In this document: positions 1-64,000 of the stretch, one piece after another
Position numbering within the stretch: position 1 is the stretch's first letter
Layout of the letters: the number at the start of each line of letters is the position of its first letter
Source of the DNA: Pseudogymnoascus verrucosus
Taxonomy: Eukaryota
NCBI GenBank assembly: GCA_001662655.1
Contig: KV460206.1
DNA length: 64,000 nucleotides
Reading direction: 5' to 3' (one strand)
Notes under the pieces: model-generated
Seen by the model: only the letters and a program-made list of their open reading frames with translations
What the model was told of the DNA's origin: nothing
Databases searched by the model: none
Translations under genes and position numbers: made by a program

Positions 1-803
1 AGCACCAGTGCGACTTCGAGGACTGGGGCGGAGGGCTTTATAAATGGTGGGATTGATTTGCAGTTGCTTTATCATGTGCTGCTGGTCATGTGGCAACTGA
101 GCTTTGAGGGTGCTGCTATTGGAGATGGGCTTGAGGAGTATGTTGTCCCTTCCTTTTACTTCCTGGTTAAATACTTACGAGTTATAGCGAGTACGATGTT
201 ATCCCTCTTTTCACACAGCTACTACGGCTATCGCCTAAGGAGAAAACGACACGTTTGTTAGTTTCTACACTTTACAACCTGATCTCAGGGAACCCAAAGT
301 CCCTCCTTCCTGCGGCAGCGCTTGTACGACTACCTGCACTTCTTCAAAACGTAAACGGACGCCATCTTACCGATCCGGATCTGATTGAGGACCTGACAGC
401 CCTATCTGAGCTGCTCGAAGAGCACACCAAGACGCAAACGACCTTTGACCAGTACGCGGCAGAGGTGGATTCCGGCCACTTGCGCTGGTCGCCACCGCAC
501 AGGAACACGGTCTTCTGGGCCGAAAACGCACGCAGGATCCTCGAGCATGACAACGGACACCTGCCAAAGAAGCTGGCTGAGATTATTGCCAAGCCTTGGG
601 ATAATGACAAGCAGGTTCTTGCTATTGTGTGTAACGATGTTGGGTGTTTGGTCAAGGAGGTGCCCGAGAAGAGGCAACAGCTGGAGAGGCTGGGGTTGAA
701 GACCAGGATTATGGAGCTGATGGCTGAGCCGGATGAGAGCGTGAGATGGGAGAGTTTGAGGGCTGTGGGGGAGTGGCTGAGATATAGCTTCGAGACGAAG
801 TAG
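1..803 (+). CDS. VMA13: V-type H+-ATPase V1 subunit H, 3' part (gene begins before window); exons <1..137, 188..803
   Basis: Spliced translation ...LQLLYHVLLVMWQLSFE...DEYDVIPLFTQLLRLSPKEKTTRLLVSTLYNL...LRWSPPHRNTVFWAENA...DVGCLVKEVPE...VRWESLRAV matches the V-ATPase H C-terminal domain. Intron 138..187 (GTATGT...TAG) restores the frame. Confidence 0.93.
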
Positions 804-1237
804 AGTGTCGTATTTGAAGATAGTTGGGGAATATGTGGCGAGCAGTTGGTGCTAGAGACCTTGTACTATCATCGCTTCGTGGTTTTGGTGGGGGTTTGCA
901 TAGAGGCGATACAGAGCCATGGGGAAGCTTTCCGATTTTCTTACAGATTCCACGCGGTATAGCATTCATATTATACACTTGATAGGAATTGAACGCAAAT
1001 GGGATTTGTGCTATCTGCCGTCTCCCCCATATTCTTTAAACTTGTTCGTAGCCCAGCCCAGTCCAGAGCCCAGATTTTTTGCTTGACATGACATGTGGAC
1101 TCGGACTTCGCCCACCACCTTATCCGGACTTGAGCTCCCGATAACGAACACCCCACATAAAAGGTTGCTGTCCCCGACTACAAACTCCCCGAGTTCCTCC
1201 TCCCACCACCACAACTTCAAACAGGTCAATTTTCAAG

Positions 1238-2647
1238 ATGAAGTCTCTCCGCTCTACTCGCTATCTCAAGGATGTCATTGCAGCGCGCAATGCCCTCCCG
1301 CGCTCCTCCGGTCTGATCACCGCAGCCACGCGCCGCAACATTTCAACACGCACCTCCCAGCGTCATATTCTCAAACCCACCGTCTCAGTCCCAGCAAACC
1401 CCCTCCAAACCACTCGCCATGCCTCCTCCTCTGCAGCTCCCGAAGAGGAGCTCTCCAAAACCCCCCTCTACGACTTCCACGTCCGCAACGGCGGCAAAAT
1501 GGTCCCTTTCGGCGGCTACGCCATGCCCGTCCAGTACTCCTCCCTCTCCGTCCTCGACTCCCACAACTTTACCCGCACGGGCGCCTCCCTCTTCGACGTC
1601 TCCCACATGGTGCAGCACCACTTCACCGGCCCCGGTGCGGCGGCCTTCCTCGAGAGCATCACCCCCAGCGACGTCGCTGGGCTACCCGTGCACGGGAGCA
1701 CGCTTAGCACGCTCCTCCTACCGACGGGGGGCATTGTGGACGATTTGATCATCACGAAGCTGTGGGATGATCGCTTCTACGTTGTTACCAATGCGGGGTG
1801 TCGCGAGAAGGACTTGAAGTACCTCAAGGAGCATCTCAAGACTTTCCGTCTCGAGAACAGCTCTGAGGTCGAGTGGACGGTGCTGGAGGGCAAGGGGCTG
1901 ATTGCTCTGCAGGGCCCGAAGGCGAAGGAAATTCTCAGCAAGCTTGTTGCTGACCCGGCGCGCGATGGGCGCTTGTCGAACTTGTATTTTGGACAGAGCA
2001 GGTATATGAAGCTCCGCACTGCCAAGGTGGGCGAGGAGCTGCCGTTCCAGAGCAGCTTGTTGTTGGTTAGCAGGGGTGGGTATACGGGAGAGGATGGATT
2101 TGAGATCTCGATCCCCGCGCAGGAGACGGAGAGGGTTACGGAGATGATCCTCGAGGCTGGCGGTCCCGAGATGGTACAGCTGGCTGGCCTCGGAGCTAGA
2201 GACAGCTTGAGGTTGGAGGCTGGTATGTGTCTGTATGGCCACGACCTGAACGAGACCATCACACCCGTCGAGGCTGGCATGAGCTGGATCATCGGCAAGA
2301 GGAGGAGAGCAGAGGGCGGATTCCTCGGCGCAGAGACGATCTTGCCCCAGCTGAAGCCGAAGGCCAAAGGTGGAAAAGGTATCGAGCGCCGCCGGGTCGG
2401 ACTCATCGTGCAAGGCCCGCCGGCCCGCGAGGGCGCGGTGATCAGGGTGGACGGAAAGGATGTGGGCGTCGTCACGAGCGGATGCCCAAGTCCGTGCTTG
2501 CAGAAGAATATCGCGATGGGGTATATTCAGGAGGGGTTGCACAAGTCGGGGACGCCAGTTGAGGTTGTCGTCAGGGGGAAGGCGAGGAAGGCAGAGGTTG
2601 CGAAGATGCCTTTCTTGGCTACGGGTTACTACAAACAGGAGGAGTAG
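1238..2647 (+). CDS. GCV1: Glycine cleavage system T protein (aminomethyltransferase), mitochondrial; intronless, 469 aa
   Basis: Motifs KTPLYDFH, MVPFGGYAMPVQY, LFDVSHM, SRGGYTGEDGFEIS, GLGARDSLRLEAGMCLYG; Arg/Ser-rich N-terminal presequence. Confidence 0.97.
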   Translation: MKSLRSTRYLKDVIAARNALPRSSGLITAATRRNISTRTSQRHILKPTVSVPANPLQTTRHASSSAAPEEELSKTPLYDFHVRNGGKMVPFGGYAMPVQYSSLSVLDSHNFTRTGASLFDVSHMVQHHFTGPGAAAFLESITPSDVAGLPVHGSTLSTLLLPTGGIVDDLIITKLWDDRFYVVTNAGCREKDLKYLKEHLKTFRLENSSEVEWTVLEGKGLIALQGPKAKEILSKLVADPARDGRLSNLYFGQSRYMKLRTAKVGEELPFQSSLLLVSRGGYTGEDGFEISIPAQETERVTEMILEAGGPEMVQLAGLGARDSLRLEAGMCLYGHDLNETITPVEAGMSWIIGKRRRAEGGFLGAETILPQLKPKAKGGKGIERRRVGLIVQGPPAREGAVIRVDGKDVGVVTSGCPSPCLQKNIAMGYIQEGLHKSGTPVEVVVRGKARKAEVAKMPFLATGYYKQEE

Positions 2648-4155
2648 GAGCTATGTTGGGCAGCATGGGTTTGGTAATCTAGTATTATTTCTTGTATAGA
2701 AGGTACACAATTCCTACGTTAGCTGGAAGATAATTGAACGTGACACTTGTTATTTCTGGTAGCCTCGAGCATTCTAAGCTTTCCTGCCAACCAGAGGCCA
2801 GATTGAACCCGTAGGACACGAATTATACGCCGTAGAACCCGTCGGCATGGAATGGAATGCGGGGTTAAATATGTCGACAGAGGACTGAAAATACTGGTAG
2901 ACAGGTGGATTCCAGGTGGATCGCACGATGTTACACGCCTTCGAGTCTAACAACATAAAATCAAGTTGTCCAAAAGTCCAATAACCCGCTAACAGTGAGA
3001 CAGTCCCGATGGTGATTCGTCGTCGCCAATATATCATTATGAGGAGACAATGGATAGAAAGACGTTGGTTGAGCCGGAGATATGTTATGATATGTGATTC
3101 CTGTCGCACGAATCTATGGTATCAAAACTGATTGAAGCAAGGAGATGAAGAGTAAAATTAGGGCCCGCCTAACTAACACTCCGGTTGAGCCGAACAGTCC
3201 CTTGTTGAAATAAATACCACCGAGAACGTGGAATGGTGATCTGTTACAGCGGATTATACGGATAAAAACTATATACCACTCTAAATTGACGTTGGGGCGG
3301 TAAGACTCCCCTGCACAATATATGATACATCAAGTGGATTAAGCTTCATGGCGCCGCCCCTCCCGTCGGCTTATCTCTGCTGCGCCCAGCAATGCCACGT
3401 CTCCCTTCCTAAACTACCAATAGGAAATGCATCCCAAGTACCCGATCTGCATTCCTCGTTCTATCAGATCTAGGTCCAGGACATCTCGAGATATCTCTTC
3501 CGATATAAGACATCTAAGACCTCCGCGCGTCCACGAAGTCTCACATCTGCGGCAGCCCCCCTCTCTGCATCATTCTTTTGGATTAAACAGTGTAATTCTA
3601 TCCAACGGTTCAAAAATTTCGTGCTAACCTGTATAACACCGGAAGAGAAGGTCAATTCAACCTAGACTAAACTGGGCTTTTATGGTATCAGTTCTTGGAG
3701 ACGACCGGCCACATACATCAATATGCATCAAGCTACGCGGATACAACAGCAAGCAAGGCCGTCGATGCATTCTCTGACTCCATTGTTGATCCCTGTGGGG
3801 GGCGGGCCGATCAGCAATGGGACGACGGGACAACGTCTTTTTGCTGTGAAAGGGGGCTGTCCAGCATAGTCCGATCGCCGATTTACTAGCATGTGTTTAT
3901 CCTAAGGTGTAAAACTCCCTGCCGTGCGGGGGGGGGGGTCATATTCAAGAAGCATGTTGGTAGTTTTCTGGTCTTGGTCTTCATATATAGCTCGAATGCT
4001 CGTTCCATGGCCATAATTCCATCGACATTTCCTGGAGAAATATCGACACCATTCGCACGCTCTTGCCACAATATCTTCAGCCATAAGTTATTAAATACTA
4101 CTTCAAGATCTTGGTTTACACTTATATTGGCTAGGAACACTTTCTTGCCTTGAAA

Positions 4156-6277
4156 ATGACAAATCCCGGTCCCCCCCCGGGTTATCTGGATGACGAGAAA
4201 AGGGGCCGTATTACTGTAACTACTACCGAAGTTGAGGATTTCCCGCCCCCAAAGACCGAGAGCGTTGTATCCATGGGTGCATTTGCAACTGCTACGAGTC
4301 CCTCAGAGGGAGGGACCTTGGTCCCTGATGAGCCGGACAAGCCAAGCAATGAGTTATCACCATGGCGAACCAGTATTATTATTATCACACTTTCGGGGAT
4401 CACTCTTACAACCAGTATGAGTGTTGGTGCGTTTACTATTGCCTTGCCAGCTATGGCTAAAGATATGAATCTTACCGCTCAGTTTTTACTATGGTAAGCA
4501 ATAATATCTTCTTCAACTATCTCTTGGTGCCTTCGTGCTTCACCTCTGAAGCTATTGTAATGTCCAACACGTCCGGTCGCATAATTGTACATAACTTCTT
4601 CCATTATCTGGTAGCTCCTAAGAAACTGTTACTGACAGTTTTATTATAGGCCTCAATCAATGTACTCGTAAGTATTGCAGTGAATAGTATACTACAATAA
4701 CTAAGAAATCCTTCAGCCTTACCAATGGCTGCTTCCTCTTCCTCGCTGGCTCGATAGCGGACCACATTGGCAACCGCAACATGAACATTTTCGGCTGTTT
4801 CTTTGCAGGATCATTCGTCCTAGCTGCCGGCCTCTCACAAACAGGTCTCCAACTGACCGCCTTCCGTGGGCTACAAGGTATCGGCGCCGCGATGTGCCTG
4901 CCAACTGCCTTTAGTATAATATCAAAGACAATCCCTATGGGAAGAAAGAGAAACATCGCTTTCGCATGTCTAGGCCTGGGACAACCACTCGGATGGTTTC
5001 TAGGTCTGTTAGTCGGAGGTATCTGTGAAGGGTCACGGCCTGGATGGCGACTTGCAATTTATATCACGGCAGCACTGACTATTCTCCTTGGATTGGTTAA
5101 CATCTGGTCGCTCCCCAACGATAGGAGGAAAGAGTCGTCATCATGGAGCAGCTTCTACCGCAGTGTAGATTGGGTAGGTCTTACTATCTCGAGTACGTGC
5201 TTCGGCACTCTCTCATACGTTTTTGCGTAAGTTTCTCTTGTCCCGTCTATGTTCATTCCATCTAGGGCACATGCTAACACGCTCTGCGCAGAGCCATTTC
5301 GGGGGATCTCGAAGCGATAGAACATCCGGCCAATATAGTTCTTCTTTGCCTCGCTGCACTTCTCATACCCATGTTTGCCTTCTGGATGAATTTACAGGAG
5401 AAGCATGGACGCCCAGCACTGGTCCCGAATTCAATGTGGCGTAATAAAGCTTTCACATGCATGTGTCTTATGGTAGTTCTTATATGGGCCACCCTTCAAT
5501 GTATGAGGCTGTTCCTCAGTCTCTTGTAAGTTTCCTCTGTTATCTTCGTGCTAATACGAGATCAAACTAACAACTCTTTTTCTTGTTAGTTTACAAAATA
5601 TCCAACATTTTAGTGCTCTGAAAGCTGCAGTTCTCCTCCTCCCAAATGTCATTGCTGGTATCGCCCTCAATCTGCTCACGGGGTTCCTCGCCTGCCGTGT
5701 CAGCAGCTACTATCTCGTCTTTGCTGCGAACGTTTTTGGAATTCTCTCCCCATTGCTTCTGTGTGTTATCAACCCCGCCTGGAACTACTGGCTATGTAGT
5801 TTCTGGGCTGTGCTACTGAGCCCGGTATCTGCAGGAGGTAAATAATTCTCTCCCCGTCTCCAAGCATCGTCTCCTTCACAACCAGCTTATCACTGGTGCT
5901 GAGTTTCCACGTAAACAAAAGGCAATAACTAACATCTCTGAACAGTTGTCTTCACAATCGCCAACCTTGTCATCACTGATGCTTTCCCAAAAGAGACACA
6001 GGCTCTCGCAGGCGCTATGTCCAACACTGCCCAGCAGCTCGGAGGTGCCTTCGGGCTGGCACTTGCCGGAGTCGTGGCCGCGCGCGGGTCCCAGGGAGGA
6101 CAAAAAGGGAGTCAAGATGCAATGTGGTTAGGATATCGGGCCGTGTTCTACATGTGTTTCGGCGCCATGGTGGTGGCGTGCTTACTTGGTGCTGTGGCAT
6201 TACGAGGGGCGGGGGTAGTGGGGACAAGCAATGAGGAGAAGAGGCCTACTACAGCAAAGCAGGACGGAGATGTATAG
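4156..6277 (+). CDS. MFS drug/H+ antiporter-like transporter (14-TMS type); exons 4156..4493, 4650..4667, 4717..5226, 5292..5525, 5590..5837, 5946..6277
   Basis: Five GT-AG introns join into a continuous hydrophobic ORF with MFS motifs (LLWPQSMYSLTNGCFLFLAGSIADHIGNR; FRGLQGIGAA; VDWVG; AGAMSNTAQQLGGAFGLA). Confidence 0.88.
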
Positions 6278-7362
6278 GCTGTGTGACATTAAATAAAAAA
6301 CGGGACTGCATGAGGCTGAAAAAAGCCGAGGGGGAGGGTAAGTTGGATTTTTTGTTAAGCAAGGGGCTCATTCAGGGGGAGAAACGGCTGGAAAACGGTT
6401 TTCACTTGGCATGGGTCCGGGATGTTCGTTGCTGCAACTCGGAACAATCACTATCATAGTATAATGTTATCACTTAATTAATTGCTATTTTATCCATATC
6501 TTCTCAATATGTCCATAACACAGAGCAATCCTGGTGTGGTAGTATGTAGGGACTCTGCACTGCCGTAACACATCCATATACATATTGAAGCTATCAACCA
6601 AGGTGGCACTCATTGCCGCTCTAAGTTCATGAGCCAGTTAAACATGCTCCTCTACGGATATATTACATGGTTCCACCTTCAATCCTTAGGTTTAGCACGT
6701 TCGCGATGTTTGTATTCCCATCTAGGTCCGACTGTAGTGCTCTGGGCCCGCTCCGCCGTGCTCTTGGTTGATCTGTCGTGGCAACTTGTGCGTTGTCATT
6801 GCGCCTTATTTCTAAAGGCACTGGATATTATGTTTTAATGCAGTAGCTTCATATAGCTTCATAACACTAGGAGTAAGAGTCGGATGTTCAAGGCAAGTGG
6901 ATCGGTCTGCATTTTGTTACTTGTGCAAAGATGGATCCCGCGTTCCATTATTGAACAAGACTCATGCATGTAACCTGACGATAGTGCTCTACGCCTTGAA
7001 ATAATCTGTTGGCTGCTGAGATATTTTATTATCGCAGCTGTTTCTGTCAGAAAATCAGATATGGGCACGAAATATCTAGAGTAGACTCGTTGTTAGTTTC
7101 TCACATTCCATACCACGCGGCTACTTCCGTCCCAGACACAATATGCAAAGAGAGGTTACACTGTATTGACAAAACCTTGATCGAATCTATATGTGTACAA
7201 AACATCTTAGCGGCAACTCTCATCATACACTCTATGAATCCCAGCTCCCGCTTCTCGCAACCCACCACGGCTGCAGCCGCCCGCTACCACCAATCTCGAA
7301 TCCAAGTTCAACACCCTAGCCGCCCGCCCCATCCAATCTTCTAGCTCTTTTAATTACAATTC

Positions 7363-9037
7363 TTATGCGTTCCTCGACATATCTCCACGGATCCTGTTGT
7401 AATCTAAGAGGCCTTCGATCGAGCCAACAGCGCTAATGGCGATATCCTGATCCCAGAGCTTCCTCTGTGCGAAGTCCATGATGTCCTTCTCAGTGATCTT
7501 GCTGACGACACGCTCGACCTCCTCGGGGCCCATGCGGCGGCCAGAGGTGATGATCTGGCGGCCGATGTCCTCGGCGACGGCGGTGGTGCCGTCAAGGGAG
7601 AGGAGGATGGAAGCCTTGAGCTGAGCCTTGGCGCGCTCGACCTCGGCCTCGGTGACGTTGTACGACAGGCGAGACCACTCACGGAGAGTGAAGTGAACCA
7701 GGTCGTCCAAGCGGGTCAGGTTGTCGGAGACAAGGTAGATACCCCACAGACTAGACATGTTAGCTACATATATAAACGAAGGCTACAGTGTAACATACCC
7801 AGTGTCGCTGTACGAGGTGGAAAAGCTCATGAAGCTGTTGGCCAGGTCGTTCTTGTGAACAAAGCCGCTGAGCTTGCTGCCCATGTGAGGAGCGTTGCCC
7901 ATGGCCTTGTCCCAGTTACCGACAATAGCCTGGGTAACGAGAGCAGTGAAGTAGTCCTCATCCTTCCAGGAGACACCCTCGACGGCAATGGCAATGTTGG
8001 CAGTTGGGATGGTGTCATCACGGATGCGGACTTCCGAGCCGACGAACTCAGGCTTGCGCTTCTGGAGCTGGGCAACGGCAGCGGACGCCTGGGAAATTGG
8101 CCCAGATGGGAGACCGGCGAAGTGCTTCTCAGCAAGCTCGACGAGCTGAGCGTGGGGGACACCACCAGCACCGACGAGGACCATGCGGTCGGCAGTGTAG
8201 TTGGTCTTGATGTAGTCAACGAGATCCTCCCTTTGGATGCTCTGGATGTTCTCTGCCGGGCCAAGGATGGTGCGGCCGAGCGGCTGTCCCTGGAAGGCGG
8301 TGGCGTGAAGGTGGTCGAAGACAACCTCCTCGAGCTGCTTGTCAACCTCCTCAGACTCTCTGAGGATAACATCGCGCTCACGCTCGATAGCGGACTTCTC
8401 GAGCTTGGAGTTTTGAAGGATATCGGAGAGAATGTTGACGGTCGCGGGCACATCGGCGTTGAAGGCCTTTGCGTAGTAGACAGTGTTCTCGCGCTGTTGT
8501 AGATTAGCATGCTGTCTAGTATATCATTGCTGATGTCATTGCTGATGTCAAAACATACAGATGTGTAGGCGTTCAGGTGTCCACCCATGTTCTCGATTTC
8601 GAGCTCAAGCTGCTGTTGTGTGCGGTTGGAGGTTCCCTATTCATCAAATCAATATCCATCCATCCCCAAAAGCTTTTCCCAGCTTCTCCATGACTATTTA
8701 CCTTGAATGCGAGATGCTCCAAGAAGTGTGCTGTGCCATTGGTCTTGTCCGTTTCCGCCCGAGATCCGGCATCAATCCAAACACCAACAGTCGAAGTCTG
8801 TGCCCATGGCGAGTGCTCAGTGGCAATCTACGTGTCTCCGTCAGTCCATTGAATCTCACAGCTTCCATCGTCTCGATGCGCGCATACCGTCATGCCATTG
8901 GAGAGAGTTGTGCACTCCGTGGCGACGCCATTCTTCGTGGTGACTGGAGTTGCAAAACCTCTCCTCACGGGGGCGTTGAACGCAGCACGCTTGCTGAGGC
9001 CCTGGGTGAGGTTAAGTGCTAACCGCCGGGACGCCAT
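7363..9037 (-). CDS. MAS1: Mitochondrial processing peptidase beta subunit / complex III core protein 1 (peptidase M16); exons 9037..8888, 8827..8702, 8636..8559, 8493..7799, 7750..7363
   Basis: Intact HxxEH zinc motif in NGTAHFLEHLAFKGT; GGHLNAYTSRENTVYYAK; SFSTSYSDTGLWGIY; four canonical introns; presequence MASRRLAL. Confidence 0.96.
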
Positions 9038-9179
9038 GGCAGCTGTATGTGAAGGTGTTCAATGAGGGTATAAGGAAAATGCGAAGAGAGGAGGCTCAGT
9101 GAACGCAATCAGCACAAGTCGTCGTCAATGGTAGAGGACCGGTGGTAGTCGGGATTTTAGATTCGCTCAGGCTTGAAAT

Positions 9180-9198
9180 CTGATTCGGCCAATCAGAG
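9180..9198. promoter_or_regulatory. CCAAT box (CCAATCAG) with a mirrored CGAAT box in the MAS1/SDH4 divergent promoter
   Basis: CTGATT-CGGCC-AATCAG inverted repeat near the middle of the 296-bp gap between two respiratory-chain genes. The fungal CCAAT-binding (Hap) complex is an established regulator of respiratory genes. Confidence 0.55.
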
Positions 9199-9333
9199 CG
9201 TCGATATAGTATCTGAGCTAAGCGGCTCTCTCCTCGGCTATGTCACAGGATTCCGAGTATGCTCGACCACCGAACCTCACTTTTGCCCTGCATCACCAAT
9301 TCCACGCCTGTACACTCACCGGGAGTTTTGGCA

Positions 9334-10041
9334 ATGGCTTCAATTATTCGTCCTACGGTGCTGAGGCAATCTTGCCTGGCCGCTGCCTCGAAGCGCGCAT
9401 ACACAACCAAGGTCTCGTCGTCCTTCCCGGCCATCCTGTCCCAGCCGACACGACCCGCACCAGCACGACAGGCCATCAAGAGCGCATTCGCGCCTGGCAA
9501 TGTCCGAGTAGCTGCCTTCCACGCCGGTGGCCGCCAGCAGATTCTCCCTGCAGGTCCCCGTATGTCTACTCAGTTGCCCCAATCCTTAGAACGCATCGCT
9601 AACAGAAGTCACAGAGGTCATTGACGGAACTGGTATGATATCCTCCCACGGAACACAACAACACCAACAGCAATACTAATTGTAGCAGCAAACGACGCCG
9701 CCGTTGTGCCCCCGACAAACGCCTCCGAGGGCTCCTACCACTGGACCTTCGAGCGTCTCATCGCCGCCGGTCTCATCCCCCTCACCATCGCGCCCTTCGT
9801 CGCTGGCTCCCTCAACCCTGCCACTGACGCCATCATCTGCGGTGCCGTCCTCGTCCACTCACATATCGGCTTCGACGCCATGATCGTCGACTACTTCCCC
9901 GCCAGGCGCGTGCCGAAGACCAAGAAGGCTCTGGGATGGGTGCTGAGGGCCGCGACGGTGGCGGTGGGTGTTGGACTTTACGAGTTCGAGACCAACGATA
10001 TTGGTGTTACGGAGGCGATCAAGAAGATCTGGACGGCTTAG
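9334..10041 (+). CDS. SDH4: Succinate dehydrogenase cytochrome b small subunit (CybS); exons 9334..9559, 9615..9632, 9686 or 9689..10041
   Basis: GSYHWTFERL, HSHIGFDAMIVDY and GLYEFETNDIGVTEAIKKIW are characteristic of Sdh4; mitochondrial presequence; two introns with canonical signals. Confidence 0.95.
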
Positions 10042-10671
10042 ATTGGTTTGCGCGTTTGGGATGGGGGTGTGGTGTATACATAGTAGCTGGCTAAACAGCA
10101 ATACCAAATGTCAAGTATTTTCCTGAAGTCTGCTTTGTATAGCTGCATTGCGTGTGATTCGAGAGGAACAATTGCGATGTCATGAAGATAAACATTCACT
10201 TGTAGCATTCCAAAGCAGTATGTTATGGTATTTATACCCCTTTCTATAGACCTAGAGGTTTCTGGCTTATTTTGCCAGTGGTGAGGCATATCCTTCCCTT
10301 GACCCGAAGGAGCACATGCTTTAAGGGAACTGAATGTAGAAGATGGCATTCGCCCTCTAGAGTCTAATTTGGTGCATATCTGCTTCATGCAGCGGAAGTA
10401 TCATCTGTAATTAGCTATATGTATTACTGATATTTCGTCCTAGAAGGCTAACTTTCATGGCATATTCTAAATACAGAGCCTCAATTCAAGAAGACGAATG
10501 CCAGAAGACGAACCAACGAATACATCAAGCCTAAACGCGCAAAATACAAGCCACACACTGCAAGTAAAAATCACATCTATTTGTACATCCAGATAGCATA
10601 CATCTAACACAACATGACATATAATACAAATCACACTCCCCCCTCCATCAACCCCAACCCCACCAACGCAG

Positions 10672-13600
10672 TCACGCCAGCTTATCCTCCCCCTCCCTCC
10701 CTCCTCCCACAGCACCCACATCCCTTCCCTCCCCCCTCCCCACCTCAACAACCTCCTCATCATCCAAGCTCGTCCTCCTCCTCGCCTCCGTCGTCCCACT
10801 CGGCCTCTTCCCCTTCCCATCAAAATCCCCACTCGCCTCGCGCTCCCCAATCCCATCAAAGCCCTCATCGCTATCACTATCGCTGCCGCCGAAGAAATCA
10901 TTTCCCTCCTCCTTGCGGCCGTATCTATCGCTTACACTGCGCCTTCGGTGTCCGCGACTCGCGTGGTTAAACGGCCACAGCCCTGAGAAATTCGATGACC
11001 GCGACGCTGAGTCCGTCTCTTGTCCTTCAGCAGCTGGCTCGCCATTGCCGACTTCCTCTGCGCCAACGGCCTTTGAAGACGCGTCAGCAGGTACCTGGAG
11101 CGCTCGCACGGCATCAACTCCATCACCGAAATTATCCTCGAATCCCTCCTCAGTAACCACCTTCCCCCCCTCATCACCCTCCATATCCCACGCCGACACC
11201 TCCGCCGACCCAGAAACAGTCTCGATAGTCAGCTCATCATCCGAGTCCGTGTCAGCAAAGGGATTCGGGTTCGCGGCCGCCTCAATGGCGTCCGGGTCCT
11301 TGTCTGTGGCGTCGTCGCCGTTGCTCGTCTCCTGCGCTTTCTGGTGGAGAGCGAGGCGGGCGGCGAGTTGGCGGCGGGCGCGGGAGGGGGCGATGTTCAG
11401 GGGTGGTGGGGGAGGGGGAGCGAAGGCAGGGGGGTCAATGTCGGATGGGGCGGTGGTTTCGGAGGTTGCGGTTGTGGTTGAGGGGTTGGAGATGTAGCGG
11501 GAGAACTGCGGGGGATAGTGTAAGTAAATGGCTTTGTTAAATCTGAGATGAGGTATGATATGAAAGAGCATCTGGGCCGCCTGACTAGATAAATGATGAC
11601 GATGACTGGAAGGTATGAAAATTGTAAAATGAAAATCGGAACATGAATCACACACTTGAAGAGAGCACTCAGAATGAAAACGGAGCATCTTGACGTAGAA
11701 ACACTTTGAATCTACGAAAAACCACGGCGACTAAACCGAGAGCAATAAACCCCGCGCACGCCTGACATTCTATCAGGCGCATCCATCGCTCAACGAGCAA
11801 AAAAAAAAAAGTTTATACAGAGAATCAAACAAAACACCGAGCCGCCTCAATCTTCCGGGAACAAAGGCCCGTACGCGAGCGGCGGCTCGTGATTCATCAA
11901 CTCGAAATCGAGATCATCATCGTCATGGGGCCGACGCAGGGAAAGAATCTCAGAATTGAAAACACCCACTTCAGCTCCGCCAACATTCGCGCCTCGCATT
12001 CCATCATCGTCATTCATGTCCTCGTCCATCTCCTCGTCCTCTTCGTCGCTCGAGCTGCCGAAGCCGCTCAATAGGGATCCTCCGCCGAGGCCGAAGCCGC
12101 TGCCGGATGTGCCGCTGCCGTTGGAGAGGTCCATTCCGTCCAAGGTCGAGTTGCCGTTTAGGCCGGCGTCGGCGAGGGCGGATGAGCCGCCGCCGATGGC
12201 GGCGTTGACGGCGTTCATTACTGCTTGGCGGGGTCCGAGGTTCTGGTCTGGTCGGACGCCGCCTAGGATGGCGTTGTCGCGCTCTCTTGTTTCGGCGAGG
12301 GTCACCTCGACGTAGTGGTTCCAGTCGAGGTTGAGGACCTTGTCAAGGACCAACTCTGACAGAAGCTCCGGTGGGTGGCGCTCGGTGAACTTCACTACCT
12401 CTTCTGCGATGAGTGTTAGGTGGCCCATGTAGCCTAAGCGCATGCGCTCTAATCGTTGAGCTTCATCGCTCATGTTCTGCCCCCCGACGATTCTGTTGGT
12501 GATATCGCCGGTCTCGAAGAGATCAACGGCAAGGTTGCGGTTATATCCACGGTCCATGGGTCCGTTGAAGACTTGCTGTACAACATCGTAAACGACATTG
12601 TGCAGGAAATTGTTCCATGGGAACCTGAAGAAGAAATCCTATAATTGCACGAGTTAGCTTGGCTCTCCCCTAGATAGTGTGGGTGCGTACCAAAATAGTT
12701 GGCACAACCCTGTGCTCAACAAATTGCATCTTGAGATAGTCTCCGACCACAGGCGACGAGAAATCATCTTCGATCTCGATAGGGTTTGTATCGTCCGCAT
12801 TGTCTAACCGGATAGTGCCGTCAACATCGACCATAGTAGAGTCCTCGATCTCAGTGCCGCTGAAATCAGCTGCCACCGGAACATCTTCTGGAATAGGGAC
12901 CTGGGAAGCAATTTCTTGAACGGAGGATTGGGGTTCTCCCTCCACAACAGTAGCTTCCACTACAGGAGTTTCCGCAACAGGGGCTTCCGCTTCTGGGGTT
13001 TCAGTCCTCTTCTTGGAAAACAAAGGCGCTGGACGATCATCGGGGTGAGGTGTCAGGACGTCTTCGGTGGTTTCCAAACGAACAGGGACCTCAAAGGTTG
13101 CCTCTACAGCATCATCGGTCTTAACAGCTTCCTCGGCCTTAGCAGCTGCCTCTTGTTCAACCTGGTTGCTAATAGCCGCGTCCAAAGCTTCCTTGGCCTG
13201 CTCATCAGGAGACACAGTAGCATCCTTCGCGTGATCATCATAAGACGGCGGTTTGGCATCCGCATCCTTTGGTTCCTCGCTCACATCCAAGTCCTTAACC
13301 TTATCAGACAAATCCTTTGTTGGCGAAAGTGGCGCGACAGTAAGCGAGCTATCCACACCAGCCGGCTGAAGGGCCTCCACCTCAGTGTTGAGCCTAGGAG
13401 AGCTCAACGGCTCATCGACGAACTCGTCATCATCCTTATCCAAGAATGAGGGGAAGCTCTCCGTCTTAATATTGGCGAGCAGCTCATCCTCTGCGTCCAA
13501 CTTCTCGTCAAAGTCGTCTTTAGCGTCATCGCCGAGGTCTTGGGAGTGTGTCACTTCTTCAAATCCGTCATCGTCAGAGGCGTTCTGCACTCCGAGTCTG

Positions 13601-15003
13601 CGGCCTTCGTCAGGAGAGTGGGATCCAAGACGGCTGGTGTCTGAGGACCTCATAGTAAGGTCGTCGCTCTCGAGGTTGAAGCGGTCCCCTGGGGGCGCCA
13701 GCTTTCCCTCTGCCCTCAGTCTCTCGCGCTCCGCATCGCGGGCCCTGACGAGCTCCTCGCTGCCACGCTCATTGAGCAGACCCATATTACTACAGTGCAG
13801 CAACTCCGCCATAAGCTCACAAGTCTTGAACCTATCAAATCCGAGAGGCTCGACCTTGCCGCCGAATGCAGCATTAAGTTCCTTCCTCTTGATTGTAACA
13901 GGGCCGTCATTGCTGCCAATTGTGTGGTCAGGGCTGAGGATAAGAGCCATGAAATCAGGAACGTGCTTGGCAAACATGCGAAGCAGCGTTCCGAGGTAAA
14001 TAGGATCGCGACTCGATGGGGCCATCTGCGATTCCGTGCCAACTTCAGGGTCGTAATCAGAGTTGTTCTTCCTGATAACCTCGATCACGATGCCAACGCC
14101 AACCGTCAACGGGTTACCGCCCTTGAGCATATCGGTAATCAGCTTCTCGACGCAGGGTTGCGAGACCAGTTGGCGAGTGAGCTCATTAGGTCCAATACAG
14201 GACTGCTCATTCTGGGACGCGTTGGCGGATATGGTAATAATAGCCTTGAGGAAGTCTCCGGCTGATGTTTGGGTGGCCCACGAATGCTCGGACGACAAAA
14301 ATGACAGTAGAGTCGGCATTAGGTCTTGCGAATGCAGCCAGTCTACGATTCCTTGCCCGCCCTCGGCCTTCTCTAATGAGATGATTTTGAGCAGTAAATC
14401 CATAACCATCGGGGAATCAACATGCTGAAGCATGTTCTTCACCACGTCAGGAATAGACTTAAACAGCTCCAACATCTCCTCGGTCTTCTTATCAAGTAAA
14501 GCCTCATTAACTTTCGTAAAGTATCCCGCTTGCAGAGGGTCAAGCGGCGGCGGGCAAGCCAGGAACTCCCAGAACTTGCGTAGGAGCGCCTCATTCTCCA
14601 AAAGCGCGGCTGACAGCGACCACGAATCGGACGCCAGGATCTCGGCCGCCACGAACGCGTATCGGTTTCGCTTCTTCTCCCTGTCATCCTCCTCATCCTC
14701 GGAGCTCATCCGCGTCAGCGAGTGAGCCCGCTCCTCGGCCTCCTTGCCCTTGTCGTCATTGTTGTCTTCGTCAATATCATATAAGTCGGATGCGATAGTC
14801 TCCAGCTTCGGCGCGACGACGTATTCGAGCAGGCGCTGCAGAATCGCGTCTTCGCGTAGATACTCGATGAGCTTGGTGTTGTGCGACTTGAGCTCCTGGA
14901 TCAGGTCGCTCTCCTCCAGCAGCTCCTCGAGCGTCACATCGGGCTTCTCGAGCAGGGTGTCGATGGCGGAGATGTTGGCGTATCCGCCAAATCGCCAGAA
15001 CAT
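10672..15003 (-). CDS. SIT4 phosphatase-associated protein (SAPS family, Sap155/185/190-like); exons 15003..12691, 12638..11970, probably 11505..10672
   Basis: MFWRFGGYANISAIDTLL, LGFDRFKTCELMAELLHCSNM, DFFFRFPWNNFLHN and RLGYMGHLTLIAEEVVKF are SAPS hallmarks. The last exon is inferred from the GTGGGT donor at 11969 and the CCCCCGCAG acceptor at 11506 (phase 0, in frame). Confidence 0.9.
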
Positions 15004-16302
15004 CTTGATCTAGGAGGGTCCTTCTTCGTGCCGCAGCTGGCGGGGGTCCAAAGGCTGATGTCCGGGTCCGTTGTTGCAAACTAGATGCGCCGGGTAATTG
15101 TTCATACGGGTAGTCGTTTGCTCGGAGAGGGTCGTATGGGGGTCCGCGGTCGTTCACGCTCGTACGGGTATCACAGGTGAAATGGCAGAAGATGCCGTCG
15201 AGAAGACTGCACAAGGTCTCTTGTCAGCGCTGTCGGGCAAAGGATTCAAACAGGCCCAACACGAAATAACTCGTTCGTTCGCTGCTGCCCGGCGGTGAGA
15301 GTGAGGTGACTCCACCGCGTCTAGGACTTGGATAGGGCCTCGGTTCAGCTTACATTCTATAAGAAAATATATACTCTTGAGAAAGATATCGTCGTGCAGA
15401 AACAAGCTTTTCTGGTAAAGGTCACGCTATCTCTGGGTCGAGCTGAAATTACAGAGCGCGGAGACCAGCACTGGGTATCGTAATTGGCATCAAGAAACAA
15501 AGTATAAGTACAAAGTCGGAAAATGGTCGTCGCGAGAGAAGGGGGAGGATAAGATGCTTTCGAGCGCGGGCACGAGAGGGTGTTTTCGCGGTCGTGAAGG
15601 CAGCGTGGTAGAAGGGGGAAACACGACGTTTATGATGCGGTCGGTCGCTGGTGGTGGTGGTGGTGGTCGTTGCGAATCTCTCCCGGCAAAATCCCTGTCC
15701 AAGGTTCTGGCCTGTGAGAAGCAACGAACCTCACGGTTAGCATTCCCCCTTTATCCCTGGGAAGCAGATCAGACACGGGCAGGGGAAATATACTGACTAG
15801 AGAGGAGATTCTCGCTCTCAGAACTGCTAAATAATGGTATTCTTGGTGGTGGTTTAAGCTGTTTATTTTGTCCCTTCCGTTGCCCAACACAACGTGATGC
15901 CCAGCCTTAGGCCCAGGGCATGGATGACCTGTACAGCCATCAACTCCACTATCCACGTGATAATCTCGCCGAAATAGGCCGCTAAACCTGAAATGGACGT
16001 TCGGGAAGGCAAGTACAGCAAGGCATGACGAAAGAGCACAGAACTACGGTGGGCTATTCATATCGGAGATACAACTTTGCCATCCATATCCCTCAAGGCA
16101 GCTGTGCTATTTGAGGTTCCCTACGCTTCGACATAGATACCCAGGGAATTGTTTTACCTTTGAAGCTGATACCAGCAGCTGGTCTACGCTTTTACTCTAC
16201 GAGGCACTACTCACTCACTTACTCATTCCTTGCCTAGAAGCGGCAAATCAAAAGCGTTGTTTCAACTCTGCCCGCACTGTGTCCGCCACAGCTCACAGCA
16301 CG

Positions 16303-16998
16303 ATGAACCGCCTCTTCGGCGCAAAGAGCACGGGTCCCAAGCCCACGCTCGACGGCGCAATCAGCAATGTTCGCACTCCTCCCTCCCCCCTCTCCTGCCA
16401 AACCGCAACTAACCCCGCCTCCCAGGTTGACAACCGCGTCTCCTCCATCGACGTGAAGCTGGCCAGCATCAACGCCGAGCTCTCGACCTACCAAGCCAAG
16501 CTATCCAAGATGCGCGACGGCCCCGGCAAAAACGCCATCAAGCAGAAGGCGCTCAAGGTGCTGCAGCGGCGCAAGATGTACGAAGGCCAGCGCGAGCAGT
16601 TGGAGCAGCAGTCGTGGAACATGCAGCAGGCGGGGATGATGACGGATAACCTCAAGAACGTGATGACGACGGTGGATGTGATGAAGCAGACCAACAAGAG
16701 CTTGAAGCAGCAGTATGGGAAGATTGATATCGATAAGATCGAGAGGATGCAGGATGAGATGGCGGATTTGATGGATATTGGGAATGATATCCAGGAGAGC
16801 ATTAGTCGGAGTTATGATGTTCCGGAGGATGTGGATGAGGCGGAGTTAGATGCTGAGCTGGAGGCGCTGGGCGATGAGATGGAGTTTGAGGGGCTGGGAC
16901 AGAGCGAGGCCACGCCAAGCTTCATGGTCGACGAGGTGCCGCAGTTCATTGACGAGGCGCCAAATACGGGGGATAAAGTGCAGGAAGCGGCACGGTAG
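16303..16998 (+). CDS. VPS60: ESCRT-III associated protein Vps60/CHMP5 (Snf7 family); exons 16303..16368, 16426..16998
   Basis: MNRLFG start, KQKALKVLQRRKMYE, IDIDKIERMQDEMADL, SRSYDVPEDVDEAELDAELEAL; 57-nt intron GTTCGC...ACTAAC...CCCAG. Confidence 0.94.
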   Translation: MNRLFGAKSTGPKPTLDGAISNVRTPPSPLSCQTATNPASQVDNRVSSIDVKLASINAELSTYQAKLSKMRDGPGKNAIKQKALKVLQRRKMYEGQREQLEQQSWNMQQAGMMTDNLKNVMTTVDVMKQTNKSLKQQYGKIDIDKIERMQDEMADLMDIGNDIQESISRSYDVPEDVDEAELDAELEALGDEMEFEGLGQSEATPSFMVDEVPQFIDEAPNTGDKVQEAAR

Positions 16999-19578
16999 CA
17001 AAGGTGGAGTGGTGTCTTAGCAGTGGCGTTTGGGATAGGAATGATGGCGTTTGTGGAATTAGCATGGCACGGCATAAACAAGGCGATGGTCGACGCGGTT
17101 GACGCGTGGTCGAGCTGAGGGAAGGCACGCGGGGTTCACGTTGACGTCAGGAGAGACGGTTAGAAATAGTTATCTACAGGTCGAGTCGCTCATCGTGTTC
17201 TCTCACCAAGCCATTTTCTTTCTCGATTATATGTTTCCATGCTGCATGCGGCAGTGGCTGATCTTATCATCAATATCGCCCTCGCCTCCCCATGTCTGAC
17301 TGCCAAATGCGTTTAAGACGGCAATATCTTAGTCCTCCACACCATATTAGAGTATCTAAGACAAGCTCTCGGCTCTGTCAACAACGGGGCAAAGCACCGT
17401 GCCACATCCTATCAAGAGGCAATGAGGAATCGCTAGTGTCTATCGTGTTTAGAACAACAGTCTCTATGGTATACCCCTTCACATCACCTGCCTCCATCAC
17501 AGCCCTTCTAGAGTGCAGTTCCTCCTAAGGCGCCGTCCATGTCTCTGAGCAACACTAGGTACAGCCGAGACACGTTCGGGACGGAGCTCACAGGACGAGA
17601 AGGAAGGCGACAGGACAGGGCAGGCGGAGGAATGAATCATTGTAACACCTCCTTCCCGGACGCGAGGGGTCAGTCCTCTGTACGTTGGTGAGAGTTGGCT
17701 GTGTTGGAAATTATGAAAATGACGACCCCGCCAACGCCAACGAAGGGCGCCATCGATGGACATGAAACAGGCTAATACTAAAATTCTCAGCAAGAGGGAT
17801 GGGATGGGGGTTAACTTGGTCACATTTCCGCATGCAGCGATTTTCGCACGTGCTGTCACAAATCGGGGGGAGGAGGGAAGAAGTAGTTTCAGTATAGTAA
17901 GCACTATAGAAGATACTTTGTAGGCTTGGGAGTGTGGGGAGGGGAGGAGTCTTCTACAGCGATCTTGGTGGCAGTTGCACCGTGATTACCGGTTTCTTGG
18001 TGGTCAGTTGTGGATATTTGGTGCTAGAGAAACACGGTAGAGGATACTCTAATGTTAGCTGTTACTCTCCTGTACTGTGGTCTCTGCGTACCATGACGCT
18101 CATCATCGCTCTATTAGATCTTTATTGATACTCGTACACCACATACCACCATGCCTCTTTTTTTCTCCGAACTCTAGTCTGTGCCTTCTCTGTGCTCTGT
18201 TATACCAGACCGCGCACCGAGCCGCCGTACCTGTTCTGTCCTTGCCCTGTCCTTGTCCTCCCACCCTCACATTCCACACCCTTTTCCCGTTCTCCCCGTC
18301 CTCCCCGTGCCTTCCCCCGTACTCCCCTCCCAATCCCCAGCGGCCTGGCTCGCGGTGGCTGGGATGCATTAGTGGCCGTGGCAGCGCGTCGGGGCATCGG
18401 CAAGGGCCGCGCCCAACCAACCGTCTTCCCTTCCCTGACCGCCTTGTACCGTTCTGTGCCTGCCCCTGCCAAATTGCCCATACAAAAATTCAAGGATAGT
18501 GCTGTTGTGTAGCCAACCAGACGCGCAATCACACACGCTTTGAAACCCCTTTTCACACTCTTTTTACTAGATTTTTAGAGAGGAAGTTGCGACGCTGCAA
18601 GGGGGATGTTATGTCAGTTATCCTGCTTAATACAGCATTGGATACTTAATACTATCTACTTTGAGTACAGTATACACCCTGCTTAGGCTAACCGTTTGTG
18701 CGGCCAAGGTTACTGTGACTTGGCTAAATTAATATGGGTGAGAAGTCACGTACTAAAATGTGCTATGTGCTATCTGTGACCGCGTCGTCTATCGATAACC
18801 CCCGTACCCCCGGTATATGGGGCTGGCACTCGCAAGCTGGGCAGAGTAGTGGATCAACCCCCCGGGCAGCTCAATGAGATCCTGGGTTTTTTTATCCCGA
18901 TGGGCTCAGGAGTAAAAAAAGGCTCAGCCCAGAAAGAGCAGAATCCAGTAAAGGCGGTGGCACATCCAGCTGACGGGGAAGAAGTGCAACAACCTCCCTC
19001 CTTTTTGACCCAGTCCTCCCTCACCTGCATACCACCTGTCGTGCATCCCGCCTTCTCGTCCAACGGCTCTCAAGAAAAGGTCCTTCCTTCTAAATCCACT
19101 ACTCAGTTTACCAGTCTCGTCTCACCTGTACGCATTCTGGAACTCGCTGTCTCACATTCTTACTCTCCTTGAGTCGACTTGCCTACACAGTGCTCCATCG
19201 CCCAGCATAAACATCCGCAATGTAAGGAGGGCGACTGCGACCCAGGGAGCTGAAAAGAAACAAAAGACCACCCCCGTGCTTTAAACAACCAGACGTGCAG
19301 TTTCGTCTCAGCCTATACCTCTTCGCCAATCTCAACCTGCAACGGCGCGCAAACAGGCTGGCTTTGCATCTAAGCCTCTGGATACCTACAGACTGACTTC
19401 AACGTCACACGACAGTTTCCAACGCTCTCTTCTAAAAACAACAACAACAACAATTCCAGCTCTAGCATTATACTGCACAAGAAAGGACAGCACTCGCCTG
19501 CTTGGGCACATACAGGATATCCCGGGAGCACCGCATCACACCGCGCCCCACTACCAAACATAACATAAAGTCGACACC

Positions 19579-22306
19579 ATGGACACCCGCGAGATCGACC
19601 GCCATCCCACACCAGAGCGAACAAGGCCACCTGGGTCCAGCGCCTCCCTCCAGTCCCGCGGCACAGCAGGAAGCTCCAACACCTCCTCTTCGAACCTCCC
19701 CCACCACCGAATCCAAAACATACGCAGCGATCGAGGCAAGATGCATGATGCCGCAGAGCAAGGTGGGAGAGAGGGACAGGGACAGGGCGGAGACCTGCTA
19801 CAGGAGAAGCTCCGCGAGATGAAGGCGGCGAGGCTGCATGAGCGCAGGAAGAGCAGAGATGCCGCTGCGTATCAGGATATGCAGCGGGGATCGCAGAGTT
19901 CGCCAGCGGGCCCACGGCGGCGCGATCAGGAATTGGAGGCACCTGGGTCGGCGGATCGGAGAGCTGACCGTGCGAATGGGAAGCAGAAATTGGGTGTCAA
20001 GGCTACGGAAGATGTGAGGCAGATCCTGTAACTAACTCGTGTGGGATATGATACTAACGTGCTTTGCTATTCAGAGAGTTTCCGCTTTACTAAATGAGAA
20101 CTTTGATCTCAAACTCAAATTACACCACCGAAAGGAGCAGCAATCGAAACTCGAAGAGCGCCTGGAGGATTTAGAGGAGCAGGTTAAGCAACAACATGAG
20201 CTTCAAGATATGAACGAGCAATTGGTTTCTGAGCTGGCTAAGCGGGACGTGGCCATTGAACAGGCCGTCAACGTCATAATCGAGCTTGAAGAGAAGGTCG
20301 ACAAACTCATGGAGGAACGAAATGCAGTCAGGTCCCTCCAAGCAGCAACAAGTCTCTACTTGAGTGACCGCGACGACAGCACTATCAACAGTGGAACAAA
20401 CAGCGGAACAAATAGCCAGATCGTGGGCAGCTCGCCTCCAGACGACCCCCGGTATCGCGCCAACTCCGACATAACCCCCTTAGGGCACCGACGACAGGAA
20501 TCGCATTCGAGGTCGCTCGCGAGAATGCCCTCGTTCCTGTCTGAGCGAACTGAGGAGACGGAGGCTCTGCGCAGCCTTTACATACCCCGTGACCAGAGTT
20601 TACCCAGACTATCAGAAGATAATGGCGGAAAGGACGACATGGCGTCTGAACTGGATGGAATGAACAGCCCCCGCCTGAGCGTCCTGAGCGAGAGCTCGTT
20701 TATAAGTGTGTATGGGGCGAAGAGCAATGGCCAGGATCTGGACAGCCTGGACTTGGAATATGAGAACTTGGATTCGCCCGAGCCAAACCGCTTTATGAAC
20801 GCCACATCCGTGGACCAATGGGTCGGAGACGGCCTCAAAAATGCAAACCCGATGGGGCGAAAATCATCTGGGCGAGTTCCGGGTGTTGTTGCCGTAGGAC
20901 AATTCCTATCTATGAACGACGTCGTGAAGTCGCCGCTCCAGCGACTCGAGAAGCTCCAGCGCATTGTTGAGAGGCGTAATGGGCCGGCCATTGCAGCTCG
21001 CCTCATGCAAAATACGTCGGATCACAAACCAAATGATCCGCCGAGGTCTGTGCCTGCGAAGCCGGACAGCATTCGGAGAACGGACTTGGAGTCTTTCGAG
21101 CAACGCGCCCTGCCTCCCACGCCAGACACCTTCAGCACCAACTCGCTACAGCAGTACAAGAATTCAAATTCAACCGATACCCTCAACGCCGACGCGACTA
21201 GCTTCGTGTCCAGAAAGACACAGGAACACGATGATAACAGGCCTTACCTGAGCCGTGCCCAGACCAGCCCTGAGTACGACCTAGCCCGACTCCGTCGCCC
21301 CCGCAGCGCCGCCGAGACCATCACGAGCCGCCGCGACGGACATGGCTGGGACACTGCGACTCAGAGCGAAGTCACAGAGACGAACTCTGACATCGCCAGT
21401 GAGGCAACAAGCACCATGGACCCCTGGGTATCAGCAGCACGAGAGAACCTTCGACCGGTCACATTCCGCGCACCAGAGATGTTCTCCTTCGGCGAGGACT
21501 ACAAGAAAGACTGGGGCCGCGACGTGATGTTCAACCGCCGCGACGACGACATCCCCATCCGCTCGCGCAAACCCCTCGACGCCTCCAACCCCCGTGCCGA
21601 GGACATCACACCCACTATCTACCGCTACGAGCGCTCCGCAAGCGGCTACATCAAAGACCCGCAAGCCTCCCTCGCCGCCCAAATCGAAAACTCATACCAT
21701 CCCGCGCCCCCGGAGCGCCGCTCCTCCCTCGCTAACCCTGGCTCCCCAGCAGGTAACGAGAAACGCCTCCGTCGCCTCCAAGCTGCGCGCGCTGAAGCAG
21801 ATGCGCCAGAGCCGCCGCCTCATGGACCTAAGGCGTCGCCGCAGAAGACTATAGAGGAGCCGCAAAAGCGCGGCTTGTTTAAGATGCTCGGCCTAGGCCG
21901 CTCGGTATCAGCGGCTGTTTCGCAGATGCCACCACCGGCTTTCATGCGTGGGAGTAGTGAACAACCCCCTATCACTACCAAGGATATATCGGCTCCCAAA
22001 CGCATCACGGTCGTTGAAGACATCCGTGATGCCTCTGCTACCCCGCCACCTATCTCGCGCTACCCGCGCGGACGCGCTACAGCTGACGCCCCGAGGCCGT
22101 CGACGTCGCATAGTATGGAGTCCCGCGGCCCGAGCAGCAGGGTGCATTGGGAGCGGAGGCTGAGTACGGGTGCGAGTCCGACTGATGGGGGTGAGGGGAC
22201 GGGAATCCTGGAGACGGGGATGGGGGGGAGGGATATTAGGGATACGGCCAGTACGAGGACGAGGAGGTGGTATGCCCTTGGACGGGTGGGGAGTTTGAGG
22301 AGGTAG
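19579..22306 (+). CDS. Centrosomin N-terminal motif 1 (CM1/Cnn_1N)-like coiled-coil protein, ~888 aa; exons 19579..20013, 20075..22306
   Basis: Spliced junction gives KLGVKATEDRVSALLNENFDLKLKLHHRKEQ, matching the CM1 pattern (L..ENFxLKLxI), followed by a short coiled coil and a long disordered Ser/Pro/Arg-rich tail. Confidence 0.75.
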
Positions 22307-22423
22307 TTTGTTTGGGGGGGGAGGTGTAAAACTTTGTTTGTTGTGTATTGATTTTCAGTCCGTTTGCGGGGGGAGCGCGGAGTTTGGTTGGGTGGATGGG
22401 GCGGTGGGTGGGCTGGTACTCAC

Positions 22424-22483
22424 GCTGCTGCTACTACTACTGCTGCTACTATTACTATTACTACTACTATTACTACTATTGTT
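22424..22483. repeat. Compound trinucleotide microsatellite (CTG/CTA/TTA)n
   Basis: gctgctgctactactactgctgctactattactattactactactattactactatt just downstream of the CM1 gene stop. Confidence 0.9.
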
Positions 22484-23443
22484 ATTCGGGGAAGCTTATT
22501 CAGAGGAGCTAGGTTGGAGAAGAGAGAGAAAATATAATTATTACTTCTAAGTCACGGTCCACCCCGCGGGGATGATCGTACGAAAGTGTCACATGCCGCT
22601 GCGGGTGCGGATGCTTTGTGATGCTGTATGACGGACGAGGAAGCGGCGGCGGGGTGGCTATTGGTCGGCGCTAGGGTTAAGGTTCGCGCCTGCCGCCGCG
22701 CTATGTCGTCTGTCGGCTGTCATTACCGTTCGTGACGACCGGCGATGGGACGCGGATTCTTTGGATTCTTTAGATATGTTTCTATCCTGGAGATGGGGAT
22801 AGGGGAGTATACTGTTCTTGTTTTTGATATACAACTGGCAACTGTGCTATCAATGGCAACATGAGGGGACTAACTAGACCCAGGTGATATAATAGGAAGG
22901 AACACCCCACAGCTTCCCCATGGCTCCTTCCTCGTCCGTTTTTATTTTAGTTATACACTTAACTTCTCGGACTAGCTATCAAAATTTGGTCCGCGCAGGC
23001 TCTAGAGGTCATGTGGTCTCCATACCACCGACTCCATCCAGTCAACTCGCTCCTTCCCATCATATCAGCCCAGTCCCAGACTCTCATACCGCGAGAGTTC
23101 ATGGTAAGCTAAACAGGTAAGCAAAGCCCACATCTACAAGAGGCCCTCTCATTCTGTCAGTATCGTCTTATTCCCCCCCGCTCATTACTACATCTCCATC
23201 CCCCATCATCTCCATCTTTCTTTCTCCGCAAACCCCTCACATCCATCATCTTATCTTTTCTCTCCTCATTTCCCGAGTTATACGAGAAATTATCCATATA
23301 TCGATCGGTAATATAAGATAAGAGCATTCCAAACATTCATTACGCGCCTACGAATCCCCAACCGTCACCACCACCACCAATTCGATTCGAGAGCCGTGGC
23401 GCCGTCGATACCCTTCGAACCAAGCTTCCCCGTCTCTTCCGTC

Positions 23444-25423
23444 ATGGGCGCCTTCTCCAACGCCGCTGGGCGCCTCACCGGCCGCTCCAAAAACGAAAAA
23501 GAAGATGAAGCCACCGAACTCCCACCCACGACCAACATCTTCGGTCCTGACAGCACGGCCATCGCCCCTGAGACCCTGCGCGCCCAGGACGCCGCCGAGC
23601 GCGAAGAGCGCGTCCCGCTCGCCCGCCAAGCAACCGCCGTCGAGAAGGAGATGAGCACCTGGACGTGCGTGCGCGCCTTTTGGCCGGCTGTGCTGCAAGC
23701 CATCATCCTCTCCTGCGCGTGTATCATGGAGGGCTTCGATCTAGTCCTCATCACGGGTTTCCTTACCAACCCCGTATTCCGCCGGCGCTACCAGTGTCCG
23801 GATGCGTCCTTAGATGGCAAGGTGTGCGAGATCCCCGCATCGTGGCAGTCGGCGATTGTGATTGGGCCGACGGTTGGGCAGATGGCGGGTGTGCTGCTGA
23901 GTGGCTGGCTCGTGGAGCGGTTTGGGTATAAGAGGACGTTTATGGCGTCGCTGGTGGCGCTGTCGGCGTTTATCTTTATAGTGTTTTTTGCGGGGAGCTT
24001 GACGATGTTCTTGGTGGGATTGTTGCTGTGTGGACTGCCTTGGGGGGTGTTCCAGACGCTCACGACGAATTATGCGTCTGATGTGTGTCCGACGCCGATT
24101 AGGGCGTATGTGACGGCTTGGAGTAATGTGTGCTGGATTATTGGACAGTGTCTTGGTGCGGTTACGCAGAGGGCGTTGGTTAATAATATGACGATGCTGT
24201 CGATTCAGATCCCTCTTGGTCTGCAATGGGTCTTCCCTCTCCCTATCTTCATCTTCTCGCTATGGGCCCAGGAGTCGCCATGGTGGCTTGTTCGCAAGGG
24301 CCGCACCGACGAGGCCCGCAAGGTCCTCACTAAACTTGTGTCCCAGAGTCGCGTGCCAGAGGGTTACAGCATCGATGGTCAGCTCGCCATGATCCAACTT
24401 ACCAATGCCGATGAGCTCCGTGAGACTAATGGCACGGGCACGGGATATCTTGATTGCTTCCGTGGCGTTAATCGCAGACGTACGGAGATCTCGACGTTCA
24501 CGTGGGTCATCCAGAATGCGAGTGGCTCAGCACTCATGCAGTGGTCTCCGTACTTCTTCCAGCGCGCAGGCATGGCGCCGGAGCAAACTTGGAACTTCGT
24601 TATTGTCCAGGTAAGCCCCCAAGTCCCCGAACACACGCACACATACTAACGCTCTCAGTACGCCCTCGGTCTCGTCGGCACAGCAATATCCTGGTGTCTC
24701 CTCGGGCGCTTCGGCCGCCGCACCATCGAGCTCTGGGGCCTCTTTCTCCTCACCTTCGTCCTCACCATCTGCGGCATCATCGCCACCATCGGCCTCAGCG
24801 CCGAGCTGACTGGCTGGCTCTCCGGCTCCCTCCTCCTCCTCTACACCCTCGTCTACGGCTGCACCATCGGCCCCGTCACGTACGCCCTCGTCTCGGAACT
24901 CTCCTCCACGCGCACGAAATCAAAGACCATCAACATCGCACGCATGGGCTACAACGCCTTCGGCGTCTTCAACTGCGTCGTCACGCCCTACCAGCTCAAC
25001 CCCACGGCCCTCAACTGGGGGATGAAGACAGCGTGGTTTTGGGTCGTCTTCTGTGCGCTCTGCTTCGTGTATGCGTTCTTCCGGATCCCGGAGCCGAGGG
25101 GAAGGACGTACGCGGAGATGGATTGGTTGTTCGCGGAGGGCATATCGGCGAGGAAGTTTGCGAGTACGGTTGTCCCCCGATTTGGCGATGAGATGGAGGG
25201 GGAGGAGGGCGCGAGCTCTTCGGTGGAGAGTTATGAGAAGAAAGGGGCAGGGGTTGTGGAGGCTGATGGCGGGGTGATGCCGAGGTCGGGGTCGTTGGGG
25301 TCGAGTAATGCGCCGGCGGTGGCGACGGTGGAGAGTGTAGCGGAGGGTGGTGCGGGGGAACTTAATGGGGAGGGAGAGGGGGGGAAGAAGAAGGGGCGGT
25401 TTTGGTTGTGGGGGAGGAAGTAG
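23444..25423 (+). CDS. MFS sugar porter, maltose/alpha-glucoside permease-like; exons 23444..24610, 24659..25423
   Basis: IMEGFD, ERFGYKRT, LCGLPWGVFQTLTTNYASDVCP, ESPWWLVRKGR, YLDCFRGVNRRRTEI, IGPVTYALVSE, PEPRGRTYAEMDWLF..ARKF are typical of Mal11-like permeases. Confidence 0.92.
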
Positions 25424-26500
25424 GGGGGGGGTATATACTCTATATACTCCACGTGGGAGCTGATCGAAAGAGCGGATGAAAAATGACGGGACGAGGAGTT
25501 TGGGTAGAAGAGGATTCTTGGTTAGATTTTGAAAGTTTTGGTTCTGGTTCTGGTTCTGCGGCGATTTTCTATTACCCACATTCGCTTGGTTTTGGTTTGT
25601 TTGTCTTGGTGCTGTTCATGGTTTTATACCTGAGTCACTCGTTTTTGGTTTTGGTTGCCTTTGATTTTTTTGGGATGAAATGGGGAGTTCGAATGGCAAG
25701 ACAGGAAGGAGTTTGGAAAATGGGGGGCTAGGGTTAAAATCCAATGGACGTAGACAATTATACTCCTCACTCTTTTATAACTAACTGTTCACAAGGTCAC
25801 GCATGCATGTATACACATGATGAGTTTTTTATATCCCCATTTTCTATTTTTTATGTATCTGTATCTGCGTCTGTATCTCCCCCTCCCTCCCTCCCCCATC
25901 CATTTACGAAAATAGTAGTAGTTGCCCATCCGAGTCTGTTTTTGGTATGTAAAATGCAATGCAATGTCCCATGCCCCCATCCACGCCACGCCCATCCCAA
26001 TCCCACATTAACATCCATCCCCCCGTAAAATAAAACGCCAGAGCAATGCAAGGCAATTGTATAGATGCCTCTATCAACAATCTTCTCCAGAGGGCTTTTT
26101 GGTCTCTTCTTCTTATTATTTCTCTCGTGGTGAGAGTGTGAGAGGTTCTGTGTTTGTTGTGTTGTATTCTGTAATTACATCTCATTCCGTTCGTGTCCTC
26201 TCTCTCTCCCTGCTGGGCCAGGGGAGGCTCTCCGCAAAGAAAAAAAAACTCTGAGATGGAAGACGAGACCAGTGCAAATGTGCAGAGTAGCGGAATCAGC
26301 GCGCGCGAATATCGAATCACCGATGTAGCGCGTTCAAGAAACCGTTTTAGTAGCACAAAAAAAAAGGAAACCCCTCAAAAGGCACTCGTCAACCACTGAG
26401 CAACACTCAAAAGGCGGGGTATCCGCAAAAAAAGCCAACGCAGCCACGAAGTAGGGATGTCACTCCTTTCGTGGCGCCGCCGCAAGAAGCAGCAGCAGGC

Positions 26501-27612
26501 TCAGTTGGCAGGCAGATTCTCCATCTTGCCCTTCCCGCCGGCGAGCCACTCAGGCTCAATGAGGCGCTCGCGGTCCTGGTACAGGAACTTGTACGCGGTG
26601 CGGATGGTGCCGTCGCTGACACCTGCCATGTTGCCGATCTCGCGTGCGCTCTTGGGCTTGCCGAGCAGGTGGCTGGCCATGTAGATGCACGCGGCGGCGA
26701 CGGAGAGCGGGGAGCGGCCGGCGAGGTCGCCCATGGTGGATACCTTGTCCGCGAGGCCCTGGGAGACCTTGACGAACTGCTGGCCGTGCAGACCGAGCTG
26801 GGAGCAGAAGCGCAGGACGAGGTCTACGGCGTTCGTAGAGGTCGTCGCTTGGTACGCGTCCGTTTGCGCGAGGGAGCCTTCACACACCACGCGGTTAATA
26901 TGGGAGAATAGATTAGTGTGTATAGCAATAACAACTTACCATTTGTCAGCGCCGCCTTGTTCTCGTCGCTGGCGAAGAACTTTTCCAGCGCCTTGAAGGT
27001 GCGGCCGATATCCTTCTTCGAAACCTTCGTCAGGGCGTAGATCTCGCGGAAGGTACGGGGGACTCCGCTCTGGCGGCAGGCGATGAAGATGCACCCGGCG
27101 ATGAGGGCTTCTTGGGACTTCCCTTTGAATGCTTTCGCATCATCCACCATCTTGAACAGGTGCTTGGCTACATCAGCGCCGGTCTTGGGGATTCCAATAG
27201 CGTCGCAGTGGGCGCCGATCTCCTTGTAGGCTGCCAAGAGGTTCTTGGTGCTCTTGTCATGGGCAGACTTGTTCTGTGCGCGCTGAAGATCGCGGCTACG
27301 ACCAGAACCATCGCCAAATGCAATAGTAGTGGAGAGCTGGGATCCGTTGAGGAGTGGGTTCGCGCCGTCTCCGACACGAGATGGGTCGTCGTTGCCTTGG
27401 TCATCGTTTGCGAAAGTGCGCCACTCGGAACGTGTATCGACAATCCGATCTCCAAGGACGAGGCCGCAGGAGCCACAGACCATGTCGCCAGAGGAAAACT
27501 CTTCGACCAGGTTGGGCGGGAACTCTTTGCACTCCTTGCATATCATCTGCATATTCAGGTTCTCGATATACGGGTCTGTCTCGCCAGGTGCGGTGGCGGT
27601 AGTGGTAGCCAT
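26501..27612 (-). CDS. SUA7: Transcription initiation factor TFIIB; exons 27612..26940, 26877..26501
   Basis: Zn ribbon CKEC...DMVCGSCGLVL, B-reader DTRSEWRTFANDD, and cyclin repeats (ACRQSGVPRTFREI; GRSPLSVAAACIY; GVSDGTIRTAYK). Confidence 0.97.
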
Positions 27613-28504
27613 CTTGGGTTCGTATGCGTTCTTCTTGTGGTATATATTTCTAGTATCACATAAGATCTGTCGCGGGGAAACCTTCTCTTTGGGCAGAGAC
27701 TTCTTCTTCTTGGTGACCAGAAAGCGTGTTTTCAGGTCTTTTGTGGGTGTTGTGCAGAGTCGTTTCGTATGGAACTTGACGAAAAGCGGAGAATGCAGTT
27801 TGGCGGTTTGGTCTGGAGAAAACTCCAGTGCCAACTGACGTAGTTGCTCTTTGAAGTTTCGCGCTGTTGAAAGCGATCTCTACAAGGCTGTCACTTGAGG
27901 TCTACTTGATGTTCACTGAGGTTGAAGTGAAGCCGAGGCTGTGGCGATATTCGCTTCGATCTCAGCAGATCGTCGAAAGAAATCGACGCACAAGGTGAAG
28001 TATGAGATTTGAAGAGTGATAGACTGAACGAATGAGTATCTTGAAGTTGAGAGACTGGCTCCTAAGTCAGGAAAGTTGAAACCGGGCTACGCTGCACACC
28101 TGCGATCGATCTGAACCAGTAAAGGCGTCTCCGAAGTCGAATATCCAACCCCGTAGACTGTAGAAAGATCGGCTGAAGACGGTTTACCTGTCGCTATCAA
28201 GATGGCCAGCAACTTTGTAGGTCCTTCGGCGATGGGTAAGTCGTTCTTCGCGGCGGGTGCTGAAGCAGACGTTGGACGTGGAATGACGCAGAAAAGAATG
28301 AGGCAGGGCTGGTGTGTCGCAGTCACATATACGCACACGCACGCCACGAAGCGGCGCTAAGAGGGATTCGTGCGGCTACTTCTCGCGACCACGTGATCCT
28401 GCCGATATTCGTCTCGGCTAGCGTTTCGACGACTCCCGGAACAGATTTGAAGGTGCTGGAAGCTGTCTGTCAACGGTCAATTGAGCCCCATTCACCTCGT
28501 CACC

Positions 28505-28996
28505 ATGCTCGCACAGTCTATCCGCGCTTCGGTACGCTGCCATTGATCTCTTGCTGATGAACGATTACTGATTTCCCGCCAGCGCTCCTCGTTCGCCCGC
28601 CTCGCGCGGAGCCAGTTCATCTCCAAGCGCACCATCATCACCCCGACTGCTGTCCGTCAAGGTACGACTCCCCTCTCTCGATACTACATCTCCAATTGCG
28701 TGTATATACAGGATTCTAACTATTTCTCCGCAGCCGACCTCGTCCAGGAGATGTACCTGAAGGAGCTCAAGGCCTACAAGCCCGCCGCAGTCAAGGCCTC
28801 CGACGCCGAGGGACACGTCCTCAAGTTCAACCCCCCCCAGACCCCTACCTCCCCCGAGGAGGCCGACATCGCCAAGGAGCTGAAGGCCTACGAGGACTCG
28901 ACTGTTGATATCGAGGGCCAGGCTGAGGCTGGCTCCGAGGCCGCCGTGGAGCAGGATTGGTTCGAGGAGCCTGAGGAGGAGTCTGCCAAGCACTAG
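28505..28996 (+). CDS. ATP14: Mitochondrial ATP synthase subunit h; exons 28505..28531, 28583..28661, 28734..28996
   Basis: Spliced protein MLAQSIRASRSSFARL...TAVRQADLVQEMYLKELKAYKP...DWFEEPEE matches fungal Atp14; two canonical introns. Confidence 0.92.
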
Positions 28997-30689
28997 ATTG
29001 CTCGGTGGCGCTGGTCCTAAAGACGGTTGTGATGGTTTAGAACACTCTAGAGTGGTATGAGAGGCCATATGTATATCAATCCCGGCATAGATCTTGTACT
29101 TGATCGTTACTTTGTGTCTTTACGCGTTTTGGGGGTGATTTGAGGGGTGTGTTTATGCTGCTGTGATGTGAATTGCTGTGAAATTTCAACAATGGTTTGC
29201 CAATCTGCCAGGCTGATCTCTGGGGTGTATTGCATTCTTTCAATCTTCTCCGACTTGAATTATATGCATGTTGTAGGGTATATATGTTGATTTCACAGCT
29301 CTCCCCTGAATATTTATCCTGGCGAGAAACAACACCCATCACATTTGACAGAAATATACTTGTAACTAAAGGGTTTTAAATCAAGGGTCGAGGTGAATAC
29401 AGTACAGTAGAGTATCAAATGATAATAGGTTCTGGCCAGGGACTACATCCGTGCAGCTCCGGTCTTCATATATTCTCGTGTATGGCCTACACATATAAAA
29501 TAAACCTCAATGGCACCAAAAATCACATCACGAAAGGCAGGTATTCCTATTTTGCATAGAGTACGATAAAGCTATCCACCGTATTAATTACCACAGGCGA
29601 AAGGAAGTAAATCTACGTGCCGTACTTCAATATCTCAAAAGTATGCCTCGCCGTCAGCCACCGTGCAGGCTGAGCTTAGAGGCGTGCTCAGAATACTCTA
29701 CGAGTACTGGACTGTTTGCATCCCATATCCATTTAAAACCCGCGGGGCTAATTATTTTTTAGGCGGCAATCGTGGATATATATTGATTGATTGCACCATA
29801 CAAATGCTGCTGGTTGTGCGAAGTATTAATTTTTATTTTTATTTTCCCCTTGGAAGAAATATAAAATAGTACCAACATATGTTACGAACAATAAAGCAGA
29901 AACACATACAAAGACTTCCACACCAATATGAATCACTCTACAGGACAGATAGGACACAAGAAGACATCTCAACATGTAATGCAATCACTAGCATCAACTA
30001 CTAAACAGTCCACGAGACCCTGTCGTCTCCTCACACCCAAAAAACACATCCATGACTTCAAGACCACCCCTCTCCGATCAAACTACAACAATCACACACA
30101 AAAGACAATCACAGCACACCACTGCACGGCACAGCACAATATTCATGACCCAAGCATTCCTGACTAACTACGGTGTGAAGAGAGATACAAAAAATCACAC
30201 CCCCCATCCCCCATCCAACGAGTTCCTCACTGGACAGACAGTCTCCATAGCCAGCCAAGCCACAACTATTCATCATGAAAACCACACTCACTGCTCACCC
30301 ACCCCCACTACCCTCTCTCCAAAAAAACCTCCAAAAAATTGCTTGTGGTATCATCCTCCGAGGCTTAGGACACCAAGCACACAACCCCCATCCCTCGTCT
30401 CCCCAATCCCCATCTCCAAACCAAAACGGGCCGGGTTGCATGCACCGCCTTCGAGCCAACAACAAAATATACGCCATTATCCAAAATGCAAAATAAATGC
30501 AAAGCAAGCAAGCGACGAAGCAAGCGAGGACAAACAAGATAAGACTATGATAAACTCCGCAACCTATGCGTGTCGATACCAAAAAACAACAACAGCCCCA
30601 ATGACGACGATAATGATGATAATGATGTTGATGGAAACCAGGAATAAAAGATATATAGATCCTCCTCCTCGGACCAACTACCAGAGCTT

Positions 30690-33600
30690 TTACATGTCGA
30701 AATGCTCGCCGTTGATCATGCTGCTATCCTCGTGGTTATTCGACCTAACGATACCGCTCATGCCGCTCAGGCGATTCGTCTTCGTGTTGTGATCGTCCCA
30801 CGCCTCGTCCATCTCGTCAATATCGTACTTCGTGCGGTCTTGGAAGTGATCATCGATCGAGTTCTCGTCCACAAAGGTGAAGCCCTTGAAGTTGGCTTGC
30901 ATACCAGGCGACAGCGGGGTCGAGGTCACGATACCGGCAGCCAGGGCTGCGGCACGTGCGTTGAGCGACGAGGCGCCGTTAAGGGCGTTGGTGAATTCGG
31001 GATCGAAGTTCGAGGTGTCCGTCTCTGACTTGAGCTTGGGCTTGAAGGGAGGCGTGATCAGCTTCTTGGTGAGAGCCTCCCAATCAATGTCGGCAAAGAA
31101 TGGGTGCCTCTTGAGCTCCTCAGCGTCGTCGATGGCGCCGAGACGGTGTTTGGGGTTGCGATTCAGAAGGCCCTTAACAAAGTTGCGGCCTTCTGTCGAT
31201 AATGTATCCCTGGGAAAGCGTACTTTCCCGAAGGCAATGTTCTTGTACATTTGTTGGGTATCTTCCGCGTAAAAGGGACTCCAGCCACAGCACATCTCGA
31301 ACACCAGTACACCAAGCGACCAGAAATCGACCATCTTGGTGTATCCGGCCTCATCGAGTAGTACCTCAGGTGCGAGGTACTCGGTGGTCCCGCAAAATGT
31401 GTTCGTTGTATCATTCTTCGTTAAGTTTGCCTTTGATAGGCCAAAATCGCAGAGTGCAATGTGTCCATTGGCATCAAGCAGAATATTCTCTGGCTTGAGA
31501 TCGCGATAGACAATGTCGTGTAGATGCAAGTGCTGAAGCGCAAGAATGAGCTCTGCGATGTAAAATTTGGCACGCTTTTCATCAAAGCGGCCTTCCTTCT
31601 GTAGATGCCAGAAGAGCTCGCCACCCGACATGTAGTCCGTGACGAGATATAAGTCGGTAGGTGTTTGGAAAGAGAATTTGAGGCCGACAATGAAGGGAGA
31701 GTCGGTCATAGCTGTGCGGACCAAGATATTCCTCTCACCAACAGTGTGTGCAACCTCCTTCTTCTGCACAATGACCTTCTTTTGGAGGACCTTCATGGCG
31801 TAAATTCTCTTGGTGTCCTTCTTTCGGACTTGATAGACTTGGCCGAATGTACCCTTTCCGATAAGCTTGAGGATTTGGAAGTCTTCTGGGCCGTAATGTC
31901 TCTTGTCCGTCCGTTCGAAGGAAATTTCAACGTATACTTCGCCGATCGAAAAGTCCTCCTCACCCTTCCTGTCTCGTAGAGGATACCAGCCCTTGACCGG
32001 AGCCGTGTCATACTCCGATAGCTCGGGGTTAAAGTCAACGTGACCCAAGAAATCTTCGGACAAGGAGCCGCGGTCGTAGACGCTGATGCTGACCCTGGAA
32101 TCATCACCAACAACATCACTTTGCAAAGTTAGCCTAATGTTGATAGGAATGGGTCTCGTGGTAAACTTACAAGACAGCTTCCGTATCCCACTTCGGGTTA
32201 GTCATCGATCGACGACTTTTAACCTTGAAGTCTCGGGGTTCCGGGTCGCTGGTGTTGCTGCTTTGGCGGCTCTTCATTGGAATTGCCATTGGCCTGCCAG
32301 AGTCGCTGGGTTGGCGCGAGATTGGGATGCTACCCGGAGGTGGGCTGATCGTCGCGTCTTCGTCGTCATCATCCTCATCCTCGGATCGCGGACCCTTGGA
32401 AACAAGCTCGTTGCGTTGGAACACCGCCACAACATAGGGATCCTTGCTTCGGCGCAGGCCTCTCGCTTCGGCTATCTTCACAGTGAGCTTTCCTCGTGGT
32501 GCCCTCACGGGTGCCCCGCTTATATCGGAGCTGCTCGACTTCGTCTCAGATAATCCCGAGGGTCTCTTGGGAACTAGATCGTGGCCATGGTCACTATTGT
32601 CCGAAGTGGACGTGTTGTTAGAGAGCGCTCGTGTTGGTGTCGCAGGATGGCTCTTTTCATCGCCAATTGTTAGCCTCTTGAGCATATCATATGATAAAGA
32701 ATCAGAAACTGAACCAGAAGCAATACGGGAATGAACTGGGGTATCTGGTGCAGTCGAAGTAGGAGTTGGCTCTTTTGGAGTCGAGATATGGGAAGCAAGG
32801 ACGTTCGAAGGAGTCAAAATGTTGGATAACGTCTTCAACATTGAAGAAGCACCAAATTTGGGAAGTATGGATTCTGATATGGTCTTGTGATGTGGCAACG
32901 AAATCTGGGATGTAGGAGATGCAATCTCCGGACTCGCAGCTTCCCCATCTTCAGCAGTCGAATCGTTGGATTTCAACTTTCGAACGGAAGGTGGTTTGGA
33001 AACCGGTGGGGTTGGGTATGGATGTGGATTTTGTGACGCGCCATCTGCTACTGACGAAGCTCGGCGTTCTGTTTTCTCGTGTGGCAAGAGGCAAGGGGAA
33101 TCCTCACTATCGCCACTTGAGTTCTCGCGACTAGAACTTCCTGTTGCTGACAGATTCTCCTCAAGCTCCGTCGTCGTCTCCCGCACATGGAGCACCGGCG
33201 GGTTCTCCGCCTCGGTCCCAACAGCAGGAGTCTCAAGTGGAACAGAAATTGGATTTTCAGAAGAACCAGAATTGAGACCAACCTGAAAATAACTGTGCAT
33301 AATCCCAGGCAACCGCTTATCGGACGGATCAGGTTTCGGTGTCGCGACTCCCGAGCGAGGAGTGTCGGAGTCAATGTGATCGTTCGCGTCATCTTCGCCA
33401 GATTTACTAAAAAACATAGTCTTGTCAGCTTGGTCGTCCAGGTATATTCGAGGCAGTTCGCCGTTTTCTGAGGGCGGCGACGGATACATGGTGTCGACGA
33501 CGAAGTAAAGAGCGGGGTTTTGAGGCAGCAGTGTAGTATCGAGGACCCGGCCCGAATGATCACAAAACTTCTTGTCTCATTCTTCTCAGAGCAGGGCGGT

Positions 33601-33968
33601 GCTGGAACAGACGGAGTTGCATCAGCTGTGATAAGCTTTGATCCAACCGGGATATGTTCGCCCCGAGGCAAGTACAGTGCTGCAGCAAAGATACATCAAC
33701 CGCGGGGTATCCCGAAGTAACGTTCCAGGGAAGGTGCGATTATGAAACTGAAGCATGGGAAAAACAATTTTAGGAGCCGCATAGGTCGTCTTTATATTTG
33801 GGAAGTCGCGACTCCCCCAAAGGCGCCAGCAGTGCCAACGGAGCAAACAAAAGCCACACAAACGTGTCTGGGGGGATAGGATTTGCCGTACCTTGACATC
33901 ATGGCCTGTGTTGCTTTCCTCAACATGTCTTGGGCGCCACCGCCCGAAGCTGTCTCAGTTCCCGTCAT
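30690..33968 (-). CDS. SCH9: AGC Ser/Thr kinase Sch9 with C2 domain; exons 33968..33892, 33406..32171 (optional in-frame intron 33282..32653), 32118..30690
   Basis: Kinase motifs LIGKGTFGQV, YRDLKPEN, DFG, TNTFCGTTEYLAPE; hydrophobic motif FKGFTF; C2 domain GKLTVKIAEARGL..DPYVV. The first exon is inferred from an in-frame splice (GTACGG donor at 33891; GCTGAC branch and TTTTTTAG acceptor at 33407). Confidence 0.95.
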
Positions 33969-34770
33969 ATTGTGAGTGTATACAGGTATCTGGGATCCCA
34001 GCTGGTCGCAATGTGCATGAAAACGGTACTGAATTGATTGTTGTGGTTTGTGGTTGTGGGTATAGGCGGCAATCGTTTAAGTGGCGTTCAAGGTGGCAGA
34101 TTCGTAGATTCGTGGGTAGATTTCGTGAGCAGGTTCGACAGTACTGCAAGGGAGCGTGTGTGAAGCTTTTGAGACCAGAAGCAAATGGATCTCTCGTAGA
34201 TATGGGGGAAGAGCAGCAGTCAATATGCAAATGACGATGAGCGGGATCGTAGTAGTGGCAGACAGCGCGTAGGCGGGGTCGATTTTCGCTAGGTCGGTCT
34301 GGCGGGGGGGGGGCGTTGTCAAAAATATAGGGCGGCCGGTTTATATTCGAGAACCAGTCTGATATTGTTTTTGGGGTATATAGAGTAGAGGAGGAAGAGA
34401 GGAGAGAGTAAAGATAGAAGGCATAAGGGGAAGGAGTTGGATTTTCATGGAATGAACCATCAAAGAGCGCGATTATTTGGGATTATGGGGGAAGAGGTGG
34501 GTTTTTTGGGATTTTGACTTTCGCTACGGGAGTAACTCGTGTAGGGAAGGGAGGAGGGAGGAGTACTAATAGTACTAATAGTACTGATAGTACTAATAAG
34601 TACGAATAGTGTGGTATAGTGGACGGTAGTAGACGGTGTACCATGTAGTCGTAGTAGTAGGAGTTAGCCGTGTAGGTAAGTCGATTAGTCCCAGTAGTTC
34701 TAGTAGTCCAGGTAATAGTCCAGTAGCAATCTAGTCCTCTTAGTGTTATTATGGGCTCCACAACACGCAC

Positions 34771-34926
34771 CACACAAAACCACACAAACCACACAAACCA
34801 CACACCAACACACCACACAAGCCTTGACAAACGAACAACGATGGAGACGGGACCAACGCGGTCTACGGTCTATCTACGGTCCACGGCCTAGAGTGGTAGA
34901 GTGGTAGAGTGGTAGAGTGGTAGAGT
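34771..34926. repeat. Short tandem repeats upstream of SCH9: (AACCACACA)-like units and (TAGAGTGG) x ~4.75
   Basis: Directly visible at 34771..34819 and 34889..34926. Confidence 0.85.
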
Positions 34927-37893
34927 ACTATTAACTACTACTACTACGCCTCGTCATTCTCGGCCTGGACGAAGGGGGGGAGGAGATGGGAGGGGAGTTA
35001 GAGGATAAATGGAGAGGGGATGGGCTATGGCAGGGCGGGGAAAGGGTTTTTTTCTCTTCTCTTACTCGTTTCAGCCCTGCTCCATTTGATCTCCATTCTC
35101 CAGTCTCCAGTCTCGTCTCGTCAGCTAATAACAAGTGAGCTGATTGTAATAAGCCGCTGCCTCCGTGGGGTATATGGTACCGTATAGGAGGATCTCGGTC
35201 TCGGTGCTGTTTCTGACTGTCTGGGTGTGCGTGTTTGTTTGTTACCATGCTGAGGAGATATTGGTTGTGGTGTACTCCGTGTATACTGTACTGATACATA
35301 AACCAAAAATACTCTCTCTCACTGTGGCTGGCATGGCATGGCATATGCACCTCGGACATATGCGCGCGCTGAGCCGGGAGACAAAGCAAGCAAAAAAAAA
35401 AGAGAAACAATAAAAGAATGCATTTCTTTTTCTTGTCTACCGCCATTCCCCCCATTAATACCGTTTGAAATACTATCATAATTGTTGTTATATTGCTATC
35501 ACTGCTATTACAACACTGCACTGACTACACTGTGCCGTAAACCCTGTGCCAGAGCAAACACCCGCTATTGCCCGCCCGCCATGCTACACAAAACACTCGG
35601 ACCTTTGTTTTCCTACATGTTTTCCTTCTGGAAGCTCTCCTTTCCTTCTCCCGGCTATCCCAAACATTTTGCCATCCGGGGCTACGTCATATGTGGGCGG
35701 GATTGCCGATACGCCAGACAACAGGCCCAACAAAAGTCCATGGACACAGCAGATTCGTCCAGGCGGCCCCTTTTACTTACTCATGGTCCCTCTACTCACC
35801 CTCACTAACTATCTCATCAACTGTGTACTCACTACTTACTGTACTAACTATTGAGTCCCATAGTGGTTACTGCGCTGTTGTGTACTGTACTCGAGATAGC
35901 TGAGGTCGATGCAAGTAATCCAAGCACAGCTGTATCCTGGCCGTGTTACCCCCATGCCGTGGCCCAGTAAGCAGGCAGAGAAGGATCTAGAGACACGCAG
36001 GCGGCAAAGAGGCAAAGACAAGACAGCCAGGAAGGACTCGAGCATTCTCCCATGCGCCTCCTTTTTCTTACAAACACCCCATTCACTCATGCCAAAAGTA
36101 GTCCCTCATACTGTGCATTTTCCATTACTCTAGCCAAGGGGGTACCCAGCAATCTACATCTCACCGTCGGACCGGATAGGGTGCTCTGTGCTGTCTATCC
36201 TGTGCTTCGCCGCGGATCGATGTCCCTAACAGTTATTTTAAGCGGAGTATCTCATCTCTGATCATCCCAAGGAATCCCAAGGGACCCCCAAGCCTCAGCA
36301 CGCCAGCTGGAAGATATCGGAAGCTGGGGTTATCAGCTAATATCTACCGTATCGGGCATCACACAATCGGGCAGCGACCATCCCTTCCAAGCCCGCCATT
36401 TTTTCCTATTCCCCTCACTTCAACTTCCCCATCCCTTCCGCTCTTCCCTTCGTCCCTCCATCCGCTTTCGGATTCCTGTCAAAAAAGCAAGATCTCTGAC
36501 ATTCCGTCCGTCAGTACGTACCCGTACTACCAGCCAAGAGGCGCAGAGGCGTAGACGGGCTGGGAGGATTACCACACTTCCATACACCCATACATGCTGA
36601 CTCAGGCCATCCTCTCAGCCCCCTCGCGTGGATGCTTGGCATAGTGCTGGAAATTTCAATAATGCCATTCTTATGGGAGCACAGATCTGACCGTCTCGCC
36701 TCGGACCTACTGCGGTATCATTTCCCTTCGTATCTGGCACAGATGCGAAACAAAAATTTCCCTTGAACGAGCTGATATATTTGATATTGCCCGTCTCCAA
36801 GACATTGTATTTGGGCCCCGGTCCTCAATTCCCGGCTCAGCGCGTGCAAAGCAAGCACTGCGCCTTGCACAGACACACACACGCACACACACCACACCGT
36901 CTCTTTTTCCCATCCCTCCGAACTGAGGTGAGCAGGGCTGGCTTCTGACGGCACGGCGGAGGACGTCTAGGGCACTGCCGGTCCATGTGGTGTAGTTTAG
37001 AGTAATTTTTCATATCACGATTCACATGCAAATTTTGCGCGATTCATGTTGCCTGCCGGAGGATCCAGGGTCCGGAATTAGCCCAGCGGCGGGAAGTAAG
37101 TGAATAATGTACTCGAGTATACCATACATGGTATTGTACTCTATACTGTATATCGAAAAAGCCGCCCTCTCTCGATAAACCCCAGCAAGCAAAAAGGAAA
37201 ATACTTTGGGTGTGCAAGCAACCACTTGCATCTTCGCATGGGACAATCCGTTCTCTTCTTACCAGAATTAATGCCTGCCACCACACGCCCTTTTTCTCCA
37301 CGGTACCCATGGAAAAATGAGGCGGAAAGGCTCCTCATTTGATATTACCGTGAGATCTCGGAATGGTGCCGAAATCGTCGCCGCCGGTTCCGTTTCAGAA
37401 TTGCCCCACATAAAATAGTATGTGAATCCAGAAAGGTACTAGTGTTTTTAGGGTTCAGCACGTGATCGGCAAATCATATGATTTGCCGCTCACGTGTATA
37501 TGAGCCTGAGGTATCAAAATATTTCGACACCTGAGGCTACAAGGCTGCCATTGCAAGGCTTAGTTGGCGACACGCCAGAAAACGTGACCTTGAACGTCAA
37601 AGCCAAGCTTCGCGACCGTGACACGCCAAATATTCCAAGTATAGCACCGGAAGCTACTCGTTCCAATCCCAAGCTACCAGCAATTGTCCCTCGCGTTTGC
37701 GCCGTCCGCAAATATGGGTAGACGACCAGGCAGAGCGGCAGCTAAGCAAGCTGCCGTCGCCCTCAGTACGTTTGCAATCCCCCCCGAATTCAAAGCTCAT
37801 ATTTTATATCACCCCGTCTCGCGCGACCAGCTATACTAACCTCAACCCCCAGAGAACACACCCCAGACCATTGAAGACCCGGAAGACGAGACC

Positions 37894-39437
37894 ATGGCGG
37901 ACGTCCCTACCTCCGACCCCGTATCCCCCCGCGACAACGACGACGACGACGACCCCGACGCAGAGGACGACGGCACCCCAGCGCCCCAGGACTCAGAACC
38001 CCCCTCCGAAGCAGCCACGCCGCAACCCGAGCCCGAACCCGTGCCGCGCAAGCGCCGCCTCGGGCGCCCTCCCAAGATAAAGCCGCCGGGATGGGACACC
38101 CCCGACGATGACGGCGCACCTGCCAGTACCCCCGCCAAGCGCGGGCGCGGACGCGGTGGATTCGGTCGTGGAGGTGGACGCTGGGCGAGGAGGGGAGGGC
38201 CGTCGCATGTCACGCAGCAGCCGATTGATAAGGAGGGGAACATGATGAATGTCGAGAATGACGAGGTGTCGCTCCCAGAGGACGCAGAGGGTGAGACGAA
38301 GGTGGATAAGATGGGTCATCTACAGGGCGATCGCGAGTACAGGTGCCGCACATTCACGGTGTTAGGGCGCGGACAGCGCTTATACATGTTATCGACCGAA
38401 CCCGCGCGCTGCGTGGGTTTCCGCGACAGTTACCTCTTCTTCACGAAGCATAAGCGGTTGTATAAGATTATCATCGACGACGACGAGAAGCGCGACCTGA
38501 TTGACCGCGAACTGATCCCGCATTCGTATAAAGGCCGCGCTATCGGTATCGTCACCGCGCGCTCTGTGTTCCGCGAGTTCGGCGCCCAGATCATCGTTGG
38601 TGGAAAGCGCGTTTATGATGACTATGAGGTCACTAAGGCGAGGGCTGAGAACGTTGTGGCGGGCGAACTCGCGGACCCGAATGATGTCTTCAAAATCGGC
38701 GAGCCGTACAATAAGAACCAGTACGTCGCCTGGCACGGCGCAAGCTCCGTGTACCACTCCGGCGCCCCGACGGTGCCTCTTCAGGCTGGAAAGGCTGCAG
38801 AGTCCAAGAAGCGCCGCGTCATGGTTAACGACACGAATTGGATGCTCGAGCACGCGCTTGAGGCTAGGTAAGCCCCCTATCTCCCCCCTCCCCCGAAAAA
38901 AATAGTATAGTCAGAAACTAACCAACCCCTAGCCGCTTCAACTCCGCCCTCGCCGCCACCCGCCGCCGCAACCTATCGGGCGTCTACGACCCACACACAA
39001 ACACCATGCAATACCCGCAAATCATGCAACCCACCCACGCGCGCTGGGAGCCCGTCGGCCCTCTTGACGCCGCAACAGCAGGCATGCAAGCCATCACTGT
39101 CTCCACTTCCACCCCACCCTCTCCCTCTGCCGCCGACACCATCTTCCCTCCTGTCCCCCCACAACTATCGCGGAACTTCCTAATCGTCGACACCGTCTAC
39201 GAGAACGCGTCGCACTCGCACCTTGGTATACCCGGACCGGATGGAGGGGATATGGATCTTGGGTTTAAGGGGCTGGAGGGTGTGGGAGAGGATGTCAAGG
39301 AGTTGCTCCCCGCGGAGTGTAGGGAGGCGTTTGAGAGGGCGTTGGGGAGGGAGAGGGTGTGGAAGGGGGGGTGGGGGACGGAGGTGGAGGATGGGAGGAG
39401 GGGGAGGTTGGTTATTGATAAGGGTGTTATTTTGTGA
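37894..39437 (+). CDS. NPL6: Chromatin-remodelling complex subunit Rsc7/Swp82 (Npl6-like); exons 37894..38867, 38933..39437
   Basis: CRC-subunit domain GETKVDKMGHLQGDREYRCRTF...YMLSTEPARCVGFRDSYLFF...VTARSVFREFGAQIIVGGKRV; AT-hook-like RLGRPPK; GVYDPHTNTMQYPQIMQPTHARWE after the intron. Confidence 0.9.
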
Positions 39438-39747
39438 GGGGGTGCGGGGGGTTCCTGTGTTGGTGCGGGCGCATGGGCGGTGATGGGATGGGGTGTTTTT
39501 GGCGTTTGATTGTGGGTGTGGTGTGGTGGCCTGCTGGTGGGTTTTTTGGGCTGAGAGGGGATATTGAACTCAGCTTTACTGCACCTTTTGGGGGGTGGAG
39601 ATGGGGTTATAATGTAGGAATATATATTACGTCGTCTGCTCTACTCCTCTTGTCAAGCCTACGGGCCCGCCCTTGCTTACCCGCACAGTATTGAAGGCCG
39701 GATATAGATAACCAATCCCCTTCTCCATAACCCCTTTCCTTTGCTTC

Positions 39748-39946
39748 TTACACGGTCGTCACTTCCGTCAGTCGTTCCTTCTCCTATTGCGATATTTCAA
39801 GGGTCATTCCTTCCCTTAATAGTTGGCCGATCCTTTCATTATGAAGGAAGGAACGACCCTTGAGATATATTTAATAGAGGAAGGAACGACCCTGTCAAAA
39901 AGGGAAGGACGAACAACCAAGGAGGGAAAGAACGACCCGTGTGTAG
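39748..39946. mobile_element. Foldback / MITE-like imperfect palindrome
   Basis: Arm 39771..39820 is the near reverse complement of 39838..39890. Three GGAAGGAACGACCC-like units lie on each strand; ends are CACGG...CCGTG. A target-site duplication is not clear. Confidence 0.5.
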
Positions 39947-40107
39947 CTGTATTTTATATTTTTTCGTTCTTTCCTTATGTGGATGAGAAGGGTGGGTTTT
40001 ATATTAGATGTCTCTCCAACCTCTAGGGGATGATGGGCTTGGTACGGATGACATTGGGTATGTGCGTAGGTCAGGTTATGGGACTTGAAGCTTGCGCTGG
40101 AACTTAA

Positions 40108-42450
40108 GATGGATGCGAGGCGGGGGTAATGCGGGGGGGATACGGATCTAAGAGGAGGGCAATACGGATGCAAGTTGGAGGAAAGACGGATGCGAGTTGG
40201 AGGCAAGACGGGGATGCAAGATGGAGGCAAGGCGGATCCAAGACGGATCTAAAGCGAGGGCAATACGGATCCAAGACGGAGGCAATACGGATCCAAGACA
40301 GATGCAAATACGGAGGGAGGCAAGACGGAGGTAATACGGATGGCATCGTGAATTTGCGCATAATGGGCTATTAAAACAGGAATCTGCGCAAAACCGAATG
40401 CATGTCGAATTCATTCCGAATGTATTAGCTAACGCAGGCCTAATATGCGTAGAACAGGCTGTGAAAATGGGAATCTTGCATCAACACGGATCCGACACAG
40501 GTCCGACACAGATAGCATCGTGGATTTGCGCAAAAGGAGTTATAGAATCTAGAATCTGCGCTAAAGCTATTGTATGCTTAATGTATTAGGAATGCATTCG
40601 TTAATATAGATAGACCTAACGTGCGTCGAGCAGGCTATAGAAATAGGAATCTTATACCAACACAGATCGGATATACATCCGACACGGGTCCGACACAGAT
40701 GCCATCGTAGACCTACGCAAAATGGATCATAGAATCTGGAATCTGCGCTAAAGCTATTGTATGCTTAATGCATTAGGAATGCATTCGTCAACACAAGCTT
40801 AATACGGACACGTCTAGCACTAGAACAGATCGAAGATGGATGGGATACGGACAACATCCTGGATTCAGGTTAAGGGGGCTGTAGAACGGGATTCTTGCTT
40901 TGGAACTAGATACGGAAGGCATATTGGGGTTGGATTTACGCAAAGGGGGTTATAAAATAGAAAAGTTGCGCAAAACGGAATGCATTTGTCAACGTAGGTT
41001 CGTTTAAAGGGGTGCCAACGCGTGTTCGACGTATAAATGACTATAGGAACAGCTATACTAGAACTCAATATGGATCGGATGGATGATGGAACACTGTCCA
41101 TAGCGTATGATTGCTCAAAATGGGCTACAGAACCTGGAATCTGCGCCAAAGCAGTTCAGACAGGGTTCGAACAACCTGCGCAGAAGAGGCTATACAGTCT
41201 AGGATCTGCGCCAAAACAGTTTAGACAGGGTTCGGACTCCGTGCGCAAAAGTGGCTATGAAATCTAGAATCTGCACCAAATCTAATGTATGCAGAATGCA
41301 TTAAGAATGCATTCATCGATACAGGCTTAATGTAAGGCTATGAAGTAAACATTTATGAAAATCAGGAGGCTCTTACTATAGAATCAAAAACCAGCGCTAA
41401 ATAGTCTGTGTAGGAGTTTAGGCATCATATTGAATATAAATTCAAAATGGGAGTTAGCCATCAGAATAAATGTGCGCGTAGAAACTAGAATTTGCGCCGA
41501 AACTGATGGATGCGGAATATATTCGGAATGCATTCGGATTATATGTGGAATCTATACGGAAATCATATACAAATTATTCGAAAACAATACGGAATCTATA
41601 CGGAATCTATACGGAATCTATACGGAACCTATACAATTCATATTTGAATAATATTCAATTTATATCCATAATGCATTCACCATACAATCTCATTATGCGC
41701 AAAATAACCTATAAAATCCTAAATCTGCGCTAAAGCATAATTTATATAACTTTTTAGATCTACGCAAAATCAACTAGAAAACATGAAATCTGCGCAAAAG
41801 CGGAGGAATAGTTCGACCGGCCGGTCGAACTACGCGATTCTATCCCTCTGCTTGCAAAAGGGGAGTTTGGAGTGCCTTTGTCTATGAGAGGATCAGTAGT
41901 CATAGAAGGCCACAGAGAGGGGAACAACTAACCCCTTTATATCACGTGTTATAGAGTGGGAGTTATATAGCATTGCTTCAAAATTGCGCAAAATGCACAC
42001 TAGAAATGGGAAAATGCGCAAAGCCGGAACAAGGCTTGACCGAACAGTCCGGCCTAGCAGTTGTTTGCTAAATGCCTTTGTTTATACATAGTTTAGTGTA
42101 CATAGAAGTTGACAGAGGTGGGCATATCCATCCCCTTAATATCACGTGATGGAAGGGGAAGTTAGACAAAACCCCCTGTAATTTTGCGCAAATGTAGCTG
42201 TTCAAACAGACACTTGCGCAAAATCGGGTTAATGTTAGACCAGCTAATTTAGTGCAGATCCAATATTTACAGAGCTATGTTTATGCTGTTGGGATTTAAG
42301 GGACGGCAGTCGACAGGTTTTAACGCATAACCCCTTTCCCATCACGTGATGGGAAGAGGTTGAACGCTCCCTACATATTTAGCGCAAATCCTACTACGAG
42401 AGCGCGGATTTGCGCAAAACCGCATGAAGGTTTGTCCGACCGACTAGCCA
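40108..42450. repeat. Complex non-coding repeat array: ~40-bp paired-TGCGCA element with variable spacers, 11-mer subrepeats and 200-bp hairpin units
   Basis: At least 12 copies of T(G/A)CGCA-N24-TGCGC(A/T/C)-like box pairs. A well-conserved duplication runs ~40491..40613 vs ~40678..40800 (offset 187). No sustained ORF. Confidence 0.9.
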
Positions 42451-45400
42451 GCCAAACCTCATGCTTGCACGTGCACGCGTCGTGTGAATATTCACAGACT
42501 CAACACACACAGTCGTCGACAAACACACGAAGCCCAACAACAATCACGTGACAACAACCTCCCCGCCCAAGAAATCAGGGCATCAACCATGCACCACCAA
42601 CGTGCATCAACCACCGCCACCACACCCACCACCACACCGCCACTGACGACGATGACACACTCCTCACCAGGCTATGGTGTGGCGCACCCCCCCCGGTACC
42701 CCCGCCTCTCGATCGATAAGATGAGGGATGGGCGGGTTATTACATATTGAAGTTGCGTTGGGTGACTAAGTTGTCTTTGTGGCCGATGGTGGTCGATGGT
42801 GATGGGGGGGGGTTGGTGGGGTGGAGGGGTTGGGCGCAGGTAGGCGGTTAGGTGAGGGGAGGTGCATATGCCTGTTTGAACCACGAGCATGGAAAGGCGT
42901 TGATACCCGTGGTTCCTGAGTCGTATGAGATGGGATGGGAAGGGATGGAGAGGAGGTTGGCGCGGGGGGTGTAGGGCACACACTCACATCACCTCCCGTT
43001 TATCTCCATCCCAACCAGACCAAGCGATCACGGAGTCCGCGGAACGAAACTCTCCAACGGTACCGTACTTTCTGCAGACTTTAATATCGGGAAGAACGGA
43101 GATGGAAGGGGGGGGGGGGTAAAACGGCGATATTACGATCCACACATGCACGGCATACTCTAGTTTCTGTATATCGACCCTGTAGAGTAAGTTTGGTAGA
43201 GTAAGTGGTTTAGAGTCAGGGTAGAGAGTAGGGGGCAGGCAGGGTTGGAGAGAAGTGTGCGTATCAGGTGTCAGGTACGCCGTTTTTTACCATATAGCTT
43301 CGGCGGTAGTCTGCAGCAGCGCCGCTGCGAAGTAAAGGAAAAAAAAAAACCCTCACTATCACCCAGTCCTACCCGCCGCGCCGAGCAATGCCATGTCCAA
43401 TGGTCCAGCGGTTATCAAGGGCCCATCACCACCGCTGCTTTGCCGTCACCTGCCGCAACGGTGGGGGTCGCGTGTGTCCCCGCTGCAAACCCTACTGTTA
43501 CTGTACTCTCCACCTCAAGATCGAGAGGTTGGTCTGGAGCGGAATCCCCCTTACTAATCCCACCCAGCGGTGAGCCCTCGCTCCCGTGGAGAGCCCGATG
43601 GGATGCTGGGTCTGGGTATGCTGATCCCCTGGGCGGGCGGGAGGGTCTGGATGGGATGGGCGGGTAGAAGGCTAGAAGGGGTGTGCGGCATCTCACTCAT
43701 CTCTGGACGACGGCGGATGGTTTTCTAGCGTAGCGGACGGGTGAGGGTTTGGGCGGCGGCACTTGGTGGCGCCCGGAGAGGGGTTGGTGGTATTGCTTAC
43801 TGTATGGGAAAGGGAATGGGAAGTTTGATGCGGGAGGGAGGTGTGAGAGGAGGAGAACGAGAGGGAGGAGGTGGGATGAGAGGGAGGGACACGGGATTTA
43901 GAGTTGGGGGTGAGTACACCTGTAAGTTACAACACCACAGTCAGTTTGAGAGCATATCCCATCCCATCCATCCTCGACGCGGGACTTCACAAGACCCCTC
44001 CCTCTCCATCCATTCACCCGCCCTCGCCCTGCCTTCAGGAAGAAGTAAGTAAGTAACGTGCATCACCTCCCCAACGCACTTCCTCGCTGTCCCCGCCTCG
44101 CCTCTGCACCTCCATCAACAACGAGTGTAAACGTGCCTGGTATACCATACAGCTCCAAACCGTAAGAAGATGTGCCACATGGATCCCCTCTCCTCTCCTC
44201 ACCCAGCCAACCCATCGATCGTCCACATCAGCGTCGATGCGTGCTTGGCACGGGGGGTATCGGGGAGTTTTTTCCTGCTTTCTTGCCTTTTTGGGGTGGT
44301 CTCGCACTACTGTACTGTACTACTACTCTGCGTATGTACGTACGAATGGTATCACTCCAGTCAATGCTCATACGTAGAGGCGGGAGAGGTGGGAGCTTGG
44401 ATGGTGGTGATACACACACCGTTACGACTAACCTCGCTGCTGGCCGCTGGCTGAGCGGAGAGGGGGATGCGTATGGGGTGGGGGCGTGCATACCGCATAC
44501 CTTACCGCACCAGAGCAGCAGCACTGTACGTACGGACGTGCATCTGCCATGTTCAAGGATAGAGAAACGGTAAACTCGGCGAGGAAACCCAAAGCTGGTA
44601 TATGCACACGCACAGAGGCGGAGCTTGCATATACTGTTGTAGCCGTACGTGACCGACCGACCGACCGACTAACCCCCACCCCGTGCTGGCGCGGAGATTC
44701 ATAGCCGCTACTACTACTACACTACTGTAGTGTAACTTGCTGGTGGTGCCAGAGGAGGACTGTACCTGTGCAGGAAGAAGTAAGTGCAGTGCAGGATGCA
44801 CGACCTCGTCATGAGTTGAGTTGAGTTGAGTCGGTGCGAGACAGCCCGCGAGGTGGTGTACCGGATACAGAGCCAGGACAGGAGAGGAAGGGGGGGGGGA
44901 GAGTCATACAGGCTACATGCACGTACATGGTATGGGATGATAGAGGGGGGATGGCTTACCCGGAACGAACGATCAACGTGCGCTGATTGATGATGGTTCG
45001 TGGACTCGGGTCGGGTCATGTCATGTCCATGTCGCACTGTGTGTGTTTTGGGTGTGTTCCGTCGTCCGTCATCAGATGGGATGGGATGAGATGGGATGCA
45101 CGAAGTGAGGGAGGTTGGTTCATTGCTTGCTGCAGTGGTGGTGCACGTTACTTACAGCACGATCATCCTCCCACTGTGCTGCTGTTCTCACCAAGCGTGA
45201 CGAGATGTCTAAGACGCGGTCCCCCCCCTTCCCAAACAAACGCGGGATTGGGCATTACACGTGTGTGTGGTGGCGTGAGAATTCCTAGCTGACGGTGGAG
45301 AGACATATGGACTCACCTTACTCACCTCGCTCGCTCCTTCGCTCTCGTCATACGGAGGGAGTGGGAGTTGGGATAGGATACGAGATTGTAAGACCCTCGG

Positions 45401-47427
45401 GGCTTTAAGAGGGAGGTCTTGTGTCGCCTTCCTGTCGTCAGAGACAGAGGAAGCTCGAATGAAGGCTTGTTTGAGCTCAGCTCAGCTCAGCTCAGCTTGT
45501 ACAGTTGATCGATCGAGCAAGGTAGATGTGAATGAGAGGTGAGTGAGTAATAGTTATGAGTGTGGTCAGTACTACCTCCCCAACCCGTCATAGTCGTCCT
45601 CGTCGCCAAGGCGTCGTCGTTGCTGTTGCTATGCCAGTCCGTCCGTCTGTCTTTGAGTAGCTAGCTCATCCCATACAACTGTGCAGGACAGTGATGAGTG
45701 GTACTATGGATATTCCGTCCCAAGCCAGCTGTGGGATAGACAGCCAATTACAGCCCCACGAACTCGCCGTCTCTCGAAAATGCTGCCCGAACGTGGTCCA
45801 CTCACTCATCTACAGCTAGCCGCTTGGGTAGAACTGCGCGTGCGTGCGTGGTAGTAATTCTGCCGCGGCAACGGTCTTGGTATCAGTCAGTTTATGCGGC
45901 CGCGTACGGAGGGGACGGCATGAGGTAGTAGTAGGTAGGCACGACGATAATTCGATATAATGGGAGGTGGAGGAGGAGGAGGAGATGCGTGTGGTGTGTG
46001 TGTAGGAAACCCCTAAAGAAGGAAATAGGAGAGTGGGGCTATACCGGATTCGGAGGTGATTCTTCCCAAAACGGGAAAAGTCAATAAACACAGACCACCA
46101 CAGATCCTCAAAGGGGCGGTCTTGGCCTTGGCCCTACTACTGTTTTTCCTGTGTGTGTGTATCAAGCAACTCCCCCACTCTGATTGGTCCACACCCTTTC
46201 AAACGCAGAGACATAAAAAGAGAACTCGATAATTTCAAAACCCCCCCCCTTTGGCCCAATCAGAGCCAAGGTATTGCCGAGGCTGGCTGCCCCCGTCCAG
46301 AACAGTAATTTAGTCCCTATCAAGAGAAACTAATGGTCCCCTTTTTTTTTAAGGGCGGTAGAGCGGTAGAGCGGTTATGCCGGAGGAACATGTTTTTTGG
46401 CCTGTGCTTCTGGTGGTGGGTTCTGGTACGAAAAAGTGTATTTTGAGAGAGACAGAGAGGGGCTTGGCGGTGCTAAATGTAACTCTGGCCACAGTTTACA
46501 AGAGAGTATTCGGCATAGTGGTACTTAGTTTACCAATACGGTAATTTTCTCTTCAATGACCGCCACAAGCCTACCGCCCGCGAAAGTGAAGTGGGAATGG
46601 TACTTACGGTATGGTATGTATGTATGTATGTATGTATGACAGAGGGTCATAATCACAAACCTGCATCATCACCTCCCGAGCGTATGGTCTTGAAGGAACC
46701 CATCACCGCTGTGACGGGATCATCGGTTGTCTGAGGTGTCTGTCTGAGCTTGGGTTCGCCCGGTCGGCCGTTATTGGGGATTTGCTTTTTCTTGCCTGTG
46801 GGAGGGGGGGAGGGGGAAGTGTATTTTTGATACACAGGCGCGACTTCGCCGGAACACGGAAAAAGGGAGGAATGGAGACTCAGGGTTTGATGGTGCGCTT
46901 CGTGATGTACAGGAGGGAGAGGAGAACGCGTTAGAGGATTGTTTTCGTATCCACTCTCGAATTTGTCTGTGTCTGTGGTTGAGTAGTGTTAGTAGCGTCC
47001 GTAGTTGTCCATAGTGTCAGTAGTAGTGCGCTCAACGACTTTCTTTCCCACGATTTTAGTCTAGGCGGCGATGGATGGGGACGGACGGAGATGAGGGTTT
47101 ATGGGTTTGAGTGTGCGGGTGGTGTTGGTGCCTGGGACCGGTGGGTAATCCGTGCTTGTGCTTGCTGGGAGATCTCCTTTTAATTGTGTGTTTAATTATG
47201 GGTATTCTTTGGTCGGTAGTGTGGTGTATTAGTTTGGATAGTAGGTTCTGTATAGTTCTGTTATAGTCTGTGGTCTGTGGTTGTATTGGATTGTGTGTGG
47301 ACAGGCAAATTAAGTCGGGGATACGATAATATGGATATGGTAGGTAATGTTACTGACACGGTTTGTTATGATATATGTATAGTGCTACTTTGATACTCGG
47401 GATAGACTCGAGCATATGATGCGATGC

Positions 47428-47617
47428 GTACGTGGAGTGTGCGTGTACGGAGGATGTACGGAGAGTATGAGTGTACGGATGATGTACGGAGAGTATGAGT
47501 GTACGGAGAGTGTGAGTGTACGGAGAGTGTGAGTGTACGGAGAGTGTAATAAATAGATAGTGTACGTGGAGTGTAATGAGTGAGTGTCCATATGAGTGCG
47601 AGTGTAATGAGTACGGG
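47428..47617. repeat. Minisatellite built on GAGTGTACGGAGAGT(G/A)T (~17-mer) units
   Basis: Tandem copies of gtacggagagtgtgagt / gtacggagagtatgagt, degenerating toward both ends. Confidence 0.88.
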
Positions 47618-49873
47618 AAGGTACTGATGCGTAATGCCAAAATAGCCAGACCAGAGCAGACCAAGACAAGAACCAAGAGCCAGACCACAAGCCAGGCCAA
47701 GAAGTTACGAGTTACCACCTGTGTTTACGAACTACGAACTGTGTGTATGTCAGACTCTGTTGTAAATGTACAGTCACCGCACAAGTTGTGTGTAAGAGTA
47801 CTTACTTGGCTTCGTACATATCGCCTCCCACCCGCCGCAGCCGTCCACGTCCATGTCCACGTCCACGACAACGACGACGCACAACCCTTTCCCTTCTCCC
47901 TACACCCACCCACCTATCACCACCGCCCACCCATCCTCCACTCCTCCTCCGCCCACCTCCACCTCCACCTCCACCACCTCCACTCCTCTCCCACCGCCAA
48001 ATCGTCTCTGTCTCTTGTCTCCGTAATAAAAATGTCTGTTGTGACTATGTCTGTGGTACCAATCGATACTTCTGCTACAGATACAATCCCCATACAACCC
48101 CACCCACACTCCCACCCACACTCCCACCCAAATCATCATCAACAACCCCAAGCCCACATGTACCCATCATGTACTCTACCATTTCATGTATAATTAGTGC
48201 ATTCCGCTCATCCCAATCCCATCCTTTTTTTCCGCCCTTTCTCTTTTGCCCTTCCCCAATCCCAATCCCAGCCCCATTTCCTCTACCCACCTCCTCCCCC
48301 CCCCAATCCTAATCCCGGCCTATCCCCAATCCCATCCCTTCCCATCCACCTTCTGCATCCACACACTCCTCTCCTCTCTACATCTCCGCCCTCCCTCTTC
48401 TCTCCTCCAACCACAGGCCTCTACTTACCATTCTCTCACCACTCAAACCGCTCTCCTACTCTCCGCCTCCCTTCTCCTCCCCTCCTCTTCCCTCCTCCTC
48501 CTCATCACCCCCCCAGTCGCTGGCGGTCTCCATTTCTCCCTCTTCCTTCCCCCCTACCCTACCACAAACTACTGCCCTCTATTTTTCCTCCTCCTCCACC
48601 CCCCCTCCACCTCCACCACCCAACCCATCAAGTCTCACCTTGGCACCTGATCGCTGGTTACTGGACCTACCGGGGGGTTACTGGGCCACAATTACTCTTA
48701 CCTTACTACTACCTTACTACCCTTGACTACCTCAACTACCATTACTCTACTCTACCTTCTTCTTCTACTCCCACTCCCAGTCCTAGTCCCAGTCCCAGTC
48801 CCATCCCTTCTATCCGACCGACCTCCGACCCTCTTCTCTTCCTCTGAGCGACTCTTGGTTTTTGCCTCCCGCGACTTCTTTGCTCCATTCTCCCAATCTT
48901 TTCCCTCTCCCGCCCGCCCACATCGTCATCCTCTTATTTTTTTTGCCCTCGACCACACGAAAAGAAAAATTTCTCCTTCGTGCCGCGTCAGAAACCCTCC
49001 TTCACGACCCTTCACGACCACTTTTCGCCCTCGGTTACGTCTTGGTGGTTTCTTGTTGTGAGGCTTGTCAAACAAAAATAGCCCTCGGACACTTGGGATT
49101 TTGTTACCGCGCCTCCTTGGGATCAGCCAAAACCTTCAACAACCCTTTCTTCCTTCAACCCACCCCATCGACCGGACCAGCTTTCCGACCTGCTCTTACC
49201 TGGCCCCTTCTGCAAACGACTTCACATTCACAATACGTTGTGTAATTCAGTTTACACTCAACTCGCTGTCCTGCTCCAGTCCGCCAGACATACTCTCCAG
49301 GTGTCAGCTTACTGGTCGTGTGGACAAACAGTCGCCTCTCAACACCGCCTCTGACCGCAGCACCCTCACGACGACCACACTCTCCGAACCAACCAGCTAG
49401 TCCCTGGGTTTACGTTATACGACCCTCATAAGCTACTAGGCAGATTCTTGCATCACGTTAAGACCGACACTTTCATCTCCGGCACGAGCAACTTCCCGTT
49501 GCAAAGCCCGTCCGCTTTCCGCCCATTCCCTGCATTTGATATACGCATTCTTCAAGTCGTAAACGTTCTCGCCACAACACACGCAAGCGTTTAAGCGGCA
49601 CATTTTCCCTTTCCTCTGATTCGAGAGTTCCGAGGACGCCTCCTAATCACACGTTTGATTTTCTGGAATACTACGAACCTGGTGAGCTTTTAGCTAAGTC
49701 TTGCCCTCGTCGTCGATCTTCAGCACATCTCGAAGCAAATACGCAACACAAAGCAACCACAAACAAACCGATATCTGCTTGATCTCGAAAACAACAGATC
49801 AAATACTATATCTACTCTCAGCTATCGCTCTTACTACCACACACCAAACATACATCTGAAGAACCACCCACGC

Positions 49874-49891
49874 ATGTCGACGAGACAATAG
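49874..49891 (+). other. Candidate uORF (MSTRQ*) in the CLG1-like 5' leader
   Basis: Only ATG between 48189 and 50069 outside the predicted intron 49971..50023. Confidence 0.5.
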
Positions 49892-50069
49892 ATCAAGGTT
49901 TTTGTGTGTTTCGCTCCGGATAGAGCTTTCGCTCTTGTCGCTCAGTTCTGTTAGAGCTGCGAAAGGACAGGTTAGTCGCTGCGATATACTCTCCTCCTTC
50001 GGATTATGCTGACCGCCTTCCAGATATTTATCTATCCTTTCCACTCTCAGTCCCTCCCACTCGCTCATC

Positions 50070-51485
50070 ATGCCGAACTTCTACAACCACCCCCGCGCGG
50101 GGCTCATTACACCACCGGACTCAGGCCATGCAATGTACGGATACCGCAACACTGGACCAGTTTCATACAACCAGAACAGCAGGAAGAACGGGTATGATGG
50201 CGTATCATACGCCGCCCCTCCCGGACCACTGATGTACCAGCCTCCACCAATGCACTACAACAACATGCCTTCAGTTGCTGCCCCGGGCATGCCTAACCAG
50301 TCCTACGGACCAATCGCTGCCCCGATCTTGCCAGCTCCCATCTCTGACCGCCCCGTTGATGCCTCCGGCCGCAACACCGCACAGAGATTCGAGCAACGCC
50401 CTCAGCAACCCCCAGCGAAGCAGGAGAAGATCACTGGCGGCGTCGCCCAGGAGTTGGATTATGAGATGGATCAGATGACCGACTACGTTTCAGACATGGC
50501 CCAATCAATGTATGCTCTCCTATGCTCTCCTCACATCCGCCTTGCAGATATTGACCTCGCCCGAAGTGTTATGCCTGGCTCGAAAGTCTCCCCGGCCTTC
50601 CGGAAGTTCGTCTCTGGTCTCCTGTCCTCGACTCGCCTCCCGAGCTCGACCATCCTGCTGGGAATGAACTACCTCGCTCGCCGCATGAGCATGCTCAACA
50701 GTCCGACGCCTCGAAAGACCACCGACGGACAGGTTTGGCGCATGCTGACCATCGCTCTGCTCCTGGGAAGTAAGTTCCTCGACGACAACACCTTCCAGAA
50801 CAGATCTTGGTCAGAGGTCAGCGGCATTGCTGTTTCTGAGCTCAACTCGCTCGAGAAGGAGTGGCTGCAGGCAATCGAGTGGAACCTCCACGTCGATCCC
50901 GTCACCGACACCGACTTCCACTCGTGGCTCGCCTCGTGGGCTAGCTGGAAGGAGACTAAGAACAAGCAGCGCAACGCGACCCTCGAGCGTCTCGCACCTC
51001 TTGCCGCTATCGACACCAACGTTCAGCGCAACCATGGTCAGCGCAAGCCGTACTCCCCAACATCTGCGTCGTATGGCTTCAACCAAGGCGGCAACGAGAA
51101 CCACCCGCCTTCGGCGTACCATGTTCCTACTCAGCCCCGATACGAGCAAACTTCATGGGCACAGGGCAGAGCACCACATGAGCTGTCTCCTCCTTCCGCT
51201 CCCGAGTCTGGCCCAAACACTCCAGAGTGGATGATGCTGCCAAACTCTGGCCTGCCACCCACCGACTGGTACGGCTACGATGCCTTCTACAACAGAAGAA
51301 ACCAGCAGCCATCAACTCACGTCTCGTACGCGCTTCCCCAGACCACTCCGTATCAGACTCCATACCACGGCCACTACTCCCAGAACCTCTGGGGTCACCA
51401 CGCTGGGTGCGGATGCGGGTACTGCGGTCGCCCAACCGACTCGTACTTCATGCCCACTTACGGCCAGCAAACTGTCGCTGGTTAA
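50070..51485 (+). CDS. CLG1: Pho85-type cyclin-like protein Clg1, 471 aa, intronless CDS
   Basis: Cyclin box GGVAQELDYEMDQMTDYV...FRKFVSGLLSSTRLPSSTILLGMNYL...LLLGSKFLDDNTFQNRSWSEVSGI...ELNSLEKEWL. Confidence 0.9.
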   Translation: MPNFYNHPRAGLITPPDSGHAMYGYRNTGPVSYNQNSRKNGYDGVSYAAPPGPLMYQPPPMHYNNMPSVAAPGMPNQSYGPIAAPILPAPISDRPVDASGRNTAQRFEQRPQQPPAKQEKITGGVAQELDYEMDQMTDYVSDMAQSMYALLCSPHIRLADIDLARSVMPGSKVSPAFRKFVSGLLSSTRLPSSTILLGMNYLARRMSMLNSPTPRKTTDGQVWRMLTIALLLGSKFLDDNTFQNRSWSEVSGIAVSELNSLEKEWLQAIEWNLHVDPVTDTDFHSWLASWASWKETKNKQRNATLERLAPLAAIDTNVQRNHGQRKPYSPTSASYGFNQGGNENHPPSAYHVPTQPRYEQTSWAQGRAPHELSPPSAPESGPNTPEWMMLPNSGLPPTDWYGYDAFYNRRNQQPSTHVSYALPQTTPYQTPYHGHYSQNLWGHHAGCGCGYCGRPTDSYFMPTYGQQTVAG

Positions 51486-53036
51486 GCAAGTCGTCGGCTT
51501 CCGACCATTGAACACCACGGATGCTCATTTGAGCGTGCACATCAAAAGCTCAAAACAAAACTTTGCTTCCACTCTAGGACCTCACTTCTTGCAACGGGTC
51601 TTTTTCGGTGTTTGGTCAGAAAAAAAAAGTACAACAAAAAGTTTCTCATGTTTTTTTTTAAAGCGTTCAGATTTCCAAGCGCGCATTTACGTTATCAAGC
51701 GCCATTGTCCAGAATCACGATTTCGATCTCGGACACACCAAAAAGCAACGCAGGATCTCGACAAAATTCGAAGGCACCACCATCCCATCTGGTGCCCTTC
51801 ATGATCTCGAGTTGCGTTGCGCCCCCGCATTGTGCTGGGCGGCTGCCTCGATCTTCACGACTTCCTTTTTTATTATTGCAACTTCATCTTCTCAAACAAA
51901 TGTTTTTTTGTTTTCTTGCTTGGGCATCGCGGGTGCATTAGAATTTGCTTGCTGTTTTTCTTTTGTCCTCGCTTCAAGTCCTCGCGCGCGTTTTTTTATT
52001 ACATATGGCGGACACACAACCGGGAACGGAGTTTATTTGTTAAACCGGAGTTTAATGGATGGTGATGGGGGGGGTGGCAGGGGTGTTTTATATCGCGATT
52101 TTGTTTCTAGACTTCGATGTTTTGTTTGGCGCGCGCTATGGCGTCAAAACCCACTCGCTTGTTTTTGATTTTTTGCTGTGGAGTGGCTTACTGTTACTTG
52201 TAATCTTTTTTTTGCGCATCTTCTTTCTTCTTGATCTTTTCTGGCTGAGCTGATTTGCTCCTTTGGATCTGGCTGGACATATAACTTTCCTCTCTCGAGG
52301 AGAGGGTGGTTTGGATGGGCTACCTGCCGAGGGCTTCTTTTGCATGGCTAGGGGGTTTACTTTTCCCTTTCTTGTATTGATGTACATGGGGGTATCGGGT
52401 TTGTGGCAGGCTTGGGATGGGAGGGAAATCAGCGGGGGGAAACGCAACTGTGTTTGCACAAAATGGGAAAAAAGGGAAGATGTGTTTCGCGCAGCGGACG
52501 AGAGCATCTGAGGGATGGGAGAAGCGGGTTTTGCATGGATGCCTTTTTTTTGAGCCTTTTGTGTGGCTGAGGGCTGGGAGGGACTACGACGTTTATGACT
52601 TTACCCTTTTTTATTATTTTCGAGCTCACACGAGAAGACATTTTTTCCTTTCGAGGGGTTAATGGTGTGGAGTGTGCCGCTGAAGAGATTAGCGAGCCGG
52701 CTTGGGGGTTTTGATGAGGAGGGATTTTGTGTGGTGTTGAGGATGAGGGGATTGATAGGAGTAGTATAGAGAGGTGGTAATGAAGATCTTTGTTGTTCTT
52801 CACTTTTGGTGTTCTTCATTGTGATTGATTGATTCGAGTGATGTGAGTGCAAAGTATCAAGTATGCGAAGTGTAGCTGTAAGGTATGTCAAGTAATATTA
52901 TAGCGGTGTGTAGTACGTAGTAAAACGAGCATAATTCAGACAATGTTACTCCTATAATCGTTAAAACTACTCTATCTTCGAAGATTGACTCCTGAAGCCA
53001 AAATTCAACCTCCATTGACGTGCCATCCATGAAATG

Positions 53037-53171
53037 TAGGGGTTAGGGCCGTCATCAACCTCGAAATTCCAGAAGCGCACTAGCTAGTTCCAAACTCCAC
53101 ATATCACGTGATCAACATCGTCAAAAACATTTCGTGGCTAACCCGACCCTTGCCAGGCTCGCTTAGCCCTC
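53037..53171. promoter_or_regulatory. Ribosomal-protein promoter-like motifs (GCCCTAA-type and CACGTG) upstream of RPL9
   Basis: GGGTTAGGGC (reverse GCCCTAACCC) at ~53040, ATCACGTGAT at 53103, and GCTAACCC and TTAGCCCT 110-240 bp upstream of the ATG. Function is inferred from position only. Confidence 0.35.
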
Positions 53172-53281
53172 TTGGCGTGCCGCACACACATTTCGGGTCA
53201 AATCTTCATTTTCACACGGCGGATCTCGAATTACACCCAGCGACATTTTCATCGACCAACGCGCCCAGCTAACGTGTCAAG

Positions 53282-54261
53282 ATGAGATACATTCACTCCA
53301 ACGAGACCCTTGACGTGCCGGAGGGTGGTGAGTCTTTACCCTTTTTTACGATTCCCGGGAGGGTTTGGGGGAGAGAGAGGATTGATTTGAGATGCGTGCC
53401 CGCTGTCGGATGATTGTTGCGATTGTTGGGAGGAGGATTATACCGATACTATACTACGACCTACGATGAGGGGAGGGAAACAACGGGGACAGCAGCGAGG
53501 GGGCACGCATTGCATCTGGAAAATCCGATCTTGAACCAGGCAGTACAGCAGTTTAATTTCACGAGCGGAGCGCTGACCTTTCTTCTTTACAGTCAAGGTC
53601 GTCATCAAGTCGCGCCTTGTGACCGTCGAGGGCCCCCGCGGCAAGCTCGTCAAGGACCTCGCCCATCTCGCCGTCAACTTCTCCTACCCCAAGAAGGGCC
53701 TCATCAACATCGAGCTCCACCACGGCGCCCGCAAGAATGTCGCTACCCTCCGCACAGTCCGCACCCTGATCAACAACATGATCATCGGCGTCACCAAGGG
53801 CTTCAAGTACAAGATGCGCTACGTGTACGCCCATTTCCCCATCAACGTCAACGTCAGCGAGAATGCCGAGACTGGCCTGTTCGAGGTCGAGATCAGAAAC
53901 TTCATTGGCGAGAAGATCGTTCGCAAGATCGTTATGCACCCGGGTGTGTCGGTTGAGGCGAGCAAGAACCAGAAGGATGAGCTGCAGTTGTCGGGTAACT
54001 CGGTCGAGAACGTGTCTCAGTCTGCGGCTGATATCCAGCAAATGTGCAAAGTGAGGAACAAGGATATCCGTAAGGTGCGTTATCAACCTCTCTCTCTCTC
54101 CCAGCCGCCCTCTCCCACCAGTCCCCCGCGGTGGGAGGCTGCAAAACCTGGCGAAAAAATCCCTGCAACAAGCAGACCAAACATACTAACGTTTTTTTGC
54201 TCTACAGTTCCTGGACGGTCTCTACGTGTCGGAGAAGGGCAACGTTGTGGAGGAGGATTAG
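53282..54261 (+). CDS. RPL9: 60S ribosomal protein L9 (uL6); exons 53282..53327, 53593..54074, 54208..54261
   Basis: [18 protein letters not shown]...TVEGPRGKL...[21 protein letters not shown]...[19 protein letters not shown]. Confidence 0.97.
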
Positions 54262-56053
54262 ATGCATTGTGACTGTTAGCGCGTCAAAAGGGGGCCAACA
54301 ACACTTTGTTTTTTTACGCCCTGCGGCGTCCTTGTTGTATCCGCGGCGAGATTAGGGGGAGCATTATCCTTTTTTGTTTCTTGCCTTTGTCTAGAGCCAG
54401 GGCAACGGTGCTAATGGAACTTGCAACAAACAAATATTCATGATTTCATGGGGGCTTGGGATGAGTGTTGTGTGTGAATGTGGGAGGGTGTGAATGTGCG
54501 TGTGTGTGCTTGCGAGGTCATGTGTGATTTGGTGATGTGGAGGGATGGTGAGAGCGAATGGGGTGAGTTGGGGTTGGGGTTGGGCTGGCTGCCTCTTGGT
54601 AGTTGGAGAGGTGAGTGATGGCAGGCCTGCCTATCAATCTCAATCTTCATACGCATCTTCATCGTTCTTCTTTCGCGCCGTTACCACGGGTGCCACGACC
54701 ACCCACAGATCAAACTCCACACCACCCATGTCTTCTATCCCATATCCTTATTTTCTCTTATTCCCAATATGTCTCACCACGCACAACCCCCCAACCTGGA
54801 AACCAAACACACACCCACCACCTCTACATCAAACTCTATTCATCAAAACCCTATCCCTCTGCTGTTGACTAAAGATAAGTGTGATGGACTAGTGTGTTGC
54901 GGGCGCTGCTTTTATGGTACACCTTCTCATCATCGTCTCCCTCAAATCTTATCCTAATCTACCTATTTCTCTCTCCAACAATCTTCAAGCGACACACTTG
55001 AGTTTGCTAAAGACACCACCTGGTATTCTCAAAAGTATTAGGGATGGCGGTTTTGACTACGAAACAGTCACAGGCAGTATGCTTCAGACTTGGGGTTCCC
55101 TCACAGGGCGTTGCACCTCCTTTGGGTTGTTGGGACGTTGTTGTTGGTGTTGCTGCTTTTGATGTCGAGGCTGTCAATGTTGAAGATATCAATGTTGATG
55201 CTGTCACTGTCATCATGCTGTCACTGCTATTACTTCTGCCGCTTCACTGTTGCCGCTTTACTATTGCCGCTTCACTGCTATCACTGCTATAACTACTATA
55301 ACTGCTATCGATGCTATCACTGCCAGTATGAGAAAGCACACAGAAACTGCAAGAAGAGAGATAAGAGAGTTGTCTTCTGAGCGTTACCTTTGGTGTAGCC
55401 ACTGCGACTGCCACTCACAGTTATTTCAACTCCACCATCGCCTTGTAGACCACAGTTCTCCTTCTGCCCGCCCCTCTACTTCGCCTTATTGCCCGTTTAG
55501 GCAAGAGAGGCTCGTCCAAAGGGGACAATGACCGTATGCATATATATTAAATGTCACGTTGCTAAACCCCCAAAGAGAACACGAGAAAGTGAGGGGTCCG
55601 GATGAGCAGTAATAAGCTTGCGGTGCAATTAGGTTCGTTCAGGACCTAGCGTTGCCTTTCCCTGCCGATTAATGCCTTTATTTACTAGCCCGTATGCCAT
55701 CATTCCTACTATTACCACGTGCTTCCGAATCCTGGCGTTTAGATAAACCAATGTTATAACTATCGCCAACATTGCATATTAAAAATGTTGTCTCTTTAGA
55801 TTTGTATGCAAGAGAGTCGACACTAGCCATGAGCAACGTAACATCTCTAGTAAGTGGTAGGAGAAGCTCTATGGGTGATAGGATATGTTAAATTTTCTCT
55901 TTCCATCTTACTGTGATGGCGTGTGTTGTAGTATCAAACTATAGTAAGAAGCGTATAAGAAAGGCATCGTATACCTATGAATTAAATACTAGCATCATTC
56001 ACTGCCGTCTTGGATACTTTGACCCTCCTTACCATCTAATTAGACTCCTAAAA

Positions 56054-57067
56054 ATGGCCCGGCTCACCAATCTAGCTGGCATCGCCACGCTTCTACTATC
56101 AAAGATAGTAACAGCGAACTACTCCCTCCTCAAAACCTACGACGCCTCCAATTTCTTCTCCGAGTTCCAAATTGTAAACATCCCCGACCCCTCCAGCGGA
56201 TTCGTCGAGTACGTCGACGCCGCAACCGCAGAATCAAAGTCCCTAGTAGGCATCCGCAACGGCCAAGTCTATCTCGGCGCCGACAGCATAACAGACAACA
56301 CCACCAACGGCCGCCCATCCGTCCGCGTCGAATCAACAGACTACTTCACCACCGGCCTCTTCATCGCCGACATCGCCCACATGCCCGGCAACGCCTGCGG
56401 CGTCTGGCCCGCCTACTGGACCAGCGGCCCCGACTGGCCCAACAGCGGGGAGATCGATATCATCGAAGCTATCAATCTGCAGAAGACTCCTATTATCACT
56501 TTGCATAGCGGGACGGGCTGCACGGTCGCCAATACGGGGTCGGCGGCGGGATCGGTCCTCACTAATGCGAATTGTAATACTGGCTGCTCCCAGTCGACGA
56601 CAGATACCCAAGCCTATGGTGATGAATTCAACGCTGTCAAGGGTGGCGCGTATGCCACACAGTGGACAACGAAGGGGATTGCGATTTGGTTCTTTCCCCG
56701 CGCCAGCATCCCGGCGGATATCACGGCGGGAACACCGGATCCGACGACTTGGGGGAAGCCGTTGACGTACTTTGTGGACTCTGGTGGCTGCGACTTCGCC
56801 ACGCACTTTAAGAGCAACCGCTTTATATTCAATATCAACTTTTGTGGCTGGGCGTAAGTGATAGTTCATTGATGTATGGAGTACTGATATGTGCTAACTC
56901 ATGGTAGTGGAAACGTGTGGTCATCATTCCCCGAGTGCAGTGCAAAGGCTGCCACTTGCAAGGAATATGTTGCCCAGAATCCGTCGGCGTTTACGGAGGC
57001 ATATTGGTTGATCAACTCTCTCAAGGTTTATCGTGAGGGAACCACCAAGCGCTTGTTCGTGGCATAA
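56054..57067 (+). CDS. Secreted GH16 endo-1,3(4)-beta-glucanase; exons 56054..56853, 56908..57067
   Basis: Signal peptide; GRPSVRVES, HMPGNACGVWPAYW, catalytic GEIDIIE; NINFCGWAG; C-terminal AFTEAYWLINSLKVY. Confidence 0.93.
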
Positions 57068-57332
57068 GATGCCAGCCTGGTACGGCTATGATGAGAACCT
57101 AAGAGATAGTCTTTAGCGTATCGGAGGTCGCGCATCAAAAAGGCAGTTTCTGTGAACCTTGGAAGCGTATATTTGAAGGAGAGGAAGTAGTGACATGTAA
57201 GCTTTTCAATTGTGATAAAGCCCCCGACGGCACTGCCGCCGCCAGAAGAGACAAGTAAACCTGTAATATATAGTCTATTCCAATCTCATATTATCCCTCT
57301 CGCTTCTCGTCTCGCAAGTAGACTCCGTAGAC

Positions 57333-58808
57333 TTAAAACGAGGGCACATACATCCAATCCTTTGAATCAAACCTCACCTCAAACATTGCCTCTTCAAACG
57401 TCCCCACCGCCGCAAAAAGATCATGTCCCCCCTCCAACCCCGTCACCGGCCGATCCTGACTCGCATCCGCCTCCTCGTGCAGATCCCACTGCCCAACCTT
57501 CTCCCCCTCCCTCGTCAAAAAGATCTCCACATCCACCACCTCTCTCGGCTGCGGCTCCCCATACGACGGCGGCGCCTCCGACTTCTTCGGCTTCAGCACC
57601 ATCCCCAGCCCAATCGTCTCTCCCGGCTTAAACGGGTCCGTGAACCCCTTCCCGCCCCAGCAGTCGTTGATATACTTATTCCCATCATCCCCATGCACAC
57701 CTAGACTCCCCCTCTCCCACCCGGGCAGGCGGAACGGCGGGAACGGCTGCGCTACAAACCCCAGCGCCACGCTGACCTCGCTGCGGTTGCGCGGCGAGAT
57801 CGCGACTTCGAAGTAGATCGTCTTCGACCGCCTTAGCGACACGGGTGAGTGAGCCAGCACGCTATAAAGCGGCACAGTGGACACGAGACAGCTATCCGGC
57901 GACTTCTTCTTCGAGGCGCACACCCACGTCCCCTTGCGCGTTTTCTGCACCGTCCCCACATACTGCGACGGGCGCATTAGGTCCACGAACCCGTCCTCGA
58001 CGGCGCTGATGGTGGCTTGGGTGAGGTTTGCAGGGGCGATGAGGGGGCGCGCGCGGCACCAGGTTTCACCGCGGTCGGCTTCGGATTCGGTAGCGTTGTT
58101 GGTGGCGCTGCGGTCTTCGCCGAAGGAGGGGGGTGGGGGGAGGAGAGAGGTGTCGGGGACTGCAGCTTGCCAGTCGTGGTATGGAGCTGCTTCTTCTAGC
58201 TTTTTGGAAGGGGGAGGGCCGGGAGGAGCGTCGTAGCTGTGCGAGGGAGGGGCCCCGGGAGGAGCGTCGTATCCGCGGTGAGAAGGAGGAGGGCCGGAGG
58301 GGGCGTCGTAGCCGCCGTGGGAGGGGGGAGGTCCAGATGGTGGTTCGTAACCGCCGATGTGGGAAGGAGGAGGTCCGGAAGGTGGTTCGTAACCGCCTAC
58401 GTGGGAGGGAGGAGGTCCAGATGGTGCCTCATACCGCGCCTGCGAAGGTGGAGGACCACTCGGGGCATCATATCCACGCCCCGGCGGCGGTCCAGACGGC
58501 GGCGCATACCCACCATCACCATGTCCCGGCGGAGGCCCCGACGGCGGTGCGTACCCACCATCACCGCGTCCCGGCGGCGGTCCAGAAGGCGCCTCATACT
58601 CGTCCAGCGTCCTCTGCGGGCCGGAAAGTCCGTTCGAGGGAGCGTAGGGATTGTTTGAGCCCAGATGCGAGTAGTTCGGCGGCGGGCCGGAGGGAGCGTC
58701 GTACGACATGCTGGTGGCTCTTGCGGCGGCTTTGGGAGCTGACACGGGACGGGCGTTGAGGGCGTCTTCTTGGACGCCGTCGCCCTTGAGGTCGCGGCCG
58801 AAACACAT
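57333..58808 (-). CDS. SPRY-domain protein with N-terminal YxxPSGPPP repeats, 491 aa
   Basis: C-terminal SPRY signature TIYFEV...ALGF...RLPGWERGSLGVHGDDGNKY...FKPGETIGLG; about 11 Pro/Gly/Tyr repeats. Confidence 0.87.
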   Translation of the reverse strand: MCFGRDLKGDGVQEDALNARPVSAPKAAARATSMSYDAPSGPPPNYSHLGSNNPYAPSNGLSGPQRTLDEYEAPSGPPPGRGDGGYAPPSGPPPGHGDGGYAPPSGPPPGRGYDAPSGPPPSQARYEAPSGPPPSHVGGYEPPSGPPPSHIGGYEPPSGPPPSHGGYDAPSGPPPSHRGYDAPPGAPPSHSYDAPPGPPPSKKLEEAAPYHDWQAAVPDTSLLPPPPSFGEDRSATNNATESEADRGETWCRARPLIAPANLTQATISAVEDGFVDLMRPSQYVGTVQKTRKGTWVCASKKKSPDSCLVSTVPLYSVLAHSPVSLRRSKTIYFEVAISPRNRSEVSVALGFVAQPFPPFRLPGWERGSLGVHGDDGNKYINDCWGGKGFTDPFKPGETIGLGMVLKPKKSEAPPSYGEPQPREVVDVEIFLTREGEKVGQWDLHEEADASQDRPVTGLEGGHDLFAAVGTFEEAMFEVRFDSKDWMYVPSF

Positions 58809-59148
58809 TGGTGACGTGGGCGGTGTGGGCGGGGGCCTAGAGGCTGGGGTGTTGTCCTGCTGAAAGGCGATCTGGTTGGGTGGCCTGGTTGGATGGCTGT
58901 TCAGGTACAGGTAGGTGCGTCTGTTTGTGGAAGCTAGGTTATCGTGTAGAAAGTGTCGTTTAGGATTTGAGGTGGTCTTCCTTATGTACCAATATTTATG
59001 AAAGGAACCCTCTTTTCAGCTTCAAACAAAGCGTTATTATCCAGTAATCTGATCCGGGGCAGTGCAAGCTTTGGTGACGCTGCTGCCGTTAAAGCCACCT
59101 CCCAAGGCTTGGAAGGCGGCTGGCGGTGGCAGAATAACGGAGCTATCG

Positions 59149-59525
59149 TCAAGGAACCTCCGACATCAGCTCCCTCAAAGTCAACATCACCGCCCTCCCA
59201 CACTGCTTATTTTGATTCTTCGACTTGAAACCCGCCTCCCTAAATTTCGGGATCTCGACCACCCGATCGCACTTATCCTCTGTGGTCTTCTTCGGTGCGC
59301 CGCTGCGCGGTTTGGATTTCTGGCCGACGCGGTCGTGCTCCTTTCGGATGGGTCGAGACGATGGTTTGGAGTGGGATGGTGGAGTGGCTATCTTGGATTT
59401 TTCTGTAGGACCACGCAATGCTGCGGAGTTCGCAGATGTGGGTGCGTATTTCGGGGGGTGAGTTCTTTGCCGCGGCGGCCCCGGGGCTTTGAGGGGACGT
59501 CCATTGGGATGGCTGGAGTGCTCAT
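59149..59525 (-). pseudogene. Frameshifted Tc1/mariner-like transposase N-terminal (HTH) relic
   Basis: Removing one base at the G6 run 59453..59458 and one near 59351 gives RGRRGKELTPEIRTHICELRSIAWSYRKIQDSHSTIPLQTIVSTIRKEHDRVGQKSKPRSGAPKKTTE, i.e. an HTH followed by a GRPR-like linker. No DDE domain or TIRs found. Confidence 0.6.
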
Positions 59526-60017
59526 TATGTTGTTGTCGTCACGTTGGGGATGGGAGTTGTTCGCGATTCGGAGAGGCTATGAGGCGGGGAGGCACAGACC
59601 ATATGTGATATTTGTAGCACTCACTGAACAGTATTTTGTTTATAACACCTTCGTACAAGTATCATCAAATCACTTCTCTAAACAAGACAAGAATATAATT
59701 GAATCTTCAAATATTGATTCAAATCGTGCGGGTCTTGATTTCCTATGTACTTTGCCCGTTCAATATCATCAACCCCCATCATTCCAATTTGACATATCCA
59801 CAGTTGTTTTCCCACCGTTCCATCATCCCTATTATCCATATCCATAATTCATACACATCCATCTCATCTCATATATCCCTCGTCTTTCATCCCCCAATGT
59901 AAATGCCATATTCATCCCAAACTCCAGTGGCTTACAAGCCATGAAAATGCCGTAAAAAAAACGTCGCTACACGATCAAATCGATTTTTCTCTCAGCAAAA
60001 AATGAGGGAGGCCACAA

Positions 60018-61212
60018 TCACCTCCTCGACCTCGACCTCCTCGAATTCCTCGTCCGTCCGCCAGAGCTCGAGCTACCTATTATTCCGTTAGTCTCTTTGC
60101 CCCAAACCACATCATCAGGAAGCCGAAAACTTACTATCGGTAGTCCCCGTATAACTCTCCGTATAACTCGTATAATACGACCCACTCTGCCTCCTCTCCT
60201 CCTTCTTCTTCTTATTAAACTTCATCCCCGCCCACAGCGCCGCCAACCCCAATCCCAGCCCCGCAAGTCCCACAGCCTCCTTCTTATGCTTATCATGTTT
60301 CTCATTATCCCTTCCACTCGGCACCGCGCCGCCGAACCAACCTCCATGCGTCTCTCGTCTCGACGCCGCCGAGCCACCGTAGCGCGTTGAGTGTCGTCGG
60401 GTCTCGGTAGTAACTTCAGTCCGCGAGCCGCGGCGACTATCCCCCTTCTTCTTGCCAGAGATGAGGTGCCATACCCCCTTAATACCGGCGCTGAGACAGC
60501 AGCACGCGCAGAGGAAGAGGAGGAATATGATACCGGCTAGGACACCAATAACAATCCCTGCGATCGCGCCGCCGCTCAGCCCGGACTTGTGGCCAGAGGT
60601 GATGGTCTCGCTCGACCCCGTCGTCTCAACAGGTGCCACGAAACCCTGGGTTGTAGTAATTGGCACGGTGGTAGCGATGACGCTCGTCCCCTTCACGGGT
60701 GCAGTGGGCTGGGGACCACTTGTCACAACCCCACCGCCACCGCTGCCATCTTGTTTAGCGCGGCATTGCCCGCTGGTATAGCATTCCTGATTCGTAGCGC
60801 AGCAGATCGTTCCACACGACGTGAGAGGGGCGTAGCAAATCGCCGTGCTCTGCGCGACGTAAGGTTGTGGACTCGCCGGCGCGCCGATGAAGGAGGATAT
60901 CGTTACGACGCGGGTTGTCTCGACGGCGTCGATGATGGTGGTGGTGTAGTAGTTCCAGCTCCCATCACCCCCGCCGCCGCTACCGGCAGTGGGAGCAACG
61001 CACGCAGCGATGTTTGCGGCGTCGGTGGTGCAGACTTGCCCGGCGGAACAGCAGTAGGCGTCGCCGTAGCCGCAGTAGGAGTCGCATTGACGGTGCATTA
61101 GGAAGCCGGAGCCGGCGTAGTCGTGGCCTGCGTTGCGGGGGAAGGGGCCGGCGAGGGCGGAGGGGAGGAGGGTCGTGAGGGTGAGGAGGAGGAGGGGCGT
61201 TGGGAGATGCAT
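60018..61212 (-). CDS. Uncharacterised type I membrane protein (signal peptide, Cys-rich ectodomain, Ser/Thr stalk, Mid2/Skg6-like TM); exons 61212..60135, 60076..60018
   Basis: MHLPTPLLLLTLTTLLPSALA; CDSYCG..YCCSAGQVC and CGTICCATNQEC; GLSGGAIAGIVIGVLAGIIFLLFLCACCC; intron GTAAGT...ACTAAC...TAG. Confidence 0.85.
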
Positions 61213-62372
61213 TGTGAGAGTGTTGTGGTGGTGCTGGTGAGGGAGGTGAGGGAGGTGTGGTTGAGCTGCCTCGCCCCAGCTGCTGAAGCTAAGAAGGGGA
61301 GGTTGTGATGCTCTCTCTCCTCAAGGGGATTCGTGATTGACGTAATTGATCCGTTTCAGTACTCTCGTACAACTGTAAAGTGTATCCCAAGTCGTCGAAA
61401 TCCCCAAGGTATCGTCAAATCCGTTCGTGTCTCGTAGTCGTCAACCTTCGATTTCTAAACCGCAGCGAAAAGCGAAAATTATCGAGTTAGTGAAGGAATG
61501 GAACAGGTCCAGAATTTCAGGGTGATGGATAGGAAAGATAAGGGAGGAACTTAAAATCGAAGATGTGGTTGTGTTGGGTGGTGTATTATACGTTCCCAGC
61601 CACCTCTTTGCGTCTCGTGTGTCTTTTGCCAACCACCTCAATTATCACCACAACCTGCTTCTTAACGAACTTGCTTGCACCCCACCAAAACAAAAAATCC
61701 CTGTCGCAATAAATCAGTCGCTTCAGTTATTCTCAAATCGTAACCAGCAAATCAAATTTGCAAAAAACCGTAGTAGTTGAAAAAGAATTCCGGAATTGCG
61801 GAGTTCCTGGAGTTCTAGCGGTCAATGAGGAGGAATTCGCTGGCAGGAAAATCGAGGGTCCCTTTGTTGATGCAGGGTCTCTGATAACGGGTTCGCTGGG
61901 TGATAATCGCAAGGAGCAGGGGCAGTTTCAGTTTTTGCTGTGCTGGCAATGCACGGACTGTCCACCCTTTCTCACCTCAACCACAACTTCAATGGCTTGG
62001 AGCTTCCATTAATGGCTGGGAACGCAAATATGTGACCGTGAAAGCCAATAATGGCAGAGTAAAGGTCGGTGTAATTAATTGGGGTGCTTGTTACATGGAT
62101 GCGTGTCCATGCCGAAGCGGAGCTGTGTCCTTGGCTTTGCGAGATCATTTGGTGTAAATCCTGGAGCGCGTTCAATACTGCTGCATGATGGTGGTTTTGA
62201 TGCCGTGAGACTGACTGGCTGTGGGCATATGTGTGTAATGGCTTCGCTCAATCGATGTAAAGTGGAAGCATACCTATTTTGAAACCTTTTATTTCAAGCT
62301 ATCTAGAGCCAGTCCCTTTCTTCATAAAGCCCTCTTGACCAGCTAGTCTTTCAACCCCCAATTCCCTACCCT

Positions 62373-63408
62373 CTACTTCTCCTCCGGCCACACATTATAC
62401 CCAAACGTATCCTTCATATTCACAAACCTCGTCTTCCTGCTCTCCGCCACCTTATTCACCGCCTCAAAATCCTCATCACTCAACTTAATCAACTGCGCAT
62501 TACTCTTGATCCTCGCCTCATTACTACTCTTCGGCAGCACCGCATACCCCCTCCTAATCCCCCACGCAATCAGGACTTGCGCAAGACTAACCCCATTCTT
62601 CTCTGCCACCGCAATCAGATCCTTATTTGTGGCCACCTTCTCCCCAGTCCCTGGAACCTGGTCTTGCGATCCCAGAGGGGAGTAGGCGACGGGAACGACG
62701 CCTACGGAGCGGCAGAAGTCGATGAGCTCTTGGTTGGGGAGGAAGGGGTGGATCTCGATCTGGTTTACTGCGGGCGGGATCTTGGCGAGGGAGAGGAGCT
62801 GTTTTAGACCGGCGATGGTGTAGTTGGAGACGCCGATGGATTTGGCCTTGCCGCTGGCGACGAGGGATTCCATCGCGCGCCAGGTGGGGGTTGGGTCTTC
62901 GGTTAGGGCTTTGTTGATGATGTACTGAGGGGGATGTTAGTATTGTGTCTTTGTATTGTATCTTTCATTAATAAGTGAAGGAGGGAGAGTAACGCACCTT
63001 CCCATCCGCACCGATCTTGACGCTGCGATCCTCATTCCTCTCCGCAGCAAACGGCCAGTGGATAAGGAATAAATCCACATACTCCAGCCCCAACTTCTTC
63101 AACGAATCATTGATACTCCACTCCACATCCGCCGGCTCATGCAAATGTTGCCACACCTTCGTACAGATGAACAGGTCCTCGCGCTTAACGTCCTTGTGGG
63201 CGTCTAGGAACTCCTTGATCCCAGTGCCTACCTCGTCTTCGTTCTGGTAGAACCACGCGCAGTCTAGGTGTCTGTAACCCGCCGACAAGGCGGCGACGAC
63301 GGCGCGGTGCGTTTCGCCTGGGGAACCGACGGAGGCGAAGGTGCCGAAGCCGAGGGCGGGCATGGAGGCGCCGCTATTGAGCTTGATGAGGGGGGAGGAG
63401 ACGGCCAT
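62373..63408 (-). CDS. gldB: Aldo-keto reductase, NADP+-dependent glycerol dehydrogenase (GldB/Gld2-like); exons 63408 (or 63639)..62998, 62924..62373
   Basis: GFGTF, GYRHLDCAWFY, FICTKVW, LFLIHWP, KSIGVSN, NQIEIHPFLPN, AYSPLGSQ, LPKSSN and the C-terminal RFVNMKDTFGYNVWPEE typical of GldB. Confidence 0.9.
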
Positions 63409-64000
63409 GTTGGGTGGTTTGTGAGTTGTAGTATAGGTTCGTGGGTATTGTGAGTGTTTTGTTGGTGGTGGTGATGGTAATGTTGCGGTGGTGAGAGGGA
63501 GGAGGGGTTTGGGTTTGGAGAGGTGAGTGAGGGATGATGTCAATCGCGGGGTGGGGGGGGGAATATATTTGGAGGGGCAGGAGGGGTGTAGACGAGGATG
63601 CAAGGGGGGGAACCGGAGGGGGAATCGGAGAGGAGGCATGATGGGGGCGAGTGAGGCGAGGAGTGATGATCTTGGAAAGTGGGAGAATGTATTGGGTATG
63701 TATTTTACAGAGTTTTTAATTTATTATATTATTAGAAAGAAATGTAAAATGTAGCAGAGTCTTCCTGGTAGACTTTCCTGGTTCCTTCCTGGCGTTTAGA
63801 GTCTTCCTTGTCATAGTGTCTAGTTTTGGTGTTTACAGTCCACATAGAGTAGAGGTTGGAGTACATACTCACAGTAGTAGCAGCAGCAGCAGTAGTAGCA
63901 GTAGGAACCCTCATATTCGTCATAGCATGTAAGAATAGAGTAAGAGTGTACTTGTAGTGTTTGTACAGCTCATAATAATTGCCGTGATAGAGTACCGATA

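Follow-up and report, generated by a model that had tools for sequence, protein, structure and literature searches.

Among the described systems closest to the array reported here are fungal intergenic and promoter minisatellites, including the promoter tandem repeats of budding yeast reportedly treated by Vinces et al. in 2009; the CENP-B box in alpha-satellite DNA, which sits at centromeres and whose binding protein is known; and the subterminal arrays of short binding sites that several DNA transposon superfamilies typically carry. Like the fungal minisatellites, the tract that we describe stands between genes, evolves faster than its flanks, is organized head-to-tail with nested periods, and differs in length and copy number between close relatives. 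Unlike the fungal promoter repeats, it is built from long (65-225 bp), hierarchical units, and one 45-bp module is common to several unrelated filler families. The likeness to the CENP-B box lies in a short protein-type box that is kept amid diverging higher-order tandem repeats, but here we are dealing with a single 2.4-kb locus that has no known protein and no centromere features. As in transposon subterminal arrays, a large number of short sites crowd into a few hundred to a few thousand bases, although the tract has no transposase, no convincing terminal repeats, only one orientation and, as far as seen, a single locus.

No described element was found to match the tract, in keeping with a first-pass annotation of the same DNA that did not recognize it, and the fungal literature on TTGCGCAA/TGCGCA motifs and on Pseudogymnoascus tandem repeats yielded nothing on such an element. 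The array is nonetheless ordinary rather than new. We put at about even the chances that it is a single-locus complex minisatellite, known so far only in Pseudogymnoascus, the product of replication slippage and unequal exchange within a long stretch of non-coding DNA.

Results

A nested tandem-repeat tract in a gene-free interval

The tract lies within a 10.5-kb gene-free interval of the window (the whole 64-kb stretch of DNA that was analysed, from the genome of a Pseudogymnoascus, a cold-soil fungus), with an Rsc7/NPL6 gene on one side and a PHO80-type cyclin gene on the other (Table 1). Both the array and the remainder of the gap are non-coding, as would suit a minisatellite: there is no 3-base periodicity across 39.5 to 50.0 kb, and none of the 64 gap ORFs reached the Pfam threshold.

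Table 1. Features of the repeat tract and its surroundings, in window coordinates.
Feature	Position	Strand	Evidence
Left flanking gene Rsc7/NPL6, chromatin-remodelling subunit, two exons	37894..39437	+	PF08624, E = 2e-56
Entire nested tandem-repeat tract, copies all in the same direction	40063..42422	+	pattern, TRF and profile searches
Outlying 13th copy (copy 0), boxes TGCGTA and TGCGCT 30 bp apart, with the G-rich repeat between it and the main array	40063..40098	+	pattern search
G-rich 11/22-bp tandem repeat between copy 0 and copy 1	40111..40345	+	TRF periods 11, 22; family D6
Element copy 1, boxes 40355/40385	40350..40396	+	profile E = 2.4e-12
Degenerate copy, box 1 TGCGTA, box 2 decayed yet in 30-bp register	40442..40481	+	E = 0.046
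Element copy 2, boxes 40527/40557	40523..40567	+	profile E = 2.4e-12
Span with four exact GAATGCATTC palindromes, filler of 11-bp periodicity	40590..41535	.	TRF and word count
Degenerate copy, paralogue of the 40442 copy, box 2 lost	40622..40657	+	profile E = 1
Element copy 3, boxes 40714/40744	40709..40754	+	profile E = 9e-11
Element copy 4, boxes 40937/40967	40933..40976	+	profile E = 4.2e-8
Copies 5-7, 65-bp tandem repeat, boxes 41112/41142, 41177/41207, 41242/41272	41110..41282	+	TRF: 2.6 copies, 77% matches
Degenerate copy, box 1 lost, box 2 AGCGCT	41362..41401	+	profile E = 0.4
Copy with 20-bp box spacing, consistent with a 10-bp internal deletion	41473..41498	+	profile E = 0.017
11-bp microsatellite CGGAATCTATA x 11	41513..41634	+	TRF
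Copies 8 and 9, 65 bp apart, boxes 41696/41726, 41761/41791	41692..41802	+	profile; family D1
Perfect 24-bp palindrome with CCGGCCGG inside	41809..41832	.	
Three CACGTG boxes, exact 200-bp period (41943, 42143, 42343), in the last three ~200-bp units	41943..42348	.	family D10
Element copy 10, boxes 41985/42015	41982..42026	+	profile E = 3.8e-7
Element copy 11, boxes 42185/42215	42180..42226	+	profile E = 5.4e-9
Element copy 12, boxes 42381/42411	42377..42422	+	profile E = 6.2e-8
Two more CACGTG boxes (42468, 42545) right of the array, CA-rich promoter-like stretch	42468..42550	.	
Right flanking gene, PHO80-type cyclin (CLG1-like), 7.6 kb from the array	50013..51482	+	PF08613, E = 4e-8

The first-pass annotation had listed 12 pairs of TGCGCA-like boxes, each exactly 30 bp apart, and all of them were found where it placed them, together with a thirteenth pair, absent from its list, at 40063/40093. 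The start-to-start distances (172, 187, 223, 175, 65, 65, 454, 65, 224, 200 and 196) agree with those it gave, apart from the 454-bp interval, which was missing from its list and which covers two of the degenerate copies that it had noted. The four degenerate copies were themselves recovered as weak nhmmer matches at 40442, 40632, 41375 and 41478. When TGCGCA-N24-TGCGC was sought with at most one mismatch, the window gave 24 strand matches against 1.18 expected from shuffles (sd 1.38, largest 5, with 0 of 100 shuffles reaching 24). All but two fall within 40063-42416, 13 on the plus strand and 9 on the minus strand, the latter because box 1 is often palindromic; those at 8025 and 8880 are isolated and were set aside as chance. 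A profile of the element detected no further copy over the rest of the window (best outside match E = 0.6), and TGCGCAAA, with 11 occurrences in the array, is absent from the other 61.5 kb, a confinement that favours a minisatellite, as does the head-to-tail orientation of the intact copies (13/13 on the plus strand).

How fixed the spacing is bears on both sides of the question. Among boxes with at most one mismatch, 12 pairs are 30 bp apart and none is 28, 29, 31 or 32 bp apart, which speaks against a mere minisatellite. The earlier claim of invariance held for the 12 listed pairs and for the thirteenth but not for the copy near 41463, where the boxes are separated by 20 bp (41473/41493), and the spacing is therefore not absolutely invariant. 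Counting every recognizable copy, 13 of 17 retain both boxes at 30 bp, one has them at 20 bp and three have lost a box, a tally that again favours a minisatellite.

The same reading is favoured by the nesting of periods of 7, 11, 22, 30, 65, about 175-225 and 200 bp, of which those of 7, 11, 22 and 65 bp came from TRF and those of 30, 172-224 and 200 bp from the comparison of repeat families. The tract is indeed not a simple tandem satellite, as had been noted at the outset, and three or four unrelated filler families lie between the copies. What had been described as a bipartite element consists of one half-site, GAATYTGCGCAAAA, present twice in succession. Family D3, that of the half-site, numbers 13 copies, of which two lie 30 bp from the next, and another family (D10) recurs at 200/200 bp, both in line with a minisatellite. 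Since the element is made of two tandem half-sites 30 bp apart, descent from a 30-bp unit goes far to account for its fixed spacing. The fillers do not represent drifted forms of a single sequence, and it counts against a minisatellite that the element is retained across these unrelated fillers and that its GC-rich boxes are retained within an AT-rich tract. The palindrome GAATGCATTC was correctly tied to the array, with four occurrences in it (40590, 40777, 41305 and 41526) and none elsewhere in the window.

Constraint inside the array

The alternative that survives best, which we consider distinctly less probable though deserving of serious weight, is that the array is a multi-site enhancer or UAS-like cluster in which one factor binds direct-repeat GAATYTGCGCAAAA pairs on approximately the same helix face, 30 bp apart; duplication would have supplied the sites and selection would keep enough of them intact while single sites turn over. 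The cluster would act on a transcript from ~42.5 kb, in the CA-rich CACGTG stretch, or on the cyclin gene 7.6 kb away. Such a cluster is favoured by the mean ungapped identity between copies, which is 0.647 in the element as compared with 0.30-0.34 in its flanks and 0.26 in random 43-mers, and by the parsimony steps per column, 0.45 in box columns versus 3.00 in the others. At least 75 substitution steps were inferred in 30 columns with no indel among 12 copies, where 3.8-9.8 indels would be expected at ratios of 0.05-0.13 (P(0) = 0.02 to 0.0001), although these ratios are only approximate and spacing was itself the criterion by which the copies were picked. The identity and the lack of indels also count against a minisatellite.

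Against this stands the behaviour of the columns and of the spacers. Column dispersion is 1.94 versus 1.10 when box columns are included (0/2000 simulations), but once the 11 box columns are dropped it is 1.30 versus 1.00, a value reached by 165 of 2000 simulations and not significant; those 11 columns are the ones that were used to pick the copies, which makes the signal from the box columns partly circular. Spacers could be aligned in only 10 of 66 pairs, as a minisatellite with unrelated fillers would have it, and in all 10 of these recent duplicates the spacer is conserved as well as the element or better (identity 0.74-0.95 vs 0.58-0.80). Gapped alignments of the spacers scored no better than shuffles, and in gapped pairwise alignment of whole units lenient gap costs opened gaps even in the element, so that the indel counts were discarded. 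The evidence for constraint on the element is weak.

Relatives and related loci

In two relatives (X2 and X5), divergence in the array is about three times that of adjacent non-coding DNA: 70/1663 positions (4.2%) versus 23/1597 (1.4%) in 42826-44400 for X2, and 140/1241 (11.3%) versus 78/2143 (3.6%) in 42258-44400 for X5. Both also lack 22 letters at 41587, inside the 11-bp microsatellite, and skips of 255, 91, 317 and 415 bp occur within the array in relatives. Among the variants listed (40 of 310), X2 departs from the window at no fewer than five box positions (40557, 40715, 40749, 41115 and 41275), and box positions are not depleted in this listing. The fast divergence, the skips and the altered boxes favour a minisatellite, and the first and last of these, together with the 4 of 17 copies that are broken, weigh against an enhancer.

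The relatives also provide evidence in the other direction. Three diverged extra copies hold the +30 register (X3 at 40536, X2/X6 at 40544 and X5 at 42420), a point in favour of an enhancer, and in the more distant X3 and X6 it is only element-bearing pieces of the array that align at 80% or better, stretches without cover having been left out of the evidence; both observations are awkward for a minisatellite. The X5 copy also counts the other way: X5 carries a further box at exactly +30 after the last box of the window, which makes three boxes in a 30-bp series and favours a minisatellite. The non-coding DNA to the right of the array, at 42.8-44.4 kb, is unusually conserved, and the 3' edge has five CACGTG boxes inside 600 bp; both would suit an enhancer, and the CACGTG cluster adjoining the array counts against a minisatellite.

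Farther afield, the comparison set consisted of 12 metagenome loci encoding Leotiomycete relatives of Rsc7. The box-pair pattern matched in 0 of 12 and no profile match was better than E = 3.4, in favour of a minisatellite; coding DNA alone aligned to the window, and the cyclin gene is still nearby in only one locus (L010). The closest locus (L001) has different genes downstream and no comparable repeat. Among the loci examined, then, the tract is present in Pseudogymnoascus relatives only, and the motif is missing both from these 12 loci and from all other intergenic DNA of the window, a further point against an enhancer.

Candidate factors for the boxes

Box motifs are strongly enriched in the 2.07 kb of the array relative to the other 61.9 kb, in support of an enhancer: strand matches number 15 versus 10 for TTTGC[TG]C[AG], 18 versus 29 for NCRCAAAW and 12 versus 2 for TTGCGCAA. 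Yet the boxes do not point to a single factor, which weighs against an enhancer. For the C/EBP-PAR bZIP core, TTGCGCAA or TTACGCAA, which had been suggested earlier, 6 of 26 boxes are exact, full TTGCGCAA palindromes, and box 2 is mostly TCTGCGC, which is non-palindromic.

As in Mac1 copper-response elements, 11 boxes spell, on the minus strand, TTTGCGCA, which fits the degenerate budding-yeast copper-element consensus TTTGC(T/G)C(A/G). PMC11563359 gives the copper-response element as TTTGCTCA and a Fusarium ChIP-derived Mac1 consensus as DHNTGCTCANNN, with T instead of G, and PMC9040751 describes Mac1 copper-response sites as paired, with multiple sites needed. The boxes here likewise come in pairs, but there are 13 pairs, unlike the 2-4 sites of Mac1 promoters, and the Fusarium core TGCTCA is present in only one of 26 boxes (41112), a position at which the relatives have G. 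No copper transporter or reductase (Ctr-type or Fre-type domain) was detected among the 49 window ORFs. In neither its core nor the genes of the window does the array match a Mac1 copper-response pair.

The Ndt80-family middle sporulation element is gNCRCAAAW in PMC1326232, which stresses that matches to this consensus are mostly non-functional; the accessible part of PMC12008772 does not give the Ndt80 motif. CGCAAA(A/T), the most conserved part of box 1, resembles this element, and the density of NCRCAAAW is that given above; the leading G, however, is present in only one of the 18 matches in the array, and box 2 is often TGCGCT or TGCGCC, which breaks the CRCAAA core. One could go further and propose that a candidate factor, possibly copper-fist- or Ndt80-like, recognizes the half-site pair as a unit, acting on two direct repeats 30 bp apart, and that the 13 copies and five CACGTG boxes form a Pseudogymnoascus-specific enhancer. 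It would drive a long non-coding leader or transcript through the conserved stretch at 42.5-50 kb, which lies upstream of the PHO80-type cyclin gene. This more specific version strikes us as rather unlikely.

Discussion

The tract is a tandem array in a single orientation, with nested periods, non-coding and fast-evolving. In the history that we propose for it as a complex minisatellite, the oldest module would be a unit of ~30 bp containing the half-site GAATYTGCGCAAAA, and the bipartite element would be two successive ~30-bp units. Amplification of this unit pair at periods of 65, about 175-225 and 200 bp would then have followed, and unrelated filler, namely 11-bp GAATGCATTC-type and CGGAATCTATA microsatellites and a ~160-bp module with CACGTG, would have expanded between the copies. 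The 30-bp geometry would be a legacy of the duplication unit, and would have lasted because a non-repetitive stretch as short as 30 bp seldom suffers small indels, perhaps with some mild constraint in addition. The first-pass annotation had reasoned from fixed geometry amid drifting spacers to a protein that binds both boxes; the geometry is real, but it does not establish such a protein, since the spacing comes with the duplication unit. The neat 30-base spacing was probably inherited from the original unit and is no proof of a protein gripping both boxes. We infer that the tract evolves neutrally or nearly so, and that protein binding to the boxes, if any, is incidental or weakly selected; a regulatory role of the array, as enhancer or boundary, is possible.

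Should the array be no more than a complex minisatellite, it is of little importance beyond serving as a hypervariable marker for typing Pseudogymnoascus strains, and as a reminder that fixed spacing amid variable spacers can come simply from the duplication unit. If the boxes are bound, its 13 spaced site pairs make up a natural series that would lend itself well to work on how a fungal enhancer is built and tuned through tandem duplication.

We consider it very unlikely that the array is what remains of a mobile element, whether as subterminal transposase-binding repeats or as a cluster of small non-autonomous elements. Its clustered short sites do recall transposon subterminal arrays, strong hairpins lie directly to the left (39770-39990), and a 22-nt G-rich inverted pair (I10, 40117-40138/42687-42708, 86% complementary) brackets most of the array. 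The arms of that pair, however, are low-complexity G/C runs and leave the 40063 copy outside, all copies of the element point in one direction as in a tandem array, and there is no copy elsewhere in the 64 kb. In X3 and X6 (~32 million letters each, consistent with a single genome) the element pieces that were listed lie on one contig each, 29 further pieces standing outside that listing. The suggestion of a transposase or recombinase site array gains nothing from the search for domains either: none of the 64 gap ORFs and none of the 49 window ORFs has a transposase, integrase or reverse-transcriptase domain.

A chromosome-structural element (boundary, TFIIIC-type clamp, replication origin or intrinsically curved DNA) might be suggested by the position at the edge of the gene-free interval and by the A-tracts that follow every box with a 30-bp period, but is very unlikely, as the B-box GGTTCGA is not enriched (1 in the array versus 4 elsewhere) and there is no tRNA gene and no RNA family match, Rfam giving nothing at gathering score and only three weak chance-level rows.

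Repeat-induced point mutation (RIP) is expected to leave a high TpA/ApT and a low (CpA+TpG)/(ApC+GpT). Across the array these ratios are 0.63-1.02 and 1.18-1.69, respectively, and there is no RIP signature.

Finally, a protein search with the ORF at 41037-41264 matched two predicted hypothetical proteins, both from Pseudogymnoascus, whereas the ORF at 40335-40586 gave no match; the sole addition of an exhaustive protein search (P0123) was discarded as an unrelated repeat protein without a box-derived peptide. At least two deposited genomes have the array annotated as a hypothetical protein, almost certainly through a spurious gene call. In the predicted protein of a named relative two element copies keep a 10-residue spacing, a point for an enhancer and against a minisatellite.

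Results

A nested tandem repeat built on paired half-sites

The array is a real and statistically strong nested tandem repeat in a single orientation, and the module that it shares is a pair of half-sites at 30-bp spacing. Searching the whole window for TGCGCA-N24-TGCGC with at most one mismatch gave 24 strand matches where shuffles predict 1.18 (none of 100 shuffles reached 24); 22 of these lie in 40063-42416 and the remaining two, at 8025 and 8880, are isolated. All 12 box pairs of the first-pass annotation are where it had placed them, and a thirteenth lies at 40063/40093. The element copies, identical in orientation throughout, start 172, 187, 223, 175, 65, 65, 454, 65, 224, 200 and 196 bp apart. 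A profile built from the 12 copies recovers them in a 64-kb scan at E = 2.4e-12 to 3.8e-7 and, weakly, the four degenerate copies also proposed in that annotation; it finds no further copies elsewhere in the 64 kb, where the best match has E = 0.6. Among window boxes with at most one mismatch, 12 pairs are spaced at 30 bp and none at 28, 29, 31 or 32 bp. The 30-bp spacing, described earlier as invariant, thus holds for the listed pairs but fails in the degenerate copy at 41473/41493, whose boxes are 20 bp apart.

In the element consensus (G)AAT(T/C) stands before each box and AAA(A) after it, so that the supposed bipartite element consists of the half-site GAATYTGCGCAAAA twice, in direct orientation and at 30-bp spacing; this half-site is also recovered as a repeat family (D3, 13 copies). 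The tract around the module consists of nested tandem repeats (see table), with a GC content of 0.37-0.46 vs 0.5-0.6 in the surroundings and RIP indices that are not raised in the array. All four occurrences of GAATGCATTC in the window fall within the array.

Features of the array and its surroundings (window coordinates)
Feature	Position	Remarks
Rsc7/NPL6 subunit ORF (PF08624)	37894-38871	94-98% identical to Pseudogymnoascus proteins
Two long hairpins	39770-39990	~330 bases past the Rsc7 stop codon
G-rich 11/22-bp repeat	40111-40345	
~172-223-bp units	40318-41100	one intact and one decayed element apiece
65-bp units	41112-41280, plus 41696/41761	
CGGAATCTATA microsatellite	41513-41634	11 copies
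Three ~200-bp units	41800-42422	each with element, CGG/CCG-rich palindrome and CACGTG box
Perfect 24-bp palindrome	41809-41832	centred on CCGGCCGG, first ~200-bp unit; only degenerate versions in later units
CACGTG boxes of ~200-bp units	41943, 42143, 42343	exact 200-bp period
Perfect 20-bp palindrome	42336-42355	contains one CACGTG box
Two extra CACGTG boxes	42468, 42545	beyond the units, in a CA-rich stretch
TAGAATC doublet	within tract	7-bp period
11-bp repeats, GAATGCATTC type	within tract	
PHO80-type cyclin (next gene)	50013-51482	

Comparison with relatives

We compared contigs of four relatives over 39400-44400: two closer ones (X2 and X5), whose main contigs span most of the array, and two more distant ones (X3 and X6). 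X2 differs from the window at 70 of 1663 array bases (4.2%) and at 23 of 1597 in the adjacent non-coding sequence (1.4%; 42826-44400), and X5 at 140 of 1241 (11.3%) and 78 of 2143 (3.6%; 42258-44400); left of the array (39939-40262), X2 differs at 4 of 324 bases. The rate of change in the array is therefore approximately three times that of the non-coding DNA beside it, a figure possibly inflated by the assembly of paralogous units. The array also changes in length in both relatives: the 11-bp microsatellite differs by 22 bases, and skips of 91-415 bases occur. Box positions are not spared among the 40 best-supported of 310 variants (40557, 40715, 40749, 41115 and 41275), and at four of these five the window has the deviant base and the relative the consensus base.

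At three contig ends (X3 after 40536, X2/X6 after 40544 and X5 after 42420) the interior is different and the next box comes exactly 30 bases on, in X5 as a third box in series beyond the window's last copy. In the predicted protein of another strain, box-derived residues are 10 codons apart in both copies fully spanned. Among the pieces listed, X3 and X6 align within the array at 80% or better only at the element-bearing 40516-40544 and 41111-41237. None of 12 Leotiomycete metagenome loci around Rsc7 relatives (best 86% protein identity) has copies of the element; among the loci examined, the element and the array are restricted to Pseudogymnoascus.

The non-coding stretch right of the array (42826-44400) is far better kept than the array in X2 and X5, has many small indels and lacks codon periodicity. 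Either a conserved non-coding transcript or a long leader belonging to the cyclin gene could account for it.

Inherited or selected spacing

Across the element the copies have a mean ungapped identity of 0.647, whereas 26 flanking bases give 0.298, another 36 give 0.343 and random 43-mers give 0.26; this gap looks like constraint but is weakened by three controls. First, the spacers belong to several unrelated filler families, with significant alignment in only 10 of 66 pairs; in all ten, the aligned spacer (0.74-0.95) is more similar than the same pair's element (0.58-0.80), which, because local alignment favours high identity, shows spacers to be no less conserved than elements, but does not show them to be more so. 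Second, column unevenness, in 12 copies that had been picked by their boxes, is strong over all 45 columns (dispersion 1.94 vs 1.10; 0 of 2000 simulations) and not significant without the 11 box columns (1.30 vs 1.00; 165 of 2000). Third, the 17 recognisable copies comprise 13 with both boxes at 30 bp, one with boxes at 20 bp and three that lack a box. In the reading that we prefer, at roughly even chances for its two parts jointly, the spacing would go back primarily to a duplication unit of 30 bp, with the tract evolving neutrally or nearly so.

The main rival, a selected cluster of binding sites acting as an enhancer, is weakened by these same controls and seems to us the less probable, if a serious, contender. 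It draws on the persistence of the spacing in relatives and on the lack of indels within element copies: over 30 columns the 12 copies imply 75 or more substitution steps and no indels, where 3.8-9.8 would be expected at indel-to-substitution ratios of 0.05-0.13, themselves rough estimates from one spacer pair and the relatives. This count favours some constraint on the element; copies with small indels may have escaped notice, though the spacing histogram shows none. A transposon relic has little support, with no mobile-element protein among the proteins of the window, and is quite improbable; a structural element, also with little support, is more improbable still.

Resemblance to known binding sites

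By motif likeness, the boxes resemble sites for several candidate factors (copper, Ndt80 and bZIP), and other motifs of the tract resemble TEA/AbaA and bHLH sites. Eleven boxes have the minus-strand sequence TTTGCGCA, which we take to fit a degenerate form of the budding-yeast copper-response consensus; that degenerate form was not found in print. The copper-response element is TTTGCTCA in yeasts and DHNTGCTCANNN for Fusarium Mac1 (PMC11563359), and multiple copper elements are required, with a related TCTGCTC(A/G) motif (PMC9040751). TTTGC[TG]C[AG] has 15 strand matches in 2.07 kb vs 10 in the other 61.9 kb. However, the T of TGCTCA is present in only 1 of 26 boxes, and no copper gene lies near the array among the genes of the window. 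The Ndt80 element, gNCRCAAAW (PMC1326232), has 18 matches without the leading G and one with it; its core is broken by the box 2 variants. Full TTGCGCAA palindromes, of the bZIP type, make up 6 of the 26 boxes. Within the window TGCGCAAA has no occurrence outside the array and so is no widespread promoter word in this region. GAATGCATTC contains two inverted CATTC motifs, presumably of TEA/AbaA type, and CACGTG is presumably a bHLH site. Five CACGTG boxes fall in the ~600 bases of 41943-42550 vs 11 in the remaining 63 kb, a stretch that on its sequence looks like a bHLH-controlled promoter without an ORF behind it.

Genomic setting

The other genes of the window are ordinary housekeeping ones. 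The 39.5-50.0 kb interval looks non-coding: it lacks 3-base periodicity, has no ATG-started ORF of at least 120 residues until 47.5 kb, and yields no Pfam family at threshold in its 64 stop-to-stop ORFs. An ORF at 41037-41264 matches a hypothetical protein predicted in Pseudogymnoascus verrucosus at 100% identity across 75% of the ORF, and one of another Pseudogymnoascus strain at 89%. Two deposited Pseudogymnoascus genomes thus carry a gene call over the array, entered as a hypothetical protein (P0121, P0122). This call is almost certainly wrong, since the reading frame merely runs through the 65-bp units.

Stretches of unusual length without coding periodicity flank the Rsc7 gene on both sides (33600-37800, ~4.2 kb, and 39500-50000, ~10.5 kb) in a window that is otherwise gene-dense, and pyrimidine skew is strong at 47.0-49.5 kb. 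The hairpin region past the Rsc7 gene folds at -86.7 kcal/mol vs -53.6 in shuffles (z = -7.3; equalled by none of 200), and in the relatives its pieces are scattered over several contigs in both orientations. A small inverted-repeat mobile element is one possibility for this region, a terminator-region structure another.
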